64,000 nt of DNA from Desulfomonilia bacterium (GTDB lineage Bacteria; Desulfobacterota; Desulfomonilia; UBA1062). The notes below the pieces were generated by a model, which was given only the letters and a program-made list of their open reading frames with translations, was not told the DNA's origin and searched no databases. The stretch is from assembly GCA_036567785.1 (NCBI GenBank), contig DATCTV010000034.1:102468-166467 (forward strand), written 5' to 3'. This document shows, one piece after another, positions 1-64,000 of this stretch. The translations under genes were made by a program, and so were the position numbers. Within the stretch, counting starts at the first letter, position 1, and each line of letters opens with the position of its first letter.

Positions 1-222
1 GAATGCCGCAAGATAAGCGATAAAATAGCCGCGTATAAAAAGCCCTGATTTTCCTGGCGCTACTCCATTTTTTTAGATTTATCAGTTCACTTTTAAGGCC
101 GCTTGATGAACTCTTCACAAGTCATCTTTCATTCTTCGGACGACAAACAAGGTTTTCATAACATGATATTATATCCAGCATACGCTCAAGTGTCATCATT
201 GCGGGTTACTTTAAAAAATATG

Positions 223-291
223 AACCACGAAGAACACGAAGAGAATCAAATAGAATCAGTTTTCTTCGTGTCCTTCGTGCTCTTCGTGGTT
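223..291. terminator. Imperfect ~19-bp stem-loop built from heptamer repeats (CACGAAG x2 / CTTCGTG x3). On the minus strand it is followed by a U6 run, so it is the likely intrinsic terminator of the minus-strand gene at 439..1662.
   Basis: Positions 223-233 (aaccacgaaga) are the exact reverse complement of 281-291. A further 7 bp of inner pairing gives a 27-nt loop. On the minus strand the stem is followed by TTTTTT (complement of aaaaaa at 214-219). Confidence 0.45.
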
Positions 292-438
292 AAAAATCAT
301 TTTGTTATATTGCCTTGAAAAACATTTGCTTATAGACAGTTATGGCTGATAAGCAGTTAAGCAGAATAAGAGGTTGAAAGGTTCTGTTTAACAGTTCTTG
401 AGCTTCATAACTTAACAGCTTCTTATTTCCTTCCTGCC

Positions 439-1662
439 TCAGGCCTCTTTTCTTTTCTTCAAATCCAGTGCGGCTTTCAGGCCTTTTTCACGTATCACCT
501 TGATCTTGAGCCCGGTCTCAGAGAGGCGGAAAAAGCGTTTGCCGTATTTCTTGAGAAGCCTTTCATCGATATCGAAACCCAGCCCCGGTTTTCTGAACGG
601 CTGCAAGAACGCGTTTTTATCAGGCAGAATCGGCGCGATTATCCCCTCGCGAAACTCGGGAATCCACGAGGGCTCTTCGAGCGGATATTCCAGTGGCAGC
701 ATGTTTCCCGGGTCGGCCAGCACCATATTCCAGTTGACGTAAAAGCCTATGCCGTTCGTCCATGTGTGGGGCGAATATTCCCGGCCCTTTTCATGGCATG
801 CATCGATCACCTTTTTCACCTGTGCGATGCCGCCTGCAAAGGTCGCATCCGGCTGATATACATGGAAGCAATCCTTTTCGAGCATGATCTTTATCTCGTC
901 CCAGCCGTAATTGAGCTCGGCCCCGGAAATCTTTATCTTCGAGATCTTTTTAAGCGCTGCGTTGTCGTCGTAATTGCGCGACTCTAGCGGCTCCTCCAGC
1001 CAGAGAAGGCCGTTTGCATGGCAGGCCTCGGCAAATTCCGTCGCACGCTTCAAATCCCAGTTCGGTATCTTATCGACGATGGATACAGGCCAGCCCTGGT
1101 TGGCGTCAACCCCGAGGCTCATCTTGCCACTAAGACCTTTTGAGACTGTTTCTATGTGGCGGATGTCTTCTTTCAATTCCCTGCTTTTCACCCGCAGCTT
1201 TGCGGTCTTGAACCCCCGCTCGCGCATGGCCAGCAGCTCGTCAACCCTCCTGTCCGGGTCATGTATCTCTCCTGTCGAGCAGTAAACCTCTATCGGCCGC
1301 GCTGTGCCTCCCAGAAGCTCATAGACAGGTTTTCCCTGAGCCTTTCCAATTATGTCCCAGCATGCGGGCTCTATCCAGAAATTGCGCCAGCCCAGAATCC
1401 CGGCCTGTTTGAGCAGATCCTGGGTCTTTTCAATATCCATAGGGTCGGCGCCAATCAGATAAGAACCAATCAGGTCGCCGAGCCCCTCCCGCTCGGTTCC
1501 CATAGCGGAACCTGCACTGTAACCCTCTATGCCGTCATCAGTAATAAGCTTTACAAGCGTAAACTTGTTGTGGGTCTGCGGATAGCCCGGTATCCATGTC
1601 GGCCAGAATGTGGCCTTTAGCGGTACGGAAACATGCCATAATTCAATTATCTTGATTTTCAT
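439..1662 (-). CDS. Enolase-superfamily enzyme, mandelate racemase / muconate lactonizing enzyme family (sugar-acid dehydratase-like)
   Basis: 407-aa ORF with the N-terminal capping domain and TIM-barrel metal-ligand pattern typical of MR/MLE family dehydratases (e.g. ...KLRVKS..., GVDANQGW, LWLEEP). Confidence 0.75.
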   Translation of the reverse strand: MKIKIIELWHVSVPLKATFWPTWIPGYPQTHNKFTLVKLITDDGIEGYSAGSAMGTEREGLGDLIGSYLIGADPMDIEKTQDLLKQAGILGWRNFWIEPACWDIIGKAQGKPVYELLGGTARPIEVYCSTGEIHDPDRRVDELLAMRERGFKTAKLRVKSRELKEDIRHIETVSKGLSGKMSLGVDANQGWPVSIVDKIPNWDLKRATEFAEACHANGLLWLEEPLESRNYDDNAALKKISKIKISGAELNYGWDEIKIMLEKDCFHVYQPDATFAGGIAQVKKVIDACHEKGREYSPHTWTNGIGFYVNWNMVLADPGNMLPLEYPLEEPSWIPEFREGIIAPILPDKNAFLQPFRKPGLGFDIDERLLKKYGKRFFRLSETGLKIKVIREKGLKAALDLKKRKEA

Positions 1663-1804
1663 ATTAACATCCCCCTTTCATCACATAATATATACTCGAA
1701 AAACTAATTATAAAACAATTTTGCTTGGATTAAGTATTATATTCTTATATTGGTTTAAGCATTCAATTGATGCCGTTTGGCAAAAAACATGAGAGGTGAG
1801 AAAT

Positions 1805-3136
1805 ATGCTGTCATGCAAAAACAAAAATGATGTCTTTGCTGCCGTTAAAGAATTCAACGTAAGTTTCATACAGTTCTGGTTCACCGATGTCCTGGGAAGG
1901 CTCAAGAGCTTCAGCGTCACACCGTCCGAACTTGAAGAAGGAATGGAAGAGGGCATGGGATTTGACGGCTCGTCGATTGAAGGCTTCGCCCGCATCCATG
2001 AGAGCGATATGATTGCGAAGGCCGACCCGGAAACCTTCCAGCTCATTGCATGGCGGCCGGGAGACAGGCCGGTGGCCCGGATGTTCTGCGATATAGTAAA
2101 CCCTGACGGCAAACCCTATGACGGATGTCCGCGCTGGGCTTTAAAACGCATACTGAAAAAAGCTGCATCAATGGGCTACCAAGTCTTCATGGGCCCTGAA
2201 CTCGAATATTTCTATTTCGCCAGTGAAAAGGCGCCCGAGACCATAGACAAGGCCGGGTATTTTGACGGGCTTCCCATCGACCTGGGCATCGACATCAAAC
2301 GGGAAACGATATTCGCGCTTCAGAAAATGGGCATAGAGGTTGAATACAGCCATCACGAGGTCGCACCATCCCAGCACGAAATCGACCTGAAATACAAGGA
2401 AGCCCTTGTGATGGCTGATACAGTCATGACCTACAGGACAACGGTAAAAGAGATCGCACGTCAGAAAGGCGTCTACGCCACCTTCATGCCGAAGCCGATT
2501 TTCGGCGAAAACGGTTCGGGCATGCATGTGCATCAGTCCCTGTTCAAGAACGGGAAAAACTCATTTTTCAACGAGAAGGACAAGTACCATCTGTCGGATA
2601 CAGGAAAACATTACATAGCGGGAATTCTCACTCATGCCCCCGAGATCACGGCCATCTGCAACCAGTGGATCAATTCCTACAAGAGGCTTGTCCCCGGCTA
2701 CGAAGCGCCTGTCTATGTCTCATGGGCTCGCAGGAATCGCTCGGCCATGGTAAGGGTTCCCATGTACAAGCCAGGCAAGGCCAACGCCACACGCATGGAA
2801 TACCGTTCTCCCGACCCGGCATGCAACCCGTATCTCGCATTTGCGGTAATGATTGCCGCAGGACTGAAAGGAATTGAAAACAAATACAAACTGCCCGAAC
2901 CGATTGAAGAGGACATCTTTGAAATGAATGAGAAAGAGCGCGAAAAAGCAGGCATCATTTCACTTCCCGGGAGTCTTCACGAGGCAGTCTGCGAGCTTCA
3001 GAAGAGCAAGCTGGTCCGCGAAACCCTCGGCGACCACATTTTCAATAAATTCATCGAAAACAAGAAAAAGGAATGGGATGCTTTCAGTACCCATATAAGC
3101 GCATTCGAAATAGAAAACTACCTGCCCGTTCTGTAA
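1805..3136 (+). CDS. glnA: Glutamine synthetase type I
   Basis: N-terminus MLSCKNKNDVFAAVKEFNVSFIQFWFTDVLG is typical of GS-I. Adenylylation-loop and GS catalytic motifs run through the 443 aa. The ATG at 1805 has an AGGTGA RBS 5-8 nt upstream. The track start at 1796 is a GTG inside that RBS. Confidence 0.9.
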   Translation: MLSCKNKNDVFAAVKEFNVSFIQFWFTDVLGRLKSFSVTPSELEEGMEEGMGFDGSSIEGFARIHESDMIAKADPETFQLIAWRPGDRPVARMFCDIVNPDGKPYDGCPRWALKRILKKAASMGYQVFMGPELEYFYFASEKAPETIDKAGYFDGLPIDLGIDIKRETIFALQKMGIEVEYSHHEVAPSQHEIDLKYKEALVMADTVMTYRTTVKEIARQKGVYATFMPKPIFGENGSGMHVHQSLFKNGKNSFFNEKDKYHLSDTGKHYIAGILTHAPEITAICNQWINSYKRLVPGYEAPVYVSWARRNRSAMVRVPMYKPGKANATRMEYRSPDPACNPYLAFAVMIAAGLKGIENKYKLPEPIEEDIFEMNEKEREKAGIISLPGSLHEAVCELQKSKLVRETLGDHIFNKFIENKKKEWDAFSTHISAFEIENYLPVL

Positions 3137-3146
3137 ATGCACAAGG

Positions 3147-3175
3147 GTTCCTGCTTGTTGAAGCAGGAGCCCTCT
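3147..3175 (+). terminator. Stem-loop just downstream of the glnA stop (ggttcctgctt-gttg-aagcaggagcc); no strong U-tract
   Basis: 10/11-bp inverted repeat with a 4-nt loop, 11 nt after the glnA stop. No poly-T follows, so the call is low confidence. Confidence 0.3.
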
Positions 3176-3420
3176 GAGACAAAGCGAGCAAAACAGCATG
3201 GCACTCAATTGATATTCAACCTTACCAAATATCTCATCAAGACCATAATTTTACCGGATGTGGAATAAATTTACTCCTTCTTGCCTGATCATCGTTTTGA
3301 TAATTCCGATAGATCATATGTATTCATTAAGTTATAATCCTTATCCGAAGGTATGCCGTTTGCATGAATTGAGACATTGAGAACTTACAGGACAGTATCT
3401 TGAATCAAGGGGAGGTTGGA

Positions 3421-4422
3421 ATGAAGATATCAAATGGCAGAGGATACTCAAGAAGGGACTTCATCAGGCTTACCGGTAAAGGTGCAGGGTTTGTCGCTTT
3501 GTCATCCCTGCCGCTCGCGCTTACCGCATGCGATCCTGACAGATATTTTTATTTTGCCGTAATTGCTGACACTCATATAATAGACGAGTTCTATAAGGGT
3601 CCGGAAAGCAACCCTGTTGACACCGAATCCATGTTCAAGACTGCCGAGCGCTATACGGCGGCAAGGGATGTTATCAACAGCCTTGATCCGAAAATCGAGG
3701 CCGTTTTCATCGCAGGCGATTATATCCACAATTACCCTTCAAGGGATTATGATTTCTATTTCAGCAACAGAACCCGTTTCGACATAGTAAAAGAGATTAC
3801 CGCCGGTTTCAACATGCCTGTATATCCATGCTTCGGAAATCATGATTATGACCTTCCCGACATACCGCTCGAATTCTCGCATGCGCTTTTCAGGGAAAAA
3901 TGGGGGCTTGATCCCTATTATTATATTGACCTGAAGGGATTCCGCTTCATCCATTTGAACAACTACTTAGGCTGCTCAATGGACCCGGAAAGCGGAAAAT
4001 ATAATAACGATCTCGGCTCGTTCGGTGAAGAGCAGCTGCTCTGGCTCGAAGCGCTGCTTGCGGAAAAAAAGCCCAGCTTCGTCTTCTTCCATCAGCCCAT
4101 GATCATGATAATGCCTAATGAAATCGGCGACCTTGATGTCTTTTCCGTGCTGAACAAGCACAGGAATTGCGTAAAGATGGTCATTGCAGGCCACTGGCAC
4201 AGATGGGTGGACTTCAGCTGGCTGTTCGGCGTCAGGCATATGGTATGCGCATCGACCCGCTATGACGGCGACAGCTACATGATCATAGAGGTTGACAGGC
4301 AGACACAGGGATTCCGTATCCTCAACTGGCCGTGCTACCAGTGGATCACATTCAATACCGCCCCGTACACGCAGAGTCAGCACAAATATCTTGCAAAAGG
4401 GGCCTGGGCAAAAAATACATAA
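3421..4422 (+). CDS. Tat-exported (probably lipid-anchored) metallophosphoesterase, calcineurin-like
   Basis: Twin-arginine motif SRRDFIR followed by a hydrophobic stretch and LTAC lipobox. Metallophosphoesterase motifs GDYIHN and GNHDYD. GGAGG RBS 6 nt upstream of the ATG at 3421. Confidence 0.75.
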   Translation: MKISNGRGYSRRDFIRLTGKGAGFVALSSLPLALTACDPDRYFYFAVIADTHIIDEFYKGPESNPVDTESMFKTAERYTAARDVINSLDPKIEAVFIAGDYIHNYPSRDYDFYFSNRTRFDIVKEITAGFNMPVYPCFGNHDYDLPDIPLEFSHALFREKWGLDPYYYIDLKGFRFIHLNNYLGCSMDPESGKYNNDLGSFGEEQLLWLEALLAEKKPSFVFFHQPMIMIMPNEIGDLDVFSVLNKHRNCVKMVIAGHWHRWVDFSWLFGVRHMVCASTRYDGDSYMIIEVDRQTQGFRILNWPCYQWITFNTAPYTQSQHKYLAKGAWAKNT

Positions 4423-4495
4423 AAGAGCCTGTGAGAGTTTTTAAAATTTTTGCCCTTCAGTTATTCTTTATTTACGCCGATTAATTGACCTAGCC

Positions 4496-5155
4496 ATGAT
4501 TATGAATAATCCATTCCCGGCATATGTCGGTTATGCAGCCCTCACCCCGGAAACCGCACGCGATTTCGTGCTTTCCAGTGAGGAATCCAGCCTTCTGGGA
4601 CCCAAGGCGGTAAAAAAGAGACGGGACGAATTTTATCTGGGGCGGGCGGCCTGCAATGCGGCGCTCAAATCAATCGGAATAGAAAATCCCGGGCCAGTCC
4701 TCAAAGGCCCATCCAGCGAACCTCTGTGGCCCAAAAACATAATAGGCGCCTTGAGCCATTGTCCAGGGATAGCTGTCTGCGCCGTATGCCATGATAATAT
4801 GCTCATGGGGCTGGGTATCGATATTGAAGAGCTTCCCGGCGACATGCCGCAGGATGTCATCAGGCTGGTCTGCACCGGAAAGGAAATGGAATGGGTAGGA
4901 AACGAGACTTATAAGATGAAAATGATCTTTTCCGCCAAGGAGGCGGCTTTCAAGGCGTTCTTCCCGTCCGTGGGCGTGTACATGGATTTCAAGGATGCAG
5001 AACTTCATTGGAACGAGCAAAAAACCGCCTTTGATGCCAGACTTTTAAAAAAGTATCTTCCGTTTGAAAAGGGGTTTTCCTTTGAAATAGGGTGCAGAAT
5101 AAATTCCCGCTATATACTGAGTTATATCATGCTTAAAAAGCAGCCGGCGGTTTAG
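4496..5155 (+). CDS. 4'-phosphopantetheinyl transferase, Sfp/EntD type
   Basis: 219 aa with PPTase motifs GALSHC, GIDIE and FSAKEAAFKA. The size fits the Sfp/EntD class rather than the 125-aa AcpS class. Confidence 0.7.
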   Translation: MIMNNPFPAYVGYAALTPETARDFVLSSEESSLLGPKAVKKRRDEFYLGRAACNAALKSIGIENPGPVLKGPSSEPLWPKNIIGALSHCPGIAVCAVCHDNMLMGLGIDIEELPGDMPQDVIRLVCTGKEMEWVGNETYKMKMIFSAKEAAFKAFFPSVGVYMDFKDAELHWNEQKTAFDARLLKKYLPFEKGFSFEIGCRINSRYILSYIMLKKQPAV

Positions 5156-6630
5156 AACTTATCCACCAGTTCCTTCGGCCTGCCTATGCTCGACTTTATC
5201 TGTATGACCTTGCCGCTAACCGGGTCCCTTGGTATCATGTCCAGTATCTCGCCCTCGAAGGTCATCCTTCCGGCAAGCCCTTCGCGCTCCATGTTGAACT
5301 CCATGATCTTCACCAGATCCTCGGGTGTTATCGTGCCGGGCTTTTCCGGTACAATTCTGAATACGGCCTTGTCCCTTTCGACCTGGTCGATCTGATACTC
5401 CTTGAACCCCTGCATATTGAGCGCCGGAACAAGGAAGATATACGGATGGACAGGTTCATAACCGCCGCCTGGTTTTGATATGAAGAGTATCTCTTCTGTC
5501 CTGCCCTCGACAGCTTTTATTTTCGGAAGCCTGTTTCCGCATGTGCAGCCGGCATCGTCCATGATGACACGATCGTTGACCTCATACCTGATCATCGGTT
5601 GTGCGTATGTGTACAGATTTGTTACGAGCACCCTGGTACTGGATTTTCCGGGCGGCACAGGCTTGTAGTTTTCGTCTACCGGTTCGAAGATTACCAGATC
5701 GCTGTTTATATGCATGCCCGAATGCAGTTCGCATTCCCTTGCCATGATGATGCTCTCGCACGCGCCATAGGTGTTGGTCACGTCGATTCCAAAGGCCTTC
5801 CTCACCATTTCCCGTGTCTTGTTGCTGAGCGGTTCGCTGATCGAGATTATCGAACACCTCGAATCGTCGAACCTAAGTCTGAGCCTTCCCTCGAGCTGTT
5901 CATATGCGAGGTAGTTGAGCGAACTCGGGTATATCTGGATGACGTGCGGCTGGAATTCGTTGAGCTGCTCCACCAGCTTGTCAAGCGGAGTGAATATCGA
6001 GAAGAACCTGTTTTTCATCAGAGGATGGTCTTCTACCGTGCAAACCCTGAATGTGACCACAAAGCTGGCCGAATGGCTGTTGATGAGCATGATGTTGGCA
6101 ATCTTCAGCGGTTTGTAGACAATCGATTTGAGAAGAGTCAGAGGGTTGGCCGCGTCATTGCTGCCTCTGGACATTGCGACTGCGAACACATTCCTGAATT
6201 CCTCCCAGTGGTAGCCCATAATGGCCTTCTCTCCCGTGGTTCCGGAGGAGTTGAGGATCACGAAATCGTTCTTGTAGTTGACGGATGCGTTCTCGGGGAT
6301 CTTGAGGTATTCGGTCAGGTCTTTTCTGTTGAGCCTTTTGTCAGTGACCAGCCTGTCATAATTATCCATCATCTTTCTTTTTGTGAGCGTCGGCAGGTCG
6401 GTTATGCTGCACGTGTCTATATTGATGCCCTTGTAGTGTTCCCTGTAAAACTCGGAATTTGCTACGGCATGCTTGATCAGACGCCGGAATTTAAGCTCCT
6501 GCAGTTTCGTAATCTGTTCAGGATAAAGATGCAGGTTTCTGTCGAATTCCCTTTTGAGCTTAAGGGTCTTCAGGACTTGTTTTGTGTCTGTCCAGTAGTA
6601 CCTTGCCTTCTCAAATAAACTTGCTTCCAT
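5152..6630 (-). CDS. Adenylate-forming enzyme of the PaaK / coenzyme F390 synthetase-like family (acyl- or aryl-CoA/ACP ligase)
   Basis: 492 aa with the PaaK-type P-loop NSSGTTGEK and C-terminal adenylation-domain layout. The 3' end overlaps the PPTase gene by 4 nt (convergent). Confidence 0.65.
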   Translation of the reverse strand: MEASLFEKARYYWTDTKQVLKTLKLKREFDRNLHLYPEQITKLQELKFRRLIKHAVANSEFYREHYKGINIDTCSITDLPTLTKRKMMDNYDRLVTDKRLNRKDLTEYLKIPENASVNYKNDFVILNSSGTTGEKAIMGYHWEEFRNVFAVAMSRGSNDAANPLTLLKSIVYKPLKIANIMLINSHSASFVVTFRVCTVEDHPLMKNRFFSIFTPLDKLVEQLNEFQPHVIQIYPSSLNYLAYEQLEGRLRLRFDDSRCSIISISEPLSNKTREMVRKAFGIDVTNTYGACESIIMARECELHSGMHINSDLVIFEPVDENYKPVPPGKSSTRVLVTNLYTYAQPMIRYEVNDRVIMDDAGCTCGNRLPKIKAVEGRTEEILFISKPGGGYEPVHPYIFLVPALNMQGFKEYQIDQVERDKAVFRIVPEKPGTITPEDLVKIMEFNMEREGLAGRMTFEGEILDMIPRDPVSGKVIQIKSSIGRPKELVDKF

Positions 6631-6723
6631 AACAATTTCCTGCCATTTACAATTTTATTTTCTGAGGATTATAGCACAGATAACTCTTGATCGCATAAAT
6701 AAATTTAACGGGCGGTATAAATC

Positions 6724-7062
6724 ATGCGGAAGCTTAAAGGATTTGAAAGAACATACCTGAGAGGGCTGGCTCACAGTTTAAAACCGGTTGTGCAGATAGG
6801 AAAAAACGGCCTGAAAAATGAGGTGGTGGGATCCATCGAAGAGGCCTTTTCGACAAGAGAGCTGATCAAGATCAAATTCAATGAATTCAAGGAGGAAAAA
6901 AAGACCATCTCAAAAGAGATCGAGGAAATCACCGGAAGCGAGATGGTTGGCATGATAGGCAACATCGCAATCTTTTTCAAAGAAAACGACGATGAAACAA
7001 AACGCAGGATCAAACTGCCTGCAAAGGTTACCTCCCGTGGAATACACAAATCTAAACAGTGA
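6724..7062 (+). CDS. yhbY: CRM-domain RNA-binding protein YhbY
   Basis: LRGLAHSLKPVVQIGKNGL...ELIKIKF closely matches the E. coli YhbY core (KGLAHPLKPVVLLGSNGL...ELIKVKI). Confidence 0.8.
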   Translation: MRKLKGFERTYLRGLAHSLKPVVQIGKNGLKNEVVGSIEEAFSTRELIKIKFNEFKEEKKTISKEIEEITGSEMVGMIGNIAIFFKENDDETKRRIKLPAKVTSRGIHKSKQ

Positions 7063-8452
7063 AATCCTTGACGGTCTTGCCGCTATAGTCGGCCCCGGCA
7101 ATGTCATGACCGAAGCGGAACTTATTGAGCCCTATTCCCATGATGAGTTCGCAGAAAAAGATATCAGGAGGTTGCCGGCCTGCGTTGTCAGGCCCGGAAG
7201 CACAGGCGAGGTAAGTAAGATACTCAATCTTGCGGACATTCATAGAATTCCTGTGACCCCCAGGGGAGGCGGAACCGGTTTGTGCGGCGGCTGCGTGCCC
7301 GTTTCAGGCGGCATAGTTCTTTCGCTTGAAAGGATGAAGAGAATAATCGATATCGACAAAACCAACCTCATGGCGGTGGTCGAAGCCGGAGTAACCTTGA
7401 GGGAATTCTATGAAGCGATAGAAAATAGCGGCCTTCTGTTCCCTCCGCATCCGGGTGATGAAGGTGCGCAGATAGGAGGACTTATCGCCACTAACGCAGG
7501 CGGGGCGCGTGCAGTTAAATACGGGGTGATAAGAAATTATGTGCGCGGCATGGAGGTGGTCCTTGCCGGCGGAAAGGTTATTGAACTCGGCGGCAAGCTC
7601 ATGAAGAGTTCAACCGGCTACAGCCTGCTCAACCTTATGACAGGCTCTGAAGGAACCCTGGGGATTGTCACGAAAGCGACACTGAACCTTACCCCGCCTC
7701 CCGGGGCGATGTTCACCCTGGTGGTACCTTTCAAAACAATAGCCGACGCAATCAGGACAGTGCCGTTGATACTTATTAATCGCATAATTCCCATGGCTGT
7801 TGAGTTCATTGACATGAAGGCAATAACCGTAACCGAGCGGTATTTGAACAGGAAATGGCCGTGTGAAGAAGGAGAGGCGCATCTGATGTTTATTGTGGAT
7901 GCCCCTGACAGGGACGACCTTCTTGAGCTTTCGGGCCGGATTTCGGAGATATGCCTTTCCGAAGGTGCAATCGATGTCTATGTGGCCGATGACAGCGAAA
8001 AGCAGAAGAACGTGCTCACGATAAGGAGCCTCATGTACGAAGCCCTTCACGACCACATGATCGATCTGCTCGACGTGTGTGTTCCCAGGGCTTCAATCGA
8101 CAGGTTCGTGAATGAAGTCCGCGAGGCAGAGAAGGCCTTCGGGGTATGGCTTCCCGTTTACGGGCATGCGGCGGACGGTAATGTCCATGTGCACCTGATG
8201 AAGGATGCATGGGATGACGGGGTATGGAAAGCGATTCCTGATTCCCGTAATAAGGCTCATGCAATAAGGGACCGGCTGCATGAGGCGGGCAGAAGGCTTG
8301 ACGGAGTAGTGTCCGGCGAACACGGGATAGGCATTGTCAAGAAACAGTATATGCCATTATTCCTTGATGCCGCTCAGCTGGAACTCATGAAGGGAATCAA
8401 AAAAGTTTTCGATCCTAACGGGATAATGAACCCAGGCAAGGTGATCCCATGA
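7037..8452 (+). CDS. FAD-linked oxidase, GlcD / D-lactate dehydrogenase-like
   Basis: FAD-binding PCMH domain (…HRIPVTPRGGGTGLCGG…) and a C-terminal FAD-oxidase domain. Probable GTG start at 7037 with AAAGG upstream. The track ATG at 6992 overlaps yhbY and lies in a poor context. Confidence 0.7.
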   Translation: MEYTNLNSEILDGLAAIVGPGNVMTEAELIEPYSHDEFAEKDIRRLPACVVRPGSTGEVSKILNLADIHRIPVTPRGGGTGLCGGCVPVSGGIVLSLERMKRIIDIDKTNLMAVVEAGVTLREFYEAIENSGLLFPPHPGDEGAQIGGLIATNAGGARAVKYGVIRNYVRGMEVVLAGGKVIELGGKLMKSSTGYSLLNLMTGSEGTLGIVTKATLNLTPPPGAMFTLVVPFKTIADAIRTVPLILINRIIPMAVEFIDMKAITVTERYLNRKWPCEEGEAHLMFIVDAPDRDDLLELSGRISEICLSEGAIDVYVADDSEKQKNVLTIRSLMYEALHDHMIDLLDVCVPRASIDRFVNEVREAEKAFGVWLPVYGHAADGNVHVHLMKDAWDDGVWKAIPDSRNKAHAIRDRLHEAGRRLDGVVSGEHGIGIVKKQYMPLFLDAAQLELMKGIKKVFDPNGIMNPGKVIP

Positions 8453-8521
8453 ACATGACTTCGGCTTGACGGCATGCATGAATTGCCGGTAGAAAAATGA
8501 AAATAAATTTCAGAGGGGACC

Positions 8522-9745
8522 ATGATAAGATTAAATGAAAACTATTTGAAGCTTCAGTCATCATACCTGTTTTCGGAGATAGCAAAGCGGGTGGCCGCTT
8601 TCCAGAAGGAAAACCCCGGCAAAGAGGTCATCAGGCTGGGTATCGGTGACGTTACCAGGGCCCTTCCCGATGCGTGCATAGAGGCGTTTCACAAGGCAAC
8701 CGATGAGATGGCCGATGATGCCACATTCCGCGGTTACGGCCCTGAGCAGGGCTATGACTTTCTGCGCGAAGCGATCGCCAGAGAAGACTTTCAGGCAAGA
8801 GGCGCTGAAATAAGCGCGGATGAGGTGTTCGTAAGTGACGGCGCAAAATGCGACACCGGAAATATACAGGAGCTTTTTGCAGGCGACATCAACGTTGCGA
8901 TACCCGATCCGGTCTATCCGGTCTACATAGACACAAACGTCATGGCGGGAAGAACAGGGAAATACAAAGATGGCCGCTACGACGGCGTCACATACCTCGA
9001 CTGCACCAAGGAAAACCATTTCGTGCCGGAGCTGCCCAGAGAGCCTGTCGACCTGATTTACCTCTGCTTTCCAAACAACCCGACCGGCGCCACCATCACA
9101 AAGGCTGAACTTGAAAAATGGGTCGATTATGCAAGGAAGAACAGGGCGCTCATAATCTACGATGCAGCCTATGAAGAGTTCATCCGGGATGAAGAACTGC
9201 CAAGAAGCATATTCGAGATAAAGGGTGCGCGCGAAGTGGCGATAGAGTCACGCAGCTATTCCAAGACAGCAGGCTTTACGGGTGTCCGCTGCGCCTATAC
9301 AGTGATACCTAAAGAGTGCATGGCCTATGATGCGGCCGGGAATAAACATCCCTTGCACGGGTTCTGGAACAGGAGGCATACGACCAAGTTCAACGGGGTG
9401 AGCTATCCGGTGCAGCGTGCGGCTGAAGCCACATATTCAGAAGAGGGGAAAAAACAGGTCAAGGAGCTGAGCAACTATTACCTGGAAAACGCAAAGCTCA
9501 TCAGGCAGACCGTTACAGGACTCGGTTTGGCATGTACCGGCGGCGAAAACTCTCCTTATATATGGGTGGATACTCAAAGAGATTCCTGGGAGTTCTTCAG
9601 CATGCTCCTTGAGAAGGCAGGCGTTGTAACCACACCCGGCGCCGGATTCGGCAGATGCGGTCAGGGCTTCATCCGCATCAGCGCATTCAATTCAAGGGAC
9701 AACGTTGAAAAGGCCCTTACCAGGATCAAAGAGGCGCTTAAATAG
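8522..9745 (+). CDS. dapL: LL-diaminopimelate aminotransferase
   Basis: 407 aa. N-terminus [20 protein letters not shown] and a fold-type I PLP aminotransferase body characteristic of DapL. Confidence 0.8.
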
Positions 9746-9829
9746 TCCTCATGCCGACATATGAACACTTTGAAGATTTGCCGGTCTGGAAGGAAGCAGC
9801 CAGCCTTTATAATATAAAGGAGGTGTATA

Positions 9830-11479
9830 ATGGCTATCAGCCCATTGGCAGGAAAGAAGGCCCCGGCCCAAATACTCGCAAACATCCCGAAACTGATAAG
9901 CGCCTACTATGTCATAAAACCCGATCCTGAAAATCCCGCCAATCTCGTAGAATTCGGGACTTCGGGGCATCGCGGCATGTCAATGAACGGAAGCTTCAAT
10001 GAGGCGCATATCCTGGCCATCACACAGGCCATCTGTGAATACCGCAAAAACAAAAATATTACAGGCCCGCTGTTCCTCGGCATGGATACTCATGCGCTTT
10101 CAGAACCGGCCCATTCAACGGCGCTTGAGGTGCTGGCCGCAAACGGCGTCGATGTCATGATAACTAAGGAATACACCCCGACCCCTGTCATCTCGCACGC
10201 CATCCTGACCTATAACAAAGGAAGAAATTACGGGCTTGCTGATGGTATCGTTATAACACCTTCACATAATCCCCCTGACAACGGCGGCTTCAAATACAAT
10301 CCTCCCAACGGAGGGCCTGCCGATACCGATGTAACAGACCATATTGCGAAAAGGGCGAACGAACTGCTTAAAGCAGGAAATAGGAACGTAAAGCGTATTC
10401 CCTTTGAAAAGGCGATAAAGGCTCCTACAACACATGAACATGATTATATCTCGTCCTATGTGAACGACCTTAAGAATGTTGTGAAAATGGATATTGTTAA
10501 TGCAACGGGTCTTAAGCTGGGGGCAGATGCGCTGGGCGGCTCGGGACTTGGCTTCTGGCAGGTCATTGCGGATGTCTACGGTCTCGATATTGACATCATG
10601 AACAATCATGCAGATCCCACATTTTCTTTCATGACGGTGGATAAGGACGGGAAGATACGCATGGACTGCTCTTCGCCCTATGCAATGGCTGGCCTTATAA
10701 GCCACAAGGACAAATATGACCTGGCATTCGGAAACGACCCCGATTTCGACAGGCACGGCATTGTCACAAAAAGCGCAGGGCTGCTTAATCCCAACCACTA
10801 TCTCGCTGTGGCCATAAATTATCTCTTTGCCAACCGGCCCGGCTGGAAAAAAGATGCCGCAGTGGGCAAGACCCTGGTCAGCAGCTCGATGATCGACCGC
10901 GTTGCATCCAGGCTCGGCAGAAAACTGAGCGAGGTCCCTGTCGGATTCAAGTGGTTCGTTGACGGTCTTATTGACGGCTCTTACGGCTTCGGCGGTGAAG
11001 AGAGCGCAGGCGCGTCATTCCTGAGGCTTGACGGGACTGTATGGACGACGGACAAGGACGGTATCATAATGGACCTGCTCGCTGCAGAGATACTTTCAGC
11101 CACAGGCAAAGACCCGGCAGAACATTATCGTGAATTGACCGAACTTTTCGGAAACCCTGTTTATGAACGCACCGATACCGCGGCAAATGCCAGAGAGCGA
11201 AGCATCCTCAAAAAGCTCGCCCCTTCGCAGATAACAACGGAAACCCTGGCCGGTGAGAAAATCACTTCAATCCTGACGAATGCACCGGGCAACGGCGCGG
11301 CTATTGGAGGACTAAAGGTCACTGCGGAAAACGGCTGGTTCGCAGCAAGGCCATCCGGAACCGAGGACGTTTACAAGATTTACGCCGAAAGCTTCAAAGG
11401 TAAAGATCACCTGGAAAAAATTAAACAAGAGGCGCAGGATATCGTCAACTCGGCGTTCGCTGCTTCGAATGCAGGATAA
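9830..11479 (+). CDS. pgm: Phosphoglucomutase (alpha-D-glucose phosphate specific)
   Basis: 549 aa. Active-site Ser loop TSGHRG, metal loop, and sugar/phosphate-binding loops. The N-terminus parallels E. coli Pgm. AAGGAGG RBS present. Confidence 0.9.
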
Positions 11480-11505
11480 GCCCTGAAAGGGAGGCCTCAA
11501 AAATC

Positions 11506-12486
11506 ATGAAAAAGCTTGTCACCGGCTCGACCGGATTCATCGGTTCGGCAATCGTCAGAGAACTTCTCAAGGAAGGCGTTGAGGTAAAGGTCCTGACAAG
11601 AAAAACAAGCAATACGCGCAATATTGACAACCTCGATGTCGAGAAGGTTTATGGAGACATCCGCGACAGCGATTCCATGAAAAAAGCCCTTAAGGGTTGC
11701 GATACCCTTTATCTTACGGCCGCATATTTCGCGCACTGGGCACCGGACCCGAAACTGCTTTACGATGTAAATGTGGGAGGAACCAAGGCGACAATGCAGG
11801 CTGCTCTCGAAGCGGGCGTTGATAAGATCGTCTATACAAGCACGAATAATGCCATTGCCGCAAGCGGTCCCGTACCTGCAAACGAAGAGAAGGCCTTTAA
11901 TTACTGGGAAGCGCGCGACCACTACTCCATGTCCAAATATATTGCGGAAAACGAGGTAAGGATTTTCATCACGAGAGGACTTCCGGTCGTTATTGTCAAT
12001 CCCACGCTGGTCATCGGCGTGAACGATATAAAACCGACACCGTCAGGTCAAATGATCATAGATGTCGCCAGACGAAAGATGCCCGGCTACATAGACGGCG
12101 GTGTGAACATCATCGATGTCGAAGATGTCGCCAGAGGCCACATCCTCGCGGCGAAAAAAGGCAGGGTTGGTGAAAGATACCTACTGGGAAACAGAAACAT
12201 AACGGTTCATGATTATCTTTGGCTTATTGCGGATATTGCGGGAGTGAAACCGCCCGCCTTGAAACTGCCGTACCACCTTGCGCTTGCGTTCGGATATGCG
12301 TTCGAACTAATTGCAAATCTGACGAAAAAGCCCCCTGTCGTGACAGCCAGCGAGGTAAGGATAGGTAAAATGACCGAGTGGTATGACTGTTCAAAGGCGG
12401 TGAACGAACTCGGCCTGCCCCAGACGCCGATCGATGTGACTATCAGAAAGGCTCTCAACTGGTTCAGGGAAAACGGTTATCTTTAG
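11506..12486 (+). CDS. NAD-dependent epimerase/dehydratase (extended SDR family)
   Basis: Rossmann motif VTGSTGFIGSAIV at the N-terminus and an extended-SDR catalytic YxxxK region, 326 aa. Confidence 0.75.
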   Translation: MKKLVTGSTGFIGSAIVRELLKEGVEVKVLTRKTSNTRNIDNLDVEKVYGDIRDSDSMKKALKGCDTLYLTAAYFAHWAPDPKLLYDVNVGGTKATMQAALEAGVDKIVYTSTNNAIAASGPVPANEEKAFNYWEARDHYSMSKYIAENEVRIFITRGLPVVIVNPTLVIGVNDIKPTPSGQMIIDVARRKMPGYIDGGVNIIDVEDVARGHILAAKKGRVGERYLLGNRNITVHDYLWLIADIAGVKPPALKLPYHLALAFGYAFELIANLTKKPPVVTASEVRIGKMTEWYDCSKAVNELGLPQTPIDVTIRKALNWFRENGYL

Positions 12487-12522
12487 AGATATTCTATATT
12501 GGATCAGACTGAGGGACAGAGA

Positions 12523-12554
12523 GTGAGCAGCAAAGATTCAAACCTGCTGCTCAC
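12523..12554. terminator. Stem-loop between the convergent epimerase and lon genes (GTGAGCAGCA-12nt-TGCTGCTCAC)
   Basis: 10-bp perfect inverted repeat at 12523-12532 and 12545-12554 in the 85-bp convergent intergenic gap. The flanking T-tracts are weak. Confidence 0.4.
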
Positions 12555-12571
12555 TTATCGACAGGATTTAA

Positions 12572-14932
12572 CTATTTAACAAAAACCAGTTCCAGCACTT
12601 CATCCATATTGCTTACGGGATGGAAGTTTATTTTCTTGCGTACCTCTGTCGGTATATCCTCGAGGTCCTTTTCATTATCCTTCGGGATGATTATATCGAA
12701 TATCTTGTTTCTGTGTGCGGCAAGGGCCTTTTCCTTGAGTCCGCCGATAGGAAGCACCTTGCCCCTCAATGTAATCTCACCGGTCATCGCTATGTCTTTC
12801 CTGACCGCCCGGTTGGTAAGCGCGGAGATTGTAGCAACCGCCATTGTTATTCCGGCGGAAGGACCGTCTTTGGGAATCCCCCCGGCAGGCACATGGATAT
12901 GTACATCCTTTTCCTTGTTGAAGCTTGGGGAAATCCCGAGCTGTTCCGCACGTGAACGGATATATGATATACCTGCCTGTGCAGATTCCTTCATGACGTC
13001 TCCAAGATGTCCGGTAAGGACAAGTCCGCCGCCCTTTCCGTCCTGGCTCTGCACCACCGAGACTTCTATATAAAGGATCTCGCCGCCGAACTGCGTCCAA
13101 GCAAGACCTGTCGAAACGCCCACTTCGTGTTCCGTTCTCTCCTGTTCCGGGAGGAATTTCTGAACACCGAGATAATTGTGTACGTTTTTGGCAGTCACCC
13201 TGTATTTCTTTTTGCGCTTACTCTCTTTTTCTGCGATGTCGCGGGCGATCTTTCTGCAGATCGAACCGATTTCACGTTCAAGATTCCTTACACCGGCCTC
13301 TTTTGTGTAATGGTTGATTATGTCGAGTATCGAATCGTCTGAAAAATCTATGTCCGCTTCGACCATGCCGTTTTCCTTGATTTGCCTCGGCACAAGATAG
13401 CGTTTTGCAATCTGGAGCTTTTCATGATCGGTATATCCCGGCAGCTCAATGATCTCCATACGGTCTCGAAGCGGTCCCGGAATCGGGTCAATAAGATTTG
13501 CTGTAGTAATAAACATGACCTTTGAAAGGTCGAAGGGGACATTCAGGTAATGATCCTGGAAGCTGAAGTTCTGCTCAGGGTCAAGGACTTCAAGCAGTGC
13601 GGACGAAGGGTCTCCCCTGAAATCCTGGCCTATCTTGTCGACTTCATCAATCATGAAGACAGGGTTGTTGGAGCCTGTATGCTTTATTCCCTGTATGATT
13701 CTGCCGGGCAGTGCGCCGATATAGGTACGTCTGTGCCCCCTGATCTCAGCCTCGTCCCTTACTCCTCCGATTGACAGCCGGTAGAAGTTTCTTCCAATAG
13801 ACCTCGCTATCGAACGGCCCAGAGAGGTCTTTCCGACACCCGGAGGCCCTACGAAACAGAGGATGGCGCCTTTCTTGTCAGGATTTAGTTTCCTAACAGC
13901 AAGATATTCGAGGATCCTCTGCTTTACCTTTTCAAGGCCGTAATGGTCTTCTTCCAGTACCTTGTCCGCTTCCTTTATATTGAGCTTGTCGTCAGTGGAT
14001 ATTGACCAGGGAAGCTCCACCATCCAGTCGAGATATGTCCTGATGATATTCGCCTCGGCGGAATCGTGGTGCATCATCTTGAGCCTGTCAAGCTGCTTCG
14101 TTGCCTCTTTTGCAACCTCTTCAGGCATTTTGGCCTTGTCGATCTTCTGCCTGTACTCATCGACCTCCTTGCCCTTGTCGTCGACCTCGCCCAGTTCGTT
14201 CTGTATCTGGCGCATCTGCTCGCGGAGGAAATATTCCCTCTGGGTCTTGTTCATTTCGTCCTTGGCCTGATTCTGTATCCTTGCCTGAACCTCGGTAAGT
14301 TCCATCTCCTTGGTAAGCAGTGAATTTACATGCTTGAGCCTCTCGATCGGGTCGACTATTTCCAGGACATTCTGGGATTCGTCCACCTTGAGCCTGAGGT
14401 TCGATGCAACCAAATCGGCAAGCCTGCCGGGATCATCGATCGCCTCAAGAATGGAAAGGGCGTCCGGCGAGACGATGCCCCTCAACTGGAGTATGCGCTC
14501 GGATTGTTCCTTTACGGATCTCATAAGCGCTTCTATCTCTACGGTGAACTCCTTGATCTCGGGTTCTTCAATCCTTTCGATGTCGACTGTATAGAATCCC
14601 CTGTCGTCCTTAATGAAGTTTTTGATCCTCGCCTTTGCAACACCCTGTACAAGTATCTTCACCCTGCCGTCCGGAAGTTTCAGCATCCTTATCACCATGG
14701 CAATTGTCCCCATGGTATAGATCTGTTCGGGTTCAGGCTCTTCAACGGAAGAATCCTTCTGCGCCACCAAAAAAATAAACCGGTCCTTGTTAAGAGCCTC
14801 ATCGACAGCCTTTATCGAAAGCCCGCGGCCTACAAACAGCGGGAGTATCATATATGGGTAGATAACTACATCCCTGACCGGCAGCAATGGCACGTTGCCA
14901 GGGATTTCTATTGCCTGCTTCTCATTTTCCAT
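12572..14932 (-). CDS. lon: ATP-dependent Lon protease
   Basis: 786 aa: LON N-domain, AAA+ module (GPPGVGKTS), and a C-terminal Ser-Lys protease domain (…[10 protein letters not shown]…). Confidence 0.95.
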
Positions 14933-14952
14933 TCGTCTCTCCTGAAAAAGTT

Positions 14953-15354
14953 CTATTTTACCTCTATACGCTTAACCATCTCCACCTTGTTTTCCGAACG
15001 CGCGATTCTTACCGTCAAAACCCCGTCCTTGAATTTTGCGTCAATATTTTCAAGGTTGAATCTTTCCGGAATCTCAAGTTCACGGCTGAATCCGCCAAAG
15101 CTCCTTTCCATTCTGATATATCTTACCCCGCCCCCTGAAAGCGGGTCTTTTTTCATGCCGCTTATTCTTAACGTATTGCCGATTATCTCCACATTGACAT
15201 CTTCCTGCATAACCCCGGGAATTTCCATCTCGATAAAAAGATCATCGGAACTCTCATATACGTCAATCGAGGGATAACAAATACCCAGCCTTTCTTCCCC
15301 CATTTCCGGTCCGAGCAGAAAGCCCATTATTTCCTGAAACTTAAGGTTTATCAT
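14953..15354 (-). CDS. Small heat-shock protein, Hsp20/alpha-crystallin family
   Basis: 133 aa with the alpha-crystallin domain signature (…[18 protein letters not shown]…GVLTVRI). Sits immediately upstream of lon on the same strand. Confidence 0.85.
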
Positions 15355-15382
15355 AATTTTCTCCGCAAATTATTATAAGGTT

Positions 15383-15412
15383 CTTAATAGGACTACATCG
15401 GGATATGTCAAG
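15383..15412 (-). promoter_or_regulatory. Candidate sigma-32-like heat-shock promoter for hsp20-lon
   Basis: On the minus strand: CTTGACA-13nt-TCCTATTA, about 30 nt upstream of the hsp20 start codon. Only a partial match to the CTTGAAA / CCCCATnT consensus. Confidence 0.25.
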
Positions 15413-15430
15413 CATCCCTTAAATTTATTA

Positions 15431-15640
15431 TTAGGGACGCTTTCCTCCCCAGGGATTTTTTTCCGGATTCTCATGACAATCGCTGCAGAAAGCTTTAGGG
15501 TCGATGTGACCGCAGCCGTAACTCCACAAGTCGAATATACGGCATTTTTCACATAATGCACGAGAACATCCGTCGCACAAAACGACGGCTTCCCTAAACC
15601 CGCACTTTTCACATATCCGGCTGTTTCCTGATAGAATCAT
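15431..15640 (-). CDS. Small cysteine-rich (11 Cys) hypothetical protein, zinc-ribbon-like
   Basis: 69-aa ORF with repeated CxxC pairs (CEKCG…CDGC…CEKC…CSDC). Located upstream of hsp20-lon. No other support. Confidence 0.35.
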   Translation of the reverse strand: MILSGNSRICEKCGFREAVVLCDGCSRALCEKCRIFDLWSYGCGHIDPKAFCSDCHENPEKNPWGGKRP

Positions 15641-15798
15641 TTTCCTACTCTCTTAATAATATTAACAGAAATCGTATGATTCAGGGAGCTCTAATAAATA
15701 TAATATATAACTATAATTTATAATTCTATATTGTTGACACGTTCAAGGCCATTTGTTAAAAGTTCGACGGTTTTCCATACTTTCTTAGGGGGTGCCGC

Positions 15799-17373
15799 TT
15801 GAAAATTCTGGTAAGTGATAAGCTTTCAGCACGAGGAGAAGAAATACTTAAAGAAGGTGGACTTAAAGTCGACGTAAAAACGGGCCTTAAACCTGATGAA
15901 CTCAAAGAGATTATCGGTGATTATGACGGCCTAGTCGTAAGATCCGCCACAAAGGCGACAGCAGAGATCATTGCTGCCGGTAAAAAACTCAAGGTAATCG
16001 GTCGCGCAGGCGCGGGTGTTGACAATATCGATTCTGAAGCAGCAAGCAAACAGGGTATTGTTGTCATGAACACACCGGGCGGCAATACGGTAACGACTGG
16101 AGAACACGCAATCGCAATGCTTATGGCTCTTACACGTTTTATTCCCCAGGCAACCGCTTCAATGAAGGCTCAAAAATGGGACAAAAAAAGTTTTGAAGGC
16201 CGCGAGGTCTTTAACAAGACTCTGGGAATAGTCGGAATCGGCAGGGTAGGGACAATCGTTGCGACAAGGGCGATTGGCCTCAAAATGAATGTTATCGCCT
16301 ATGACCCGTTCATATCGAAAGAAGCCGCGGACAATATGGGCGTTGAGCTGGTTTCTCTGGATGAACTCTATGCAAGAAGCGACTACATTTCGGTTCATAC
16401 CCCCAAATCAAAGGATACAATAGGGCTTCTGGGAAAAGATGCTTTTGCCAAGATGAAAAAAGGTGTCATGGTCATCAATTGCGCAAGGGGTGGAATCGTT
16501 GACGAAAAAGCCCTTATCGAAGCCCTCGATTCAGGAAAGGTGGCAGGCGCGGCAATTGATGTGTTCGAGAAGGAACCGCCTGAGGACTGGTCTCTTCCTC
16601 TTCACCCGAAGGTCATCTGCACACCGCATCTCGGTGCTTCCACGGAAGAGGCGCAGGAAAACGTGGCAATAGCCATAGCCGAGCAGATAGTCGATTACCT
16701 CAACAATGGCGTTATCAGAAACGCAGTGAATGCGCCTTCGGTAGGGCCGGATATGCTTCCCAAAGTAAAACCCTATATTGAACTTGCCGAAAAAATGGGG
16801 CTTTTCATGGGCCAGCTCATTTCCGGAAGGATCCGCAAAGTCAACGTCAATTATTGCGGCGGGGCTTCCGGCATAGAGACGAAACCGGTAACGATTTCAA
16901 TGCTCAAAGGGCTGTTTGCGGCCATCATGGATGACGTCAATTTTATCAATGCGCCCATTATAGCCAAAGAGCGCGGCATAGAAGTCGTTGAATCCAGAAC
17001 CGAGAAAGAAGAAATATTTACAAACACCCTGGAACTTGTAGTCCATCTTGATACAGGTAAACGCTACCTGGCAGGCGCCGTCTTCACTCAGGACGACCTC
17101 AGAATAGTCAAGATAGACAATTATCCGATAGAAGTCACCCCGGAAGGCAATATGCTCGTTATCTACAATAAAGACCTGCCGGGAACCGTCGGAAAGATAG
17201 CTTCCACTCTGGGAGATGATAAAATCAATATCGCAAGACTTTTCCTCGGCAGGGACAAGAAGAAAGGCACCGCGATAATAATCATCAATCTGGATGCGGA
17301 AGTGCCTGAGTCTGTTGCTGAAAAGATCAGGAATGTTTCAAACACCCTATCGGTTCAAAAGGTTACAATCTGA
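15799..17373 (+). CDS. serA: D-3-phosphoglycerate dehydrogenase with C-terminal ACT domain
   Basis: 524 aa. 2-hydroxyacid dehydrogenase NAD-binding motif GIVGIGRVG, catalytic R/E/H pattern, and an ACT regulatory domain. TTG start with an AGGGGG RBS. Confidence 0.9.
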   Translation: MKILVSDKLSARGEEILKEGGLKVDVKTGLKPDELKEIIGDYDGLVVRSATKATAEIIAAGKKLKVIGRAGAGVDNIDSEAASKQGIVVMNTPGGNTVTTGEHAIAMLMALTRFIPQATASMKAQKWDKKSFEGREVFNKTLGIVGIGRVGTIVATRAIGLKMNVIAYDPFISKEAADNMGVELVSLDELYARSDYISVHTPKSKDTIGLLGKDAFAKMKKGVMVINCARGGIVDEKALIEALDSGKVAGAAIDVFEKEPPEDWSLPLHPKVICTPHLGASTEEAQENVAIAIAEQIVDYLNNGVIRNAVNAPSVGPDMLPKVKPYIELAEKMGLFMGQLISGRIRKVNVNYCGGASGIETKPVTISMLKGLFAAIMDDVNFINAPIIAKERGIEVVESRTEKEEIFTNTLELVVHLDTGKRYLAGAVFTQDDLRIVKIDNYPIEVTPEGNMLVIYNKDLPGTVGKIASTLGDDKINIARLFLGRDKKKGTAIIIINLDAEVPESVAEKIRNVSNTLSVQKVTI

Positions 17374-17386
17374 CAGGAGAATAATA

Positions 17387-18664
17387 ATGGCGAATCTAGT
17401 AATTGTCGGCGCGCAGTGGGGAGATGAGGGCAAGGGAAAGGTCGTTGATCTCCTTACGGAAAAAGCCGACCTCATCATACGATTTCAGGGTGGAAACAAT
17501 GCAGGTCATACTCTTGTAATAGGCGACAACAAGGTCGTGCTCCACCTTATACCTTCAGGCATACTTCATAAAAACAAGATGTGCGTGATCGGTTCCGGCG
17601 TTGTGCTGGACCCGGAAATCCTTCTTGGCGAAATAGATGCGTTGAGATTGAAAGGGCATGAGGTTTCACCGGAAACGGTTGCAATCAGCGACCGGGCTCA
17701 TGTTATCATGCCTTACCACAAGGTGATCGACCATGCCCGTGACGCTGCACGTATCGGTACGACAGGCAGAGGGATCGGGCCCGCATATGAAGACAAGGCC
17801 CGAAGAACAGGCATACGCGTGATAGACCTTATCAATCCAGGACTGTTAAGAAATAAAATCGAAGCCTTCTGGGATGAGCGCCAGGAATATATAACAAAAA
17901 TCCTCAAGGCCAAGGCCCCGGACAAGGATGAACTCATCGAAAAACACATAATATTGGGAGAACGTCTGAAACCATTTGTTACCGATGCCTCAATCCTTAT
18001 CGACAAGGCAGTCAGGTCAGGCAAAAGTCTTTTATTCGAAGGAGCACAGGGTGGAAATCTCGACATGGACTTCGGGACATATCCATTTGTCACATCTTCA
18101 AACACCATTGCAGGCGCCGCCTGCACCGGTTCAGGTATCGGGCCAACCAGGATTGACAAAGTCCTCGGCATTTGCAAGGCATACACGACGAGGGTCGGCG
18201 GTGGTCCTTTCCCGACTGAACTGACGGATGAACTGGGCGAAAGGCTGCGCGCCTTCGGCGGTGAATATGGTGCGACAACCGGAAGGCCCAGAAGATGCGG
18301 ATGGCTTGACCTTGTGGCGCTAAGACACACAGTCCGCCTCAGTTCAATAAGCCATCTTGCCATAACAAAGCTCGATGTCCTCTCAGGTCTTGAAACGTTA
18401 AAGGTCGCCACGGCCTACAGATCAGGAAATACGGTCATGGAAAGTATGCCGGCCGATCTGGAGCTTTATCCCGAAATTGATATTGCCTATGACGAACTCC
18501 CCGGATGGGAAGAAAATATTTCAGACATAAAGAAATTTGATGATCTTCCTGCAAGCTGCAAGGCATATATCGCGTACATTGAAAATAAGCTCGGAGTTAA
18601 GGCTGCAATAATATCAACCGGACCGAAACGGGATCAGACGATAATCGTAGAAGATTTATTATAA
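17387..18664 (+). CDS. purA: Adenylosuccinate synthetase
   Basis: MANLVIVGAQWGDEGKGKVVD N-terminus, GTP-binding and IMP-binding loops. The ATG at 17387 has an RBS and lies 14 nt after the serA stop. The track ORF at 17294 is an upstream in-frame extension. Confidence 0.95.
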   Translation: MANLVIVGAQWGDEGKGKVVDLLTEKADLIIRFQGGNNAGHTLVIGDNKVVLHLIPSGILHKNKMCVIGSGVVLDPEILLGEIDALRLKGHEVSPETVAISDRAHVIMPYHKVIDHARDAARIGTTGRGIGPAYEDKARRTGIRVIDLINPGLLRNKIEAFWDERQEYITKILKAKAPDKDELIEKHIILGERLKPFVTDASILIDKAVRSGKSLLFEGAQGGNLDMDFGTYPFVTSSNTIAGAACTGSGIGPTRIDKVLGICKAYTTRVGGGPFPTELTDELGERLRAFGGEYGATTGRPRRCGWLDLVALRHTVRLSSISHLAITKLDVLSGLETLKVATAYRSGNTVMESMPADLELYPEIDIAYDELPGWEENISDIKKFDDLPASCKAYIAYIENKLGVKAAIISTGPKRDQTIIVEDLL

Positions 18665-18667
18665 AAC

Positions 18668-18699
18668 AAAGGGCCGGAAAACCGGCCCTCTTTTTTTAT
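18668..18699. terminator. Rho-independent terminator shared by purA (+) and the convergent minus-strand genes
   Basis: GGGCCGG-aaaa-CCGGCCC stem at 18671-18689 followed by TCTTTTTTTAT. An A-tract on the 5' side makes it bidirectional. Confidence 0.8.
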
Positions 18700-18732
18700 C
18701 ATGCAGCGCTGACCGCGCTGCTTCCATCAGCC

Positions 18733-18921
18733 TCAGGTTGGACCGCACGAAGTCGACGAACATGTTCCGCACCCGGATTTCCCCGAAGCGGTCATGGACA
18801 TTTTTTTTATTACATCCTCTGATTCGCATTTGGGACATTTGATCTTATCTTTACTGCTCAAAGAAACCAGCTTTTCAAAATCATTATCGCATTTTTTACA
18901 TCTGTATTCATAGATGGGCAT
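18733..18921 (-). CDS. FmdB-family zinc-ribbon protein
   Basis: MPIYEYRCKKCDNDFEKL…CPKCES… is the canonical FmdB/zinc-ribbon N-terminus with two CxxC pairs; 62 aa. Confidence 0.7.
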   Translation of the reverse strand: MPIYEYRCKKCDNDFEKLVSLSSKDKIKCPKCESEDVIKKMSMTASGKSGCGTCSSTSCGPT

Positions 18922-18982
18922 GGTCCTCTCCTTTCGTATTTTTTGAGTAGTGCCTGAGCTTTATTTTGTCAAGGTATCCCAT

Positions 18983-20245
18983 TCATTCCAGGCCGTTCGC
19001 TGCTATCACCTTTGCATACCACTTTCCGCCCTCCTTTATCGTGCGCTTCTGAGTGGCAAAGTCTATATTAATCAGACCGAATCTCATTTCATAGCCCTTG
19101 TCCCATTCATAGTTGTCGGTCAGCGACCAGCACATATAGCCCTTGACCGGTATACCGTTCTCTATCGCTTTGTGAACCTGCCTGATATGGGCATCCATAT
19201 AGAATATCCTTTGAGTTTCATCTGTTGTTCCTATACCGTTTTCCGTTACTATTACAGGCAGTTTTACCTCATTTCCTAGATATTCGAGGCAGTCATATAT
19301 ACCCTCGGGATAGATAACCCAGTCCATGTCTGTTACAGTGTCTCCCGGCTTCGATGGTATGTTGGTCAACCCTTTCTGGTAGCTTGAACTGTAATAGTTG
19401 AGGCCTATGAAATCCATTGCACCTTTCAAACCCGGGAATTCATCCCACAGGCCTAATGGCGGTCCGATTTTCCCTGTCTTTACACCTTCGAAAAACCTGA
19501 GGTTGGCCGTGATATCGGCAAATCTTGCACCGGCCCTGTCAATGAATACATCTGGCCTGTAGGGCCTGAAGTGCATAAAGGCGAATGCAACCCCGACAGG
19601 AGCCTCCGGGTAATATTTCTTAATCGTATGAAAGGATGCCTGATGCATGTCGAAAAAAGTCCGATAAACCTTTATAAACGCGACAGGATTCTTTTTGTAT
19701 GGAGGAAACTGCCCGGCGAAGTATCCGCCCAGAGGCACGACATTCGGCTCGTTTATCGGCAGCCAGTAGTCGACAAGATCGCCCAGTGAGCTTACGATAA
19801 CATCAAGATAATCCTTGAAATGCTTCATGAAAACAGGCCTGTTTTCAAATCCTCCGTAGGCCAGCACCCATATGGGAATAGTAAAATGATGCAGGCAGAG
19901 CATGACCTTGATGCCGTTTTTTTTCAAGGCCTCAAGAATTTTCCGGTAATGGGCGATGGCGGCTTCGTCCGTTTTGCCTTCCGACGGTATCACCCTTGAC
20001 CATTCAATTGACGGACGGTGAATCATCACGCCGAGTTCCCTTGCAAGGGTATAGTCCTCTTCATATCTGTTCCAGTGATCACATGCATTTCCGCAGGGTT
20101 CTTTGAATTTTCTCTGTCCGACAGGTTTCCTCATATCCATCTTTTCCATGAAGTACCAGTCGTTGTTGAAATTTCCCCCTTCTGTCTGATATGCCGATGC
20201 GGCCGTGCCCCACATGAAGCCTTTTGGAAATAAGACTTTATCCAT
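18983..20245 (-). CDS. Glycoside hydrolase family 1 beta-glucosidase
   Basis: GH1 N-terminal signature FPKGFMWGTAASAYQTEGG, catalytic NEP acid/base and ENG nucleophile regions. The preferred start is the ATG at 20245 (GGGGAG RBS) rather than the track start at 20287. Confidence 0.85.
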   Translation of the reverse strand: MDKVLFPKGFMWGTAASAYQTEGGNFNNDWYFMEKMDMRKPVGQRKFKEPCGNACDHWNRYEEDYTLARELGVMIHRPSIEWSRVIPSEGKTDEAAIAHYRKILEALKKNGIKVMLCLHHFTIPIWVLAYGGFENRPVFMKHFKDYLDVIVSSLGDLVDYWLPINEPNVVPLGGYFAGQFPPYKKNPVAFIKVYRTFFDMHQASFHTIKKYYPEAPVGVAFAFMHFRPYRPDVFIDRAGARFADITANLRFFEGVKTGKIGPPLGLWDEFPGLKGAMDFIGLNYYSSSYQKGLTNIPSKPGDTVTDMDWVIYPEGIYDCLEYLGNEVKLPVIVTENGIGTTDETQRIFYMDAHIRQVHKAIENGIPVKGYMCWSLTDNYEWDKGYEMRFGLINIDFATQKRTIKEGGKWYAKVIAANGLE

Positions 20246-20398
20246 TTTTAATCTCCCCGGGTTTTGATATCCGTCAAGTATACTCAATACCTGCCTTCAT
20301 CAAGGAATAAAATTTCAGAAAAATCCCTATGGACAACAACACTGGAATTTCAGATACTATTGATGATTATTTGATATTCAATAAATGGAGGATTTGCC

Positions 20399-21094
20399 GT
20401 GAAGGCACTGCTGGACAGATTTATCAGACACCTGCAAACAGGCATAAGCATAAAGGAACGATTTATCTGCACTGTAGTAATGTATCTGTTTTTCTGTATC
20501 GCATATCTTGCCGCCAACCGTTTCATAGACATGAGAAGCTGCCATAATATTTCCACTCCGGTTGATGAAGCGCTGCCGTTCATGCCCTATTTTATTTATC
20601 CGTATTCATTCATTTATGTTTTTTCCATGCTTCCTTCGCTGGTATGTGAAAACCGTTCTCTTTATTTCAGAACGGTCGTCGGCAGCGGCCTGCTCATTAT
20701 AATTTCAGCAGCAATATTCGTCGTTTTTCCCGTAAGCATCCCCAGGTCATATGATCTCCCCGCCGGTTTCACGGGATGGGTATTTTCCCAGCTTGACTGG
20801 ATTGACAATCCAGTTTGCGGATTTCCAAGCCTGCATGTAGGATTGACGATGCTTGCCACTTTTTGCGTCTTCAGGGAAAACCGCATACTAGGCTGGTTCT
20901 GCGTTGTAGTTGCAATGCTTACGGTCTTGTCCACCCTGCTCACCAAACAGCATGTATTATGGGATGTAGCAGGCGGTGCTGTCATGGCGATATCAATTGA
21001 CCTTCTTATACTGCGAAACTGGATAAATTATCTTATCCCCCTTGAATACGCCAGGCAGGAGTTCAACAGGGTAAGAAACAATTTCAAATTTTAA
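20399..21094 (+). CDS. PAP2-superfamily integral membrane phosphatase/transferase-like protein
   Basis: Five or six TM helices with PAP2 motifs (PSLHVGLT; KQHVLWDVAGG). GTG start with a GGAGG RBS 7 nt upstream. Confidence 0.55.
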   Translation: MKALLDRFIRHLQTGISIKERFICTVVMYLFFCIAYLAANRFIDMRSCHNISTPVDEALPFMPYFIYPYSFIYVFSMLPSLVCENRSLYFRTVVGSGLLIIISAAIFVVFPVSIPRSYDLPAGFTGWVFSQLDWIDNPVCGFPSLHVGLTMLATFCVFRENRILGWFCVVVAMLTVLSTLLTKQHVLWDVAGGAVMAISIDLLILRNWINYLIPLEYARQEFNRVRNNFKF

Positions 21095-21243
21095 ATTTAA
21101 TAACCGGCAGCAAGACATCTTCAAAATAAGGTTTTTCGAATATAAAATTAAGGATATTCATAATTTTTATAAAATCATTACGGGTCTATCATGTCATAAA
21201 CCTTTAAGCATTTTATCATTCCTGAACCGTAAAAGGAGAGTTT

Positions 21244-21930
21244 ATGAATAAACTTGCTGCGGAATTTATCGGGACTTTATGGCTGGTATTGGGAGGATGC
21301 GGAAGCGCTGTTTTAGCAGCAGCTTATCCGGAACTGGGAATCGGATTTGCAGGTGTTGCCATCGCATTCGGTTTAACAGTGCTGACAATGGTTTATGCAA
21401 TCGGACACATTTCAGGCTGCCACCTGAATCCTGCCGTATCAATCGGCCTCTGGGCCGGAGGCCGTTTTGATAAAAAAGAGCTGCTTCCATACATCATTGC
21501 CCAGGTCCTCGGAGGAATAGCCGGAGCAGGAATCCTTTTCCTTATTGCAAGCGGAAAAGCCGGTTTTGAACTTGGAGGGTTCGCAGCCAACGGGTATGGG
21601 GAACACTCTCCTGATGGATACAGTATGCTTTCAGGTCTAATTACTGAAATTGTAATGACCTTCATGTTTTTAATTATTATTTTAGGTGCTACGCATCCAA
21701 AAGCCCCAAAAGGTTTTGCCGGAATAGCAATCGGCCTGGGATTAACACTTATTCACCTGATAAGCATTCCTGTAACAAACACCTCGGTAAACCCAGCAAG
21801 AAGTACAAGCCAGGCAATATTCGTCGGCGGCTGGGCATTGAGCCAGTTATGGCTGTTCTGGGTAGCGCCGATTGCCGGAGCAGTTTTAGCAGGTTTTGTT
21901 TATAAAATAATTTCACCCGAAAAAGAATAA
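21244..21930 (+). CDS. aqpZ: Aquaporin Z
   Basis: 228 aa, six TMs, two NPA boxes (HLNPAVS; VNPARS), and an AqpZ-like N-terminus [18 protein letters not shown]. Confidence 0.9.
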
Positions 21931-22001
21931 ATCAACACCTGCTTTTATAATATTGAATCATTGCCAGTCCTCGCAGATATTGTGCGAACAGGTTATGGTT
22001 A

Positions 22002-22703
22002 TTATGGTTTGTGGTTTATAGCCCTTTTGAGGAGCCTGTCCTGAACGGCTGAGCCTGTAAGTTCCCGCAGGGCATCTGCAGCTATCCATCTGCCTGCCTT
22101 TGTGCCTGAGATGCGTATCCTTTGTGAAAGCTCAATAGCCTTTCCGTTGAGGTAAAGATTACGCTTCCCTATCTGTCGGATGGCCCAGTTGACGGCCTTT
22201 CTGACCATCGGCCTGTCATCGCCGGATTCGCTCATTATCAAAGGATAAAACTCTTCGAACAGCTCATCCGGCGCCTTTCTGTCGGCTACGGCAATTCTTG
22301 CCATAAGGACAAAGCCGGCGCGCTTCACAAAAGTTTCTTCCCTTTTGGACCATGCAAGGGCCTTTTGAAGTGCATAGGGTGTTTTCTGGAAAAGGTTTGA
22401 ACAGACCTGATCGCACACGTCCCATGAATTGAAAGCCACGACCCATTCTTCCATTTGTTCCGGCAGCACTTCCCTGTGATCATCAACAAGTGAGGCAAGT
22501 ATCCTTGCCTCGTGAATTCCGCAGTCCCATAAAAGAAGGGCAAGTTCGTGGTCTTTTCCGGTCTCTTTTGCCATTGCCCTGAGTCTAGGCATTGAAACGC
22601 CAAGAAGAACTCCTCCGGGATTAATCCCGTAACGCATCATACCGGCAGCATCGGCTGGGCTGGCCAGAGACTCGAGCCTGGTGATTATATCATCAGCCTT
22701 CAT
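22002..22703 (-). CDS. HEAT-repeat DNA alkylation repair protein, AlkD/AlkC-like
   Basis: HEAT-like repeats with conserved W/D residues (…LLWDCGIHEARILA…WDVCDQV…). Start placed at the ATG at 22703 (GGGGA RBS), which removes the 34-nt overlap with the upstream AAA gene implied by the track start at 22772. Confidence 0.6.
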   Translation of the reverse strand: MKADDIITRLESLASPADAAGMMRYGINPGGVLLGVSMPRLRAMAKETGKDHELALLLWDCGIHEARILASLVDDHREVLPEQMEEWVVAFNSWDVCDQVCSNLFQKTPYALQKALAWSKREETFVKRAGFVLMARIAVADRKAPDELFEEFYPLIMSESGDDRPMVRKAVNWAIRQIGKRNLYLNGKAIELSQRIRISGTKAGRWIAADALRELTGSAVQDRLLKRAINHKP

Positions 22704-22738
22704 ATAAATTCCCCGATTTAATGCAGCTGGCGGCATTA

Positions 22739-24397
22739 CTAATGAGCGTTTACAGTCCTTTCCGATGCCCATTCCCTCAGATTTTCGATCTGCTCCACGC
22801 GGGTAACAGATAAGGGCTTTGTCCTGCCAATCTCAGCAACAAGCATATCGTTCGTAAGTTCACAATTTGCTGAAAATGCACCGTAAAGCCCTGATACGAC
22901 CACCTGTTCTATTTCGGCCCCGCTGAAACCGTCTGAGGCCTCTGCAAGTGCCGCGATATCGAACTTCGCAGGATCTTTTCCGCGTCTTCTCAGATGGATC
23001 GAAAAGATAGCGGCCCTGCTATCGGCATCGGGAAGGTCTACAAAGAACACCTCGTCGAAACGGCCTTTCCTGAGGAATTCCGGCGGCAATTTTTCAACTT
23101 CGTTTGCCGTCGCCACTACAAATACATCGCCTTTCCTGTCCTGCAGCCAGGAAAGGAAGGTCCCCAGGACGCGCTGTGACACGCCTCCGTCCTCGCTGCC
23201 GCCGGAGGCGAATGCCTTTTCAATCTCGTCTATCCACAGGATTACCGGCGCCATCTTTTCGGCCGTTTCCATGGCCCGCTTGAAGTTGCGCTCGCTCTCT
23301 CCGATGTACTTGTTGTACAGATTGGACGGGTCCATTTTTAATAGCGGCAGGCCCCATTCCATTGAAACAGCCTTGGCGCACAGGCTCTTCCCCGATCCCG
23401 GAACACCGAGCAGGAGTATCCCCTTCGGAAAAGCGAGTCCGAAGGAAACAGCCCTTTCAGGTTCGGTTATTATCATCCTTCGTTTGTTGAGCCAGTCTTT
23501 CAGTGTGGCCATGTCCGCAATTTCCGACATGCCGTGCTCAGCCGGGAAATACTCCAGAAGACCGTCCCTTTCCACGACCGTCCTTTTAGCGTCAATCACC
23601 CTCTGGATGTCTTTTGCATTAAGGCCTCCGTCTTCAATGATGGCCCTGGTCAGAATTTTTTCCGCTTCAAGAAGCGTAAGCCCTTTCAGATTGTTTATAA
23701 GCCGGTTCAGTTCAGTGTTTGTTATCTCGACCTTGATCTCGGTTTTGGCCCTGAGGTCGCGGATGATGTTATTGAGAAGTTCAGAATATTCCTCTCTTTT
23801 CGGCGCGGGGGGAGACACTTCAGCCAGATAAGGCTTCAGGCTCTCGGGTATATTCATGTCGGCGCCGGTCAGAATTATCGAAGCATCGTGGGGAGAATAT
23901 TTTTTTGCGGCGTCGTAGAGTCTGGCTGCAATTGCCGGATCGCTCAGAAAAGGCGCTATCCCCTGAAACAGGTAGATCGCGGGAAAATCAGAACTGATGA
24001 CATGATCGAGTGCAGCTTTCGGTTCGGTTGTCATATAAACCGGCCCGTCCATATCCGTGCGTTTGAGGCCATGCGTAAGGCTCCATGTGAAAAGCTTCAA
24101 GCCTAAAGAGTCTGCCAGATGCGATAAGAGGCTTTCAGCTCGCTCCTCTTCATTGGTTCTGACCCAGATGAGTCCGTAATGAGACTTTATCAGAAGGGCT
24201 ATTTCCCTGACTATATCAGGTACTGCCCCGGGGGAAGGCTTTTCACATTCCTTCTCCTCATTTTCCGCTTCAGGCTGTTTGCCCAGCCTTGCCTCCGCCC
24301 TTGCATAAATAACGCCGCATCGCGGGCATTCTGTCAGTGGACCCGGATCGCCGTCATTTCTTATATATCCGCATTTAAGGCATTTCTTTCCCATCAA
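22739..24397 (-). CDS. AAA+ ATPase (classical AAA clade) with N-terminal zinc-ribbon
   Basis: N-terminus CLKCGY…CPRCG zinc ribbon. Walker A GVPGSGKS, Walker B ILWIDEIE, and second region of homology (…ATANEVEKLPPEFLRKGRFD…). Confidence 0.75.
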   Translation of the reverse strand: MMGKKCLKCGYIRNDGDPGPLTECPRCGVIYARAEARLGKQPEAENEEKECEKPSPGAVPDIVREIALLIKSHYGLIWVRTNEEERAESLLSHLADSLGLKLFTWSLTHGLKRTDMDGPVYMTTEPKAALDHVISSDFPAIYLFQGIAPFLSDPAIAARLYDAAKKYSPHDASIILTGADMNIPESLKPYLAEVSPPAPKREEYSELLNNIIRDLRAKTEIKVEITNTELNRLINNLKGLTLLEAEKILTRAIIEDGGLNAKDIQRVIDAKRTVVERDGLLEYFPAEHGMSEIADMATLKDWLNKRRMIITEPERAVSFGLAFPKGILLLGVPGSGKSLCAKAVSMEWGLPLLKMDPSNLYNKYIGESERNFKRAMETAEKMAPVILWIDEIEKAFASGGSEDGGVSQRVLGTFLSWLQDRKGDVFVVATANEVEKLPPEFLRKGRFDEVFFVDLPDADSRAAIFSIHLRRRGKDPAKFDIAALAEASDGFSGAEIEQVVVSGLYGAFSANCELTNDMLVAEIGRTKPLSVTRVEQIENLREWASERTVNAH

Positions 24398-24405
24398 GTA
24401 TTCCT

Positions 24406-26091
24406 TTATGCTCTTGTTAGTCTCCGGTATTTTATGCGGTGCGGGGTATCCGCTGCAGCGCCCAGGCGTCTTTTCTTGTCCTCTTCATATTCAGTGTAGT
24501 TGCCGTCGAACCATGTGACCGTGCTGTCGCCCTCGAATGCCAGAATATGTGTTGCGATGCGGTCAAGGAACCATCTGTCGTGGCTTACCACGACCGCGCA
24601 CCCTGCAAAGTTCTCCAGCGCCTCTTCGAGGGCACGCATGGTGTTCACGTCAAGATCGTTCGTCGGCTCGTCCAGAAGAATTACATTCGCGCCGCTCCCC
24701 AGCATCATGGCAAGATGAACACGGTTTCTTTCTCCTCCCGAAAGAGTGCCTAGCTTTTTCTGCTGGTCGGTGCCCGAAAAGTTATAGCGGGCGACATACG
24801 CTCGCGAGTTGATCTCGCGGCCTCCCAGCACTATAGTGTCCTTCCCGCCGGAAATGGTCTCCCATATGGTTTTATCAGGATCGAGAGAATCCCTGCTCTG
24901 ATCGACATATGCGAGCTTTACGGTTTCGCCGATGCGGATTGAACCGGAATCAGGCGTTTCCTGGCCGGTAATCATCCTGAAAAGTGTCGTCTTTCCGGCA
25001 CCGTTAGGGCCTATTACCCCGATAATGCCGCCGGGAGGCAGCATGAAGCTCATGTTTTCAAAAAGAAGCTTGTCGCCGTAGGCTTTCGTTACGGCCTGCG
25101 CTTCGATTACTACATTACCGAGCCTTGGCCCGGGCGGTATATATATTTCAAGGTCTCTGGCGCGCCTTTCGGATTCGCTGCCGAGCAGTTCTTCGTATGC
25201 GGTTATCCTGGCCTTCGCCTTTGCATGACGCCCCTTAGGGCTCATGCGTATCCAGTCCAGTTCACGTTCAAGTGTCTTCTGGCGATCGGTTTCGCCCTTT
25301 TCCTCAACTCTCAACCTTTCCTGCTTCTGTTCGAGCCATGAAGAATAGTTGCCTTTCCAGGGTATTCCGTGGCCACGGTCGAGTTCGAGTATCCATCCGG
25401 CAACATTATCCAGAAAATAGCGATCATGTGTAACTGCAATGATTGTACCCTCATAGCGCTGCAGGTGATGTTCGAGCCACGCAACTGTTTCTGCGTCGAG
25501 ATGGTTGGTCGGTTCGTCGAGCAGCAGGATGTCGGGCTTCTGCAAAAGCAGGCGGCACAGTGCAACCCTGCGCTTTTCGCCTCCGGAAAGCACTTTTACC
25601 TGCATGTCGCCCGGAGGACAGCGAAGCGCATCCATTGCCATTTCAAGACGCGCATCAAGATCCCACGCATTAAGGTGGTCGAGCTTTTCCTGTACGACGC
25701 CCTGGCGTTCTATCAGGGAATTCATCTCATCGTCACTCATGGGCTCGGCAAATTTCATGCTGATCTCGTTGAATTCGTTCAGGAGGTTTACCGTTTCCTG
25801 TACGCCCTCTTCCACCACCTGGCGGACCGTCCTGGTTTCATCAACAAGGGGTTCCTGTTCAAGATAGCCCACTGTGTACCCGGGTGAAAGCACGGCCTGA
25901 CCGTCAAAAGCATTATCAACGCCGGCCATTATTCGAAGGAGCGAACTTTTGCCCGAACCGTTGAGGCCGAGTACGCCTATCTTGGCGCCGTAAAAATAGG
26001 ACAGAGAGATGTCCTTGATAACTTCCTTTTTTTCGTAGCGCTTGCTCACGCGCATCATCGAATAGATTATCTTGTTCGGTTCAACCGCCAT
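24406..26091 (-). CDS. ettA: ABC-F translational throttle ATPase EttA
   Basis: 561 aa with two ABC cassettes. Near-colinear with E. coli EttA (…SLSYFYGAKIGVLGLNGSGKSSLLRIMAGVD…, arm and PtIM regions, …RIKYRRL… tail). Confidence 0.9.
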   Translation of the reverse strand: MAVEPNKIIYSMMRVSKRYEKKEVIKDISLSYFYGAKIGVLGLNGSGKSSLLRIMAGVDNAFDGQAVLSPGYTVGYLEQEPLVDETRTVRQVVEEGVQETVNLLNEFNEISMKFAEPMSDDEMNSLIERQGVVQEKLDHLNAWDLDARLEMAMDALRCPPGDMQVKVLSGGEKRRVALCRLLLQKPDILLLDEPTNHLDAETVAWLEHHLQRYEGTIIAVTHDRYFLDNVAGWILELDRGHGIPWKGNYSSWLEQKQERLRVEEKGETDRQKTLERELDWIRMSPKGRHAKAKARITAYEELLGSESERRARDLEIYIPPGPRLGNVVIEAQAVTKAYGDKLLFENMSFMLPPGGIIGVIGPNGAGKTTLFRMITGQETPDSGSIRIGETVKLAYVDQSRDSLDPDKTIWETISGGKDTIVLGGREINSRAYVARYNFSGTDQQKKLGTLSGGERNRVHLAMMLGSGANVILLDEPTNDLDVNTMRALEEALENFAGCAVVVSHDRWFLDRIATHILAFEGDSTVTWFDGNYTEYEEDKKRRLGAAADTPHRIKYRRLTRA

Positions 26092-26109
26092 TAAATGCTC
26101 CCTCCGTTA

Positions 26110-27303
26110 TCAAACAGTAAACATGCCTTTTTCATAAATTGTTATGGTTCTTCCTGATTTAAGCTTTGCCGTGACCCTCTTTTTTTCAGTATTCACAAGG
26201 TCCCAGTGAAGGGCCGAATCGTTAAAGCCCAGCGCCTCCTTCTTCTCTTTCGTAAGCTCTGCCGGGTCACCGGAATATGTATCCGAATACGATGCACCGA
26301 CTGCGATATGACAGTTGCCGTTTCTGCCTCCGAAGTTCTCGTCAAAAAGGGTATTGGCCATGAACCTGTCGATCTTGGAAAAACGTTTGTCTGTCAGGGA
26401 AAATTCGCCCACCTGATCAGCCCCGTCATCCATTGAAAGCTGCTTGCGCGCAAATTCCGCTCCCTTGTCGGCATCAATCTTCACTGCACGGCCGTTCCTG
26501 AATTCAAGCTTCAAGCCTTTTACCAGGTTTCCGTTCCTGTAGGAGGGCTGGTCCGCATAGTAGACTCCCCTTGTCCCGCGCCAGTCGGGAGACAGGAATA
26601 TCTCAAAGCTCGGTATGTTGTGCCCTGATATCCCTATCCATTTCCTCATCTCTCCGGGCGTTATGACAAGGTCGGTGTTAGCGCTTTCCACATGGTATTC
26701 AGCCACTTCCATGGAATTAAGGCCTTTTTTGATCGAACTCACCTCGGTATATACATCTATCCATTTCCCGACAGGGTCTCTGCTGTTAAGGAAAGCGGCC
26801 TTTGAAATCTGTTTCGTATAGTCATCCAAAGATAGGCCCGCATGCTTTGCAAGCTCTTCAGTAGGATACATGCACAGAGTCCAGCCGAAGAGCCCCATCT
26901 CTTCGCGCTTGTCAAGTATGTCGCGCAGGTATTTCTGGGCAACCGCCGCCATGCCTATGCGTTTGGGATCTATTCCGGCAAGGTGTGTTAGCGATGAAGG
27001 TGCGATGATATAGATGCTCCCGTTCAGGCTCTTATAGAGTTCCTCATTCCCGGGGACCTTGAATGTGAGCTGCTCGTCATTTGAAAGGGAATAAAATCCC
27101 TTTTCCATCGTCGGGGTAATGCCTGCCCTCGGTATGACATTAAATCCCATTTTTATGAGCCTTGAATATACGGATTCAGCAAGGCTTATGGCGGGCAGTT
27201 CATACCTGAGCAGGATGATGTCGCCTTTTTTAAAAGTCTGCGTGCGTGCCGTTGTAAGCCCCCAGATAAGAACATCCGTATATTTTTCGAGCCTTATTTT
27301 CAT
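26110..27303 (-). CDS. Aminopeptidase, probably M29 (AmpS/aminopeptidase T-like) family
   Basis: 397 aa. Overall similarity pattern to thermophilic-type leucyl aminopeptidases. Family assignment is from memory and not motif-proven. Confidence 0.5.
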   Translation of the reverse strand: MKIRLEKYTDVLIWGLTTARTQTFKKGDIILLRYELPAISLAESVYSRLIKMGFNVIPRAGITPTMEKGFYSLSNDEQLTFKVPGNEELYKSLNGSIYIIAPSSLTHLAGIDPKRIGMAAVAQKYLRDILDKREEMGLFGWTLCMYPTEELAKHAGLSLDDYTKQISKAAFLNSRDPVGKWIDVYTEVSSIKKGLNSMEVAEYHVESANTDLVITPGEMRKWIGISGHNIPSFEIFLSPDWRGTRGVYYADQPSYRNGNLVKGLKLEFRNGRAVKIDADKGAEFARKQLSMDDGADQVGEFSLTDKRFSKIDRFMANTLFDENFGGRNGNCHIAVGASYSDTYSGDPAELTKEKKEALGFNDSALHWDLVNTEKKRVTAKLKSGRTITIYEKGMFTV

Positions 27304-27821
27304 AATTCCCTCCTTCTGGCTGCTAAATGTCTTTTTGCCAGTTCAACATATATTTCAGCCGGGTTTCTGTTTGCTATCGCACTGTCTGCATCAAGCTCTC
27401 TCTTGAATACTGCGGGTGAACCTGCAACAAGCTGATTCTCGCCGATTTCCTGCCTCTCCCTGACAACCGCACCTGCCGCCACGATAGAACCCTTTCCTAT
27501 GACCGAGCCGTTCAGAAGAATCGAACCCAGTCCTATAACCGAACCTTCGCCTATGCGGCAGCCGTGAAGAACAGCGTTGTGGCCGACAGTGACATAATCT
27601 CCTATAACGGTTGCATTTATGCCGTCGACATGTATCGTGCAGTTATCCTGTATGTTGGAAAACCTGCCAATTCTTATTGCATTGAGGTCGCCTCTGATGA
27701 CTGCGCCGTACCAGATGCTTGAACCTTCACCGATTTCCACGTCTCCTATGACAACCGCATTCGGAGCCACGAAAACCCCTTCGGCAATTTTGGGTTTTTT
27801 CCCGTTAATCTCGATAATCAT
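27300..27821 (-). CDS. Gamma-carbonic-anhydrase-like hexapeptide-repeat protein (YrdA/PaaY-like)
   Basis: Left-handed beta-helix hexapeptide repeats (…AVVIGDVEIGEGSSIWYGAVIRGD…) with the His ligands of the gamma-CA family. Overlaps the downstream aminopeptidase gene by 4 nt. Confidence 0.8.
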   Translation of the reverse strand: MIIEINGKKPKIAEGVFVAPNAVVIGDVEIGEGSSIWYGAVIRGDLNAIRIGRFSNIQDNCTIHVDGINATVIGDYVTVGHNAVLHGCRIGEGSVIGLGSILLNGSVIGKGSIVAAGAVVRERQEIGENQLVAGSPAVFKRELDADSAIANRNPAEIYVELAKRHLAARRREL

Positions 27822-28130
27822 TTGTTCACTCTTCAGTCAAAACTCTTTGCCAGTCAAGAAGAGATATGGGCGTTTATCACGACCGGAATCATTTTTGGTA
27901 TTAATTCCCGCAATTGAATTTTTGATAGAATTTTTTGTGAAATACACGAATGAATTAAACAGCAGTTCAACCTCTTAACAGGCATATCTTCCCGGGTGCG
28001 ACTCGAATATCATAAAATGGGAAAGACTTTCGTCAAGGCCTCAGCCGCAACCGGCAGATATAAAGGTTTCATGGCCTGTGCGCTTTATTTTTTTGCCGGG
28101 ATTCTCATCCAAGGGACTGATTAAGGGTTC

Positions 28131-29270
28131 CTATCTTTCAAGGTCTGAAACGGCCTTTTTAATTCGGCCAAGAGCTTCTTCAATAACAGCCCTCGGGCAG
28201 CCGAAATTGAGCCTGACAAAACCCTTGACGCCGAAATCGTTCCCGTCGGAAAGCCCGACCCCCCTTTCTTCAAAGAAGGCCGCCGGATTTTGAAGCCCCA
28301 GTTCCCGGCAGTCTATCCAGGCAAGGTAAGTCGCCTCGACATGATTCATTGATAATCCATCGATCCCGGATATCGATTCTTCAAGGTAATCCCGGTTTTC
28401 CCCAAGATATTCTATCAGGGAGTCATGCCAGTCTTTGCAGTCGCGGTAAGCAGCCAGGCCAGCGGTATAGCCGAAAATATTCACATGGGGAACTATTCCA
28501 TCCATGGCCTTTTTGAAGCTTTTTCTGATTTTTTCATCGGGGATAACGGCAAAGGAAAAGCCCAGTCCCGGTATGTTGAATGTCTTGCTGGGTGCCATCA
28601 AAGTAATGGTACTAGCGGCGATTTCTTCCGATAGAGAAGCTATCGGTACATGCCTTTTGTCTTTATCCAGCACAAGCCCGCAATGTATCTCGTCCGAGCA
28701 GATGATCATACCGCGCCTCAAACAGATTTCGGCAAGCGTATTCAATTCTTCGGAACTGAAAACCCGGCCGAGGGGATTCTGCGGGTTACAGAGAATGAAC
28801 ATGTCAGTGTCTTTTGTATGGGACTTTTCAATTGCATCATATTCAAACCTGTAGCTGCCATTTTCAACCATGTGTTCTGTTGTCACGAGTCTTTTGCCTG
28901 CATTGACCGGGGCGCTTAAAAACGGCGGATAAACAGGGATGGACGTCATCACCGTCTTTCCCGGCATGGCCCTGCATGAGATATTGAGCCCTGTCACAAG
29001 CCCCGGCAGCCAGACAAGCCAGGACGGTTTTATCCGCCAGGCGTATTCTGTTTCAAGCATACCGACAATTACATCTTCAAGCTCATCCGGTTCGCATGTG
29101 TAGCCGAAAACTCCGTGGCCGGCCCTTTCAATTATCGCGTTGGTAACCGGTCCGGGCGCTTCAAAGTCCATGTCCGCCACCCACATGGGAATGACATCAC
29201 GGCCCTTATACTTGTCCCACTTGATGCAGGCGGTGTTCCGCCTGTCGATTATCCGGTCAAAATTCGTCAT
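28131..29270 (-). CDS. patB: PLP-dependent C-S lyase / aminotransferase, MalY/PatB family
   Basis: N-terminus MTNFDRIIDRRNTACIKWD is characteristic of MalY/PatB cystathionine beta-lyases. Fold-type I PLP lysine region present. Confidence 0.75.
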   Translation of the reverse strand: MTNFDRIIDRRNTACIKWDKYKGRDVIPMWVADMDFEAPGPVTNAIIERAGHGVFGYTCEPDELEDVIVGMLETEYAWRIKPSWLVWLPGLVTGLNISCRAMPGKTVMTSIPVYPPFLSAPVNAGKRLVTTEHMVENGSYRFEYDAIEKSHTKDTDMFILCNPQNPLGRVFSSEELNTLAEICLRRGMIICSDEIHCGLVLDKDKRHVPIASLSEEIAASTITLMAPSKTFNIPGLGFSFAVIPDEKIRKSFKKAMDGIVPHVNIFGYTAGLAAYRDCKDWHDSLIEYLGENRDYLEESISGIDGLSMNHVEATYLAWIDCRELGLQNPAAFFEERGVGLSDGNDFGVKGFVRLNFGCPRAVIEEALGRIKKAVSDLER

Positions 29271-29297
29271 AATTCGATATGAAGATATTAAAATGTT

Positions 29298-29633
29298 CTA
29301 CCAGAACTTCCACCAGGGTTTTAAGTTCTCTTTTTCCCATTGATACATATTCTTCCAGGAATCATCACCTTTAAGATATTTGACAAAAACTGCGAGCACT
29401 TCTGTTCTATTCAATTTATTCACACTCTGAAATTGAACATCATTACCATCATCATTTCTGCAGCAATATTCTACAACGAACGAATCATTTTTTATTTTTG
29501 ATGTCTGAACAAAATAATTATCATGATTGAAAAGAATAACAAATTCCTTAAAACCATCGTTAATGAATAATTTTTCCAAATCTTCTTTTGTTGCATTTTC
29601 AGTTATTATGCCTTTTTCTGTTTCAATTTTCAT
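29298..29633 (-). CDS. Hypothetical protein encoded in a sharply AT-rich segment
   Basis: 111-aa ORF with a strong GGAGGAG RBS. Local GC is about 30% against about 50% in the flanks. Recognised nothing homologous by eye. Confidence 0.5.
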   Translation of the reverse strand: MKIETEKGIITENATKEDLEKLFINDGFKEFVILFNHDNYFVQTSKIKNDSFVVEYCCRNDDGNDVQFQSVNKLNRTEVLAVFVKYLKGDDSWKNMYQWEKENLKPWWKFW

Positions 29634-29648
29634 TTTATCTCCTCCTTA

Positions 29649-30677
29649 TTAATAATAAAAACCATCATCGCCATCATCATCCGGCAACATATTGCCATGC
29701 TCACGGTTCCACTCCTCCTTATGCTCCATAATGATCTGAAACTGGTTGCGCAGGTCAATGAGCTCCTTCGCCCAGAAATTTTCGTTGCCCCAGTCCGGAT
29801 GGTCGCGTTTGAAGTCAAGGTCGTCACCCTGGCGGGCGCACCAGGCCAGATAATAGATTATACGCATGAAGCGCAGAGGCTCGATGAGCTTAAGCGTCGA
29901 ATAGTCGAATTCCCTGAATTCTTCATAACCGCTCATTATGAGATCGATTTCACGCTTCGCCCTTGTATAGTGATCAGGCAGCATCAGCCAAAGGTCATGC
30001 ACGGGTGGCCCTGTCATCATGTCGTCAAGGTCGATCACCATGAGTCCTTCGCCGGGCCTTTCAATCAGGTTTCCCCTGTGGCAGTCACCGTGAATACGTA
30101 TATATTCTACGCCGCCAAAGAGCCCGGTAATTTCATCCAGAATCTGAAAGCAAAGCTCCTTGAATGCGTCTCTCAACTCGGGGTGAATGAATCCGCCTTC
30201 AAGCAGAAATTCTATATCCGCCCGTGTGGATATGCCGGGATGGAGCCTTACCCTGTGAGGCGCATCTTTTTTTGCGCCTACGGCATGTATCCTGCCTATA
30301 ATACTCCCGACCCTGACCCAGTCTTCATCGTTATTTATCTCGAACATCCTCCCGCCCTTTTTGGGAAATACTGCAAGGTTGATGCCTTCGATATTCATAA
30401 GAGTCGATCCGTTAGAGAGCTTAATGGGCGCCACAACAGGGATTTCACCGGCATCGCAGTCGGCGATAAAGGCATGCTCTTCTTCTATAGCCTCCCTGCT
30501 CCACCTGCCGGGGCGGTAGAATTTTATCACAAAGCGCTCCGTATCCATTGCCTGCAATTCATAGACACGGTTGATATAGCTCGGGTGCTGTATCAGGAGG
30601 CCGGTAAACCTCTTGCCGACAGCTTTTTCGGCAGAATTAATAATCAGGTCCGGTGTCAGGACCTTAAAGTCTGTCAT
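29649..30677 (-). CDS. srkA: Stress-response Ser/Thr kinase SrkA (YihE/RdoA)
   Basis: Colinear with E. coli YihE: FVIKFYRPGRW, IHGDCHRGNL catalytic loop, DLDD, and the LIEPLRFMRIIYYLAW C-lobe. Confidence 0.75.
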   Translation of the reverse strand: MTDFKVLTPDLIINSAEKAVGKRFTGLLIQHPSYINRVYELQAMDTERFVIKFYRPGRWSREAIEEEHAFIADCDAGEIPVVAPIKLSNGSTLMNIEGINLAVFPKKGGRMFEINNDEDWVRVGSIIGRIHAVGAKKDAPHRVRLHPGISTRADIEFLLEGGFIHPELRDAFKELCFQILDEITGLFGGVEYIRIHGDCHRGNLIERPGEGLMVIDLDDMMTGPPVHDLWLMLPDHYTRAKREIDLIMSGYEEFREFDYSTLKLIEPLRFMRIIYYLAWCARQGDDLDFKRDHPDWGNENFWAKELIDLRNQFQIIMEHKEEWNREHGNMLPDDDGDDGFYY

Positions 30678-30749
30678 TATTTCTGCTCCACACGGACAGT
30701 GAAAAAATTGATATGACAGTGCCCATCAATTTTAAAATCTGAAGCATTA

Positions 30750-31829
30750 TCAGGATTCCGCACCAAAATATCTGGAAAAATTCATCAGCATATCGAGATT
30801 ACCCTCGGCTTTGTATTTTCCCTCGATGAATGCCGTCCCTCCGTCCACCTTCCCGAACATTATATCCATCCACAGTTCAAAAGGTGTACTGACGATGAGA
30901 TCAGGTTTGATAAAAGCGATGTCTTCCGAGGTCTCAAGTGTGCCGTTTTCAATATGCAGCATGCATTCCCTTTTAGCTTCGCCGGTGAATATGAACTGAA
31001 TATCAGCCTTAACACCAGCCGCTGATTCAGGTTTGAAGGCTATTCGCATGATGGCCAGAAATTCCGGGATATTTTCCGCCCTGGGGATAAGTTTCTTTTC
31101 CGCGGCTTCCTTTACTGTCACGCCTTCCTTTATGCAGGTCTTCCACCACATGTTGGCAAGGAGCTGGAATGTCTCTTTGTCGATAAGAGGCTGCGTGATC
31201 CTTTTCATTATTCCCTCGGATACCGACTTATTTAGAATTATCTCCCGGCCCGCCTCTTTCAATGCATCAAAAATATCCGCCTTTATTTTTCCGAATGCGG
31301 AAGAGGCGAGCGTTTCGGCGCCAGGCCTGTAAATTTCAGCGATCAGGTCTTTTTTGTAGATATATCTAAGCCAGGAAGAAAGCTGGTCAAAAATACCCGG
31401 ATCGGGAAATCCCGCAACCGAAAGGGCCACGACCATTGGGATATTGCACCTCAGAGGGTGGGTAGATCTGCCGTTTTTTTCTATCATGAAAGGTTCGGCC
31501 ATAGGAAGCGTGCGGTCAATGAACGTCTTCATTCCGGCCGTGACCGAGTAAAAATAAAGGGGAGAAGCAAAAATAACGATGTCGGAGCTAATATATTTCG
31601 GGAACAGCTCAGCGGTCATATCGTCTTTGTGGATACATTTGCCCGGGGTTTTCGTCCAGCATGTATAACAGCCGATGCAGTTATGAATTTTTCTGTTCCT
31701 GAGATACACGACCTCGACATCGGCAGAGGCGTCTCTCATTCCCTGGACAAGAGGCTCGAGCAGCATTTCGGTCTTGCTTTGACCTCCGCCCCTAGGGCTT
31801 GAACTGATCGCCAGAACTTTCATGACCAC
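30750..31829 (-). CDS. Flavodoxin-like NAD(P)H-dependent FMN reductase / iron-sulfur flavoprotein-like protein with C-terminal SCP2 domain
   Basis: N-terminus KVLAISSSPRGGG…CIGCYTCW…C (flavodoxin fold plus Cys cluster). The C-terminal ~100 aa resemble SCP-2 sterol-carrier domains. Confidence 0.6.
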   Translation of the reverse strand: MVMKVLAISSSPRGGGQSKTEMLLEPLVQGMRDASADVEVVYLRNRKIHNCIGCYTCWTKTPGKCIHKDDMTAELFPKYISSDIVIFASPLYFYSVTAGMKTFIDRTLPMAEPFMIEKNGRSTHPLRCNIPMVVALSVAGFPDPGIFDQLSSWLRYIYKKDLIAEIYRPGAETLASSAFGKIKADIFDALKEAGREIILNKSVSEGIMKRITQPLIDKETFQLLANMWWKTCIKEGVTVKEAAEKKLIPRAENIPEFLAIMRIAFKPESAAGVKADIQFIFTGEAKRECMLHIENGTLETSEDIAFIKPDLIVSTPFELWMDIMFGKVDGGTAFIEGKYKAEGNLDMLMNFSRYFGAES

Positions 31830-31978
31830 CTCCGATTTAATAGTTTTATATTAATGCTTTTAATATCACATACAGCACCAGGGTACAAAGACCAGAACCG
31901 GTATTAATTATACATGTCATTATTTCAAAGAAGTTTGCCCTGTCCTTTTCCGGCGGCCGGTAACCTCTTTTAATCAGT

Positions 31979-32008
31979 TTGACAGTGTGTACACTTGCAT
32001 TGTAAATA
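31979..32008 (+). promoter_or_regulatory. Candidate sigma-70 promoter for the ACP-dehydratase-plsY operon
   Basis: TTGACA at 31979-31984 and TAAATA about 18 nt downstream, about 40 nt upstream of the ACP start codon. Confidence 0.3.
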
Positions 32009-32047
32009 ATTGCTCAATTGTTATTCAAGTCCAGCGCAGGAGAAGAC

Positions 32048-32296
32048 ATGGAAAAAAAGGAAATATTTGATATCATCAAAGAATATTTCATCAGCCAGTT
32101 TGAAATTCCGGAGGATAAAATAATAATGGAGGCTCTCCTCAAGGATGACCTGGGGCTGGACAGCATTGACGCTCTCGATATGATAGGAATGCTTGAAGCA
32201 AGACTCAATATGGAAATAGAGGGAGAAGAACTCAAACACATCCGTACTGTCAGCGATGTTGTCGAATTTATCCTGAAAAAACTTCAAACCCGGTAA
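32048..32296 (+). CDS. Acyl carrier protein (dedicated, cluster-associated)
   Basis: 82 aa with a phosphopantetheine attachment site DLGLDSID in a four-helix ACP layout. AGGAG RBS 7 nt upstream of the ATG at 32048. The track TTG at 32018 is an in-frame upstream extension. Confidence 0.85.
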   Translation: MEKKEIFDIIKEYFISQFEIPEDKIIMEALLKDDLGLDSIDALDMIGMLEARLNMEIEGEELKHIRTVSDVVEFILKKLQTR

Positions 32297-32299
32297 AAA

Positions 32300-32674
32300 A
32301 TGGCGGAATTACCCTGGCATACCCTGCTCGGCTTTGAATTGAACAAAGACGGCATTACCGGGCAATTCAATATACCGGCAGATTCTTTATGGTTTGAAGG
32401 ACATTTCCCCGATGAACCCGTCCTGCCAGGAGTATCGATGCTCTGCATGATAAAGGAGCTTATCAGCAAAGCAAATCCGGTCATCAATATAACAGGCCTC
32501 AGGCGCATCCGTTTCAGACAGCTTGTCCATGAAAATGAACTCCTGAATGTGAAAATAACATGGGAAAAAGGACACGGTTCAAAATCCGCTTCCTTTGATA
32601 TTACCAGCAATGGAAACCTTATCAGTTCAGGATTTATCGAGACAGACGGACCTGTCGGGAACTTGAAATCATGA
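32300..32674 (+). CDS. Hotdog-fold 3-hydroxyacyl-ACP dehydratase, FabZ/ApeI-like
   Basis: HFPDEPVLPGV matches the FabZ catalytic-His motif (HFPGxPxMPGV). 124 aa, 3 nt after the ACP gene. Confidence 0.75.
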   Translation: MAELPWHTLLGFELNKDGITGQFNIPADSLWFEGHFPDEPVLPGVSMLCMIKELISKANPVINITGLRRIRFRQLVHENELLNVKITWEKGHGSKSASFDITSNGNLISSGFIETDGPVGNLKS

Positions 32675-33081
32675 ATATGGACATCGAATCCTACATGCCC
32701 CACAGGGGCCGGATGAAACTGATAGAAGATATTCTTGAATCGGACGAGAACAGCTGCAAAGCCATTGCCGTCCCGAAACTTACCTGGCCCTTTCAGAGGC
32801 ACGAGGGTATTGATCCACTGGTGATTATCGAGCTTATTGCACAGACAACCAGCGCATACGTGGGCTGGTGCAGACGCAATGAAAAAATGATGGGTGGAGC
32901 AGGGTTTCTTGTGGGTATTCGCAGTGCCGGGATAGGCCTTACCTGTCTGCCTCTAGACAGCCCTGTTTTTATTTCATGCAAGAGAATGCTGGATATGGAC
33001 AACTATGGTGTATTTGAAGGCCGTGTTTTTATCAACGACACCACATATGGTACATCCGTCATTCAAGTATACAATCCATGA
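32671..33081 (+). CDS. Second hotdog-fold dehydratase, FabZ/ApeP-like
   Basis: YMPHRGRMKLIEDIL and ELIAQTTSAY resemble the FabZ N-terminal and central-helix motifs. Start overlaps the previous gene (ATGA). Confidence 0.55.
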   Translation: MNMDIESYMPHRGRMKLIEDILESDENSCKAIAVPKLTWPFQRHEGIDPLVIIELIAQTTSAYVGWCRRNEKMMGGAGFLVGIRSAGIGLTCLPLDSPVFISCKRMLDMDNYGVFEGRVFINDTTYGTSVIQVYNP

Positions 33082-33668
33082 AGGTAATTTTTTTTTCAGC
33101 GTGTATCCTTCTCTGTTCTTATCTTCTCGGTTCGATAAATTTTACTGTAATCATTTTCAGGCTGCTCGGACTTGATGACCCCAGAATGAAGTTTTCAGGT
33201 AATCCCGGGACAACAAATGTCTACAGGATAGCAGGGCCTTTCTGGGCGGCGCTGGTTCTTGTCCTCGATATCAGCCGTGCAGGACTGGTATCCATAGCAG
33301 CGCTTAAATTGCTTCCTGCTCAGGAAATTGCACTTGCAGGTTTTTTTCTTGTGCTCGGAAACAGATATCCCTGCTTCCATGGTTTTAAAGGCGGCAAAGG
33401 CGTGGCCAATTATATGGGTTTTGTCCTGTTCATAATACCTGTCTGGGGAATAATCGTAACCCTGCTCTGGCCTTTGATATACAAACTTGTAAAAATTACT
33501 TTCATACCTTCTTTTGTCATAATTACCCTGATGGGAATCGGCTTATCGTTGCATTTTCAGTTCAATCCACTTTTCACAGCCATAACAGCAGCAACCATTC
33601 TGCTGATTTTCGCCGGCCACAGAAAAAACGTCAGGCAATACATTTCAAGGGAAAAAAGACTTGATTAA
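33078..33668 (+). CDS. plsY: Acyl-phosphate:glycerol-3-phosphate acyltransferase PlsY family (cluster-embedded copy)
   Basis: PlsY motifs SGNPGTTN and FKGGKGVA in a five-TM 196-aa protein. ATGA overlap with the upstream dehydratase gene. Confidence 0.8.
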   Translation: MKVIFFSACILLCSYLLGSINFTVIIFRLLGLDDPRMKFSGNPGTTNVYRIAGPFWAALVLVLDISRAGLVSIAALKLLPAQEIALAGFFLVLGNRYPCFHGFKGGKGVANYMGFVLFIIPVWGIIVTLLWPLIYKLVKITFIPSFVIITLMGIGLSLHFQFNPLFTAITAATILLIFAGHRKNVRQYISREKRLD

Positions 33669-33725
33669 ATTTTTTTAAACAGCATTATAGTTTGTGAAAA
33701 AAAGATAAAGAAAGGAGACCTGCTT

Positions 33726-34148
33726 ATGAAAAAACTAATGTTAATTATGTTTGTTGTCCCGGCATTCTTTATCATATCATGCGCCAGCACCCTTCAGGTT
33801 ACAGATATCGACTCCTGGCTCACTACAAAAGCAGCCGGAGTAAATGCAACAGCGAATATTACGGGAACCTGGAAAGACGCACTTAATGAGACCGACTCCT
33901 TCATGAGCTGGGGACAGGGTGAATGGACCCAGACTGGAAACATCATAACAGGCAATATCAGCTCTTATGTAATTAAAGGTATCATGTCCGGAAAAACTGT
34001 TTATATAGTCCTTTATAACGGGGCCAAAGTAGATTACACAGCCAAGCTTGAACTGAAGAATAACAATGAACTATATGGTAATTACTACAGCTCCCGTGAC
34101 CCCGGTCAGACAAAACCTACCCCGATGAGCTTCAAGAAAGTCAAATAA
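33726..34148 (+). CDS. Hypothetical lipoprotein
   Basis: Signal peptide with lipobox IISC. 140 aa, no recognisable domain. Confidence 0.45.
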   Translation: MKKLMLIMFVVPAFFIISCASTLQVTDIDSWLTTKAAGVNATANITGTWKDALNETDSFMSWGQGEWTQTGNIITGNISSYVIKGIMSGKTVYIVLYNGAKVDYTAKLELKNNNELYGNYYSSRDPGQTKPTPMSFKKVK

Positions 34149-34167
34149 TACGTTTACTTGAACATCT

Positions 34168-34206
34168 GACACCGGCGGTCTTGAATCTTTATCGGTTGCC
34201 GGTGTC
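34168..34206. terminator. Stem-loop between convergent lipoprotein genes (GACACCGGC-21nt-GCCGGTGTC)
   Basis: 9-bp perfect inverted repeat in the 40-nt convergent gap. It overlaps the stop codon of the minus-strand gene. Confidence 0.35.
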
Positions 34207-34842
34207 TTCTGTCTGAATCAGTTCAAAGCTCAGTGTGTATCCGCTGACACCTTTTATTTGAAGCGTCATCTTTGAAAACAGGCCGTCTATTACAGGCGGC
34301 ATAAGGATGGCCTGCCTGATGATCTTTGAATGCCCTTTTAATTCCCTGATAACGGTTTTTTCCTTTTCTTTTTGAAATTCCTTCCTCATATCCATTTTTT
34401 CCCAAAGACAATAACAGGAGCCATCCTCATTATTTGAAGCTCTTTTTATATTTCCGTCAGGCTTAATGAAAAGAAAACGGATATCATCTGCAAGCCCTGA
34501 CGCAAAATCCTTTCTGTTAAGAGGAGGCATCCCCGAATTAATCTTTATTTCCTGGCCTGTAGATTCTGCATCCAGAAGCGTAATGCCTTCTGGAGACAAT
34601 AGAACCACTTTAATGAAGCCGGTATCAGGATAAATTTCCGTCACCCCTATAAACGTCTGATAACCGCCGAAAGGAAGATCTGCCTCGATTTTATGAACAG
34701 CCCGGAATGGTTTTGCCGGAAAAACCGACAGACACTCTTTTTCCGTTCCGGGATTTATTTCTATTTCTGTAACTTGTTCCCTGTGTGCACATTGAAGAAG
34801 CATGCAGCAGAGAGGCAATACAAACAAAACGGCTTTTTTCAT
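34189..34842 (-). CDS. Hypothetical lipoprotein (possibly the DUF-type lipoprotein found in APE-like clusters)
   Basis: Signal peptide with lipobox LLQC. 217 aa, unknown fold. Confidence 0.45.
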   Translation of the reverse strand: MKKAVLFVLPLCCMLLQCAHREQVTEIEINPGTEKECLSVFPAKPFRAVHKIEADLPFGGYQTFIGVTEIYPDTGFIKVVLLSPEGITLLDAESTGQEIKINSGMPPLNRKDFASGLADDIRFLFIKPDGNIKRASNNEDGSCYCLWEKMDMRKEFQKEKEKTVIRELKGHSKIIRQAILMPPVIDGLFSKMTLQIKGVSGYTLSFELIQTEDTGNR

Positions 34843-35450
34843 CTAACTTTAGTGAATATGCCATCAGGCAAAGGTTTGTTGATCTCTGTGTTATCGAACT
34901 CCAGGTATGTCGTTGCTCCCTGAACCTCTATAATCTCGATAGCCGAAATTACGCCCGCATCTTTTGAAAAAGTGATTACAACTTTTTTGATAAAACCTTT
35001 GATTGTTGCATTTTGAGGGGTCAGCTCCACCTTGCCTTCAATAATATCCGCCCTGAAATCCTTGTTATTATTGAATTTGCCGGCAAACCACTCGGTAATC
35101 TGGCCTACAACAATGCGGACGGCTTCGAGTCTTGCGCTGGAATCTTCAACGAAGCTTCCTTCCTTGAAGATGAAGCGTTTTACATTGCCCTTGTCTACAA
35201 GGAGAATGCTCTTTACAGGCTCTGTGTATTCCCACCTGATCGAATCGGGAGATAGGTAATAAAGCCGTCCTTTGCTGATGAGGGGCCTGCTCAGTATCCT
35301 GATGTCCTTTTTCTGTGTGAAGGCTCCTGATATGGACTTTACCTGAGACATGTTCTTTTCGATAGATTCCCAGCTCAGCGTCCACCCGGAAAGGACAAAC
35401 GAAATGAAAAATAGAAACAGGACAAAGGCCTTTGAAGCATGCCTCATCAA
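34839..35450 (-). CDS. LolA-like outer-membrane lipoprotein carrier family protein
   Basis: Signal peptide plus ~180-aa beta-rich body with a LolA/LolB-like pattern. Overlaps the downstream lipoprotein gene by 4 nt. Confidence 0.5.
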   Translation of the reverse strand: MMRHASKAFVLFLFFISFVLSGWTLSWESIEKNMSQVKSISGAFTQKKDIRILSRPLISKGRLYYLSPDSIRWEYTEPVKSILLVDKGNVKRFIFKEGSFVEDSSARLEAVRIVVGQITEWFAGKFNNNKDFRADIIEGKVELTPQNATIKGFIKKVVITFSKDAGVISAIEIIEVQGATTYLEFDNTEINKPLPDGIFTKVR

Positions 35451-36169
35451 ATCATGCCCCCGTTAACAGAGAGAACCTGCCCCGTTATATACGATGCATC
35501 ATCGGAGCATAAAAATCCGACGGCTTTTGCAACCTCTTCCGGTTTCCCCACACGGCCCATCGGAATGTGCTGGACAACAGCCTCAATGGGCAGATCCTTT
35601 ATCATTTCTGTTTCGATGAGACCGGGCGCCACGGCGTTTACCCTTATGCCCAGCTTTGCCATCTCCTTTGCAAGAGCCTTGCAGGCTCCGATCAGTCCCG
35701 CTTTGGCTGCGGAATAATTGACCTGCCCGGCATTACCGATAATACCGGAGATGGATGCAATGGCTATTATATTACCATTTTTCTGCCGGATCATGCTTCT
35801 GAGAACCGGCTTTGTGACGTTGTAAAAACCCCTGAGAGATGTGTCTATGACGTTTTCCCAGCTCTGCCTCGATGTCATCGGGAAGAGGCCGTCACTGGTA
35901 ATTCCTGCATTGTTTATAAGTACCTTTATGTATTTGTGCCTGTCCAGAAGGTCTTTTATGGCAGCAGCTGTTTCATCACCGTTTGCGACATCGAACTGCA
36001 CTGTTTCGCCGTCTCCTCCCGACTCTTTTATTTCAGCAAGCGCAGCTTCCGCCGCATCCTTCCGCGAGTGGTAGTTTATGATGACATAATATCCCTTTGC
36101 CGCAAGCTCCATTGATATCGCCCTGCCTATGCCCCGGCCTCCTCCTGTAACAAGCGCTATTTCTGTCAT
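35447..36169 (-). CDS. fabG: 3-oxoacyl-ACP reductase, FabG-like SDR
   Basis: TGGGRGIGRAI cofactor motif, NAG, catalytic S…YxxxK (YSAAKAG), 240 aa. Confidence 0.8.
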   Translation of the reverse strand: MTEIALVTGGGRGIGRAISMELAAKGYYVIINYHSRKDAAEAALAEIKESGGDGETVQFDVANGDETAAAIKDLLDRHKYIKVLINNAGITSDGLFPMTSRQSWENVIDTSLRGFYNVTKPVLRSMIRQKNGNIIAIASISGIIGNAGQVNYSAAKAGLIGACKALAKEMAKLGIRVNAVAPGLIETEMIKDLPIEAVVQHIPMGRVGKPEEVAKAVGFLCSDDASYITGQVLSVNGGMI

Positions 36170-36963
36170 AATTCCTCCATCACTTTCTTGCCAGTAAGCT
36201 TATCAAGGGATAAAAAATCAAGCCCCTTTTTCCTTATGCCCGTAATTGTCTCCTCCATCTGTGCGATAAGTTCCGAAACAGACACGCCTCCTGAGGGCGC
36301 CCTGTCATGAAGCATGATGATGCCGCCATCCCTGGCGCCTTTTAAAATATTACGGCCTATATTGCCGATTCGGCGGTTGCCGAAATCATACCCCCTTATG
36401 CCGAACATCACACAAAAAAGGCCAAGACGGGAAAGAATAGGCTCCAGTTTCGGATTGACAATACCTGCAGGTGGCCTGAACGTATATGCAGTTATACCGA
36501 ACCCTTTAAGCACATCCTGACAGGATGCAATCTCATTATTCAGCCTGGCAGAAGTTTTCAGCATAATTAACGTGTCATGGTTCATGGTGTGGTTTCCCAG
36601 CGTATGGCCGTTATCAAGTATAAGTTTTATCAGTTCCGGATGAGCGGCTGCTTTTTTGCCGACAATAAAAAAATGGGCCTTAATCCCTTGTTTTCTTAAC
36701 ATCTCGATGACAGACGGGGTGCTTGCGGGATCAGGGCCGTCATCGAATGTGAGAGCTACCCCGTGAGAACCCGGTGCACCCCTCGTGATACAAGGCAGGA
36801 ACATCTGCCACTCTGGAAAAAAAGGCGATGCCATGGAAACAATGACGAACAAGGAAAGCGGAATCAGGGCATAAACAGGACTGATCATTGAGACAATGAT
36901 GGATGTAATAATGGCTGCAATCCCGATAAAAAATATTCGAGGGATTTTTCCGCTATTCATTTC
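36166..36963 (-). CDS. Polysaccharide deacetylase (NodB homology / CE4) with N-terminal TM anchor
   Basis: NodB motifs TFDDGP and HTLGNHTMNHD. Start chosen at the ATG at 36963, which leaves an 11-nt overlap with the LPLAT gene. The track start at 37032 would give an 80-nt overlap. Confidence 0.7.
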   Translation of the reverse strand, partial: EMNSGKIPRIFFIGIAAIITSIIVSMISPVYALIPLSLFVIVSMASPFFPEWQMFLPCITRGAPGSHGVALTFDDGPDPASTPSVIEMLRKQGIKAHFFIVGKKAAAHPELIKLILDNGHTLGNHTMNHDTLIMLKTSARLNNEIASCQDVLKGFGITAYTFRPPAGIVNPKLEPILSRLGLFCVMFGIRGYDFGNRRIGNIGRNILKGARDGGIIMLHDRAPSGGVSVSELIAQMEETITGIRKKGLDFLSLDKLTGKKVMEEL

Positions 36964-37843
36964 CAGCCTTTTCAATGAGGAAAGGCTCGAAGCAGTACCA
37001 GTGCTCGGGATGTCTGCGTACCACGTCCTCATACATTTTAAGATACTTCACCGCCGCCTCTTGTATGACCTTTTCCTTATTTGACCGGTTTATTGAATCG
37101 AGAAAAATGGGCTGGTTATATTCGATCCGGTATTTTGCCCGGCCTGTCCTGATTATGAAAAAAACGAAGAGCGGAACCTGAAGCGTATATGCAAGTGCGA
37201 ACGGCGAATATGGAAGCCTTACCATATGATCTAAAAATTCAAGTTTCATTGATTTCTGACTGTCGCTCCAGACCCTGTCCCCTGTCATTGAAACAAAGCC
37301 CTCGTTTTTAAGATATCGAAGTACTTCAAACACGTTAAGAGGTGCACTCTCGTTCTCGTCAACAGAAATGATCTTTATGCCCTTGCCCGAAATTTCAGTT
37401 TTCATCTGTGTTTCAATCTTCTGCGCCTGCTTTGAGCCAACGAAGAGCGCCACATTTATCCCTAAATCGGAAAGCTTTCTGGCTGCAAGTTCCCAGTTGC
37501 CTATATGAGACATTAGAAGAATGCCCCTTTTTCCGCTTTGATGGGCATTATATATATGCTCCCATCCTATACTCTCACAGGGGAATGCCCCTGTTGCCTC
37601 GACTATGAGCCTGTCGGTGAATACTGTTGAAAAATGATGAAACTGACGCCATGCGCATAAAAGGTAATAAAACCCTGACCTGCCGGGAAAGAGTGCACGG
37701 TAAAATTTCATGCTCAATCTGACCTGCGGTCTTGGCATAAGAAAATAGCATGTTGTGATGAACCATGTGAGAATTTCCGCAATGTATATCCCGGTCCTGG
37801 TGCCTGCGAGAAAATGCATGATTTTATAAAATAATACCTTCAT
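36953..37843 (-). CDS. Lysophospholipid acyltransferase (LPLAT / HtrB-MsbB lipid A acyltransferase-like)
   Basis: N-terminal TM followed by the LPLAT core with a catalytic HxxxxE-type region (…LLMSHIGNWELAA…). 296 aa. Confidence 0.65.
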   Translation of the reverse strand: MKVLFYKIMHFLAGTRTGIYIAEILTWFITTCYFLMPRPQVRLSMKFYRALFPGRSGFYYLLCAWRQFHHFSTVFTDRLIVEATGAFPCESIGWEHIYNAHQSGKRGILLMSHIGNWELAARKLSDLGINVALFVGSKQAQKIETQMKTEISGKGIKIISVDENESAPLNVFEVLRYLKNEGFVSMTGDRVWSDSQKSMKLEFLDHMVRLPYSPFALAYTLQVPLFVFFIIRTGRAKYRIEYNQPIFLDSINRSNKEKVIQEAAVKYLKMYEDVVRRHPEHWYCFEPFLIEKAGNE

Positions 37844-40800
37844 GTAAGGAAATCCCGCCCGCTCACGGGCTCAGCCACAAACCATGTTTCTTCTCTTTGC
37901 TGTGCAGTAGCTTCACTGAGTACGAGTTTATAACCGGTCTCTTGGAGCATGAAAGAAATATCTTCCTTCGAACGCAGCCATATGGCGTTCCTTGCAACCT
38001 TGTTTCTCAGGATTTCAAGCCATCTTTCCCACGGGACTTTCTTTTCCGATGGTATCGTCACCCGCAGAATGAGTCTCCCGTCAGCAGCAAGCCTTGATTT
38101 TATTTCCAGGAGGATTTTCTTAAGATCCGTCTCGGGGATATAATGTATCATGTCAAGCATAAGCGCCGTGTCTATGGTTTCGGGATACGAGTCAAACGCC
38201 TGCGCAGTTGAAACATGAACCTCATCATCATCGCCTAGAACTCTGCCAGCAATCCTGATGCGCTCCCTGTCAGGGTCCAGAGCGCAAATCCTCATGCCGG
38301 GGAACAGGGTTTTCAGCCATACACCCTGAACGCCATATCCGCAGCCTATGTCCAGAACCGTACCGGTACTTTTCATGAAACCGGCGAGCTTAGGAAACAT
38401 CGGGTCGAACTTCATCTTGAACCTGGCAAACATGCGGGCATAGACTTCCAGGTGTCTGAAGCGGGACATTACCAGTTTTATATGTTCAGGAGATCCCGGC
38501 TGGATGTCCTTCGCGGCAGGGAATGGAATCTGTCTGAATACACGCTTTAAAAGAGGGGGCAGAAGAAGGCATGTCCCGGCATATGTATACAATATGCCCA
38601 GTGTCGCAGAAAGGCCGGCGCTCGACAACAGGGGATGTCTGGCCAGGGCAAGGACTGAAAACCCCGTCAGAATTGCCGCTGCCGCCATAAGGACCGACGC
38701 CCTTATTGTTTTCATCGAAGGGTGTTTCTCATCGATGTAACGCTGTTGCATCCTCACAATATATATTGAAAACACTATTCCCAGACCAAGCACTACCACC
38801 GCCAGCATCAGCCCCGGGATATCAATAGGATGGCCTATCAGGGTAAACGTGCCGAATGTGCAGATAAGGGAAAACGCCACCGGCAAAAGAGTCAGGAAAG
38901 CAAGGGTTATGTCGAGGTAATAAAAGAGAAGCAGAAGTGCGAGCGCACTTCCCGCCGTGATGAGCGTTTTCATGAATATCCCGTGCACAAGGCCGGACAG
39001 CCTCTGGGTGAAAAGACCATAATCAAGCATGCTGCCGAGATTTTTACTATGGATTTCATCGAAAACAGGCTGGGCCTTATAGTCAGGTCCTGGCATGGCG
39101 GTGCTGATCAGCAGGTATTTTTTCCCCGGATCCTCCGTGAAAAGTCCCAGGAATTCATATGAACCGACAGTAAGGTCCGTCCCTGTTATTACGGGATTCT
39201 CAAGTAGTTCCATGAACGGCTCAAATGCATCTGCATTAAAACCGTATTCTTCTGAGGCCGGGATTATCTCTGATTTCAGTGCTTTTACCCTGTCTTTGTT
39301 CCAGAAGTCTTTCCAGTCCTGAAGGTTTAAGCTCGAAAGATATGACGAAGGAATAATATCGGAGAGTGTAAAGGATGAAGCCAGGGTTTTCTTTCCAACC
39401 TGCTCTTTGAAGAAAAGCGACATCCTGTCGGATATGTTTCTCAGGCCTTCGATGGAATCCCCTTCGGACAGAAAATATATCCTGCTGAAGACATCCCCCC
39501 AGACGGATTTGAATGTCTCTTCAGCCTTTATGGTTACAGGACCGACCGCATTCATCCTGTTCAAATCGGCGTTGAAGACCGGTTTTGCAAGAGCGGCCAT
39601 GGTGATGCCGAAGACTGCGGCCAGGATAAATCCGGTCCATCCCGGCTTGAGGCTCAGAAATTCAGCGATCTTCTCAACAGGCAGCAGGGCGCTTCTTTTC
39701 GCAGGCGGCATGCTTATGAATATTCGCGGCTGCAGGGTATGGACAAATACAAATGTAAATACGGCTCCGAGTGCGGCAAACATGCCGACATCGGCCATGA
39801 TCCTGAATCCGCTGAAGACAAGCGCCAGAAATGCCCCGGCAGTCGTGAACATGGCCATGAGTTCCACCGAGCGTATCTCATGCGAGGTCTCTTTGCCTGA
39901 TGTCATGGAAGTCCTGTCCAGAAAAAGGAAAAAGGATATCCCGCTGTCCACGGTAAATGAAAGAATCGCTCCGCCAAAGCCAAGGGCCAGAAGCGACATT
40001 TCGGGCCTGATGATGGACAGGACAAACATGGCGGCGGTTGTGCCAGCCGCGCCGGGGAAAAAGGAAAGCAGCCCGATATAGGGTCTCGGAAAGCAAGTAA
40101 TCAGGATAAAGGCTATGCCAAGAGTTGATACTATGGCAGCGAATATTACATCTCTTTTTGCGGTTTTTTCATTATCCATGGCAGAGCGGTAAGAGCCTAT
40201 CGCATTGAGCTTTATTTTAGGCGTCCTGTTCCTTAAAGCATCTGATTCAAATTCATTCGAGATCCTGTTGAAAAGCTCGGATATCCGTCTTGAAAACTGA
40301 GTATCCATACCGGGATTCCTTGTATGGGCGACAACAAGGCAGTGCCTGCCGTCGGAACTGAATATCTGACCCTTATAGACCAAGGATCCTTTTACCTCCA
40401 GGAAATTTCTGAGCCTTTCAAGGATTATAAACCTCAACCCCAGCGGGTCTTTTGAGATCATATCCGACTGGCCTATACCTTCAAATCCGCCCAGGAGTTC
40501 TATGTCGGCATTCAGGCTATTCCTGATTGCCTCCTTGTTAATCAGCGGAAATATGCGTTCATTGAGATCCTGAGCCGAAAAGCTTCCGGGAAGATTGTCC
40601 GCAACCATATTTAATATGCGGGGCAAAGCACTGCCGGGATCATCTATCCCGATCTTTTCAAACAGGCCCGATTTCTTCATCTCGTTTTCAAGACGCAAGG
40701 CATATGAAGCAAGCAGGTCCTTGTCAGGTAAGGCCACACCTTCAAGGCAAAGGTCCACGGCCACCTTGTCCGGAAGCCTGTAGCGGTCGAATATCTTTTT

Positions 40801-40953
40801 GGCGTCTGATATTACCGGGTCGTAAGACGGCACTGATGACAATATGTCCGAACTCATCCTCAAATGAGACTGGGTCCACAGGCTCATCAAAATAAGCCCT
40901 GCGATGGTAAAAATCAGAAGCCTAAGATTGATGTTGTATCCCCGGAATTTCAT
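37840..40953 (-). CDS. MMPL/RND-type lipid exporter fused to a C-terminal class I SAM-dependent methyltransferase
   Basis: Two 6-TM bundles each preceded by a large periplasmic loop (MMPL topology). The C-terminal ~240 aa carry SAM motif I VLDIGCGYG and the downstream MTase motifs. Confidence 0.7.
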   Translation of the reverse strand: MKFRGYNINLRLLIFTIAGLILMSLWTQSHLRMSSDILSSVPSYDPVISDAKKIFDRYRLPDKVAVDLCLEGVALPDKDLLASYALRLENEMKKSGLFEKIGIDDPGSALPRILNMVADNLPGSFSAQDLNERIFPLINKEAIRNSLNADIELLGGFEGIGQSDMISKDPLGLRFIILERLRNFLEVKGSLVYKGQIFSSDGRHCLVVAHTRNPGMDTQFSRRISELFNRISNEFESDALRNRTPKIKLNAIGSYRSAMDNEKTAKRDVIFAAIVSTLGIAFILITCFPRPYIGLLSFFPGAAGTTAAMFVLSIIRPEMSLLALGFGGAILSFTVDSGISFFLFLDRTSMTSGKETSHEIRSVELMAMFTTAGAFLALVFSGFRIMADVGMFAALGAVFTFVFVHTLQPRIFISMPPAKRSALLPVEKIAEFLSLKPGWTGFILAAVFGITMAALAKPVFNADLNRMNAVGPVTIKAEETFKSVWGDVFSRIYFLSEGDSIEGLRNISDRMSLFFKEQVGKKTLASSFTLSDIIPSSYLSSLNLQDWKDFWNKDRVKALKSEIIPASEEYGFNADAFEPFMELLENPVITGTDLTVGSYEFLGLFTEDPGKKYLLISTAMPGPDYKAQPVFDEIHSKNLGSMLDYGLFTQRLSGLVHGIFMKTLITAGSALALLLLFYYLDITLAFLTLLPVAFSLICTFGTFTLIGHPIDIPGLMLAVVVLGLGIVFSIYIVRMQQRYIDEKHPSMKTIRASVLMAAAAILTGFSVLALARHPLLSSAGLSATLGILYTYAGTCLLLPPLLKRVFRQIPFPAAKDIQPGSPEHIKLVMSRFRHLEVYARMFARFKMKFDPMFPKLAGFMKSTGTVLDIGCGYGVQGVWLKTLFPGMRICALDPDRERIRIAGRVLGDDDEVHVSTAQAFDSYPETIDTALMLDMIHYIPETDLKKILLEIKSRLAADGRLILRVTIPSEKKVPWERWLEILRNKVARNAIWLRSKEDISFMLQETGYKLVLSEATAQQREETWFVAEPVSGRDFLT

Positions 40954-41672
40954 GACATACTCATACGCTTTCTTGTCGCCTGCGGAAAAACAAGCCTCAT
41001 GACAATCAGGCGAGTAAAGGTTGCAGAGTTCCTCAGGAAATCCACAAAAGGCCTGAAGTGAGAAACCCTCTTTCCGTTTTCAGGGTAGACGACACTGACA
41101 GGAACCTCATAGACCGGTATTTTATGCCAGTTCGCCAATACAAGAATTTCCACCTCAAACTGAAACCTGCTGGCCCTGCTTTTAAGGCTCAATATTTCCT
41201 TTACAGGGTAAATCCTGAACCCGCTCTGTGTATCTGTCAGAACGGGCCCCCCTGAAAGTTTTACCCAGAAGTTTGAAAATTTCCTTCCGAATCTGCTTGT
41301 CCAGGGAATACTTTCATCATCGAACATGTTTTTTCTGGCGCCTATGACAACAGGCCGTGCCCCCTCTTGTATTGATTCCATCAATCCTACGGCGTCACCA
41401 GGCACATGCTGCCCGTCTGCATCTATCGTTACGGCAAAATCGGCAATTTTAGATGCCTCTTTCAGGCCCGAGCGTATAGCCTCACCTTTGCCGATATTTC
41501 TTCCATGCCTGATAACCGTTATATTGTCATACCGTGCTAAAACTTCTGTTATCCCGTCAGTCGATCCGTCATCAACGACTATGACCGGCAGACCGAGTTC
41601 AATGCATCCGTCAAGCACAGAGGCCAGGGTTGCGGCATGGTTGTATACGGGGATGACAAAAGAGAACTGCAT
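40950..41672 (-). CDS. Family 2 glycosyltransferase (polyprenyl-phosphate sugar transferase-like)
   Basis: FSFVIPVYN…VDDGSTDG…(DxD)…RNIGKG: GT2 / GT-A fold motifs, 240 aa. First gene of a seven-gene minus-strand operon. Confidence 0.8.
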   Translation of the reverse strand: MQFSFVIPVYNHAATLASVLDGCIELGLPVIVVDDGSTDGITEVLARYDNITVIRHGRNIGKGEAIRSGLKEASKIADFAVTIDADGQHVPGDAVGLMESIQEGARPVVIGARKNMFDDESIPWTSRFGRKFSNFWVKLSGGPVLTDTQSGFRIYPVKEILSLKSRASRFQFEVEILVLANWHKIPVYEVPVSVVYPENGKRVSHFRPFVDFLRNSATFTRLIVMRLVFPQATRKRMSMS

Positions 41673-41886
41673 CCATCGGGTGTAAGATAAACGGCAGTAT
41701 CATGTCAATGCTCATTAGCTCTTGTGGGACAACAATATCATTGTTCGCCTTATTAATTTTTCCTGCTTACTTTTTATATAAATTAATAATATAATATTAA
41801 TGTACAATTAATACCTTTTCAGCGATCCTGTTTTTTAGGTTCAGTAGTCAGGCCACAGTTTTTAATTTTATCTTTGAGGAGTGAAC

Positions 41887-43809
41887 ATGAAAAACCTGAA
41901 TTTGAAGATTTACACCCTGCCAGGTTGTTTGGTCGTATTGTTCCTTATTCTGCCGGGATGCAAATGGCAGGCCCCCGTCCTCAATGATCTTTCCGTAAAG
42001 GCAGTCAGTTCCAGGACAATAACCCTTGCACAGCCTGTGCTCATTAAAGCGGGCTATCCCGAGGCTTCGGTCAATGCCTTTATCGGGCCTTCCGGACAGA
42101 TATCAGTCGACGGGTCAGATGTCAGCGGTTCAGCCGAAGGGCCGGTGGATGTCTCAAAAGGTAATTACCAGTTTAAAGGCCTGAACCCAGGGTCAAGCTA
42201 TGATATCATTGTTGTAGCAAAGAATATTTCCGGCTGTTCAGTTAAAAGCCTTGCCGGCATCAAGCCTCATATCCCTCAGATCGATCCGGCCTCATATCAG
42301 AGCATAGGCACGGATGAAATGGGTTTGTTCCGATGGTATCTGGCTCTTGCCGACGATCCCATTTCCGATTTCAGCAAGATTCCGTCATATGATGACAAGC
42401 AGACCGAGGGTTCTTCATACAGGTATTCGCTGGCATTCATGACCTATTTTCTTATTCTTGAGCAGTACCATAAGCTTCCTGCATGCGCAGAGATCATCAA
42501 GCCGCGCATGGACCGGCTGATCCAGAAAATACTTGACAGGCAGGTCTGGACCTACTGGGCCAATACAAGCCAGGGCGTGGAACTTCTTGAGCCTAAGATG
42601 GACAGGCCATACCCTGAACAGCACGACCCCGTCGCAGACCAGAACATTATGTATTCCGGCCACGTGGGGATGATGATCGCCTCTTATGAAATGCTCTACC
42701 GCGACATGAAATGGAGCGAGCCCGGTTCGATCATCTTCAAGTGGAGCGACACCGAACAGTACGTCTATGACAACCACTCGCTGCAGAAGGTCATGTACGA
42801 CCAGATGGCAAACAACCCGTATCACGGAATCGCATGCGAGCCTAATGCGGTATTCCCGGAGTGCAACCAGCACCCGATCATTTCGTTCATGCTGTACGAC
42901 CATGTACACGGCACCAGTCTGGCAGAAGCCCGCAACCTGTTCCTGGACTTTTTCCTCAAACGCGGGATGATCAATCCTCTGACTCACGAGGTCTGCGTGA
43001 ACTACCTTGTTAAGCAGAATATAGTCGTCAGTCAGGAAAACCCCAATTTCGGGAATCTGGCTTCTCTTTATACGATTCCCCAGGTACTTGCCGGTAAGCT
43101 GATTCTGCATGCGGCAGCCGCCGACGGCTGGACGGGCACATTCATGCATGCCTGGCAACCGGACTTCATTGAGCGCCATTATCCGTACCAGAAAAAACTG
43201 CATGTTCTTGATCCTGACAGCATGACCGCGCATCTTGACGGAAAAAAGGAGCAGGCCACCAACCAGCTTGCAACACCGTTTTTCGCCATGCTGGCCGCCG
43301 AGGTGGGTGATACCGACACCAGAGACGGTCTCATTCAATGGTGCAAGGACTTCTACAAGCCGGTCTGGGAAAACGGGATGCTTCACTACCCGGCAAAAGA
43401 GCCTGTCAACATCAACACTTCGGGTGAGTTCACGCCGTACGGTAACGCAACCACTGGCGCACTGATAGCGGTCGCCATGGCAAATTCTAAAAATGGGGTC
43501 TGGTCTCTCGTCAACAGGCCTTTCACTGACAGGGAATTCAACGCCCCCAAAGTATCAGGGGTTGACTTCCCCAATGCCCTGCTAAAGCGCGCGATCTATG
43601 ACTTCGAGAAGGAGGCGCTCATAATCACTACAGATGGCGGAGCCATTAAAAGCGGCAATACGTCATTCAGCGTGACGCAGCTTGATCCTGCCAGGTCATG
43701 GAGACTCCTAATGGACGGTGTTTGTGTTGGAGAATATACAGGGGTCAGCTCCGTCTCAATATCCGTTGCACTTGATTCTCAGCACGATTTTGTACTGATA
43801 GCGGAATAG
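41887..43809 (+). CDS. Lipoprotein: FN3-like domain plus large domain resembling the linalool dehydratase/isomerase (LDI) family, paralog 1
   Basis: Lipobox LPGC. About 100-aa FN3-like module (…YQFKGLNPGSSYDIIVVAKN…). The following ~450-aa domain has NIMYSGH (Met-x3-His), GIACEPNAVFPEC (Cys-x8-Cys) and RYSLAF, which I recall as the LDI active-site layout. The ATG at 41887 has a GAGGAG RBS. Confidence 0.55.
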   Translation: MKNLNLKIYTLPGCLVVLFLILPGCKWQAPVLNDLSVKAVSSRTITLAQPVLIKAGYPEASVNAFIGPSGQISVDGSDVSGSAEGPVDVSKGNYQFKGLNPGSSYDIIVVAKNISGCSVKSLAGIKPHIPQIDPASYQSIGTDEMGLFRWYLALADDPISDFSKIPSYDDKQTEGSSYRYSLAFMTYFLILEQYHKLPACAEIIKPRMDRLIQKILDRQVWTYWANTSQGVELLEPKMDRPYPEQHDPVADQNIMYSGHVGMMIASYEMLYRDMKWSEPGSIIFKWSDTEQYVYDNHSLQKVMYDQMANNPYHGIACEPNAVFPECNQHPIISFMLYDHVHGTSLAEARNLFLDFFLKRGMINPLTHEVCVNYLVKQNIVVSQENPNFGNLASLYTIPQVLAGKLILHAAAADGWTGTFMHAWQPDFIERHYPYQKKLHVLDPDSMTAHLDGKKEQATNQLATPFFAMLAAEVGDTDTRDGLIQWCKDFYKPVWENGMLHYPAKEPVNINTSGEFTPYGNATTGALIAVAMANSKNGVWSLVNRPFTDREFNAPKVSGVDFPNALLKRAIYDFEKEALIITTDGGAIKSGNTSFSVTQLDPARSWRLLMDGVCVGEYTGVSSVSISVALDSQHDFVLIAE

Positions 43810-43834
43810 AGAACCTGACGGGAGTTGGCAAACT

Positions 43835-45775
43835 ATGAGAATATTTATGCATGTTGGGTATGCCAAAATGTCCGGACTGGCCATATGCCTTTTCATGCTA
43901 ATAATCCTTATGCCCGGATGCAAATCTAAGCCAGAGGTGGCACCGGTCCTCAACGACCTGAACCTCAAGGCATACAGTTCACGTACCATAACGATCAGTC
44001 AGCCGAATTTTGCAACACCGGGCTATCCTTCACCGGCTGTAGAGGCATATATCGGGGCGACCGGGGCGATAACCGCTGAAGGGTCATCTGTTTCGGGGGC
44101 ATCCGAGGGACCGGTCGATGTGTCCAAAGACGGCTACCAATTCATGGGCCTCGCAACCGGCGCTTCCTATGACATCATCGTAATTGCAAAGAACAAGGCC
44201 GGCTTCTCGATCAAAAACCTTACAGGAGTGGTTCCGGCTGTGCCCAATGTAGATCCTGCCTCTTACCTTCAGATCGGGAATGACGAAATGGGTATGTTCA
44301 GATGGTATCTCACGATGTGTGACGATCCCCTGGACGACTTCTCCAAGATAGAATCCTGGGACAAGGACCAGTACTTCATCTCATCATACAGATACAGCAT
44401 TGCATTCATAACCTATATGCTCGCACTCGAGCAGTACCACAAGCTCAATGCCTGGCGCGAGTACATAAAACCCCGTATGGACAGGCTCATACAGAAGATG
44501 CTCATGAAGCAGGTATGGCAGTACTGGGCCATGAGAAGCAAAGGGGTCAGTTTTCTGGAGCCGTTATTGAATACGCCGTATCCAGAGGAACGCGATCCGG
44601 TAGGCCACAAGAACATCATGTACTCGGCCCACCTTGGTCAGATGATCGGGCTTTATGAGATGCTCTACAGGGACCTGAAATGGGACGAGCCCGGTTCCAT
44701 CGTGTTCAAGTGGAGCGAGACAGAGCAGTATGTCTATGACAATAACTCCCTGCAGAAGGTCATGTACGACCAGATGATGTACAACCAGCACCAGAGCATC
44801 GAATGCGAGCCTAATGCCGTCTTTTCCGAGTGTAACGAACACCCCATACTCTCCTTCATGCTGTACGACCATGTACACGGGACGAACCTTGCCGAGGCAC
44901 GCAAACGATTTCTGGACTTTTTCCTGGAGAAGAATTTCATCAACCCGATAACACACGAGACCGCCGTCCTCTATCTGGTCAAGCAGAAGACGATGATAAC
45001 CCAGGAGTTCTGCAGCTTCGGAAACGGCCTTTCCCTGGTATCCGTACCCATGGCCTGGCTGGGGCTGATAAATGCCAATGCCTCGATATCGAACGGATGG
45101 AACGGGGCCTTCATGCACGGCTGGGAACCTGCCCTTATTGAACGACATTATCCTTACCAGAAAAAGAGGCATGTGGTGGAGCCGGACAGCAATACCGCGC
45201 ACCTGAAGATAGAGATGATAACAGATCAGATAGCCACGCCGCTCTTCGCCATGCTGGCAGGTGAAGTGGGAGACACTGCCACAAGGGACAAACTCATAGC
45301 CTGGTGCAAGGACTTCTACAAACCGACATGGGACGACGGTATGCTGCATTACCCTGTCGGAAAAGACACATACGTCAACCTTCTAAGAATGGCATGGACG
45401 CCATGGCCCCAAGCCTTCACCGGCGTTCTTGTGGCATTCACGGCTGCCAATCCACCGAGCGGCATCTGGAAACTCCACAACAAGCCGTTCATCCAGCGAG
45501 ATTTCGAATCTCCGCAGGTGACGGAAGTCGACTTCCCCAATGTCCTGCTTACAAGGGCCGTCTACGACTTTGAAAAGGAGGCTCTTGTTATGTCCACAGT
45601 AGGCGGCGCACTCCATAGCGGCAGCACATCTTTCAATGTAACTCAGCTGGACAATAACAGGAAATGGAAGCTCTTCCTGGATGGGATTCTTCAGAATGAA
45701 TATATAGGGGTCCGTTCTGTTTCAATCAATGTTCCCCTTGATGCGCAGCATGATATTGTATTGGTTGCGGAATAG
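43835..45775 (+). CDS. Lipoprotein, FN3-like plus LDI-like domain, paralog 2
   Basis: Lipobox MPGC, same architecture. About 60% aa identity to paralog 1 and about 85% to paralog 3 by eye. Same Met-x3-His and Cys-x8-Cys motifs. Confidence 0.55.
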   Translation: MRIFMHVGYAKMSGLAICLFMLIILMPGCKSKPEVAPVLNDLNLKAYSSRTITISQPNFATPGYPSPAVEAYIGATGAITAEGSSVSGASEGPVDVSKDGYQFMGLATGASYDIIVIAKNKAGFSIKNLTGVVPAVPNVDPASYLQIGNDEMGMFRWYLTMCDDPLDDFSKIESWDKDQYFISSYRYSIAFITYMLALEQYHKLNAWREYIKPRMDRLIQKMLMKQVWQYWAMRSKGVSFLEPLLNTPYPEERDPVGHKNIMYSAHLGQMIGLYEMLYRDLKWDEPGSIVFKWSETEQYVYDNNSLQKVMYDQMMYNQHQSIECEPNAVFSECNEHPILSFMLYDHVHGTNLAEARKRFLDFFLEKNFINPITHETAVLYLVKQKTMITQEFCSFGNGLSLVSVPMAWLGLINANASISNGWNGAFMHGWEPALIERHYPYQKKRHVVEPDSNTAHLKIEMITDQIATPLFAMLAGEVGDTATRDKLIAWCKDFYKPTWDDGMLHYPVGKDTYVNLLRMAWTPWPQAFTGVLVAFTAANPPSGIWKLHNKPFIQRDFESPQVTEVDFPNVLLTRAVYDFEKEALVMSTVGGALHSGSTSFNVTQLDNNRKWKLFLDGILQNEYIGVRSVSINVPLDAQHDIVLVAE

Positions 45776-45829
45776 GACACACAAAAAATTATAGACAGAC
45801 GATTTCAGTCCAGACTTAGGAGGAAGGGT

Positions 45830-47752
45830 ATGCAAAAGAATTCCATGAAAACATTCAGCACCGTGATATGCCTTTTCCTGGCTGTTTTAATGATGCCGGG
45901 ATGCAAAAAGGCGGTTGCACCAGAGCTCAACGACCTGAGCCTCAAGACTTGCAGCGCGCGCTCAGCGACAATTGATAAGCCGAGTTTTGCCACACCGGGC
46001 GACCCGGAACCGATAGTGGAAGCTTACATCGGGGCAACCGGAACCATCTCAGTCGACGGATTATCTGTGTCAGGTGCTTTACAGGGGCCTGTTGACGTAT
46101 CCAAGGATGGCTGCCAGTTTACGGATCTTGTCAAAGGCTCTTCCTATGACATCATCGTCATTGCAAAGAACAAGGCCGGTTCCTCGATTAAAAGCCTTAC
46201 CGGAGTAGTTCCGGCAGTACCCACGGTGGATCCTGCCTCTTATCTCGAGATCGGGAATGACGAGATGGGCATGTTTAGATGGTACCTCTCAATGTGCGAC
46301 GATCCCCTGGATGATTTTTCGAAAATCGAATCCTGGGATCAGGATCAATTCTACATTTCATCATACCGCTACAGCATAGCGTTTACTACATACATGCTGG
46401 CTCTTCAGCAATATCACAAGCTCCCTGCCTGGCGCGAATACATAAAGCCCCGCATGGACAGGCTCATACAGAAGATGCTCCTGAAGCAGGTGTGGCAGTA
46501 CTGGGCCGTGCGCAGCAAGGGCGTTGATTTCATCGAACCTCTCCTGAACACGCCATATCCCGAAGAACACGATCCTGTAGGCCACAAGAACATCATGTAC
46601 TCAGGCCACCTGGGTCAGATGATAGGTCTCTACGAAATGCTTTACAGGGACATGAAATGGGACATGCCGGGTTCGATAGTCTTCAAATGGAGCGATACAG
46701 AAGAATATGTCTACAACAACTATTCCCTCCAGAAGGTGATGTACGACCAGATGATGTACAACCAGCACCAGAGCATCGAATGCGAGCCAAACGCTGTCTT
46801 CTCCGAGTGTAACGAACACCCGATACTCTCCTTCATGCTTTATGACCATGTTCACGGTACTAAGCTGGCAGAAGCCCGCAACAATTTCCTGGATTTCTTC
46901 CTTAAGAAAATGTTCGTAGATCCTCTTACGCATGAGACGGCCTTCTTCTATCTGGTCAAGCAGAAGACTATGATTACCCAGCAGTTCTGCAGCCTGGGCA
47001 ACGGACTTTCTCTTGTATCGGTTCCTCTTGCCTGGCTCGGGCTCGTTAATATAAATGCTTCGATATCGAACGGATGGAACGGCGTGTTCATGCACGGCTG
47101 GCAGCCGGACATAATAGAGCGCCATTACCCATATCAGAAAAAAAGGCATGTAGTTGAACCAGACAGCACCAGCGCCCACCTGAAGGTTGAGATGGTGACC
47201 GACCAGCTCGCCACACCCTTCTTCGCCATGCTGGCAGGTGAAGTAGGAGACACTGCCACGAGGGACAAACTCATAGCCTGGTGCAAAGACTTCTACAAGC
47301 CGACCCTGGATGACGACGGGATGCTGCATTACCCTGTGGGTCCGGACACCTATGTGAACCTTTCCAGGACGAAATGGTCAGAATTGCCGCAGGCCTTTAC
47401 GGGCGTGCTGATAACCTTCGCGGCTGTTAACCCGCCGAACGGAGTCTGGAAGCTTCACAACAGGCCGTTTACCCAACGCGACTTTGAGTCTCCGCAGATT
47501 ACGGGCCTGGACTACCCCAACATACTGCTGAAACGGGCGATATACGACTTTGAAAAGGAGGCCCTCATTGTATCTACCATGCCCGGAAAAGGCACTGGCA
47601 GCACGTCGATAAACATCACCCAGCTTGACCCTTCAAGGACATGGGACGTAATTGTTGATGGTGAGAATTTCTGTACTGTCAGCGGGACAAGTTCCACATC
47701 AGTTGATGTATCCATGGACGCAGGACATGACATTGTCCTGATAGCGGAATAA
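45830..47752 (+). CDS. Lipoprotein, FN3-like plus LDI-like domain, paralog 3
   Basis: Strong AGGAGG RBS, lipobox MPGC. Colinear with paralog 2. Confidence 0.55.
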   Translation: MQKNSMKTFSTVICLFLAVLMMPGCKKAVAPELNDLSLKTCSARSATIDKPSFATPGDPEPIVEAYIGATGTISVDGLSVSGALQGPVDVSKDGCQFTDLVKGSSYDIIVIAKNKAGSSIKSLTGVVPAVPTVDPASYLEIGNDEMGMFRWYLSMCDDPLDDFSKIESWDQDQFYISSYRYSIAFTTYMLALQQYHKLPAWREYIKPRMDRLIQKMLLKQVWQYWAVRSKGVDFIEPLLNTPYPEEHDPVGHKNIMYSGHLGQMIGLYEMLYRDMKWDMPGSIVFKWSDTEEYVYNNYSLQKVMYDQMMYNQHQSIECEPNAVFSECNEHPILSFMLYDHVHGTKLAEARNNFLDFFLKKMFVDPLTHETAFFYLVKQKTMITQQFCSLGNGLSLVSVPLAWLGLVNINASISNGWNGVFMHGWQPDIIERHYPYQKKRHVVEPDSTSAHLKVEMVTDQLATPFFAMLAGEVGDTATRDKLIAWCKDFYKPTLDDDGMLHYPVGPDTYVNLSRTKWSELPQAFTGVLITFAAVNPPNGVWKLHNRPFTQRDFESPQITGLDYPNILLKRAIYDFEKEALIVSTMPGKGTGSTSINITQLDPSRTWDVIVDGENFCTVSGTSSTSVDVSMDAGHDIVLIAE

Positions 47753-47762
47753 GGAGGTAAAA

Positions 47763-48185
47763 ATGAAGAAGTCTCAAATCTGGGCACTTGTAATTATTCT
47801 GCTGGGGGTGGTCGTCATACTTATCCCATGGCAGCTTTTCCCTGTCTGCGGAGTGGGTCGCTATGCACCGCCTGCCGGGGCTATGCCCCGGATGCACGGC
47901 TGTGACGGCACCCTTAAAGCCGCTACTTATCTGGGTATTATAACAATTTGCGCCGGGCTGCTGCCGCTATTTTTCAAACAGCACCTTGCCGGACTTATCT
48001 CGGCAGTTTCAACAGCAGTGATCGGCGTCCTTCTCATACTCTTCCCGACAGTCATAACAGGAGTCTGCAAGGTGCCGACAATGCCATGTGTCTTCGGGAC
48101 AAAACCTGCCCTCATAATGGCGGGTATAGTATTGATACTGGTGGCTGGCTCTTTCGGCATCATGCTGATGAAAAAGAAAAAGTAA
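47763..48185 (+). CDS. Small 4-TM integral membrane protein with conserved cysteines
   Basis: 140 aa with four hydrophobic helices and six Cys (CGVG, HGCDG, CAG, CKVPTMPC). 10 nt after paralog 3. Its stop overlaps the start of the permease gene (TAATG). Confidence 0.45.
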   Translation: MKKSQIWALVIILLGVVVILIPWQLFPVCGVGRYAPPAGAMPRMHGCDGTLKAATYLGIITICAGLLPLFFKQHLAGLISAVSTAVIGVLLILFPTVITGVCKVPTMPCVFGTKPALIMAGIVLILVAGSFGIMLMKKKK

Positions 48186-49393
48186 TGACAACGGCAAGCC
48201 TTGCCCTGGGCAATCTCATCAAACGCCCATGGCGAACCGCCATACTGGCGGTTTGCATCGCATGTCTTGTGGGAATGCAGATGGCGGCCACGATCATTGA
48301 ACGGGCCAGCAGACAGGGTCTCAAACTGGGTCTTGAGCGCCTCGGGGCCGACCTGGTGGCAGTCCCCCGTCAGCTTGACAGCGACCTGGTGCAGGCCTAC
48401 ATGACGGGAAAAGCAGCGGTCTTCTACATGCCGGCCACTATCGAACAGCGTATCCGTAATTTTGATTTCGTCAGACAGACATCCCCTCAGCTTTACATAG
48501 AATCTCTCTCAAATGCGACCTGCTGTTCAACATGGAATGTTTTCCTGATCGGATTTGACCCCAAGACCGACTTTACTGTCCGGCCCTGGCTGAGCAGACA
48601 CCGCGACATACAACTCGGCCCTTCAGACATCCTGGTCGGCGCTGCGCTACAGTCTCCGCCCGGAAAGACCTACAAATTTTATGGTCAGATATTCAATGTC
48701 GCGGGGTCGCTGGATGCAAGCGGTATGGGACTTGACTATTCCGTCTTCATCCCGATCGAGGGAGTCAAACGTATGATAGCCGAATCAGGGATAAAGGCAG
48801 TTAAACGGCTCGATATCGCCCCTGATCAGACATCTGCAATCATGATCAAGCTGAAGCCGGAGATATTCGGGGGGCTCCCTGCATGGAAGGCGGCCTATGA
48901 AATAGAGAGCCGGGTGCCGGAAGTCACTATCATCCAGCCCGCAGACATCACGGTAAAGGTTCAGAAAAATCTGGCCGCGACACTTAAGACCTTGACAATG
49001 GCCAGCTTCGCCATATGGCCCATGACAGTCCTTCTCGTCGGACTCGTGTTCATGATGGCAGTCAGGGAACGCCAGCGCGAGATAGGTCTCATGAGGGCAA
49101 TGGGCAGTACACGTCTGTTTATATTCCGCATGATACAACTTGAAGCATTAATGATCTCGGTTCTGGGAGCAGCTCTCGGACTGATCGTTTCAACGGGAAT
49201 AGTGATCGGTTTCGAGCGTATGATTGCACTTAGACTTGAAATCCCCTTTGCGGTGCCGGGAGTCTTTGAAATTCTTTTCATAGCAGGCCTTTCCTTTGGA
49301 CTCGCAGTTGTCACGGGAGTTCTGGCCGCAATGATCCCGGCACTTAAAGTAAGCGCCATGGAGCCTTACGAGGCCATCAGGAGGGCGGGATGA
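48185..49393 (+). CDS. ABC transporter permease, FtsX/MacB-like (type VII) with large periplasmic domain
   Basis: N-terminal TM, ~220-aa periplasmic domain, then three C-terminal TMs (FtsX-domain pattern …REIGLMRAMGST…). Start reassigned to the ATG at 48185. The track start at 47948 is out of context and overlaps the previous gene. Confidence 0.7.
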   Translation: MTTASLALGNLIKRPWRTAILAVCIACLVGMQMAATIIERASRQGLKLGLERLGADLVAVPRQLDSDLVQAYMTGKAAVFYMPATIEQRIRNFDFVRQTSPQLYIESLSNATCCSTWNVFLIGFDPKTDFTVRPWLSRHRDIQLGPSDILVGAALQSPPGKTYKFYGQIFNVAGSLDASGMGLDYSVFIPIEGVKRMIAESGIKAVKRLDIAPDQTSAIMIKLKPEIFGGLPAWKAAYEIESRVPEVTIIQPADITVKVQKNLAATLKTLTMASFAIWPMTVLLVGLVFMMAVRERQREIGLMRAMGSTRLFIFRMIQLEALMISVLGAALGLIVSTGIVIGFERMIALRLEIPFAVPGVFEILFIAGLSFGLAVVTGVLAAMIPALKVSAMEPYEAIRRAG

Positions 49394-50076
49394 TAATCCT
49401 TAACGGGGTCTCAAAACTCTATGGTTCCGGAGGCGGTGAAATCCGTGCCGTGGATGACGTTTCTCTTGAGGTTAAAGAAGGCGAGTTCCTTGTTCTCATC
49501 GGCCATTCCGGAAGCGGTAAAACCACACTCCTTAACCTCATAGCCGGTATGACGCGTCCGGACACGGGACGAATAGAAATAGCCGGACGGGATATTCTCG
49601 GCATGAGTGATGCCGAAACGGCACATATGAGGGCTTCGGTCATCGGTTTTGTCTTTCAGTTCCAGAGCATGATTTCAACGCTCAATGCACTGGATAATGT
49701 CAGGCTCCCGTCGCTCTTCCGCAGACACAGATCAGAGAAGAAAGAGGCATTCGAAATGCTTGACCGGGTCGGTCTGGCCGGCAGGGAACATGCATATGCA
49801 CACGAGCTTTCACTTGGTCAGCAGCGCCGTGTCGGTATTGCACGGGCCCTGTTCAGCAGGCCTTCGCTGCTGCTCTGCGATGAACCGACAGGAGACCTCG
49901 ACCCTGAAACAGAACTGGCGATCATGGGTTTGATCTCAGGGGCGAACAGGGACGGTGCTACCATTGTCATGGCCACGCATAACCATGACCTCTGCTCTTA
50001 TGCAAACCGTATCCTGTGCATGGACCACGGCCGGATTTCCTCGGTTGAGCCCGGGACAGAACATGCGATTAAATAA
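49390..50076 (+). CDS. ABC transporter ATP-binding protein (LolD/MacB-type)
   Basis: Walker A GHSGSGKTT, signature LSLGQQRRV, Walker B LLLCDEPT, 228 aa. ATGA overlap with the permease gene. Confidence 0.9.
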   Translation: MIILNGVSKLYGSGGGEIRAVDDVSLEVKEGEFLVLIGHSGSGKTTLLNLIAGMTRPDTGRIEIAGRDILGMSDAETAHMRASVIGFVFQFQSMISTLNALDNVRLPSLFRRHRSEKKEAFEMLDRVGLAGREHAYAHELSLGQQRRVGIARALFSRPSLLLCDEPTGDLDPETELAIMGLISGANRDGATIVMATHNHDLCSYANRILCMDHGRISSVEPGTEHAIK

Positions 50077-50227
50077 CAGGTAATCCCTCTTCTGTTTCAG
50101 AAAAACCGCCGGGTACAAAATGATTGAAGAATTATCAGGTACTGCCGATAGATATTTTAGCGCACTTAATTAATAAATATTAAAAACCGGGCGATTCATG
50201 CTCTATTCGCGCAAACAAGGAGCCCTT

Positions 50228-50524
50228 ATGAAAATTAACAAAACGACGGCCGGAGTCAGCATGACCATCGAACTCGAAGGCAGGCTGGACAGCGTAACGG
50301 CGCCGCAGCTCGAAGCCGAATTGAAATGCTCTCTTGACGGCATAACGGAACTGGCGCTTGATTTCTCGGCGCTCGATTATCTTTCATCAGCAGGACTGCG
50401 TGTAATTCTTGCCGCACAGAAGGTCATGAACAAAAAAGGGTGCATGCAGATCAGAAATGTCAACAAAACGATCATGAATGTGTTTGAGATCACGGGGTTT
50501 ACTGATCTCCTGACAATCACCTAG
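50228..50524 (+). CDS. STAS-domain anti-sigma-factor antagonist (SpoIIAA/RsbV-like)
   Basis: 98 aa with the conserved phosphorylatable Ser in the DFSALDYLSSAGLRVIL context. AAGGAG RBS upstream of the ATG at 50228. Confidence 0.8.
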   Translation: MKINKTTAGVSMTIELEGRLDSVTAPQLEAELKCSLDGITELALDFSALDYLSSAGLRVILAAQKVMNKKGCMQIRNVNKTIMNVFEITGFTDLLTIT

Positions 50525-50649
50525 CTGAAGTATCTCGAAAAATGCGCCTGGCAGTATCCGGGCTTATTATAAAACAGATCGTTCCTCTGGACAAATGTTG
50601 AACACAACATGACGCCAATCCTAAAACATCATCTTCAATCAACAGCCTG

Positions 50650-52584
50650 TTAAGTCCCTTCTTTTCGGTATTTCAAGGCAAGCATGGTAATATCATCCGA
50701 TTGTGATGCGCCATTGGTGTGCAGTGTTACAACCGAGCGTATGTAATGGATCATTTCTGTAACATCCTCTTTAGGTGCCTGTTTAAGCGCATTTAAAAGG
50801 CGCTCCTCGCCGTATAGTTCCTGTTCCATGTTTTGCGCTTCCGTCACTCCGTCGGTATAGAGAAAAAGTGTGTCTCCGGCTTTAAGGGTAAGCCGTTCGG
50901 CTTTATAGACAATACCCGGCATGGGGCCCAGCACAAAACCGGGTTTCAGGGTAAGGTATCTTATCCCCTGAGAATCCATGATTACCGGGGCATTATGCCC
51001 GGCATTGGCAAACCGTACGACTCCTGTAACAGTATCAAGAATGGCGCAGAATACTGTAGCGAACATGGTGCTGTCATTGTCCGAGGCAAGAATGTTATTC
51101 ACGCATGAAAGTATCTGATCGGGCTCGCCAAGCCGCTGACCCTCGGATTTAAGGAGGGTCTTTGCCACCATCATGTAAAGGGCCGCCGGCACACCTTTAT
51201 CCGAAACGTCTGCAATTAGGAAGCAGAGATTGGTATCGTCGATGAAAAAGAAATCGTAGAAGTCTCCACCTACTTCCTTGGCGGGATCCATCGAGGCGTA
51301 AATGTCAAATTCGGGACGATCCGGAAATGCCGGGAACAGACGTGGAAGCAGACTGGCCTGTATTTCGGTTGCCATCCTGAGTTCGCTCTGTATACGTTCC
51401 TTTGCCGCAGTGGTTTCGGTCAGGTTCTTTATGTATTCCTTGAGTGACGTTTTCATTACCTGAAAGTCATGCGTGAGCACGCCGACTTCATCCTTAGATC
51501 TGACCGCAGGCAATTCCACATCGAAGTTACCCGAAGCTATATCATCCGTCGCAGCCGCCAGCAGACGGAGAGGTTTTATGATAGCGCTGGCAACATAGAC
51601 GACAGTCGCAACCAGAAGCAGGAGCCCTGCAAAACCCATGGCCGCCATGGTCATGCTCAGACACCTGACATTTTCAAGAAGCTCCGCCTCTGGAAATACA
51701 ACGGCAAGCGTCCAGCCTGTAGAACGGACCGGCGCGTAATACATCCAGCTCCTGAATCCCATAAGGCTGTTGTAGAGAATGAAACCAGACTCTCCGCTGA
51801 CCATCTTTTTGCCGAGTTCGCGCAGTGAAGCATCATTGCGCGCCTCGGCTATGCTGAAGAATGTCTCATTCATGACGGCATCCTTCAAGGGGTGTGCGAG
51901 CAGCATCCCGTTTCGTGAAAGAAGGGCTGCATACCCTGACTTCAGTATCTTGACGGATGAGATCATTTGCGTAAGCGAGTCCAGCGAGACATCCGCCGTC
52001 ACTATTCCTTTGAGTATTCTTGTCCCGTTCTTTTCACCGTAAAATGGAACCGAACATGTTGACATGACGGTATTGCCTGCCCCCTCGTCGAAATACGGCT
52101 CGCTCCATTCGGTTTTGCCCAGTTCCCTCGGGATCTGGTACCAGTCCCAGTATAGATACGGTACGTATTGATATGAGTCTTCCAGGCGGCTGAAGGCAAT
52201 TTTTCCTTTATCCCGGTAGAAGTAGGGAGCAAAAAGACGGATTGAGGGGCTGAAGGCATAGGGCTCAAATGCCACTGTTGAACCGTATATATCCGGATTC
52301 TTTTCAACTGTGGTTCTGATAAGCGAAAGGAGTTCCTTCTCCGTGTACTGACCGGACTCAAGTGAATTAGCCACACCTTCGGTCACTTTGGCAACCCCGA
52401 TAAGCTCGGTTTCAACATGATAGACTAAAGACATGGCAAGGTTGCGCGCATTGGCTTCAAGCTCGTTCTCTAGAACGACGCGGGAGCGGTAATAGTTGTA
52501 GCCGAGAGTTACGGCAAAGATGAGCGTGCTGCATAGCGTGATAACAAGGACAAGCTTGGTGACGATACTATTTTTCCCCGGCAT
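50650..52584 (-). CDS. Sensor PP2C phosphatase: TM, periplasmic Cache-like domain, TM, HAMP, SpoIIE/RsbU PP2C domain
   Basis: Two TMs bracketing a ~280-aa periplasmic domain, a HAMP region (…ATDDIASGNFDVELP…), and C-terminal PP2C motifs (GDFYDF, ADVSDKG, DGVTEA). Confidence 0.8.
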   Translation of the reverse strand: MPGKNSIVTKLVLVITLCSTLIFAVTLGYNYYRSRVVLENELEANARNLAMSLVYHVETELIGVAKVTEGVANSLESGQYTEKELLSLIRTTVEKNPDIYGSTVAFEPYAFSPSIRLFAPYFYRDKGKIAFSRLEDSYQYVPYLYWDWYQIPRELGKTEWSEPYFDEGAGNTVMSTCSVPFYGEKNGTRILKGIVTADVSLDSLTQMISSVKILKSGYAALLSRNGMLLAHPLKDAVMNETFFSIAEARNDASLRELGKKMVSGESGFILYNSLMGFRSWMYYAPVRSTGWTLAVVFPEAELLENVRCLSMTMAAMGFAGLLLLVATVVYVASAIIKPLRLLAAATDDIASGNFDVELPAVRSKDEVGVLTHDFQVMKTSLKEYIKNLTETTAAKERIQSELRMATEIQASLLPRLFPAFPDRPEFDIYASMDPAKEVGGDFYDFFFIDDTNLCFLIADVSDKGVPAALYMMVAKTLLKSEGQRLGEPDQILSCVNNILASDNDSTMFATVFCAILDTVTGVVRFANAGHNAPVIMDSQGIRYLTLKPGFVLGPMPGIVYKAERLTLKAGDTLFLYTDGVTEAQNMEQELYGEERLLNALKQAPKEDVTEMIHYIRSVVTLHTNGASQSDDITMLALKYRKEGT

Positions 52585-53590
52585 CTGACCTCCGGCTGAA
52601 AGCGTCGTAGTAGGGGCAACTCCGGATCAGGCCTGCCTTGAGAAGTGAACTGCAAACCGCCTCATAATCTTTTTCTTTGAGAATGCCAGGAGCACCCAGG
52701 GATGTGCCTGGCATGATCATATCCCGCATCCGGTCAAGCATCCATTTCTGATGAATCCGGTTGGCGGGTATTTTTGCCTCGCGCATGCGTCTGATGACTA
52801 TGTCCAGAGCCTCTTCGGGATGCTCAAAGGCATAGCGCCAGCCATCCAGAGATGCTTTTACAAAGGCCCCGGCCAGTGCAGGGTCATTATGCAGGGTTTT
52901 TTCCATCGCATATATGCCGTCCTCCGGGAAATTCATCCCCAGCTCATTCATGGAAAAAACGTTCAGTTCTTCAGGATCGAGTCCGGAATTGATGATAGTG
53001 TGGTACTCGTTGTACCACATTGCGGATGTGACATCGATCCCGCCTCGAAGGAAGAGGTTCACGGTGGCGTTCTGGGGCACCTCACGTACTTTGATGCCGT
53101 ATTTAATAAACAGGGCATGCGGAGGTATGGACAAGTCTCCTCCCCACAGTCCCACCTTTTTGCCGTTCATATCAGAGACAGTCCGAATGCCGCTTGATTT
53201 TCTTGAAATCAGCATCATGGAAGATCTCTGTATGATCTGAGCCAGATTGACAAGATCTGTACCGGCAGACCGCTGTTGAATTGCAGTCGTAAGCCACAGA
53301 ATAGCGAAGTCGGCAGAACCGTCCTTCAATGCCCTTACAGGGTCATGACCAGGACCTGCATTGAGAATTTTAAGATCTATGCCATAACGGGCATATATCC
53401 CTTTGTCCAACGCGACATAATATCCGGCAAACTGCGCCTGTGGAGTCCAGAGCGGCATGAGGGTAGCCTTTTTCAGAACGGGTTCGGAGACGGCCCATGT
53501 CGAAAGGGGCAACATCAGAAACAACAGCAATGCAAAAATCAATTTCAATAAATTTTGTTCAGTATATTTTTTTTTGTGCATCATAATCAT
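52568..53590 (-). CDS. Periplasmic substrate-binding protein, NMT1/SsuA/TauA-like
   Basis: Signal peptide followed by a type-2 periplasmic-binding fold typical of nitrate/sulfonate/bicarbonate ABC SBPs. Overlaps the downstream phosphatase gene by 17 nt. Confidence 0.65.
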   Translation of the reverse strand: MIMMHKKKYTEQNLLKLIFALLLFLMLPLSTWAVSEPVLKKATLMPLWTPQAQFAGYYVALDKGIYARYGIDLKILNAGPGHDPVRALKDGSADFAILWLTTAIQQRSAGTDLVNLAQIIQRSSMMLISRKSSGIRTVSDMNGKKVGLWGGDLSIPPHALFIKYGIKVREVPQNATVNLFLRGGIDVTSAMWYNEYHTIINSGLDPEELNVFSMNELGMNFPEDGIYAMEKTLHNDPALAGAFVKASLDGWRYAFEHPEEALDIVIRRMREAKIPANRIHQKWMLDRMRDMIMPGTSLGAPGILKEKDYEAVCSSLLKAGLIRSCPYYDAFSRRSDAGEK

Positions 53591-53684
53591 TACGAAAGAG
53601 AGCGTAGGTATTTACGGATTGTCTGTCAAGAATATCTTAGGAAACCTGCTTTATATAAGAGTGAAATTGGGGTAAAGTGATTGC

Positions 53685-54764
53685 ATGAAGATAGGACTGA
53701 TTGGACTGGCAAAGGCGGGAAAGACAACCGTGTTCAATGCAATTACACGCTCGGATGCAGAGACGGGGGCGTTCACATCGGGTAAGCCCGAACCCAACAT
53801 CTCGGTAGTGGAAGTGGCTGATGCACGGGTTGACAGTCTGAGCGCAATGTTCAAACCCAAGAAGACCACCCATGCAACCATCGAATTTATGGACTTCGTC
53901 GGCATTGCCAGGGATGAAGACAAGAAGCAGTCTTTTACGGCGAGCGAACTCGGCCTTATTAAAACCTCAGATGCACTTGCCATCGTGCTCAGAAATTTTG
54001 CAAATGAGATGCTTGATGCATCCATAGGCACCCATGATCCAGCGAGAGATCTGGAAAACGTTATTTCGGACATGGTGCTTTCCGACCTTATCATCGCAGA
54101 GACAAGAATTGAACGCATTGACGCCCAGTGCAAAAAAGGCGGCAAAACCCCTGCCCTTGATCTTGAAAGGGCTACGCTGGTAAAGATTGTTTCTTATCTT
54201 AATAATGACAAAAGGCCTGACCCTGAAGCTTTCACCGCCGAAGAGCTTAAATCGATCAGGGGTTTTCAGTTTCTGACGCTCAAGCCTACTCTCATAATCC
54301 TGAATTCAGATGACATGTCCTACGGCAAGAACGATAAAATCCTCACCGGACTAAACAGTATATTCCCGGCGATAGAATATGCAGGGGAATTCGAGATGGA
54401 GCTCTGCCGCCTGAGCGCCGAAGAGGCGCAGCTCTTCATGGATGATATGGGCATTAAATCCTCCGCCAGAGACCGGCTTACCCAGATGGCTTATGACATT
54501 CTGGGTTTGATAACTTTTTTCACGGTAGGTCCGGACGAAGTAAGGGCATGGACCATAAACAAGGGCGAGACGGCTTTGGAGGCAGCAGGCACTATACACT
54601 CCGACCTTGCCAGAGGCTTCATAAGGGCAGAATGTTTTACCTATGACGAGATAATGGCGCACGGGTCTGAAAAGCACCTCAAGGAAAAAGGGCTTGTGAG
54701 ACTAGAGGGCAAGACCTATGTCGTCAAAGACGGCGATATCCTGAACATAAGGTTCAGTGTTTAG
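53685..54764 (+). CDS. ychF: YchF/OLA1-family P-loop NTPase (divergent paralog)
   Basis: P-loop GLAKAGKTT. C-terminal TGS-like domain nearly colinear with E. coli YchF (VRAWTI…AAGxIHxDxxxGFIRA…GKxYxVKDGDxxNxxF). The G1 and G4 motifs diverge from canonical YchF. Confidence 0.7.
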   Translation: MKIGLIGLAKAGKTTVFNAITRSDAETGAFTSGKPEPNISVVEVADARVDSLSAMFKPKKTTHATIEFMDFVGIARDEDKKQSFTASELGLIKTSDALAIVLRNFANEMLDASIGTHDPARDLENVISDMVLSDLIIAETRIERIDAQCKKGGKTPALDLERATLVKIVSYLNNDKRPDPEAFTAEELKSIRGFQFLTLKPTLIILNSDDMSYGKNDKILTGLNSIFPAIEYAGEFEMELCRLSAEEAQLFMDDMGIKSSARDRLTQMAYDILGLITFFTVGPDEVRAWTINKGETALEAAGTIHSDLARGFIRAECFTYDEIMAHGSEKHLKEKGLVRLEGKTYVVKDGDILNIRFSV

Positions 54765-54778
54765 AATCAGGGGAATAC

Positions 54779-55936
54779 ATGTCCAGGGTTTCGATAATTG
54801 AAGTTCGCAGGTATGACAGCGGTCTTATCAAGCAAGCCATGTTTAAGGCCCTTGATGAGATCGGATTCGACCTTTCCAGCCTGAAGGGTAAAAGGGTAGC
54901 TGTAAAACCCAACCTTCTGTCTGCAAGCAAGCCTGAGCAGGCGATTATAACCCATCCTGAATTTTTCCGGGCGGCTGTACAGATAATCAAAGGTGCAGGC
55001 GCGTTCCCGGTCCTCATCGAATCCCCGGCAATCCATTCGCTTTCAAGGGTATTTCGCGTTTCTGGTTATGACAGGGTCATCGAAGAAGAAGGCATCGAGG
55101 TGGACCTCGAGCAGGCAGGCATGACAATCACCAACAATAACGGCCGCAGATACAAGAATTTCGAGATCATGAAAAGCGTGACCGGTGCGGATTTCATCTT
55201 CAACCTGCCCAAGTTCAAGACACACGGCCTCACATACATCACCGGCGCACAAAAAAATCTTTTCGGGCTGATACCCGGTATGGCCAAAACCCAGTGGCAT
55301 TTCAAGGCCAATGAAAGGGAAATATTCTGCGAGTTTCTGGCGGATTATTTCGAGGCGGTGAGCATGCTTTTCAAATCTCCCAAGGGTATCATACATGTGA
55401 TGGATGCGATCACAGGCATGGAGGGAAACGGTCCCGGCTCGGGAGGAAAACCCAGGGAAATAGGCGCCGTTATCGTATCGGAAGACGCCATTGCCGCCGA
55501 TTTCATTGCAACAAGCCTTGTCGGATTCGATCCGAGGTTTGTTAAAACCATGTCCTTTGCCTCAGAGCGCGGCCTCGGCAAAAAAGGGTTTAATGAAATA
55601 GATTTCGACCGGAACGCCTTCGACAGGCTGAAGCTCGACAAGTTCGAGCCGGCGCCAATGCCCTTCAACGTCAGGCTGGAAAAAATTAAATGGCTGAACA
55701 ATCTGCTTAAGAGGCTTATGGTTGAAAGGCCGGTGCCGATAGAGGGCAAATGCACCCTGTGTTATCAGTGCAGGCAGATCTGCCCGGCAAAGGCCATTGA
55801 TAAGGGTGACACGGTCGCCATCTTCAACTATGAAAAATGCATACGCTGCTTCTGCTGCATAGAAGTCTGCCCCGAAGCGGCGATTAGAATCAAGGGTAAT
55901 TTCCTGAGCAGAATATTCAACCCGAAAAAAGGTTAA
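54779..55936 (+). CDS. DUF362-domain protein with C-terminal 2x[4Fe-4S] ferredoxin domain
   Basis: C-terminus CTLCYQCRQICP…CIRCFCCIEVCP gives two CxxCxxCxxxCP motifs. The N-terminal ~300 aa match the DUF362 pattern as I recall it. Confidence 0.6.
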   Translation: MSRVSIIEVRRYDSGLIKQAMFKALDEIGFDLSSLKGKRVAVKPNLLSASKPEQAIITHPEFFRAAVQIIKGAGAFPVLIESPAIHSLSRVFRVSGYDRVIEEEGIEVDLEQAGMTITNNNGRRYKNFEIMKSVTGADFIFNLPKFKTHGLTYITGAQKNLFGLIPGMAKTQWHFKANEREIFCEFLADYFEAVSMLFKSPKGIIHVMDAITGMEGNGPGSGGKPREIGAVIVSEDAIAADFIATSLVGFDPRFVKTMSFASERGLGKKGFNEIDFDRNAFDRLKLDKFEPAPMPFNVRLEKIKWLNNLLKRLMVERPVPIEGKCTLCYQCRQICPAKAIDKGDTVAIFNYEKCIRCFCCIEVCPEAAIRIKGNFLSRIFNPKKG

Positions 55937-56018
55937 ACAATTGACTTTTTAGATATATGCATATTTACTGATTTATCAGTGCGCTATACTCTCTTGAAAT
56001 ACTGAAACGGAGGTTACA

Positions 56019-57482
56019 ATGAAGCCAGGCAGACTGGAGTTCCTGAGTGAATCCGAAATTAAAAAGATCGATGCGCTATCCTTGGACATCCTCGAAAACA
56101 CCGGCATCAAGGTCGAACTTAAAAAACTGAGAGGAATCCTTCGCGATATAGGATGCACGGTTGATGAAACTAAAAAAATCGTTAAATTCCGTCCAGATAT
56201 CGTTCAGGCATTTGTTAAGAAGGCACCAAGGGAGTATATCCTTTGCGGAGCGGATCCGTCAAAACGCTGGCCCGTCAATCCGGACACAAGAGTTTTCGGG
56301 GGACTGGGCACAGCCGTGAACATGTACGATCTTTACTCGGGGGAATACCGTCAGGCGACCCTGCAGGATGTCGTCAACCACATCATCCTTTTCGACGGCC
56401 TTGAGCATATCGTCTCCAGCCAGATGGACATCTGGCCGGGTGACATCCCGATGCAGACAATCCACGTTGAGGCCATGCGGGCCTGGGCCAGGCACAGCAC
56501 CAAGTCATTCGGAATGGGTGCCTACGGCGTCATGCCCACGCAAGACATGATGGAAATGACGTCATTGATAATGGGTGGAAGGGAAAACTTTAAAAAACAG
56601 CACCCCTTCATCGCCATCGTGAGCATTCAAAGCCCTCTTTCCTCGGTACAGATACAGCTCGAGGGGCTTATGGTACTTGCGGAATGGGGTCAGCCCGCTC
56701 TCATGTCGCCGGAGGCCATGGCCGGCACAACAGCTCCTGTAACGATTGCGGGGCTTCTCGCCCAGCACAACGCGGAAATACTTGCGTATATCGTTATGGC
56801 CCAGGCAGTCAATCCAGGTACACCGGTCATGTACGGAACGGTTTCGACCATTGCCGAGATGCGGCGCGGAACCGTAGCATTAGGCGCGATTGAAATGGGC
56901 CTCATCAGCGCCGCCTCTGCACAGATGGCACATTATTACGGAGTTCCCTGCAGGGCCGCAGCGGGCGGCACCGAGGCCAAGACCTTGGACATGCAGTGCG
57001 GCATAGAGCGCGAGCGCTCGATGATGCTTGCTGCCCTCGGCGGTGCAAACTATATCACCAGTGTCGGCACCATCGAATCCACCACGGCAGGCGCGCATGA
57101 ACTGGCGGTAATCGACAACGAAATCATCGGACAGATCGAGAGGGCGCTGCGAGGCATCGAGGTGGGCGACATCACCATGGCGGCCGAGGTCATCAAGGCC
57201 GTGGGCCCTGACGGAAACTACCTCATGCAAGACCATACACAGAAAAACTTCAGGCGCGAACATTATATTCCGAAACTGGCGGATAGAGACAAACGCGATG
57301 TATGGGAACGAGGCGGAAGCAGAGAAATGATTAATAACGCCAGAGAAGAAGCCAAAAAGATCATCGCCACACATAAAGAGCGGCAGCTGGACCCGAAGCT
57401 TTTAATGGAGATTGACGCCTATGTGGATTCTGTGAAGGCGAGAAGCCTGGAAGATTTTTATGCGGCTGAATGGGAAAGCTGA
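56019..57482 (+). CDS. MttB-superfamily methyltransferase, non-pyrrolysine type (glycine betaine / quaternary amine:corrinoid methyltransferase-like)
   Basis: 487-aa TIM-barrel MttB-family pattern. Continuous ORF with no in-frame TAG, so it is the non-Pyl class (MtgB/MtpB/MtcB-like). GGAGG RBS. Confidence 0.8.
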   Translation: MKPGRLEFLSESEIKKIDALSLDILENTGIKVELKKLRGILRDIGCTVDETKKIVKFRPDIVQAFVKKAPREYILCGADPSKRWPVNPDTRVFGGLGTAVNMYDLYSGEYRQATLQDVVNHIILFDGLEHIVSSQMDIWPGDIPMQTIHVEAMRAWARHSTKSFGMGAYGVMPTQDMMEMTSLIMGGRENFKKQHPFIAIVSIQSPLSSVQIQLEGLMVLAEWGQPALMSPEAMAGTTAPVTIAGLLAQHNAEILAYIVMAQAVNPGTPVMYGTVSTIAEMRRGTVALGAIEMGLISAASAQMAHYYGVPCRAAAGGTEAKTLDMQCGIERERSMMLAALGGANYITSVGTIESTTAGAHELAVIDNEIIGQIERALRGIEVGDITMAAEVIKAVGPDGNYLMQDHTQKNFRREHYIPKLADRDKRDVWERGGSREMINNAREEAKKIIATHKERQLDPKLLMEIDAYVDSVKARSLEDFYAAEWES

Positions 57483-57502
57483 ATAGATAAGGGAGGCATG
57501 TC

Positions 57503-58144
57503 ATGGGAGAGACTACGTTAAAAGAACTTGAAGATGCGATCGTACAGATGGATGCCGATATCACGGAGGGGCTTGCCATAAAGCTTCTCGATTCAGGCAC
57601 AGAAGCTCAGGTAATATTAAAAGAGGCGCTTCTTCCGGCACTTGACCGGGTTGGAACACTCTTCAGGGACGGGGATTATTTTCTCCCGGACGTGCTCATG
57701 TGCGTAAAGGCCTATGACAATTCGTTCAAGATAATCCTGCCAAAGCTCAAGGAAGGCGATTATACCTCGCGCGGCAGGGTGATTCTGGGAACCGTGGAAG
57801 GCGATATCCACGAGATCGGCAAGAATATTCTTTTCGCGCTTCTTGAGGGTAACGGCTTCGATGTGCTGGATATGGGCGTAAATGTCAAGGCGGACGACTT
57901 TCTTGCAAAGGCAAAGGAGTGGTCTCCGGACATCATCGGCATGTCGTCGCTGCTTTCCACGACCATGCCCGCAATGAAACAGGTCATCGACACCTTCACA
58001 AAAGAAGGGCTCAGGAATAACTATAAATTCATCATCGGCGGTGCGCCGGTAAGCCAGCGGTTTGCCGATGAGATAGGTGCAGACGGTTATGGGGAAGATG
58101 CACAATCCGGAGTGGAGCTGGTAAAGCGGCTGCTCGCATCCTGA
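57503..58144 (+). CDS. Corrinoid (cobalamin-binding) protein of methyltransferase systems
   Basis: N-terminal helical cap plus B12-binding Rossmann domain with the DxHxxG motif (GDIHEIGKN). 213 aa. 20 nt after the mttB-like gene. Confidence 0.85.
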   Translation: MGETTLKELEDAIVQMDADITEGLAIKLLDSGTEAQVILKEALLPALDRVGTLFRDGDYFLPDVLMCVKAYDNSFKIILPKLKEGDYTSRGRVILGTVEGDIHEIGKNILFALLEGNGFDVLDMGVNVKADDFLAKAKEWSPDIIGMSSLLSTTMPAMKQVIDTFTKEGLRNNYKFIIGGAPVSQRFADEIGADGYGEDAQSGVELVKRLLAS

Positions 58145-58164
58145 CAAAAAGTCCGGGAGAAGAC

Positions 58165-59511
58165 ATGACCGACAGGCATGCAGTTCAAGAGTTCATGCCG
58201 GTAACTCTGAAGGAAATCATCCTCTACAATCTGGCAGGCTTTGCCTTCAACGTGTACGATACCGTGCTTTACGCATGGCTTCCGTACTTCTATACTCCGC
58301 CGAAAGATTCTTCGGCGATTCATTATATACCGTTGGCCGCCATAGGGATAATACTGGCAGGCGGCAGGATCCTCGATGCCTTCAATGACCCGCTTGTGGG
58401 TTACTGGAGTGATCACACCAAATCCCGCTGGGGGAGAAGAAAGCCTTACATCTTCATTGCAAACCCCTTTCTCTTTCTCACTTTCATCCTGGTATGGATG
58501 CCCCCAGTGCGAGGAGAAAGCATAACGAATGTAATCTTTCTAGCTGCAGTTCTTTTCTTTTACTACTGGGCCTATACGGGGGTGCTCATTCCCTGGTTTG
58601 CCGTTCTGCCCGAAATAAGCAGGAAGAATGAAGACAGGGTGAAGATTGCATCGATAGGTGTCGCCATCGGCGTAATCGGGGCACTTCTGGGCGGTGGCCT
58701 CTCCGGTCCGCTCTTCTCCAAATACGGGCCATTCATGATGGGGCTTTTACTCGGCATTCCGGCATTCATAGCCGGCGAACTCACCCTATTCGGCATCAAG
58801 GAGCGCCATTCACCGCCCCCCGAAGAGGACATGCCCGGTTTTTTCAAGGTCATGAAAGAGGTTTTCGGAGATAAGCAGTTCCTTTCCTTCGCCGGAATGA
58901 TAATGATGGTTCAGCTTACCTATCAGCTAATGCTTATGAATGTGCCCTATCTGACTACCCTTATCCTCGGCAAAAAGGAAGCGGATGCGTCTCTGATCAT
59001 GGCTGAGGTGATCATAATGATCGCGGCTTCGTCACCGCTGTGGTATCTCCTTCTTAAAAAGTATTCGAAGAAAAATATCTTCCGCATTATCATAATCCTT
59101 ATGATCTTGGGCTTTTCACTTAGTTTCTTCATCGGCAGGCTGCCCTTCTTCTCGCCACTGGTCCAGGCCATGCTGATATTCCCCATTGCCGCAATTCCCA
59201 TAGGCGGCATGTTTACGGCTTCGCTCGGCATTATTGCAGATCTCACGGATTACGATGAACTCAAGAGCGGCAGGCGCAGGGAGGCTATATATTACGGCCT
59301 CTACGGGATAGTCAGAAAGACCGGCTGGGCGCTATGCTCTCTTATCCTTGTGGGGATATTTTCCTTTTTCGGCTACAGCAAAGAGAATCCTCTAGGCATA
59401 CGTGTGGTCTGGATCGTCTGCTCGATTTCCTGCCTCATAGGGCTTCTCGCATTCATCCCTTACAAGATAGGCGACAGCAAGGAAGAGACAAAACGCATCA
59501 TGGGGCTGTGA
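58165..59511 (+). CDS. MFS transporter (GPH/cation-symporter-like)
   Basis: 448 aa, 12 predicted TMs, MFS loop motif region (…GYWSDHTKSRWGRRKP…). Confidence 0.75.
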   Translation: MTDRHAVQEFMPVTLKEIILYNLAGFAFNVYDTVLYAWLPYFYTPPKDSSAIHYIPLAAIGIILAGGRILDAFNDPLVGYWSDHTKSRWGRRKPYIFIANPFLFLTFILVWMPPVRGESITNVIFLAAVLFFYYWAYTGVLIPWFAVLPEISRKNEDRVKIASIGVAIGVIGALLGGGLSGPLFSKYGPFMMGLLLGIPAFIAGELTLFGIKERHSPPPEEDMPGFFKVMKEVFGDKQFLSFAGMIMMVQLTYQLMLMNVPYLTTLILGKKEADASLIMAEVIIMIAASSPLWYLLLKKYSKKNIFRIIIILMILGFSLSFFIGRLPFFSPLVQAMLIFPIAAIPIGGMFTASLGIIADLTDYDELKSGRRREAIYYGLYGIVRKTGWALCSLILVGIFSFFGYSKENPLGIRVVWIVCSISCLIGLLAFIPYKIGDSKEETKRIMGL

Positions 59512-59544
59512 TTCAGGATTTTTGGGGCCCTGTTGAAATTGCGG

Positions 59545-60249
59545 TCATGAAAGATTTTGCAGGTTGAATTTTTTCCCCACATGCGAAAGGTGTGCGATCA
59601 TGGCCTTTCGTGCCCCATCGGGATCATGCGCCTTCAGCGCCGCCACAATCTCCCTGTGGTCATCAACAGCCTGTCTGCGGACTTCCATGTCGTCGCCGGT
59701 TCTCCGCCTGCTGTAGATGCTGATCCTGTCTATTGAATGCATGAACGCCTGAATGATCCTGTTTCCTGCAACTTCCATAATACGCCTGTGCAGATCAATA
59801 TCATATGCCATGAATGTTTCCGGGTCATCGATTACCTTGAGGGCCTCGTCAAGGCACTTCTCGATTTCATGTATTTCGTCGTCGGAGATATTCTCCGCCG
59901 CAAGGGCCACCATCCCGGCTTCCAGTATCGTTCTTGCCTGAAGGAGATTCGCGTAGGTGGAATCGTCGAGTGCGAATTCGATGTCAAGGTGCTCTACAAG
60001 CTTTTCGGGAGTAAGAGACGAAACAAACGTCCCCGAGCCCTGGCGGTTTTCTATTATGTTCATGAGCTTAAGGGCATTGAGGGCCTCTCTCAGCGAGGGC
60101 CTGCTGACGTTCAGAATCGATGACAGTTCCCTTTCCGGAGGGAGTTTGTCACCTCTCTTGAGGCCCTTTTCCCTTATAAGCGAAAGGATTCTCTGCGCAA
60201 GATTATCAGGCTGGATTTCTTTAAAAGCGGTACTTTTTTTTACTTTCAC
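59545..60249 (-). CDS. GntR-family transcriptional regulator with FCD (FadR C-terminal) domain
   Basis: N-terminal wHTH (…GDKLPPERELSSILNVSRPSLREAL…) and a C-terminal all-helical FCD domain. Confidence 0.85.
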   Translation of the reverse strand: MKVKKSTAFKEIQPDNLAQRILSLIREKGLKRGDKLPPERELSSILNVSRPSLREALNALKLMNIIENRQGSGTFVSSLTPEKLVEHLDIEFALDDSTYANLLQARTILEAGMVALAAENISDDEIHEIEKCLDEALKVIDDPETFMAYDIDLHRRIMEVAGNRIIQAFMHSIDRISIYSRRRTGDDMEVRRQAVDDHREIVAALKAHDPDGARKAMIAHLSHVGKKFNLQNLS

Positions 60250-60270
60250 AAGGCTTCTCCGGTCCGCTGA

Positions 60271-61404
60271 CTATCGTACACTGATTATATCTGCCGGAAG
60301 AGTTGTTATCTTATGAGGTACTGTTTCCGTTATGATATAAGTTTCTTCATCTCCGATTTCCACCCCTTCGGCATAATTGTAATACAGCTCGATATTGATC
60401 ACCATATCGGGATTCAATTCAAAATCGCTTCCTCCATAGAGCCAGGACTCTTCGGTCATAAGGCCTATAGAATGCCCCGCTGTGACGATTAGCGGAATCA
60501 TGCCTTCACGCTCATAGATTTTGACGGCCATTTCATAGATTTGTCCGGACGTTGTTCCGGGGACAAGGGATCTGCCTACCTCATCCACGATAGCGTTCAT
60601 TTTTTTATTTAGCGCTCTCAGTTCTTCGGGCACATCTCCTGTAAAGGCATGCCTCCTTATATCAGAGAGATAGCCGTAATAGCTTGCACCAAGGTCAATG
60701 GCCACCAGCTGACCTTCTCCGAGAGTTTCATTTATGGACACTTCCGGATTCGATGTGCCGAATGAAATCGTGACATGGCCGATGCCTGTCGCCCCGTTTT
60801 TGATCATGCGCCATTTGGCTTCCTGAATTAGTTCAGGCCTTGTTATGCCCGGCCTGACAACTTCAGCAATCAGTTCCTGCATGGCCTTTTCCGCTATCTG
60901 GGTCGATTTTATAATCATATCAAGTTCATAGACCGATTTTATCAGTCTGAGTGAATCCATGACATCATCGACATATATGAACCTAACGTCTGATGCTGTT
61001 TGAACAATCAAGTCCTTCAGATAAACAGGCATCCCTGACTCGATGCCGAGAGTCTTTCCTGAAAGGTTTTTTGAGGAAAAAAAATTATTAAGGGTTGAAT
61101 GGGCGCCGGCCCTGTCGGCCCAGACCTCGATATGATCGCATCCGAACTCAACATCGCCCAGCACCGCACCTATCCAGCAGCCGAGCGTTACTCTGCCGTC
61201 AGGTTCAATGAAAGAAAGGAACGGTAACTGGTTTCGAAGCGCAAACAAAATGGGATTACCGCTTCCGGGCAGACACGGATATCCTGTCGTGTACATAACA
61301 TTTTCAGGAGTAGTCAGCAGAACAGCGTCGATTCCCTTTTCATTCATCGTTTTCAGCAGGGAGTCCTTGTAAAATCCTATCGGCTCGAATCTTGCGCCTT
61401 TCAC
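60271..61404 (-). CDS. M24-family metallohydrolase (Xaa-Pro aminopeptidase / creatinase / ectoine-hydrolase-like)
   Basis: Creatinase-N-like domain plus pita-bread fold with a complete metal-ligand set (D…D in VAIDLGASYYGYLSD, H in GHSIG, E in NIELYY, E in EIGDEE). Confidence 0.75.
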   Translation of the reverse strand: MKGARFEPIGFYKDSLLKTMNEKGIDAVLLTTPENVMYTTGYPCLPGSGNPILFALRNQLPFLSFIEPDGRVTLGCWIGAVLGDVEFGCDHIEVWADRAGAHSTLNNFFSSKNLSGKTLGIESGMPVYLKDLIVQTASDVRFIYVDDVMDSLRLIKSVYELDMIIKSTQIAEKAMQELIAEVVRPGITRPELIQEAKWRMIKNGATGIGHVTISFGTSNPEVSINETLGEGQLVAIDLGASYYGYLSDIRRHAFTGDVPEELRALNKKMNAIVDEVGRSLVPGTTSGQIYEMAVKIYEREGMIPLIVTAGHSIGLMTEESWLYGGSDFELNPDMVINIELYYNYAEGVEIGDEETYIITETVPHKITTLPADIISVR

Positions 61405-61493
61405 CGGAACCTCCGTTTAATGGTTTTCATGAAAACAAATGGTCTTACCAATTTACAAATAGACCCTTTTTTGTCAAGGTAAAACATGTTATT

Positions 61494-61501
61494 TGTATAA
61501 T
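61494..61501 (+). promoter_or_regulatory. Extended -10 element (TGTATAAT) in a 311-bp, ~20% GC intergenic region
   Basis: TGnTATAAT at 61494-61501 with TTGTCA 19 nt upstream. Sits in the divergent region between the M24 hydrolase gene and the 61716 lipoprotein gene. Confidence 0.25.
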
Positions 61502-61715
61502 GATAAGTCCGGATGTAACTTATTTCAGAATGCGGGGAAAAATATTTCCACATTAAACATGAATCGAGTTGGAATGACCACCCATGCTTAACAACTGCTT
61601 GAATTTAATTATTAATTAATTATATATATTAGGCATGGTTCATGCAATTATTTGTTATGAAATATAATAATTATTAATTTTAATTCAGACAATTTATCAG
61701 TCTTGAGGAGACAGT

Positions 61716-63512
61716 ATGAAGATAATGCGATATTTGCTTTTCGTTCTGTTTATTCTGACGGCAATGTTATTCGCTGCTTGCGGTGGGGCCAATCACAATG
61801 AAGAGCTTGCAAAAGACGAATCGTTTTATGATCCCGGCGCATCAGTGGAAGCAGTTGATTTCAGTGAAGCGCAGACAATAACGTTATATGTCTGGAAACA
61901 GACGGGATATAATAAATACGGGTTTGTGAAGGTGTCAAATGGCGATTTCCTTGCCCCTGGAAAGCATAAATTCGGTGTTTCTGTAACACAGAGGATTGTC
62001 AACGGTGAAGTCGCCCCCGAGCGCGTTTTCATAGGCGACGGCGGAATTGATTATCAGGTGGAGGCCCTGCCTGATAAGGATTCCGGTTATTATGTCTGTG
62101 ATTACAAGCTTGCCCCCGCCGATTATCTCCTCACTTGCCCTATACTGATTCAGGTCATTTATGAAGACGCCCTTGCATCAAAGGAAAAATTTGTAGTCAG
62201 GACCGAAGATGGAATGGGAGCGCCTTTTGACATGCTTGCAGATAAGGGCCTGGGTATATCGCTGAGCAAATACATGCTGAAACAGGCCATCAAGGTTGTC
62301 AATCCCATGATCGCCCAGCAGATAAAAGGTGTGTCGATTCAGGATCTGAGACCTGTAGTAGGCGGGAATGGAATCATCCATGTAGACCTCGGAAGCATAG
62401 GTTGTGATGTCGCCATAACCGACATGAACAAAAAAACAAGGGGCCTGTTCATCGGGCTTGAGAATATAACCGGCGGCAGCGGCAGCGGTAATATTTTAAA
62501 TTCCGTAATCAGCGCAATCCTCAAAGGGATTTTAGGAAAGGGGATCAATATTAACGGCATCTCTGTAGGTGCCCTTGGATTTAATATACCGGACATGATT
62601 TCAGGCCTTGCCGGACCGGCCGATCCTGACAGCGAAGACCCTCTTGCTGGGATCCTTACAGGACTTAAGCTTGACTCAGTCATGTTCCTGAATCTGAAGG
62701 GACAGCCGGACTCAACCACGGAAAACAATGCCTTACTCAGCGGCAGCCTTTATTCCGCTCCTGCCGGAACAGTTAAAAAAGACAAAGACGGCAATTACAT
62801 ATGGCCGTCAGTTACTGAAGACACAACGAATACTCTTAAAATGGATTTGACAAGACTTCAGGGTGACAATACGGACATAGGGCTTGCCCTTTCAGACTAC
62901 AATCTTAATCAGGTGCTGTCTGCCGTGATGAACGGATTTTCCATCGAAATAAAAGATATCCAGAAACTTACCGATTTCTTTTCACCGGATGACCCAAACA
63001 ATTCGATGACACTGGACGTTAAAATAAACCCTGGCGGCATTGCCCTTGACCTGGCGAACCAGAGGGTGGCGGTAAACGATGTTCGCCTGACAGTATACGA
63101 GGTTATGCCCAATGGGACATCATGGGCAAGGACGGAACTATCTCTTGATGTGACAATAGCATTCGAGGCCGGTTTCCATTCCGACAGCAAGACATCATAT
63201 CTCGATCTGATGCTTTCTCCCCAATACGACAAATGCCACATTCACATCATGAAAGACAACATGGACATGAGCATGTTTGACCACAGTTCATATTTCCCGC
63301 TTATTATTTCGGGATTTACCGGAGGGAAAGCCGATCTCAGCCTTAGTCTGGCGCTTTCGGATTTCGGCATCCTGCCAAGGCCGGGCATTGATCCAGGAGA
63401 AGTGGAATACGACAACTCGGGAAACTGCTATATGAAAATGGCGGTAGGCGATCTCGACGCCTCAAAACTTCCTGTTGACGGGCTCTGTTTTATAAGTACT
63501 GCAGCCGGCTGA
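61716..63512 (+). CDS. Large secreted lipoprotein of unknown function
   Basis: Signal peptide with lipobox FAAC followed by GG. 598 aa, Gly-rich central region (GGSGSGN). No recognisable catalytic motif. GAGGAG RBS. Confidence 0.5.
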   Translation: MKIMRYLLFVLFILTAMLFAACGGANHNEELAKDESFYDPGASVEAVDFSEAQTITLYVWKQTGYNKYGFVKVSNGDFLAPGKHKFGVSVTQRIVNGEVAPERVFIGDGGIDYQVEALPDKDSGYYVCDYKLAPADYLLTCPILIQVIYEDALASKEKFVVRTEDGMGAPFDMLADKGLGISLSKYMLKQAIKVVNPMIAQQIKGVSIQDLRPVVGGNGIIHVDLGSIGCDVAITDMNKKTRGLFIGLENITGGSGSGNILNSVISAILKGILGKGININGISVGALGFNIPDMISGLAGPADPDSEDPLAGILTGLKLDSVMFLNLKGQPDSTTENNALLSGSLYSAPAGTVKKDKDGNYIWPSVTEDTTNTLKMDLTRLQGDNTDIGLALSDYNLNQVLSAVMNGFSIEIKDIQKLTDFFSPDDPNNSMTLDVKINPGGIALDLANQRVAVNDVRLTVYEVMPNGTSWARTELSLDVTIAFEAGFHSDSKTSYLDLMLSPQYDKCHIHIMKDNMDMSMFDHSSYFPLIISGFTGGKADLSLSLALSDFGILPRPGIDPGEVEYDNSGNCYMKMAVGDLDASKLPVDGLCFISTAAG

Positions 63513-63516
63513 AAGA

Positions 63517-63547
63517 AAGGCGGCGGGACAGCCTGTCCTGCCGCCTT
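63517..63547 (+). terminator. Stem-loop terminator after the lipoprotein gene
   Basis: aaggcggcgggacag-c-ctgtcctgccgcctt is a 15-bp stem with one mismatch, 5 nt after the stop. The downstream sequence is AT-rich with a TTTTT run. Confidence 0.5.
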
Positions 63548-63622
63548 AAATATACAATTTTTGCTTAAGCCTTCTTCAAGGAATCCCGATATGTTTTTTA
63601 TCCCATTTCCCAGGAGGCAAAG

Positions 63623-63859
63623 ATGATCAAACTTTATAATAAGGACAACAACTCCTTCATTGGAACAATTACAGAAGAAGACCTTCTGCTGCTTGAAAAA
63701 GTTCTTGTTGAAGAATCCGAGACCGATACCGACTATTTTATAAATCCCGACACGATTGACCTGATTGAAGACAGCAATGCAAGTCCCGAACTCATATCTC
63801 TTCTGAGATCGGCGGTCGGACAAAGCGATGGAATAGAGATTTCATGGAAAAAGAGATAG
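63623..63859 (+). CDS. Small acidic hypothetical protein
   Basis: 78-aa ORF with a GGAGG-like RBS (ccaggaggcaaag). No homology recognised. Confidence 0.3.
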   Translation: MIKLYNKDNNSFIGTITEEDLLLLEKVLVEESETDTDYFINPDTIDLIEDSNASPELISLLRSAVGQSDGIEISWKKR

Positions 63860-64000
63860 TAGCCGACGAAACTTATAAGAAACTCGCATGCGTTCTGGAT
63901 ACGCTTCCCAACGGTTTTCCGGAAACCAAGAGCGGTGTTGAGATAAAACTGCTCAAAAAGATATTCACGCCTGAACAGGCAGGACTATTCTGCGAACTGA
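63844..64000 (+). CDS. 5' end of an ORF truncated by the window edge (MEKEIVADETYKKLACVLDTLPNGFPETKSGVEIKLLKKIFTPEQAGLFCEL…)
   Basis: Open frame from the ATG at 63844 to the window end, overlapping the previous ORF by 16 nt. Function not assignable. Confidence 0.3.
   Translation, partial: MEKEIVADETYKKLACVLDTLPNGFPETKSGVEIKLLKKIFTPEQAGLFCEL

Follow-up and report, generated by a model that had tools for sequence, protein, structure and literature searches.

A split aryl-polyene-type gene cluster in an uncultured Desulfomonilia bacterium: probable tailoring, lipid-assembly and export genes at a distance from their ketosynthases

The twelve genes at positions 32048-41672 of the window, that is, of the whole 64-kb stretch of DNA analyzed here, very probably form the tailoring, lipid-assembly and export half of a two-part aryl-polyene (APE)-type type II PKS/FAS cluster of an uncultured Desulfomonilia bacterium. 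By analogy with characterized systems, the product is likely to be an aryl-polyene glycerophospho-aminosugar lipid. A first-pass annotation, made from the sequence alone, had proposed that the locus operates without any ketosynthase (KS) of its own. The same genome also contains the KS/CLF half, about 70 genes away from the block and beyond the limits of the window, and the pathway is consequently not ketosynthase-free.

Results

Composition of the twelve-gene block

All twelve ORFs were recovered by Pfam and NCBIfam with the coordinates and families assigned to them earlier. The two facing operons described at that time are tight and convergent, with the plus-strand genes at 32048-34148, the minus-strand genes at 34189-41672, and start/stop codon overlaps of 1-8 nt at 8 of the 10 intra-operon junctions.

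The plus-strand operon begins with an ApeF-like ACP of 82 aa (32048..32296) that matches Pfam PP-binding, contains the phosphopantetheine-attachment serine motif LDSID, exceeds the cut-off of the NCBIfam PRK05350 ACP model (69.5 versus 65 bits) and shares 42% identity with E. coli ApeF (E 4e-15). Two hotdog dehydratases (DHs) follow. The first (32300..32674, plus strand) is ApeI-like and has a FabZ-type HFPDEPVLPG motif; it matches Pfam FabA with 30.9 bits and Pfam ApeI-like with 27.0 bits, slightly below the cut-off of 28.5, and a profile derived from 15 homologues matches E. coli ApeI (E 2.7e-14). The second (32671..33081, plus strand) passes the Pfam ApeP-like cut-off (28.1 versus 27 bits) and aligns with E. 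coli ApeP at 30% identity (E 4.6e-12). The next gene encodes a PlsY paralogue of the acyl-phosphate:glycerol-3-phosphate acyltransferase family (33078..33668, plus strand; Pfam G3P_acyltransf, E 1e-33). Its GSINF, SGNPGTTN and FKGGKGVA motifs are all intact and its TIGR00023 score is 112.6 bits, below the equivalog cut-off of 137.2, a combination that would fit a divergent, cluster-tied paralogue rather than the housekeeping equivalog. The last gene of the operon encodes a predicted lipoprotein of 140 aa (33726..34148, plus strand) with a signal peptide and an IISC lipobox, which has no match in Pfam or NCBIfam and is kept only in the close relatives (loci L006-L008).

The minus-strand operon starts with a GT2 glycosyltransferase of the lipid-phosphate (DPM1/ArnC/PpgS) type (40950..41672; Pfam Glycos_transf_2, E 3.1e-22) that aligns with residues 10-230, the N-terminal domain, of ApeJ (36% identity, E 3e-36). 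It is followed by a fusion of an ApeM-like MMPL/RND-type lipid exporter to a SAM methyltransferase (37840..40953, minus strand; Pfam MMPL and Methyltransf_23/12/25/11), with the methyltransferase domain at C-terminal residues ~855-1011. This protein shares 23% identity with ApeM (E 6.6e-8), and the fusion, of about 1020-1075 aa, is kept in nearly all of the best 120 of 191 homologues; the fused methyltransferase has no BLAST similarity to ApeB. The LpxL/PatA-type acyltransferase next to it (36953..37843, minus strand; Pfam Lip_A_acyltrans, E 4.3e-13) has a PIM acyltransferase as its top NCBIfam match, below cut-off, and a profile of 59 homologues matches residues 262-551 of ApeJ (78 bits, E 4.8e-25). 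The protein labelled LPLAT earlier is not ApeD-like; its E. coli equivalent is the acyltransferase domain at the C-terminus of ApeJ.

The operon continues with a membrane-anchored CE4/NodB-type de-N-acetylase of 264 aa (36166..36960, minus strand; Pfam Polysacc_deac_1, E 5.8e-29), in which the TFDDGP, HTMNH, RPP and LHD motifs are all intact, and an ApeQ/FlxB-like 3-ketoacyl-ACP reductase (KR; 35447..36169, minus strand) with a YSAAK catalytic motif and a Pfam adh_short_C2 match (E 3.7e-61). The latter exceeds the cut-off of the NCBIfam FabG model PRK05653.1-5 (316.5 versus 273 bits), stays below that of FlxB (316.8 versus 340 bits) and aligns with ApeQ of E. coli at 46% identity (E 4.6e-71). 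A LolA-like periplasmic lipid carrier of the ApeL/LolA2 kind (34839..35447, minus strand; Pfam LolA, E 1.4e-14) scores 100 bits against NCBIfam LolA2_flexi, below the cut-off of 125, and its profile matches ApeL (E 1.2e-9). The final product is a secreted or lipid-anchored, weakly LolB2-like protein of 217 aa (34189..34842, minus strand; NCBIfam LolB2_flexi, E 9.7e-5, 22 bits, below the 60-bit cut-off).

The window half thus maps one-to-one onto ApeF, ApeI, ApeP, ApeQ, ApeL and ApeM of E. coli CFT073 and onto both domains of ApeJ, which is present as two genes rather than one; it includes the ApeQ-type KR with the ApeI/ApeP-type DHs and the ApeM-type exporter with its ApeL-type carrier. These matches, and those below threshold to LolA2, LolB2 and FlxB, bear out the connection to APE and flexirubin accessory genes that had been drawn before. 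The comparison with the Ape proteins that had been recommended fell short for two members: ApeN (DUF3261) and ApeG (COG4648) gave no BLAST or profile similarity and no DUF3261 Pfam match. The 217-aa protein and the 140-aa lipoprotein occupy the positions equivalent to those of ApeN and ApeG. Similarity between the 217-aa protein, at the ApeN position, and ApeN/DUF3261 was undetectable by BLAST or profile; it comes after LolA in 11 of 35 distant loci, namely, those with at least 8 kb on either side of the MMPL-methyltransferase gene.

A further candidate is a FMN-reductase/flavodoxin-like protein with a C-terminal SCP2 lipid-binding domain (30750..31829, minus strand; Pfam FMN_red and SCP2), encoded divergently from the ACP operon. 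Its gene adjoins the ACP gene in L006, L007 and L008, and in L005 a FMN_red protein is encoded beside the acyltransferase; it was not found in the remaining distant loci. This protein is possibly a member of the cluster.

The remainder of the window

Neither a Pfam scan of the ORFs outside the cluster, which except for five smaller ones were those of at least 200 aa, nor a six-frame tblastn search (E<=0.01) found a homologue of KS, CLF, TAL, hotdog thioesterase, FakA or PlsC in the window, and the earlier statement that KS, CLF and thioesterase are missing nearby is accurate for these 64 kb. Condensing enzymes of the ApeR/ApeO/ApeC type are found at the genome level only. The Sfp-type PPTase reported at 4.5-6.6 kb is present at 4496-5155 (Pfam and NCBIfam). 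The ORF reported with it as a PaaK-like adenylating enzyme (5152-6630) contains an SSGTTG motif and is distantly F390-synthetase/PaaK/FlxY-like, a likeness that holds at the level of NCBIfam matches below cut-off and has no counterpart in Pfam. Three Ldi genes and an ABC transporter form a block inserted beside the GT2 gene.

The absence of KS, CLF, thioesterase and TAL from the window is what an autonomous, ketosynthase-free pathway would predict. Housekeeping FAS-II ketosynthases would then build an unusual chain on the dedicated ACP, which PlsY would transfer onto glycerol before glycosylation, deacetylation, acylation, methylation and export, giving a product class distinct from the APEs. 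The block has its own ACP, KR and two DHs, which could in principle pair with FabF, and it is intact in at least three genomes despite its separation from the KS half in this lineage. The condensing half of the cluster and its linkage in relatives, described below, make this reading very improbable.

The condensing half

The MMPL-methyltransferase matches P0271 (HEY9161207.1) of a Desulfomonilia MAG with 100% identity across 1037 aa. An ApeR-like KS, P0243 (HEY9161277.1), is 70 accession steps from HEY9161207.1, and both accessions are recorded from the Desulfomonilia MAG whose longest contig measures 392,564 bp. The sample from which the window comes, SRR2059973, includes a 47-kb contig that carries P0243 and has a GC content of 0.480 and a tetranucleotide correlation with the window of 0.964. 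From the complete protein match, the same 392,564-bp record, the sample and the composition we infer that the window and the KS half share one genome, approximately 70 genes apart; the window is placed on the 392-kb contig in this indirect manner.

The same-sample contig encodes the ApeR-like KS (410 aa, 45% identity to ApeR), a TAL, two ligases (one PaaK-like, the other ApeH-like with 26% identity to ApeH), an ApeK-like thioesterase (35%), a FakA-DegV fusion, an ApeD-like PlsC (30%), a KS-CLF fusion of 716 aa corresponding to ApeO (41%) and ApeC (27%), an ApeE-like ACP (38%, as read in locus L086) and two B12 radical-SAM enzymes. The Ape functions absent from the window (ApeR, ApeO, ApeC, ApeK, ApeH, ApeD and ApeE) thus map onto this half, and the two dedicated ACPs, ApeE and ApeF, are distributed over both. 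No KR or DH homologue was found in the KS half, which therefore needs the enzymes of the window. This requirement, together with the intact ApeR-like and ApeO-ApeC-like enzymes in this genome and in the split sister genome, argues against chain synthesis by housekeeping FAS-II ketosynthases; the distinct product class proposed with it is likewise not supported, given the dedicated KS, KS-CLF fusion, ACP, ligases, TAL and thioesterase of the genome. A rhamnosidase gene is inserted inside the KS half of the two split genomes when compared with the contiguous cluster of a 76%-identical relative.

Most family-model scores are below curated cut-offs, and the specific functions are accordingly not assured. 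The TAL matches BagA/FlxA-type TAL models below cut-off (FlxA, 329 versus 700 bits) and scores almost equally against histidine ammonia-lyase, with hutH also below cut-off. For the two ligases, the models matched are PaaK/FlxY and 4-coumarate ligase, again below cut-off (FlxY, 95 versus 520 bits), and the FakA-DegV fusion, a single 574-aa protein adjoining the thioesterase, has a FakA score lower than the equivalog cut-off. By contrast, one of the B12 radical-SAM enzymes (L087:16161-17510, outside the window) scores 391.2 bits against TIGR04072 (rSAM_ladder_B12), above the cut-off of 360, so that the chain may carry modifications unknown for APEs.

This enzyme, and the presence of a second of its kind, would suit a product of the same split cluster that is not an aryl polyene, namely, a lipid with polyunsaturated or other unusual fatty-acyl chains modified by radical-SAM enzymes, of the sort associated with ladderane-type clusters. 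B12 radical-SAM enzymes are most often methylases, and those of the KS half could merely C-methylate an aryl polyene under anoxia. The similar deltaproteobacterial clusters of PMC2649909 and the C31 polyunsaturated hydrocarbons of Desulfotalea speak for such a product, whereas the TAL and two aryl-acid-type ligases of the KS half, and the existence of a homologue for each core Ape enzyme, speak against it. We regard it as unlikely, and an aryl-polyene lipid as the preferred product.

Linkage of the two halves in related genomes

The co-conservation as a block that had been called for is borne out by three related MAGs, in which every gene has its counterpart and protein identities are 61-97%. 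In the 86%-identical MAG GCA_964513375.1, the block (~154.5-158.4 kb) and the KS half (~245.4-262.5 kb) are about 87 kb apart on one 271-kb contig, which is the same split as in the window genome, whereas in the 76%-identical MAG the halves are contiguous on a 927-kb contig. Among the 35 distant loci, a KS is found within 10 kb of the MMPL-methyltransferase gene in 28, and one or more condensing-half markers are present in 34. The ApeR, ApeO and ApeC homologues are thus linked to the accessory genes in relatives, and the contiguity in the 76% relative and the usual distance of at most 10 kb across the family further weaken the ketosynthase-free pathway. The first-pass annotation had stated that its proposal would fall if the window merely cut through a canonical APE cluster. 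In spirit this is what was found, but the cluster is split through genome rearrangement and not just by the window edge.

PlsY and NodB, which had been taken as marks of a distinct locus, recur across a Desulfobacterota/Spirochaetota cluster family that includes KS-containing relatives. PlsY homologues (44-48% identity) occur inside KS/4HBT/ACP/PlsC/rSAM/FakA-DegV/TAL clusters of a deltaproteobacterial MAG and of a metagenome contig, and NodB homologues in 11 of the 35 distant KS-containing loci. The protein of the metagenome contig is named Spirochaetota by its source.

The rearrangements might also mean that the window half is a remnant, uncoupled in function from the KS half, which has lost its role, is in decay or has turned to general lipid export. 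The surroundings of both halves have been rearranged repeatedly in the lineage, and this, the Ldi/ABC-transporter insertion beside the GT2 gene and the rhamnosidase insertion in the KS half would be in line with such a remnant. Yet all twelve ORFs are intact, with catalytic motifs and operon overlaps preserved, gene order is kept with respect to the split 86% relative at 71-97% protein identity, and the KS half is intact too in both split genomes. Decay or decoupling is therefore barely credible. The preferred reading is that of two complementary halves, which in this genome are separate transcription units whose joint expression is putative.

Discussion

A proposed pathway

In the two-part APE-type cluster, the window half would supply the reductive enzymes (the ApeQ-like KR and the ApeI- and ApeP-like DHs) and a second carrier, the ApeF-like ACP; lipid assembly would be carried out by PlsY, the GT2 resembling the N-terminal domain of ApeJ, the NodB deacetylase and the acyltransferase resembling its C-terminal domain; and outer-membrane export by the ApeM-like MMPL, the ApeL-like LolA, the LolB-like protein and the lipoprotein, with the methyltransferase in addition. 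Synthesis may start with the deamination of tyrosine to p-coumarate, which a ligase would load onto an ACP. The chain would be extended by the KS and KS-CLF, with the KR and two DHs of the window forming a trans double bond from every beta-keto group. The thioesterase may then free the acid and FakA-DegV convert it into an acyl-phosphate, from which the PlsY paralogue would acylate glycerol-3-phosphate, followed by attachment of a second chain by PlsC. The GT2 would place a HexNAc onto the lipid phosphate, comparable to the published Xenorhabdus APE lipids, which have a glycerol-phosphate-GalNAc backbone. After removal of the acetyl group by NodB, the LpxL-type acyltransferase may acylate the sugar, and the MMPL, LolA and LolB-like proteins would deliver the lipid to the outer membrane. 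A lipid anchored on glycerol, then glycosylated, acylated, methylated and exported by MMPL and LolA-like proteins, had been put forward earlier in general terms and agrees with this published backbone. The gene identities, the split, and the complementarity and co-occurrence of the halves are direct observations, whereas the substrates, the sequence of reactions and the product are predicted.

Comparison with known systems

The closest known system is apeA-R, the APE cluster described from E. coli CFT073 and Xenorhabdus doucetiae. This genome encodes a homologue of each of ApeC, D, E, F, H, I, J (for both of its domains), K, L, M, O, P, Q and R. Both systems share the logic of a type II KS/CLF, two ACPs, a KR, two DHs, a GT2 with an acyltransferase, and MMPL plus LolA export. 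They differ in that the genes reported here form two loci ~70 genes apart, that ApeJ corresponds to two separate genes flanking the transporter, that the methyltransferase is fused to the MMPL protein and ApeO to ApeC, and that ApeG and ApeN homologues were not found. Additional components are the TAL, the PaaK-like ligase, the FakA-DegV fusion, PlsY, NodB, the two B12 radical-SAM enzymes and the 140-aa lipoprotein.

The flexirubin clusters of Bacteroidota have in common with this system a FlxA-like TAL starter, a FlxY-like ligase, a FlxB-like KR and LolA2/LolB2-like carriers, and the corresponding proteins are best or near-best NCBIfam matches here. However, every match to a flexirubin equivalog is below its curated cut-off, the phylum is another one and the present organism is an anaerobe. 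The Pfam gene tables of the loci read contain no DarA/DarB dialkylresorcinol families, which were not searched for specifically.

We know of no demonstration of ladderanes outside anammox bacteria. The ladderane-type FASII-like clusters of Kuenenia stuttgartiensis and Desulfotalea psychrophila share with the present one the TIGR04072 B12 radical-SAM enzyme, divergent FabF paralogues, a phenylacetyl-CoA-ligase-like gene, a glycosyltransferase, an MMPL-like protein and, in Kuenenia only, a deacetylase-like gene; they differ from it in that a TAL and the full Ape-type set are present here. The ladderane-type clusters have phytoene-desaturase-like oxidoreductases adjacent to the FabF paralogues, but neither the window nor L086-L088 yielded any phytoene-desaturase or amine-oxidase Pfam family. 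Syntenic deltaproteobacterial clusters with radical-SAM enzymes, a glycosyltransferase, an MMPL-like membrane protein and a phenylacetyl-CoA-ligase-like gene were described by Rattray et al. 2009 (PMC2649909); the polysaccharide-deacetylase-like gene was confined to Kuenenia and not part of the synteny with Desulfotalea, in which C31 polyunsaturated hydrocarbons and not ladderanes were found.

The FakA/FakB-PlsY-PlsC phospholipid route of Firmicutes is represented in the combined cluster by Dak2 (FakA), DegV (FakB), PlsY and PlsC. Here, in contrast, FakA and DegV are fused and located within a polyketide-type cluster, and FakA and PlsY score below their equivalog cut-offs. Fak produces acyl-phosphate, the substrate of PlsY, according to PMC9136124 and PMC12594616, and by analogy FakA-DegV and PlsY may load a specialized acid.

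The GT2 has the polyprenyl-phosphate GalNAc synthase PpgS, AglJ and ArnC as its top NCBIfam matches, with scores far below cut-off (82 versus 370 bits). ArnC pairs with ArnD, a NodB-family deacetylase, and the pairing of GT2 and NodB in this cluster is alike. By analogy with the APE lipids, however, the acceptor of the GT2 is more likely a phosphatidic-acid-like lipid than polyprenyl phosphate.

Gene content of the block

The twelve genes at 32048-41672 form two convergent operons, with five genes on the plus strand and seven on the minus strand, and in the ORF listing 8 of the 10 intra-operon junctions show an overlap of 1-8 nt between neighbors. On the plus strand, profile searches identified an 82-aa ACP (32048-32296), an ApeI/FabZ-like hotdog dehydratase (DH; 32300-32674), an ApeP-like dehydratase (32671-33081), and a PlsY-family acyltransferase (33078-33668), which are followed in the ORF listing by a 140-aa lipoprotein (33726-34148). 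On the minus strand, the same searches identified a weakly LolB2-like protein of 217 aa (34189-34842), a LolA-like protein (34839-35447), a FabG-type ketoreductase (KR; 35447-36169), a membrane-anchored NodB/CE4 deacetylase (36166-36960), a Lip_A_acyltrans-family acyltransferase (36953-37843), an MMPL transporter with a C-terminal SAM-methyltransferase domain (MMPL-MT; 37840-40953), and a GT2 (40950-41672). Motifs are intact in the ACP (LDSID), the ApeI/FabZ-like dehydratase (HFPDEPVLPG), PlsY (FKGGKGVA), the KR (YSAAK), and NodB (TFDDGP, HTMNH, and LHD). All genes named in the first-pass annotation were thereby recovered where it had placed them.

The best NCBIfam match of the acyltransferase was a PIM sugar acyltransferase, below the cut-off. 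The GT2 had PpgS, AglJ, and ArnC as its best matches, which are of the lipid-phosphate glycosyltransferase type. The single-sequence AlphaFold model of the LolB-like protein had a mean pLDDT of 33.6, which is too low for use. A consensus scan of 31.5-42.2 kb gave no excess of promoter-like (23 versus 16.5±5.0 in shuffled sequence) or terminator-like sites (13 versus 12.0±3.4). No RNA family was detected when the whole window was scanned against Rfam at gathering thresholds, and megablast of the cluster against plasmids gave no match.

The condensing enzymes are encoded at a second locus

A Pfam scan of the window's other ORFs, covering all but five of them, detected no ketoacyl-synthase (KS), thioesterase, or aromatic ammonia-lyase, and six-frame tblastn at E<=0.01, with proteins from relatives and from E. 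coli as queries, found no KS, CLF, TAL, thioesterase, FakA, PlsC, or ligase. The earlier statement that KS and CLF are lacking is thus correct for the 64-kb window. The KS-less pathway built on it is not, since the KS half was located outside the window and is contiguous with the block in a relative.

Close relatives of MMPL-MT were found in a few MAGs only: at 86-88% identity in MAGs labeled 'uncultured Bacteriovoracaceae' and at 76% in a 'Desulfomonilia bacterium' MAG. A further 190 or so homologues at 36-43% identity stem chiefly from Syntrophales, Smithellaceae, and other Desulfobacterota MAGs. The 76% relative possesses the same 12 genes in the same order, and the KS half continues directly beyond GT2. 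It comprises a CbiA/ParA-like gene, a PaaK-like ligase, an aromatic ammonia-lyase, a 4HBT thioesterase, and a Dak2-DegV (FakA-FakB) fusion, then a PlsC-type acyltransferase, a 410-aa KS, a 124-aa ORF, and an AMP-ligase, and finally a B12 radical-SAM enzyme, a 717-aa double KS, a second B12 radical-SAM enzyme, and an ACP.

The KS of this relative was used as a query, and its 90%-identity cluster was inspected for members. Two were informative, namely, P0245, on a 271,344-bp contig, and P0243 (HEY9161277.1). The latter is recorded on a 392,564-bp contig of a Desulfomonilia MAG, as is HEY9161207.1, to which the window's MMPL-MT is 100% identical in the cluster look-up; the two accessions lie 70 steps apart, and we take accession order to mirror gene order on this contig. 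In the 86% relative (GCA_964513375.1), the accessory block (~154.5-158.4 kb) and the KS half (~245.4-262.5 kb) are found on one contig, the KS half lying ~87 kb beyond GT2. Sample SRR2059973 contains the window DNA as a Logan contig and, in addition, a 47-kb contig that does not overlap the window and carries P0243 together with the same KS-half genes. Its GC content is 0.480, as compared to 0.485 for the window, and the tetranucleotide correlation between the two is r=0.964, versus 0.68-0.81 for unrelated deltaproteobacterial loci. For the KS homologues P0122 and P0125, the context was taken from gene tables. The split is confined to the window's small clade.

The annotation had furthermore derived a distinct product class from the want of a KS, which is unsupported now that a KS half exists. 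Its reading stands insofar as the cluster is APE-related and a glycerol-anchored glycolipid is predicted, and falls with respect to the KS-less route and to any new product class argued from it. A KS-less polyene-lipid pathway would have been surprising; a split cluster was found instead. Mining that is limited to a window or a cluster, in the manner of antiSMASH, can therefore miscall split clusters.

The two halves complement each other

All proteins were compared by BLASTP and profiles with the aryl-polyene (APE) cluster of E. coli CFT073. The window half matched ApeF (42% identity), ApeP (30%), and ApeQ (46%), its ApeI-like DH matched ApeI at a profile E of 2.7e-14, the LolA-like protein matched ApeL, and the MMPL protein matched ApeM (23%). 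ApeJ is represented by two genes: GT2 corresponds to its N-terminal GT2 domain (36%), and the protein initially termed an LPLAT corresponds to its C-terminal domain, residues 262-551 (59-sequence profile, 78 bits, E 4.8e-25). Assignment of this acyltransferase to ApeD was rejected, as BLASTP gave no match at E<=0.01. The KS half matched ApeR (45%), ApeK (35%), ApeH (26%), ApeD (30%), and ApeE (38%), and one fused protein matched both ApeO (41%) and ApeC (27%). The two-gene ApeJ and the ApeO-ApeC fusion provide natural domain boundaries for work on APE-lipid assembly. The methyltransferase domain had no BLASTP match to ApeB at E<=0.01, the LolB-like family profile gave no signal against ApeN (DUF3261; E 0.33), and no homologues of ApeG or ApeN were found in the comparison with the E. 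coli set.

The window half is devoid of a condensing enzyme and the KS half of any KR or DH homologue, so that each half needs the other. That the canonical Ape set is complete only with both loci is the strongest argument for a single pathway.

A family of KS-containing clusters

PlsY and NodB had been proposed as marks of a KS-free product class. In 35 distant loci, the MMPL-MT gene has 8 kb or more of flanking sequence on either side. A KS lies within 10 kb in 28 of these, and all but one (34/35) have at least one condensing-half marker (KS, CLF, TAL, FakA-DegV, or B12 radical-SAM). NodB homologues occur in 11 and PlsY homologues in 5 of the 35. Homologues of the window's PlsY with 44-48% identity lie inside similar clusters of one deltaproteobacterial MAG and of one metagenome contig, a protein of which is named Spirochaetota by one source; these clusters hold KSs, 4HBT, ACP, PlsC, B12 radical-SAM, PPTase, FakA-DegV, TAL, LolA, and KR. 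PlsY and NodB thus both recur within a KS-containing family and do not point to a KS-free one.

Two further features of these loci were observed. Dak2 (FakA-like) and DegV (FakB-like) are fused into one protein of ~575 aa in the KS halves of the 76% relative (L086), the window's sample (L087), and the 86% relative (L088), as well as in the loci L004, L005, and L090; the gene follows that of the 4HBT thioesterase in L004, L005, and L086-L088 and adjoins TAL in L090. A ~500-aa protein with an ACPS (PPTase) domain is encoded close upstream of the PlsY paralog in two distant relatives of the cluster, L090 (8440-9975) and L091 (7659-9161), the L091 protein being a fusion with a PS-DH domain.

Insertions, rearrangements, and flanking genes

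Insertions were noted near both halves in the window's clade. At 41881-50076, three tandem paralogs of the Ldi (linalool dehydratase/isomerase) family, of ~640 aa and 59-61% mutual identity, precede a MacB/LolCE-like FtsX permease and an ABC ATPase. The 86%-identical MAG lacks the corresponding 8.4-kb stretch (41719-50123) between its GT2 and STAS genes, which implies either an insertion in the window or a deletion in the relative. Inside the KS half, an alpha-L-rhamnosidase gene (935-939 aa) sits between a 129-aa ORF and the ApeH-like ligase in the window's sample (L087, 11644-14463) and in the 86% relative (L088, 11654-14461), and it is absent from that place in the 76% relative. At 8522-12486, the window has an aminotransferase/phosphoglucomutase/NAD-epimerase trio followed by lon (12572-14932), whereas on a JGI contig, with a KS 92% identical to the relative's, the same three gene types directly adjoin the KS half at its ACP end. 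This suggests that the KS half was relocated more than once in this lineage.

Some 27 kb upstream of the cluster, an Sfp-type PPTase was confirmed at 4496-5155. No Pfam family matched the ORF at 5152-6630, which encodes a distant F390-synthetase/PaaK/FlxY-like adenylate-forming enzyme. The two had been put forward as a starter-loading system; a role of the PPTase is possible, and the ligase is unneeded because the KS half has two dedicated ligases. Two other candidate members were rejected. An FMN_red-SCP2 gene is a conserved neighbor in close relatives only, and the APH-family gene at 29649-30677, although syntenic in close relatives, encodes a PRK11768 Ser/Thr-kinase-family protein (319.7 bits versus an NCBIfam cut-off of 194) and probably has no connection with the lipid cluster.

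Downstream, 50198-53590 is a partner-switching signaling module. Its members are a STAS-domain protein, assigned by the Pfam family of its orthologue in the 86% relative, a dCache-HAMP-SpoIIE (PP2C) phosphatase, and an NMT1/THI5-like binding protein, and the module directly adjoins the cluster's GT2 in that relative. Also kept in that relative is 54779-59511, with a DUF362/4Fe-4S protein, an MttB-superfamily methyltransferase, a 213-aa ORF that is B12-binding in its orthologue there, and an MFS_2 transporter, apparently a corrinoid methyltransferase module for quaternary amines or methylamines. The ORFs at 61716-63512 (598 aa) and 17713-18411 (232 aa) have no Pfam match at E<=0.001.

Proposed pathway and comparison with known systems

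Judged from sequence, the system is very probably an APE-lipid cluster of an anaerobe type that is split into two loci and extended by an acyl-phosphate/PlsY module, a sugar deacetylase, and B12 radical-SAM enzymes. The best matches of its TAL are the BagA/FlxA tyrosine ammonia-lyase models, below the cut-off and close to hutH; these matches and the two aryl-acid-type ligases suggest a p-coumarate-type starter. The chain would be extended by KS and KS-CLF on the ApeE-like ACP, and the polyene would be formed by the window's KR and two DHs. One radical-SAM protein scores above the cut-off of TIGR04072 ('lipid biosynthesis B12/rSAM'), and these enzymes probably methylate or otherwise modify the chain. 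The thioesterase may free the polyketide acid, which the fused FakA-DegV kinase would re-activate to acyl-phosphate; the dedicated PlsY paralog would move it onto glycerol-3-phosphate, and PlsC would convert the resulting 1-acyl-G3P to phosphatidic acid. PMC9136124 and PMC12594616 give acyl-phosphate as both the Fak product and the PlsY substrate. Thioesterase, FakA-DegV, PlsY, and PlsC would together make up a complete route from free acid to phosphatidic acid. If real, this route explains how the glycerol anchor is built and gives the ApeK-type thioesterase a role, and its PlsY step would be an acyl-phosphate route into a specialized metabolite.

The APE lipids of Xenorhabdus are built on a diacylglycerol-phosphate-GalNAc backbone, to whose sugar the APE is esterified; ApeJ is proposed to catalyze the glycosylation and also to acylate the sugar. 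In the present system, the ApeJ-N-like GT2 may add HexNAc to the lipid phosphate, NodB may take the acetyl group off the sugar, and the ApeJ-C-like acyltransferase may acylate it. Export of the lipid to the outer membrane would fall to MMPL, LolA, and the LolB-like protein.

The outcome is a catalog of the components of an APE-type family widespread among anaerobic Desulfobacterota, in which the canonical Ape set is supplemented with FakA-DegV, PlsY, and PlsC as an acyl-phosphate module, with a sugar deacetylase, and with B12 radical-SAM enzymes. We consider it possible but rather doubtful that the Desulfobacterota/Spirochaetota family constitutes an undescribed anaerobic APE-lipid variant with an acyl-phosphate route, NodB deacetylation and re-acylation, and B12 radical-SAM chain changes. 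The literature searched contained no paper tying fatty acid kinase or PlsY to APE, flexirubin, or ladderane clusters, nor one pairing Desulfomonilia with arylpolyene. In gene content the system is an APE-type cluster. Its proteins missed every flexirubin equivalog model. It is also similar to the 'ladderane-type' FASII-like clusters of Kuenenia and some Deltaproteobacteria, which possess radical-SAM enzymes, a phenylacetyl-CoA-ligase-like gene, a glycosyltransferase, and an MMPL-like protein, with a deacetylase-like gene additionally present in the Kuenenia cluster (PMC2649909).

What the first reader, a model, noticed from the sequence alone, without database searches (positions are those of the whole stretch)
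41887..50076. Operon of three tandem LDI-like FN3 lipoproteins, a Cys-rich membrane protein and a MacB/FtsX-type ABC transporter
Three consecutive genes encode ~640-aa lipoproteins with the same three-part architecture:
- a lipobox signal peptide
- a ~100-aa FN3-like beta domain
- a ~450-aa domain carrying NIMYSGH (Met-x3-His), C-E-P-N-A-V-F-x-E-C (Cys-x8-Cys), RYSxAF, and a conserved HVHGT

From memory, these motifs and spacings correspond to the catalytic residues of linalool dehydratase/isomerase from Castellaniella defragrans (Met125/His129, Cys171/Cys180, the YSIAF helix). That enzyme is a cofactor-free periplasmic (alpha/alpha)6-barrel hydratase/isomerase of anaerobic monoterpene metabolism. 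Outside that organism the family is essentially uncharacterised.

The operon continues with a 140-aa 4-TM protein with six Cys, then a MacB-like permease with a large periplasmic domain, then an ABC ATPase. Stops and starts overlap throughout.

An LDI-like catalytic domain fused to FN3, triplicated, and hard-wired to a type VII ABC mechanotransmission system is an architecture I do not recognise as described. It could be a periplasmic or outer-membrane hydratase/isomerase system for alkenols, terpenoids or unsaturated lipids, with the ABC system sorting, exporting or activating the lipoproteins.
Basis: partly seen in the sequence, partly recalled or inferred. Interest (0 to 1): 0.85.

Follow-up and report, generated by a model that had tools for sequence, protein, structure and literature searches.

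The report
LDI-like periplasmic enzymes with ABC partner
Three tandem lipoprotein genes in an uncultured Desulfomonilia bacterium are clear relatives of linalool dehydratase/isomerase, a rare cofactor-free enzyme that adds water to alkenes, and they sit in a conserved operon with a MacB-type ABC transporter and a small four-cysteine membrane protein, a combination not described so far.

Summary

Downstream lie DUF4418 (five Cys, four invariant), a MacB_PCD+FtsX permease and an ABC ATPase.

LDI-like genes sit next to DUF4418-FtsX-ABC in about 14 independent loci, in different gene orders. Approached from the DUF4418 side, the link holds in one branch of a wider DUF4418-FtsX-ABC module family. 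Flanking genes differ between loci, so the cassette is self-contained.

The LDI family is large (about 1150 clusters at 50% identity), unnamed by its sources, and found here almost only in MAGs and metagenome contigs from sediment and sludge.

Function is inferred: periplasmic hydration or isomerisation of a hydrophobic alkene/alkenol, with the ABC module handling substrate or product at the membrane. This is a new variant of a known kind and a good experimental lead, but the chemistry is untested.

The parts
41673..41880 (.). AT-rich 208-nt divergent intergenic region between the GT2 operon (- strand) and the LDI-like operon (+ strand). It is the presumed promoter region. A GAGGA ribosome-binding site lies 7 nt before the ATG at 41887.
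   Evidence: Sequence read. The consensus promoter scan gave nothing above chance, and no Rfam match was found.
41887..43809 (+). LDI-like lipoprotein 1. The ORF opens at GTG 41881; the likely start is ATG 41887. In GTG numbering: signal peptide with lipobox L-P-G-C (Cys27), FN3-like domain residues 39-127, (alpha/alpha)6 barrel about 130-553, C-terminal beta-sandwich 557-641. Catalytic-type residues are Y182, M257, H261, C319 and C328.
43835..45775 (+). LDI-like lipoprotein 2 (lipobox M-P-G-C). From its fifth residue on it appears identical, by inspection of the alignment, to a protein NCBI lists as hypothetical in a Desulfomonilia MAG.
   Evidence: Pfam Ldi E 6.7e-73. P0017 reads the same in the alignment. 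Source name.
45830..47752 (+). LDI-like lipoprotein 3 (lipobox M-P-G-C). It is 76% identical to paralog 2 overall and 84% within the barrel.
   Evidence: Pfam Ldi E 1.6e-71. Pairwise identities. Tree position.
47763..48185 (+). DUF4418 protein of 140 aa: a four-helix membrane bundle. Cys29, His45, Cys47, Cys102, Met107 and Cys109 are invariant and lie at the predicted periplasmic ends of the helices.
   Evidence: Pfam PF14387 E 3e-21. Alignments A3 and A4. AlphaFold model pLDDT 81.5. No significant match to a solved structure.
48185..49393 (+). Type VII (MacB/FtsX-type) ABC permease of 402 aa, with a MacB-like periplasmic core domain (about residues 21-225) and a C-terminal FtsX domain.
   Evidence: Pfam FtsX E 3e-16 and MacB_PCD E 3.8e-07. 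Distant PDB relatives are Spr0695, MacB and YtrF. It scores far below the NCBIfam cut-offs for LolC/E, MacB and FtsX.
49390..50076 (+). ABC ATPase of 228 aa of the LolD/FtsE/MacB-NBD type. Walker A (GHSGSGKTT), signature (LSLGQQ), Walker B (LLLCDEP) and H-loop are intact.
   Evidence: Pfam ABC_tran E 1.9e-34. NCBIfam FtsE and LolD about 185 bits, below their cut-offs. Motifs read from the translation.

Best explanation
What is shown: this is a six-gene operon from a Desulfomonilia MAG. It encodes three paralogous, membrane-anchored periplasmic members of the linalool dehydratase/isomerase (LDI) family, followed by a stand-alone MacB/FtsX-type ABC system whose extra subunit is a DUF4418 tetraspan protein. 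The LDI-type (alpha/alpha)6 barrel is kept, as are the residues that do acid/base catalysis in LDI (Tyr66, Met125, His129 and the two reduced cysteines Cys171/Cys180).

What is inferred: the three lipoproteins are cofactor-free hydratases/isomerases. They add water to, or shift the hydroxyl of, a hydrophobic alkene or allylic alcohol (a terpenoid or other unsaturated lipid-like compound) in the periplasm of a strict anaerobe. The FN3 module acts as a stalk from the lipid anchor. The paralogs may differ in substrate, or may form mixed oligomers, because LDI's active site lies between subunits.

The DUF4418-FtsX-ABC module uses ATP-driven movements of its periplasmic domain to handle the membrane-partitioning substrate or product. 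It would extract the compound from the outer leaflet and pass it to the enzymes, or expel it, which limits toxicity. This is comparable to how other type VII ABC systems act on periplasmic or outer-leaflet substrates.
For: Family membership:
- Pfam Ldi scores 242-271 bits; a family profile against PDB LDI gives E 9e-35.
- The catalytic residues are aligned and invariant or nearly so in 70 homologs.

Periplasmic location:
- Signal peptides are present throughout the family, with a lipobox Cys in the FN3 subclade.
- LDI itself is a Sec-exported periplasmic enzyme (PMC6600392).

Functional link to the ABC module:
- LDI-like genes lie next to DUF4418-FtsX-ABC in the window, L001, L002, L006, L008, L011, L014, L037, L048, L049, L052, L053, L062 and L088, in at least three gene orders.
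- Flanking genes differ between loci.
- In the window, tight spacing and overlapping codons indicate co-translation.

Hydrophobic substrate:
- LDI substrates are membrane-toxic terpenes, and transport mutants of Thauera fail on linalool (PMC4847356).
- A FadL/Toluene_X channel and ceramidases lie upstream in L001.
- An old-yellow-enzyme homolog and an acyl-CoA ligase lie beside L048.
- CrtI-type flavoproteins and an Fe-alcohol dehydrogenase lie beside singleton paralogs.
Against: - No activity has been measured for any member of this clade.
- The window holds no atu/liu or geoA/geoB-type terpene catabolic genes, and no metabolic partner is conserved around the cassette.
- LDI's capping disulfide is not conserved: the position aligned to its Cys102 is not Cys.
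- LDI's N-terminal segment, which carries the neighbour-subunit residues Asp39/Tyr45 (positions recalled from memory), does not align. Active-site completion and oligomeric state are therefore unknown.
- The same DUF4418-FtsX-ABC module type sits elsewhere beside unrelated secreted proteins: multicopper-oxidase-like giants, a penicillin amidase and a copper chaperone. Its role may be generic to extracytoplasmic proteins, or metal-related, rather than substrate handling.
- Identity between the barrel and LDI is only 21-27%.
Confidence: 0.45

Rival explanations
1. FtsEX-like control. The ABC system moves no substrate. It uses ATP-driven mechanotransmission through its periplasmic domain to switch the LDI-like proteins on, or to assemble them, as FtsEX does with EnvC, PcsB or RipC.
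For: - The permease has a MacB-type periplasmic core domain, and no membrane-fusion or outer-membrane partner is encoded.
- Related DUF4418-FtsX-ABC modules lie next to other extracytoplasmic enzymes: penicillin amidase and large PKD/multicopper-oxidase-like proteins. This fits a partnership with proteins rather than with one small molecule.
- The ATPase scores best against FtsE in NCBIfam.
Against: - Permease and ATPase are far below the FtsX/FtsE cut-offs.
- No coiled-coil adaptor of the EnvC/PcsB kind is present.
- C. defragrans LDI is active after ordinary Sec export in E. coli, with no such partner supplied (PMC6600392).
Confidence: 0.15
2. Redox or metal service. DUF4418, with four invariant periplasm-facing Cys plus His and Met, works with the ABC system to keep the catalytic cysteines of the LDI-like enzymes reduced, or to deliver or remove a thiophilic metal such as copper.
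For: - Cys29, His45, Cys47, Cys102, Met107 and Cys109 are invariant at the periplasmic helix ends.
- LDI needs Cys170/179 reduced and is oxygen-sensitive (PMC6600392).
- Distant DUF4418 modules lie beside multicopper-oxidase-like proteins and a PpoB2 copper chaperone.
- One DUF4418 gene without FtsX lies near a thioredoxin gene.
Against: - DUF4418 has no structural similarity to DsbB, VKOR, DsbD or CcdA; the best Foldseek E is 0.24, to generic tetraspans.
- The multicopper-oxidase hits are weak (22-25 bits).
- LDI binds no metal (PMC6600392).
- Extracytoplasmic Cys pairs are most often structural disulfides.
Confidence: 0.12
3. Dedicated Lol-like sorter. The ABC system extracts the three lipoproteins from the inner membrane for delivery to the outer membrane.
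For: - The three proteins carry lipoboxes.
- The ATPase resembles LolD (185 bits) and the permease weakly resembles LolC/E.
- No fusion protein is encoded, as with LolCDE.
Against: - Homologs in L002, L008, L011, L014 and L048 keep the same DUF4418-FtsX-ABC neighbour but have ordinary signal peptides without a lipobox Cys.
- NCBIfam LolC/E scores are 17.5-22.4 bits against cut-offs of 362-540.
Confidence: 0.05
4. The barrel has a different chemistry. The proteins keep the LDI fold but act on something else, for example hydration of unsaturated sugar or vinyl-ether bonds as GH88/GH105 do, or they only bind a ligand.
For: - A GH5 gene lies between LDI-like copies in L002.
- Sugar-related genes neighbour some loci.
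- Identity to LDI is only 21-27%.
Against: - The specific LDI catalytic set (Tyr, Met, His, two Cys) is conserved across the family.
Confidence: 0.1
5. Co-location without cooperation. The ABC system is a general efflux or resistance pump that merely travels with the LDI-like genes.
For: - DUF4418-FtsX-ABC modules exist widely without LDI (B. longum in PMC7701253).
- Several LDI-like paralogs in the same Desulfomonilia genome (L004, L005, L007) have no ABC neighbour.
Against: - Adjacency persists through gene-order rearrangement, with sequence identity falling to about 50% and in changing flanks.
- Start and stop codons are coupled in the window.
Confidence: 0.08

Closest known systems
Linalool dehydratase/isomerase (LDI) of Castellaniella defragrans 65Phen (PDB 5G1U, 5HSS, 5I3T; Pfam PF18566)
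   Same: - Tyr66, Met125, His129, Cys171 and Cys180 equivalents are conserved.
- Sec-type export to the periplasm.
- Found in an anaerobe.
   Different: - Only 21-27% identical.
- Carries a lipid anchor, an N-terminal FN3-like module and a C-terminal beta-sandwich, none of which LDI has.
- LDI's capping disulfide is absent.
- The N-terminal segment that completes LDI's active site from the neighbouring subunit does not align.
- Triplicated in tandem.
- Coupled to an ABC system rather than to geraniol-oxidation genes.
Linalool isomerase (Lis) of Thauera linaloolentis 47Lol
   Same: - It is the only other characterised relative of LDI (PMC6600392, PMC4847356).
- It is similar in overall length (about 640 aa, from my own recollection, not tested here).
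   Different: - lis lies with the atu/geo terpene-catabolic genes (PMC4847356); no such genes are in this window.
- I recall Lis as membrane-anchored by N-terminal helices rather than by a lipobox plus FN3 module; this was not tested here.
Type VII ABC systems (MacB, LolCDE, FtsEX, HrtBA, YtrEF)
   Same: - Four-helix FtsX-type permease with a periplasmic core domain between the first two helices, plus a separate ATPase.
- No fusion protein, as in LolCDE and FtsEX.
- By established knowledge, these systems act on periplasmic or outer-leaflet substrates or partners by mechanotransmission.
   Different: - Far below every NCBIfam equivalog cut-off.
- Distant from all solved members (best E 1.9e-08 over the FtsX domain only).
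- Has an obligatory DUF4418 tetraspan gene directly upstream in nearly all of 74 related loci, which none of the named systems has.
GH88/GH105 unsaturated glycuronyl hydrolases
   Same: - By established knowledge, they also work by hydrating a C=C bond inside an (alpha/alpha)6 barrel.
   Different: - No sequence similarity.
- Different catalytic residues (Asp-based).
- Sugar substrates.

Membership tests
LDI family (Pfam PF18566) | Significant match to the family HMM above the curated cut-off | tested here: met
   271.3, 246.4 and 241.8 bits against a cut-off of 26.1, covering both halves of the profile.
LDI family (Pfam PF18566) | (alpha/alpha)6 barrel superposable on an LDI crystal structure | tested here: met
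   - AlphaFold pLDDT 95, pTM 0.92.
- Foldseek's top 27 hits are all LDI, with TM 0.73-0.81 relative to the target.
LDI family (Pfam PF18566) | Catalytic residues Cys171, Cys180, His129, Met125 and Tyr66 (5G1U numbering) | tested here: met
   They align to C319, C328, H261, M257 and Y182. C319, C328, H261 and Y182 are invariant and M257 is at least 90% conserved in 70 sequences.
LDI family (Pfam PF18566) | Intrasubunit disulfide capping the active site (Cys48/49-Cys101/102) | tested here: not met
   The residue aligned to LDI Cys102 (KMKCKRVW against KILDRQVW) is not Cys. The only family-invariant Cys are C319 and C328. The role of the disulfide is taken from PMC6600392.
LDI family (Pfam PF18566) | Active site completed by the neighbouring subunit of a homopentamer (Asp39', Tyr45') | tested here: inconclusive
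   The N-terminal 61 residues of LDI are not aligned by either single-sequence or profile search. A nearly invariant D163-F164 resembles LDI's I-D-F by eye only.
LDI family (Pfam PF18566) | Periplasmic location through an N-terminal signal peptide | tested here: met
   Hydrophobic signal peptides are present in all three proteins and in the homologs examined. The AlphaFold model shows an N-terminal helix at residues 9-26.
LDI family (Pfam PF18566) | Myrcene hydration or linalool-geraniol isomerisation activity | not testable with these tools
   This needs an anoxic enzyme assay.
Type VII ABC transporter (MacB/FtsX superfamily) | FtsX four-helix domain with a MacB-type periplasmic core domain, plus a cognate ATPase with intact motifs | tested here: met
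   FtsX 60 bits (cut-off 25.5), MacB_PCD 31 bits (cut-off 27), ABC_tran 119.7 bits. Walker A, Walker B, signature and H-loop were read from the translation.
Tripartite MacAB-TolC-type efflux pump | Adjacent membrane-fusion (HlyD-family) adaptor gene | tested here: not met
   No such gene lies in or beside the operon, nor in the syntenic loci L001 and L002.
LolCDE / FtsEX equivalogs | Score above the NCBIfam equivalog cut-off | tested here: not met
   - lolCE 22.4 bits against 362.
- FtsX 21.7 against 255.
- MacB 23.6 against 966.
- FtsE 187 against 265.
- LolD 185 against 308.
All.
DUF4418 (Pfam PF14387) | HMM match above the cut-off; about 120-140 aa with four membrane helices | tested here: met
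   76.2 bits against a cut-off of 27. The model has four helices.
Fibronectin type III domain | Match to Pfam fn3 above the cut-off | tested here: inconclusive
   The score is 13.8-19 bits against a cut-off of 25. Support comes from 51% identity, E 2e-29, to repeats of an FN3-annotated protein, weak PDB fibronectin hits at E 1e-3, and a predicted all-beta domain at residues 39-127.
Bacterial lipoprotein | Lipobox [LVI][ASTVI][GAS]C at the end of the signal peptide | tested here: inconclusive
   The sequences are L-P-G-C, M-P-G-C and M-P-G-C. Gly at -1 and the Cys fit, and the Cys is conserved in the FN3 subclade, where one member has the canonical I-A-G-C. Pro at -2 is atypical. No dedicated predictor was available.

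The most novel reading that the evidence does not exclude
The cassette would be a new kind of ABC-coupled periplasmic lipid-modifying machine. In this reading, a DUF4418-containing type VII ABC transporter physically docks LDI-like hydratases, possibly as mixed oligomers of the paralogs. It feeds them membrane-embedded isoprenoid or alkene substrates by mechanotransmission, so ATP hydrolysis in the cytoplasm would drive cofactor-free water addition to hydrophobic C=C bonds outside the cytoplasm. DUF4418 would then be a new class of ABC accessory subunit shared with other extracytoplasmic enzyme partners.
Probability: 0.2. Interest if true: 0.85.

Novelty: new variant of a known kind. Interest (0 to 1): 0.62.

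Why it matters
LDI is valued in biocatalysis because it adds water to unactivated alkenes, and makes alkenes from alcohols, without any cofactor. The literature held here treats it as nearly unique, with Thauera Lis as the only notable relative (PMC6600392).

This locus shows otherwise:
- The catalytic core lives on in a large family: about 1150 clusters at 50% identity, 281 of them at E<=1e-30.
- Nearly all genome hits are uncultured MAGs across many phyla.
- The family has two distinct conserved gene contexts. One is an ABC/DUF4418 cassette. The other is an operon with ATP-dependent radical-enzyme components.

This gives concrete candidates for new alkene/alkenol hydratases. It gives DUF4418 its first functional context, as a regular partner of a MacB-type ABC subfamily. 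It also offers a testable case of an ABC system tied to periplasmic enzymes other than cell-wall hydrolases.

Tried and rejected
- NCBIfam gave no hit for the three LDI-like proteins.
- Promoter and terminator scans of 41500-50700 were no better than shuffled sequence. The only plausible terminator lies after the STAS gene at 50546. Transcription-unit limits therefore rest on spacing alone.
- Rfam and tRNA scans of the window were empty.
- I tested whether DUF4418 is a DsbB/VKOR-like thiol oxidoreductase. Sequence search of the PDB found nothing. Foldseek found only generic tetraspans at E of at least 0.24. The idea is not supported but not excluded.
- The Lol-like lipoprotein-sorter idea was rejected because non-lipoprotein homologs keep the same ABC neighbour.
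- I looked for a conserved metabolic partner around the cassette. The window has no atu/liu/geo genes. Flanks of L006, L008, L011 and L014 are unrelated to one another.
- The upstream divergent operon (GT2, MMPL-methyltransferase and others) and the downstream STAS/SpoIIE genes are not conserved with the cassette in L001, so I left them out of the system.
- I tried to map LDI Asp39/Tyr45. Neither phmmer nor a family profile aligns the LDI N-terminus.
- The AlphaFold-database fold library was not available.
- Model coordinates are not exposed, so distances between the conserved Cys and His could not be measured.

Full report

Yes. Six same-strand ORFs fill 41881-50076. Three are paralogs of 642, 646 and 640 aa, 60-76% identical to one another. 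The others are a 140-aa membrane protein, a 402-aa permease starting at the ATG at 48185, and a 228-aa ATPase.

Gene junctions are 25, 54 and 10 nt, then a 1-nt overlap (TAATG) and a 4-nt overlap (ATGA). AGGAGG sites precede genes 3 and 4, and GAGGA precedes the ATG at 41887.

The consensus promoter and terminator scans add nothing beyond chance. The window has no Rfam or tRNA features.

Window protein 2 reads the same as P0017, apart from the start call, in the alignment. The DUF4418 protein is 100% identical to P0121. Both come from an NCBI MAG labelled Desulfomonilia bacterium, on a contig of 392,564 bp. The source is therefore an uncultured Desulfomonilia bacterium (phylum Desulfobacterota by my own knowledge; not looked up here).

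**2. What the three proteins are**

- All three hit Pfam Ldi (PF18566) at E 1.8e-80, 6.7e-73 and 1.6e-71, against a cut-off of 26.1 bits.
- By sequence alone they find the C. defragrans LDI crystal structures at about 1e-19. A 70-sequence family profile finds them at 9e-35.
- An AlphaFold model built on that alignment is very confident: pLDDT 95, pTM 0.92.
- Its top 27 Foldseek hits in the PDB are all LDI (E about 2e-17, target-normalised TM 0.73-0.81).

The pairwise alignment places LDI Tyr66, Met125, His129, Cys171 and Cys180 (5G1U numbering) on Y182, M257, H261, C319 and C328. In 70 homologs spanning 40-88% identity, Y182, H261, C319 and C328 are invariant and M257 is at least 90% conserved.

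Two LDI features are not kept or cannot be judged:
- The disulfide that caps LDI's active site (PMC6600392) has no counterpart. The residue aligned to Cys102 is not Cys.
- The LDI N-terminal segment, which supplies Asp39'/Tyr45' from the neighbouring subunit, does not align. Those residue numbers are from my own recollection of the structure papers.

**3. Architecture**

The model shows four parts:
- A signal-peptide helix (residues 9-26) ending in L-P-G-C.
- An all-beta domain (39-127).
- The barrel (about 130-553).
- A seven-strand beta-sandwich (557-641).

The N-terminal beta domain scores below Pfam's fn3 cut-off. It is 51% identical (E 2e-29) to a unit repeated eight times in an FN3-annotated 928-aa protein. 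It is therefore a mobile FN3-like module.

The C-terminal sandwich has no Pfam match. It is conserved throughout the family and absent from the 372-aa LDI.

The FN3 module and the lipobox Cys occur only in the roughly 640-aa subclade. Most relatives are 510-600 aa with ordinary signal peptides.

**4. The rest of the operon**

*DUF4418.* The 140-aa protein is DUF4418 (E 3e-21). It has five Cys, not six. Four Cys (29, 47, 102, 109) plus His45 and Met107 are invariant. They lie at the ends of four predicted helices on the side opposite the Lys-rich termini, which is presumably the periplasmic face. It has no significant sequence or fold match among solved structures.

*Permease.* It has MacB_PCD and FtsX domains. 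It is only distantly related to Spr0695, MacB and YtrF, and is far below the NCBIfam cut-offs for LolC/E, MacB and FtsX.

*ATPase.* It has intact motifs and resembles FtsE/LolD, again below their cut-offs.

No membrane-fusion protein gene is present. This is a stand-alone type VII ABC system with an extra tetraspan subunit.

**5. Is the gene link real?**

*From the LDI side.* A scan of one genome per species found 45 loci. I added contigs found by exact protein look-up. LDI-like genes then lie next to DUF4418-FtsX-ABC in L001/L003, L002, L006, L008, L011, L014, L037 and L048.

*From the DUF4418 side.* A metagenome scan gave 74 loci.
- Nearly every locus with enough flank has the order DUF4418-FtsX-ABC.
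- In the branch whose DUF4418 is at least about 43% identical to the window's, an LDI-like gene is adjacent (after the ATPase, or before DUF4418 in L049) wherever enough flank remains: L048, L049, L052, L053/L054, L062, L085 and L088.

*Gene order.* It differs between loci:
- LDI copies first in the FN3 subclade.
- LDI last in the short forms.
- In L037 the LDI-like gene directly precedes FtsX. No DUF4418 gene is seen, but the LDI-like gene runs to the contig end.

*Flanks.* The flanking genes are unrelated between loci.

*Tree.* A neighbour-joining tree puts all ABC-linked copies in one of the two main clades. That clade also holds unlinked paralogs, including three singletons in one Desulfomonilia genome.

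The link is therefore conserved and probably ancestral to that clade, but it is not a property of the whole family. Conversely, the DUF4418-FtsX-ABC module is older and wider than its LDI partnership:
- More distant modules carry a second FtsX gene and sit beside very large PKD or weakly multicopper-oxidase-like proteins, a PpoB2 copper chaperone, or a penicillin-amidase lipoprotein.
- In Bifidobacterium longum, a DUF4418 gene and the adjacent ABC permease gene are co-regulated (PMC7701253).

**6. How it most likely works**

*Shown:* family membership, fold, conserved catalytic residues, export signals and conserved synteny.

*Inferred:* the lipoproteins are cofactor-free periplasmic hydratases/isomerases acting on a hydrophobic alkene or allylic alcohol. 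The ABC module handles that membrane-partitioning compound, delivering it to the enzymes or expelling it.

Supporting hints are circumstantial:
- Terpene toxicity, and transport mutants in Thauera that fail on linalool (PMC4847356).
- A FadL-type channel and ceramidases upstream in L001.
- An old-yellow-enzyme homolog and an acyl-CoA ligase beside L048.
- CrtI-type flavoproteins and an Fe-alcohol dehydrogenase beside singleton paralogs.

Against a catabolic role, the window has no atu/liu/geo genes, and no metabolic partner is conserved.

Because the ABC module also partners with other secreted enzymes elsewhere, two rivals stay open: an FtsEX-like activating role, and a thiol or metal service role for the Cys4-His-Met site. 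A Lol-like sorter is unlikely, because non-lipoprotein homologs keep the same partner.

**7. Comparison with what is known, and novelty**

These proteins meet the sequence, fold, catalytic-residue and localisation criteria of the LDI family. They differ from LDI in domain architecture, lipid anchoring, loss of the capping disulfide, tandem triplication and genomic partner.

The literature held here describes LDI as nearly unique, with Thauera Lis as the only notable relative (PMC6600392). Searches for DUF4418 or for LDI homologs returned nothing on this cassette.

An exhaustive profile search finds about 1150 clusters at 50% identity, 281 of them at E<=1e-30. Wherever a source gave the listed homologs a name, it was 'hypothetical protein'. 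Nearly all the genome hits are uncultured MAGs, including Desulfomonilia, Myxococcota, Bacteroidales, Ignavibacteria, Victivallales, Elusimicrobia, Acidobacteria, Spirochaetota and Negativicutes.

I rate this a new variant of a known kind: a known enzyme family in an undescribed architecture and operon.

**8. Verdict**

The function is a reasoned inference, not a result. Interest is moderately high, as a lead for new cofactor-free alkene hydratases and for the first functional context of DUF4418. It is held back by the lack of any substrate evidence.

Noticed in passing
L017, L018, L021, L024, L031, L035, L040, L042 and others (e.g. L035:1003-11689): The second main clade of LDI-like proteins is about 40% identical to the window's and occurs in MAGs labelled Bacteroidales, Ignavibacteria, Geobacter, Syntrophorhabdaceae, Elusimicrobia and Verrucomicrobiota. 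It sits in a different conserved operon:
- an unannotated ~270-aa protein with an N-terminal hydrophobic segment, upstream
- a secreted ~440-aa protein with no Pfam hit, directly downstream
- one or two pairs of HGD-D (2-hydroxyacyl-CoA dehydratase / benzoyl-CoA reductase-type) subunits
- a BcrAD/HgdC-type activator ATPase
- a CooC/MinD-like ATPase
- a CdhC-like protein
- a membrane protein
This looks like an undescribed anaerobic pathway that joins a periplasmic LDI-like step to ATP-dependent radical chemistry.
   Followed up: partly
L061:10290-12938, L082:3593-7777, L089:10343-11176, L094:2363-7441: DUF4418-FtsX-ABC modules more distant from the window's, often with a second FtsX gene, lie beside other extracytoplasmic proteins. 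These are 1400-1700-aa PKD proteins with weak multicopper-oxidase hits, a PpoB2 copper chaperone, and a penicillin-amidase lipoprotein. With the invariant Cys4-His-Met face of DUF4418, this raises a possible metal or protein-partner role.
   Followed up: partly
window 34189-41672 (- strand): A divergently transcribed operon lies upstream. It encodes a GT2 glycosyltransferase, a 1037-aa MMPL-type exporter fused to a SAM methyltransferase, an LpxL-like acyltransferase, a polysaccharide deacetylase, a FabG-like reductase, a LolA-like protein and a 217-aa unknown. From memory it resembles the tailoring and export half of aryl-polyene-type lipid clusters. It is not conserved next to the LDI cassette in L001.
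   Followed up: partly
window 50198-53590: A STAS-domain protein, a dCache-HAMP-SpoIIE (RsbU-like) phosphatase and an NMT1/THI5-like binding protein follow the operon. Genes of matching lengths and order follow the cassette in L006, but not in L001. This is a partner-switching sensor module of unknown target.
   Followed up: no
L004:7274-9758 and L007:12053-13297: Singleton LDI-like paralogs occur in another Desulfomonilia genome. One is preceded by two flavin amine-oxidase/CrtI-type oxidoreductases. Another is followed by an iron-type alcohol dehydrogenase. These hint at isoprenoid or alcohol chemistry.
   Followed up: no
L001:3379-9555: Upstream of the orthologous cassette lie a FadL/Toluene_X outer-membrane channel and two neutral/alkaline ceramidase-family genes.
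   Followed up: no
P0092 (928 aa; not in window): The FN3-like module of the window lipoproteins occurs eight times in tandem in this protein, at 38-53% identity. It is therefore a shuffled repeat unit in these bacteria.
   Followed up: no
window 42415-43386, 44564-45349, 46601-47329 (- strand): Long antisense ORFs of 242-323 aa lie inside each LDI-like gene. They recur because the paralogs are similar and are most likely not genes.
   Followed up: no
window 54779-59511: This stretch holds a DUF362 ferredoxin-domain protein, an MttB-family methyltransferase, a corrinoid-binding protein and an MFS transporter, followed by a GntR regulator on the opposite strand. It is a likely methylated-amine demethylation cluster.
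   Followed up: no
window 5152-6630 (-) and 61716-63512 (+): ORFs of 492 aa and 598 aa have no Pfam match at E<=1e-5.
   Followed up: no

Follow-up and report, generated by a model that had tools for sequence, protein, structure and literature searches.

Background

Partner switches that pair a SpoIIE/RsbU-family PP2C phosphatase with a single-domain STAS protein are best known from the RsbU/RsbV/RsbW and SpoIIE/SpoIIAA/SpoIIAB modules of Bacillus. The energy-stress input of Bacillus subtilis, RsbQ-RsbP, is a two-gene operon for an accessory small-molecule-binding protein and a sensor-domain PP2C acting on a STAS protein, RsbQ being a cytoplasmic alpha/beta hydrolase and RsbP carrying a PAS domain. 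RsbU of Chlamydia is, like the phosphatase described here, a membrane protein with a periplasmic Cache-like sensor domain.

Outputs other than a sigma factor are also known. SiaABCD is a partner switch with such an output (PMC7647112); it is composed of the membrane HAMP-PP2C protein SiaA, the kinase SiaB, the switch protein SiaC and the diguanylate cyclase SiaD. In MlaB-MlaF, an ABC ATPase is regulated by a STAS protein (PMC7367683). Solute-binding proteins (SBPs) that stimulate receptors were reviewed in 2021; neither phosphatases nor NMT1-family SBPs are in the list of that review (PMC8050422). AioX is a Phosphonate-bd SBP, a family that is grouped together with NMT1 under the periplasmic binding proteins (PMC8050422). 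An earlier note on the DNA analysed here had called SBP-dependent PP2C signalling poorly characterised, and no description of it was found in the literature searched.

Gene content of the locus

The locus lies in a 64-kb stretch of DNA, the whole of which is hereafter called the window. As the earlier note had claimed, a plus-strand STAS gene converges with a two-gene minus-strand unit (Table 1); the open reading frames were found where it had placed them, its domain calls (STAS, NMT1 SBP, Cache-HAMP-PP2C) agreed with Pfam, and the overlap that it gave for the SBP and phosphatase genes could be read directly from the sequence.

Table 1. Features of the STAS, phosphatase and SBP genes (positions in the window)
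Feature	Position	Strand	Description	Basis
STAS upstream conserved region	50123..50227	+	probable own promoter and 5' UTR; AAGGAG ribosome-binding site 50217-50222	
STAS gene	50228..50524	+	98 aa, single-domain, anti-sigma-factor-antagonist type	Pfam STAS E 1.4e-11
Terminator-like hairpin and T-rich tail	50546..50563	+	within the 125-nt convergent gap 3' of STAS	consensus scan
Transmembrane sensor phosphatase gene	50650..52584	-	644 aa	Pfam, hydropathy, motifs, PDB sequence matches
PP2C (SpoIIE-type) catalytic domain	50668..51240	-	aa 449-639	Pfam SpoIIE E 2.9e-50
HAMP domain	51439..51594	-	aa 331-382	Pfam HAMP E 3.6e-12; PDB matches to Af1503 HAMP
Periplasmic double-Cache domain	51658..52476	-	~aa 37-309	Pfam MCP-like_PDC_1 E 4.6e-28, dCache_1 E 3.6e-18
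SBP/PP2C gene overlap	52568..52584	-	17 nt, ATGCCGGGGAAAAATAG, PP2C ATG to SBP TAG	read directly
NMT1/ThiY-like SBP gene	52568..53590	-	340 aa, secreted	Pfam NMT1 E 9e-41

Of the components of a partner switch, the window holds a single-domain STAS antagonist with a conserved phosphorylatable serine and a SpoIIE/RsbU-family PPM/PP2C phosphatase whose metal-binding motifs are intact, whereas neither a HATPase_c_2 serine kinase/anti-sigma factor encoded alongside nor a target, be it a sigma factor or another protein, was found in its 64 kb.

A conserved SBP-phosphatase cassette

The phosphatase consists of TM1 (aa 7-25), the periplasmic dCache domain, TM2 (aa 318-336), HAMP, a conserved linker helix and the SpoIIE/RsbU-type PP2C domain, with the two transmembrane segments bracketing the Cache domain in the hydropathy profile. 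Its sequence matched dCache sensor domains (3lic, E 4e-21) as well as PP2C domains in the PDB, and had 7167 database homologues at E <= 1e-20. The SpoIIE profile was matched over its full length (positions 1-191 of 192). The PP2C motifs GDFYD (position 440), DVSDKG (459), TDGVTEA (577) and DDIT (630) were largely kept in 90% or more of the 68 homologues compared, all Asp and Gly residues being retained, and across the same number of homologues the Cache domain was as conserved as the catalytic domain (mean identity 61% vs 63%).

The SBP starts with a signal peptide (hydrophobic segment at aa 17-35, ...STWA/VSEP, from hydropathy). It has the NMT1-type fold of NitT/TauT importers, its nearest solved structures being 4nmy (a thiamin-bound SBP) and 3ix1 (ThiY), to both of which the AF2 model (pLDDT 76.8) showed a TM score of ~0.7. 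The comparison set comprised 80 related loci, 75 of which served for SBP-PP2C adjacency. The SBP gene was directly upstream of and abutting the PP2C gene in 68 of the 75, spread over many phyla (more than 10), and of the 52 loci where it could be measured, 51, again from different phyla, had an overlap of 11, 14 or 17 nt, which suggests translational coupling of the two genes. The SBP-PP2C pair is a conserved and widespread cassette that had previously gone unstudied.

The pairing is that of an SBP with a receptor gene rather than with transporter genes, and it joins a secreted SBP to an extracytoplasmic ligand-binding domain set between the two TM helices of the receptor. From this gene coupling we infer a contact between SBP and Cache domain; the Cache domain might instead bind a ligand on its own. 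SBP divergence correlated with that of the periplasmic domain at a partial r of 0.54, vs 0.41 with the cytoplasmic part, which is weak evidence.

It is improbable that the SBP is an ordinary transport protein (for a thiamine/pyrimidine precursor or a sulfonate, for example), merely co-operonic with a phosphatase whose Cache domain senses its own ligand. The SBP-PP2C order and the 11-17-nt overlap are kept in nearly all loci, and no NitT/TauT-type permease or ATPase adjoins the SBP in the window or is conserved as a neighbour across the 80 loci. The NMT1 fold does suit a transport role, as do the closest solved relatives, ThiY and the thiamin-binding SBP being transport SBPs, and direct binding of small ligands is common among dCache domains (PMC8050422). 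However, the SBP scored well under the SsuA-family cut-off (TIGR01728, 42.1 bits vs 163.5), and no TPP or other riboswitch was found upstream of its gene.

The STAS gene and its missing partner

The longest STAS reading frame starts at 50198; the ATG at 50228 was chosen because of the AAGGAG ribosome-binding site in front of it and the agreement with 98-aa homologues. The protein scored above the cut-off of NCBIfam TIGR00377 (61.9 vs 53.45 bits). In the alignment, Ser54 (motif DYLSSAGLRV) lines up with Ser58 of SpoIIAA and Ser56 of RsbV, and is the predicted phospho-acceptor. Across six relatives, with synonymous divergence up to ~0.8, dN/dS was 0.05-0.22: the STAS gene is under purifying selection. 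Nucleotide homology with two related contigs, L031 and L100, ends at the same point upstream of the gene (50123/50124), beyond which each has a different gene, so that the stretch up to the start codon probably contains the STAS gene's own promoter and 5' UTR. The hairpin downstream is a weak feature, since the fold of the convergent gap was no improvement over shuffled sequence (z = -0.8).

The earlier note had reported neither an RsbW-type kinase nor a sigma factor in the window, which all searches bore out. No RsbW-type kinase was found in the 64 kb by tblastn with 36 family kinases or by profile HMM in all six reading frames, the best matches being scattered and at E >= 0.01. When the large non-overlapping ORFs were scanned with Pfam, no sigma factor and no HATPase_c_2 domain came up in the window; a few short ORFs and a 561-aa ABC-type ORF (24406-26091) lay outside these scans. 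A STAS kinase was not seen in any of six closely related contigs either, so that phosphorylation of the window STAS is an assumption. With no kinase or target in the window, both, and with them the output of the switch, are probably encoded elsewhere in the genome.

Elsewhere the cassette is usually more complete. Among 43 well-flanked loci used for these counts, 35 had STAS, 32 a HATPase_c_2 kinase and 31 the two together; the window thus represents a version without kinase of a module that is normally complete. The label "orphan" given in the earlier note therefore holds for the lineage of the window and not for the cassette in general. The only neighbour clusters reaching at least 10 of the 80 loci were PP2C, SBP, STAS, kinase, an ABC ATPase and an SBP_bac_3-permease fusion. 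As no further cluster reached that number, a conserved sigma-factor gene did not stand out among the 80 loci, as judged from clustering alone.

The window STAS is only 33-43% identical to the STAS proteins of the usual cassette loci, and belongs to a 98-aa subfamily with 64-73% identity to proteins of Clostridia; the cassette-locus genes are not its orthologues, and its subfamily is a different one. Its relatives in Clostridia adjoin HATPase_c_2 kinases, SpoIIE-HATPase_c_2 fusions and transporter-HATPase_c_2 fusions, in clusters such as STAS>MatE-HATPase_c_2>SpoIIE-HATPase_c_2 and ABC-fusion>STAS>...>SpoIIE-HATPase_c_2. An output through a transporter or enzyme with an RsbW-like domain is more likely than one through a sigma factor.

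Convergence of STAS and PP2C was retained in the six related contigs (L031, L088-L090, L100, L101), while the upstream neighbour of STAS varied among an ABC ATPase gene, DctP, an IS remnant and others. Since STAS accompanies the PP2C family in 35 of 43 loci and the juxtaposition is kept in six contigs with a synonymous divergence of up to ~0.8, the adjacency is not due to chance. L100, whose PP2C is 89% identical to that of the window, carries in the exact STAS-PP2C gap a 2.75-kb gene for a MatE, HATPase_c_2-like and HD-CE fusion, vs 70 nt at the matching place in the window, a further hint at an output of this kind. The RsbW-like domain of this fusion is below the Pfam threshold (22 bits vs 27.4), and the Asn of its N-box is apparently missing; it could bind STAS, whereas phosphorylation by it is unlikely. 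Parsimony across the seven related contigs would also point to the MatE fusion having been acquired in L100, not lost from the window, which counts against the reading of the locus proposed below.

It could be argued that the locus is a decaying remnant whose STAS no longer signals, its cognate partner having been lost from the lineage, be it the native pair of STAS and kinase or a MatE/RsbW-like/HD fusion as in L100. The fusion gene of L100 fits such a loss, and so does the lack of a kinase or RsbW-like domain in the window and in five of the six related contigs. We nevertheless regard decay as very improbable: the reading frames of STAS, PP2C and SBP are intact and their motifs conserved, and the low dN/dS of STAS also holds where none of the genomes compared has the fusion. 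Components of partner switches, as in Rsb systems, are often encoded at separate loci, which also counts against decay.

The upstream LDI/ABC operon

The earlier note had also suggested that the module could regulate the LDI-like/ABC operon upstream of STAS, a proposal that found no support in synteny. It has its counterpart in MlaB-MlaF: the STAS protein would serve the upstream ABC transporter (DUF4418-FtsX-ABC ATPase with LDI-like proteins), its adjacency to the phosphatase being incidental or the phosphatase regulating that transporter via STAS. The ABC ATPase gene and STAS share a strand, and the 151 nt that separate them contain no convincing terminator. In five of seven relatives, window counted, STAS is preceded by a co-directional Ldi-DUF4418-FtsX-ABC operon, and in four of these the ABC ATPase gene is its immediate neighbour, with no clear terminator between (the order is shared with L088, L089 and L090, and with L101 where a DctP gene is interposed). 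Family-wide, ABC importers are often flanked by partner-switch genes of this type.

The pairing is not conserved, however. L031 keeps STAS with 104 nt upstream, PP2C and SBP and lacks the whole 8.4-kb LDI/ABC block, so the unit exists without the operon adjoining it. In L100 and L101 the immediate neighbours of STAS are other genes, the pairing with the ABC ATPase being absent in the former and interrupted in the latter. The flanks of five more distant Ldi/DUF4418/FtsX/ABC operons contain neither STAS, PP2C or SBP genes nor a kinase gene. The window ATPase itself, a simple LolD/MacB-type protein of 228 aa, has no RsbW-like extension of the sort that the GlnQ-like ATPases carry; its identity to these is only ~35%, a level of generic ABC similarity. 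A STAS dedicated to this transporter is thus quite unlikely, and synteny gives no support to the operon as a conserved target.

Proposed mechanism

Gene content, domain integrity, the conserved SBP-PP2C coupling, the association of STAS and kinase across the family and the purifying selection on STAS lead us to see in the locus, at somewhat better than even confidence, the input side of a partner switch, with a conserved sensor cassette of two genes as its basis. An SBP-plus-Cache input to a PP2C/STAS partner switch, as the earlier note proposed, remains the reading that fits the comparative data best. The secreted NMT1/ThiY-like SBP would bind a small molecule in the periplasm and, liganded or free, dock on the double-Cache domain of the phosphatase. 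The signal would travel by way of TM2, HAMP and the highly conserved linker helix and reach the PP2C domain, which would dephosphorylate the neighbouring 98-aa STAS, its presumed substrate, at Ser54. Unphosphorylated STAS would then bind an RsbW-like (HATPase_c_2) domain, which most relatives encode next door as a stand-alone serine kinase; in the subfamily of the window STAS it is often fused to a transporter or phosphatase (MatE-HATPase_c_2[-HD], SpoIIE-HATPase_c_2).

A broader proposal, which we consider speculative and rather unlikely, is that such loci form an as yet undescribed class of SBP-gated sensor phosphatases, whose switch controls membrane transporters after translation and not a sigma factor. 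Dephosphorylated STAS would dock on RsbW-like (pseudo)kinase domains fused to or encoded beside transporter subunits. Candidates would be fusions of the MatE-HATPase_c_2[-HD] type, and also those GlnQ-like ABC ATPases that have a HATPase_c_2-like C-terminal extension and a partner permease fused to four SBP_bac_3 domains. If so, the window would hold a member of the class with its transporter target encoded elsewhere in the genome.

Comparison with known systems

Like MlaB in MlaB-MlaF, the window STAS is small and encoded directly after an ABC ATPase gene; unlike there, the transporter is of the FtsX/MacB-LolD and not the MlaFE type, and the adjacency is not conserved. MlaB is not known to be under the control of phosphorylation.

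With SiaA of Pseudomonas aeruginosa SiaABCD, the phosphatase shares the order of an N-terminal membrane sensor region, HAMP and PP2C. With a score of 88.8 bits, where the equivalog cut-off is 700, it is not a SiaA orthologue; NCBIfam SiaA (NF038263) aligns to aa 298-638, the HAMP-PP2C part only. Homologues of SiaB, SiaC or SiaD were not found adjacent to the phosphatase, and the switch protein of the window is a classical STAS instead. SiaA is not known to have an SBP partner.

As in LuxP-LuxQ, HptA-HptS, NspS-MbaA, ChvE-VirA, AioX-AioS and GlnH-GlnX/PknG, the SBP gene stands beside a receptor gene and not beside transporter genes, and a dCache(-like) extracytoplasmic domain is enclosed by two TM helices of the receptor. 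The window differs from these SBP-stimulated receptors in its output domain, a PP2C phosphatase, and in that the SBP interaction is here predicted from the genes.

The Bacillus modules resemble the locus in the SpoIIE/RsbU-family PP2C found beside a single-domain STAS with a phospho-acceptor serine, and the relatives of the cassette also in their RsbW-like HATPase_c_2 kinase. Unlike these modules, the window has no kinase or sigma factor, nor did a conserved sigma gene stand out in the clustering of the 80 loci; its phosphatase is coupled to a secreted SBP, and its STAS subfamily is elsewhere tied to transporter-fused RsbW-like domains. Compared with RsbQ-RsbP, the accessory protein of the window is periplasmic and the sensor domain of the phosphatase is a dCache domain.

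Organization of the module in the window

The genes for the STAS protein, the membrane phosphatase (PP2C) and the solute-binding protein (SBP) were found at the positions read in the earlier note, with the 17-nt overlap it described, and each of its domain assignments (STAS, Cache-HAMP-PP2C and NMT1) was backed by Pfam (Table). The longest STAS ORF started at 50198, yet AAGGAG preceded the ATG at 50228, which gave the protein length common to all close STAS homologues. Ser54 of STAS aligned with the phospho-acceptors Ser58 of SpoIIAA and Ser56 of RsbV. The gene was under purifying selection (dN/dS 0.05-0.22, with dS up to ~0.8), and the DYLSSAGLRVILAAQK segment was invariant.

The SpoIIE match in the phosphatase (E 2.9e-50) covered the full profile, and the PP2C motifs GDFYD, DVSDKG, TDGVTEA and DDIT were conserved across 68 homologues. 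Hydropathy profiles displayed two strong transmembrane segments flanking the Cache domain of the phosphatase (aa 7-25 and 318-336) and a single N-terminal, signal-peptide-like segment in the SBP. The SBP and phosphatase genes shared 17 nt (ATGCCGGGGAAAAATAG), with the phosphatase ATG placed within the final SBP codons. The SBP, predicted to be secreted, and the dCache-HAMP-PP2C membrane protein were both intact and apparently translationally coupled.

The module is real and selectively maintained in the window, but locally incomplete. Neither tblastn with 36 family kinases nor a six-frame profile HMM search detected a kinase of the RsbW/SpoIIAB type (HATPase_c_2) within the 64 kb. Pfam revealed no sigma factor and no additional PP2C, STAS or kinase gene among the large non-overlapping ORFs, a set that omitted a few short ORFs and one ABC-type ORF (Table). 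These searches agreed with the sequence-only reading that the window holds neither an RsbW-type kinase nor a sigma factor. An Rfam search found no riboswitch (e.g., TPP, considering the ThiY-like SBP), and the module had no matches in a PADLOC scan for defence-system context.

Features of the module, of its surroundings in the window and of related loci
Sequence	Coordinates	Strand	Feature	Details
Window	50228-50524	+	STAS	98 aa; Pfam STAS E 1.4e-11
Window	50650-52584	-	Phosphatase (PP2C)	644 aa; MCP-like_PDC_1 / dCache_1, HAMP, SpoIIE (Pfam)
Window	52568-53590	-	SBP	340 aa; Pfam NMT1 E 9e-41
Window	24406-26091		ABC-type ORF	561 aa; omitted from Pfam scan
Window	32300-41672	-	Cluster abutting LDI/ABC block	1037-aa MMPL-like/methyltransferase fusion, GT2 glycosyltransferase, lipid A-type acyltransferase, polysaccharide deacetylase, SDR, LolA-like protein, ApeI/ApeP-like dehydratases
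Window	41719-50123		LDI/ABC block	8.4 kb; three LDI-like paralogues, DUF4418, FtsX permease, ABC ATPase
Window	50528-50597		Interval between STAS and PP2C stops	70 nt
Window	53685-60249		Cluster divergent from SBP	YchF, DUF362/4Fe-4S protein, uninterrupted MttB-superfamily methyltransferase (487 aa), corrinoid (B12-binding) protein, MFS_2 transporter, GntR/FCD regulator
L031	12446-13039		Replacement of LDI/ABC block	594 nt
L100	9570-12140	-	Fusion gene between STAS and PP2C stops	856 aa; MatE, HATPase_c_2-like, HD-CE
L091	6370-8139	+	MATE-family transporter fused to RsbW-like HATPase_c_2
L023	14999-16102		GlnQ-like ATPase with C-terminal extension	363 aa
L047	4109-8170	-	STAS protein and transporter genes adjoining cassette	405-aa protein; permease fusion; ABC ATPase
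L052	12010-17031	+	STAS protein and transporter genes adjoining cassette	405-aa protein; permease fusion; ABC ATPase

Distribution of the SBP-phosphatase cassette

Phosphatase homologues formed 7167 clusters at E <= 1e-20. A one-genome-per-species scan returned at least 562 relatives, the best 80 of which were studied and shared 43-90% identity with the window protein. These 80 came from Geobacteraceae, Trichlorobacter, Methylococcaceae (Methylobacter, Methylovulum, Methylomicrobium), Chlorobiaceae, Nitrosomonas, Nitrotoga, Desulfobulbales, Syntrophaceae, Rhodothermales, Nitrospirae, Omnitrophota, Aminicenantes, WOR-3 and Planctomycetia. The SBP-PP2C gene pair (hereafter, the cassette) was highly conserved and, across many phyla, widely found in anaerobic sediment and freshwater bacteria, with methanotrophs, Geobacteraceae, green sulfur bacteria and nitrifiers among its carriers. 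Culturable carriers include Trichlorobacter thiogenes, Nitrosomonas communis, Methylobacter svalbardensis and Desulfobulbus elongatus. PP2C proteins shared 70-80% identity, and SBPs 60-76%, when compared between Chlorobiaceae, Methylococcaceae, Geobacteraceae, Nitrosomonas/Nitrotoga and Rhodothermales MAGs. Judging by this cross-phylum identity, far above the expectation from vertical descent, the cassette seems to move horizontally among freshwater and sediment bacteria.

Of the 75 loci in which at least 1 kb upstream of the phosphatase was available, 68 encoded an NMT1 SBP homologue directly 5' of it; in one additional locus, the homologue adjoined a frameshifted phosphatase. In 51 of the 52 loci where it could be measured, the overlap between SBP stop and phosphatase start was 11, 14 or 17 nt. 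Neighbour clustering over the 80 loci gave no NitT/TauT-type permease or ATPase as a conserved neighbour of the cassette, and the SBP scored far under the SsuA-family cut-off, so that it behaves as a "signalling-protein-associated" SBP (PMC8050422) rather than as a transport SBP. Among 68 homologues, mean identity was 61% in the periplasmic Cache domain versus 63% in the catalytic domain, while the most conserved part of the phosphatase was the HAMP-PP2C linker (83%). SBP divergence correlated slightly more closely with that of the periplasmic domain than with that of the cytoplasmic part (partial r 0.54 vs 0.41), a weak signal confounded by shared history.

The nearest solved relatives of the SBP were ThiY (FAMP) and a thiamin-bound SBP, followed by THI5, TauA, SsuA and PqqT. 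No ligand could be assigned from the AF2 model and fold search, since all matches had only 12-21% identity and the second lobe of the model, itself of moderate confidence overall (pLDDT 76.8), was of low confidence. The genes divergent from the SBP, syntenic in the close relatives L031, L088 and L090, suggest a quaternary-amine demethylation cluster (Table); any tie between this cluster and the SBP ligand is pure speculation.

STAS and kinase companions

Neighbour clustering and profile searches displayed two recurrent companions of the cassette: a STAS protein of ~111 aa, and a protein of ~140-165 aa with HATPase_c_2 in Pfam (E 1e-27 to 3e-30) and RsbW-related in NCBIfam. Of the 43 loci whose flanks reached at least 5 kb upstream and at least 7 kb downstream, 35 had STAS and 32 the kinase; both occurred in 31, STAS only in four and neither in seven. 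Common layouts were STAS>kinase>SBP>PP2C, SBP>PP2C>STAS>kinase, and SBP>PP2C followed by a permease fused to four SBP_bac_3 domains, a GlnQ-like ATPase, STAS and kinase. Only PP2C, SBP, STAS, kinase, ABC ATPase and the SBP_bac_3-permease fusion formed clusters found in at least 10 loci, so no conserved sigma-factor gene stood out from the clustering. The window locus is a kinase-less variant of a partner-switching family: the description of the module as an orphan fits the window, whereas in the family STAS and kinase mostly accompany the cassette.

The window STAS shared only 33-43% identity with the STAS companions of the family, versus 64-73% with thousands of STAS proteins of 98 aa, most of them from Clostridia and gut metagenomes. 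This high identity to the Clostridia type, set against at most 43% to the usual companions, suggests that the native STAS-kinase pair was replaced in the window lineage, possibly by horizontal transfer. Genes for 98-aa STAS proteins occurred in three contexts: HATPase_c_2>STAS (L085-87); an SBP_bac_3-permease-ABC ATPase fusion followed by STAS, glyoxalase and a SpoIIE-HATPase_c_2 fusion (L081-84); and STAS followed by a MatE-HATPase_c_2 fusion and a SpoIIE-HATPase_c_2 fusion (L091-93).

Close relatives and the LDI/ABC operon

The order Ldi-DUF4418-FtsX-ABC>STAS> <PP2C<SBP was found in L090 (PP2C 100% identical to that of the window), in L088 and L089 (91%) and, with ABC and STAS separated by a DctP gene, in L101 (89%). 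In L031 (90%), the LDI/ABC block was replaced by a short segment that had the appearance, by eye, of an IS4-like transposase fragment. With respect to the closest genome record, the block was an indel; only chance 7-9-mers, and no target-site duplication, were seen at its window edges. The gene cluster directly abutting it on the other side resembles one for aryl-polyene or lipid biosynthesis and export (Table). In L100 (89%), a fusion gene lay exactly between the STAS and PP2C stops; its HATPase_c_2-like part was detected at E 7.5e-8 with a profile built for this analysis, and at 22 bits in Pfam, under the 27.4 threshold.

Across the contigs of close relatives, including L031 and L100, homology 5' of STAS ended at a single point (window 50123/50124). 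STAS and its ~104-nt leader thus behave as one unit, retained beside the phosphatase even as the other neighbour changes. In five distant metagenome operons of the Ldi/DUF4418/FtsX/ABC type (FtsX 35-60% identical), no STAS, PP2C, SBP or kinase gene was present in 3-8 kb of flank. Membership of STAS in the LDI/ABC operon was rejected on the synteny of L031, L100 and these five operons, by which that operon is not a conserved partner of the module; the synteny likewise lent no support to the earlier proposal that the module regulates it.

A STAS protein working with the adjacent ABC ATPase, in the manner of MlaB, is retained, given the synteny, only as a minor alternative. Promoter and terminator scans and folding of the two intergenic regions performed no better than on shuffled sequence, so that STAS may or may not be co-transcribed with the ATPase. 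The window ATPase was of the plain LolD/MacB type (228 aa), and the 35% identity it shared with GlnQ-like ATPases from other loci amounted to generic ABC similarity.

RsbW-like domains on transporters

In at least 16 loci (L002, L009, L011, L017, L021-L025, L028-L030, L032, L036, L037, L050 and others), the GlnQ-like ATPases between PP2C and STAS carried a C-terminal extension of ~120 aa, homologous to HATPase_c_2/RsbW kinases (hhalign probability 95%, E 2.5e-8). Their partner permease, of ~1000 aa, was the one fused to four SBP_bac_3 domains. As the N-box Asn was replaced, the extension may be a pseudokinase domain serving as a docking site for STAS.

Directly 3' of a gene for a 98-aa STAS protein, MATE-family transporters fused to an RsbW-like HATPase_c_2 domain were encoded in L100, a close relative of the window, as well as in Clostridia (L091); the searched literature gave no description of transporter-fused domains of this kind. 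In L047 and L052, the cassette adjoined a 405-aa protein whose N-terminal part is a STAS domain and whose C-terminal 300 residues had no domain assigned; next came a BPD_transp_2 permease carrying three fused ABC_sub_bind domains, and then an ABC ATPase. The MatE, GlnQ-like and L047/L052 loci, all outside the window, suggest from gene content transporters as the targets of this group of partner switches.

Proposed mechanism and comparison with known systems

By analogy with LuxP-LuxQ, HptA-HptS and NspS-MbaA, the SBP, liganded or not, would dock on the Cache domain. The HAMP domain and linker helix would then switch the PP2C, leading to dephosphorylation of phosphorylated Ser54 of STAS, and free STAS could bind an RsbW-like domain; the kinase and target of the switch would be encoded outside the window. 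The output is more likely a transporter or an enzyme than a sigma factor, which is the least secure step of the proposal. It is favoured by the transporter-fused RsbW-like domains of the STAS subfamily, including that of a near relative in the same position, and by the lack of an apparent conserved sigma gene.

Partner-switching modules rank among the major signalling devices of bacteria and, to our knowledge, both the input signal and the output of most of them are uncharacterised. The cassette offers a tractable input, in which a soluble, predicted-secreted SBP open to ligand screening would feed a PP2C. If the proposed scheme is true, protein phosphatases would join the classes of SBP-stimulated receptors, and RsbW-like domains on MatE and ABC transporters, as a candidate output other than a sigma factor, would extend partner switching to direct transport control.

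A 2021 review of SBP-stimulated receptors included chemoreceptors, histidine kinases, GGDEF/EAL proteins and one Ser/Thr-kinase system, with no phosphatase and no NMT1 SBP (PMC8050422). No description of SBP-coupled PP2C signalling was found in later literature either, in line with the initial remark that such signalling is poorly characterised. The input of the module is of the same partner-switching kind as that of RsbU/SpoIIE, and the layout of the phosphatase is like that of SiaA; orthology to SiaA was rejected (88.8 bits vs a cut-off of 700). Relative to these systems, the new feature is the obligate-looking SBP partner of the phosphatase, and a transporter as output would be more novel still than the SBP coupling.
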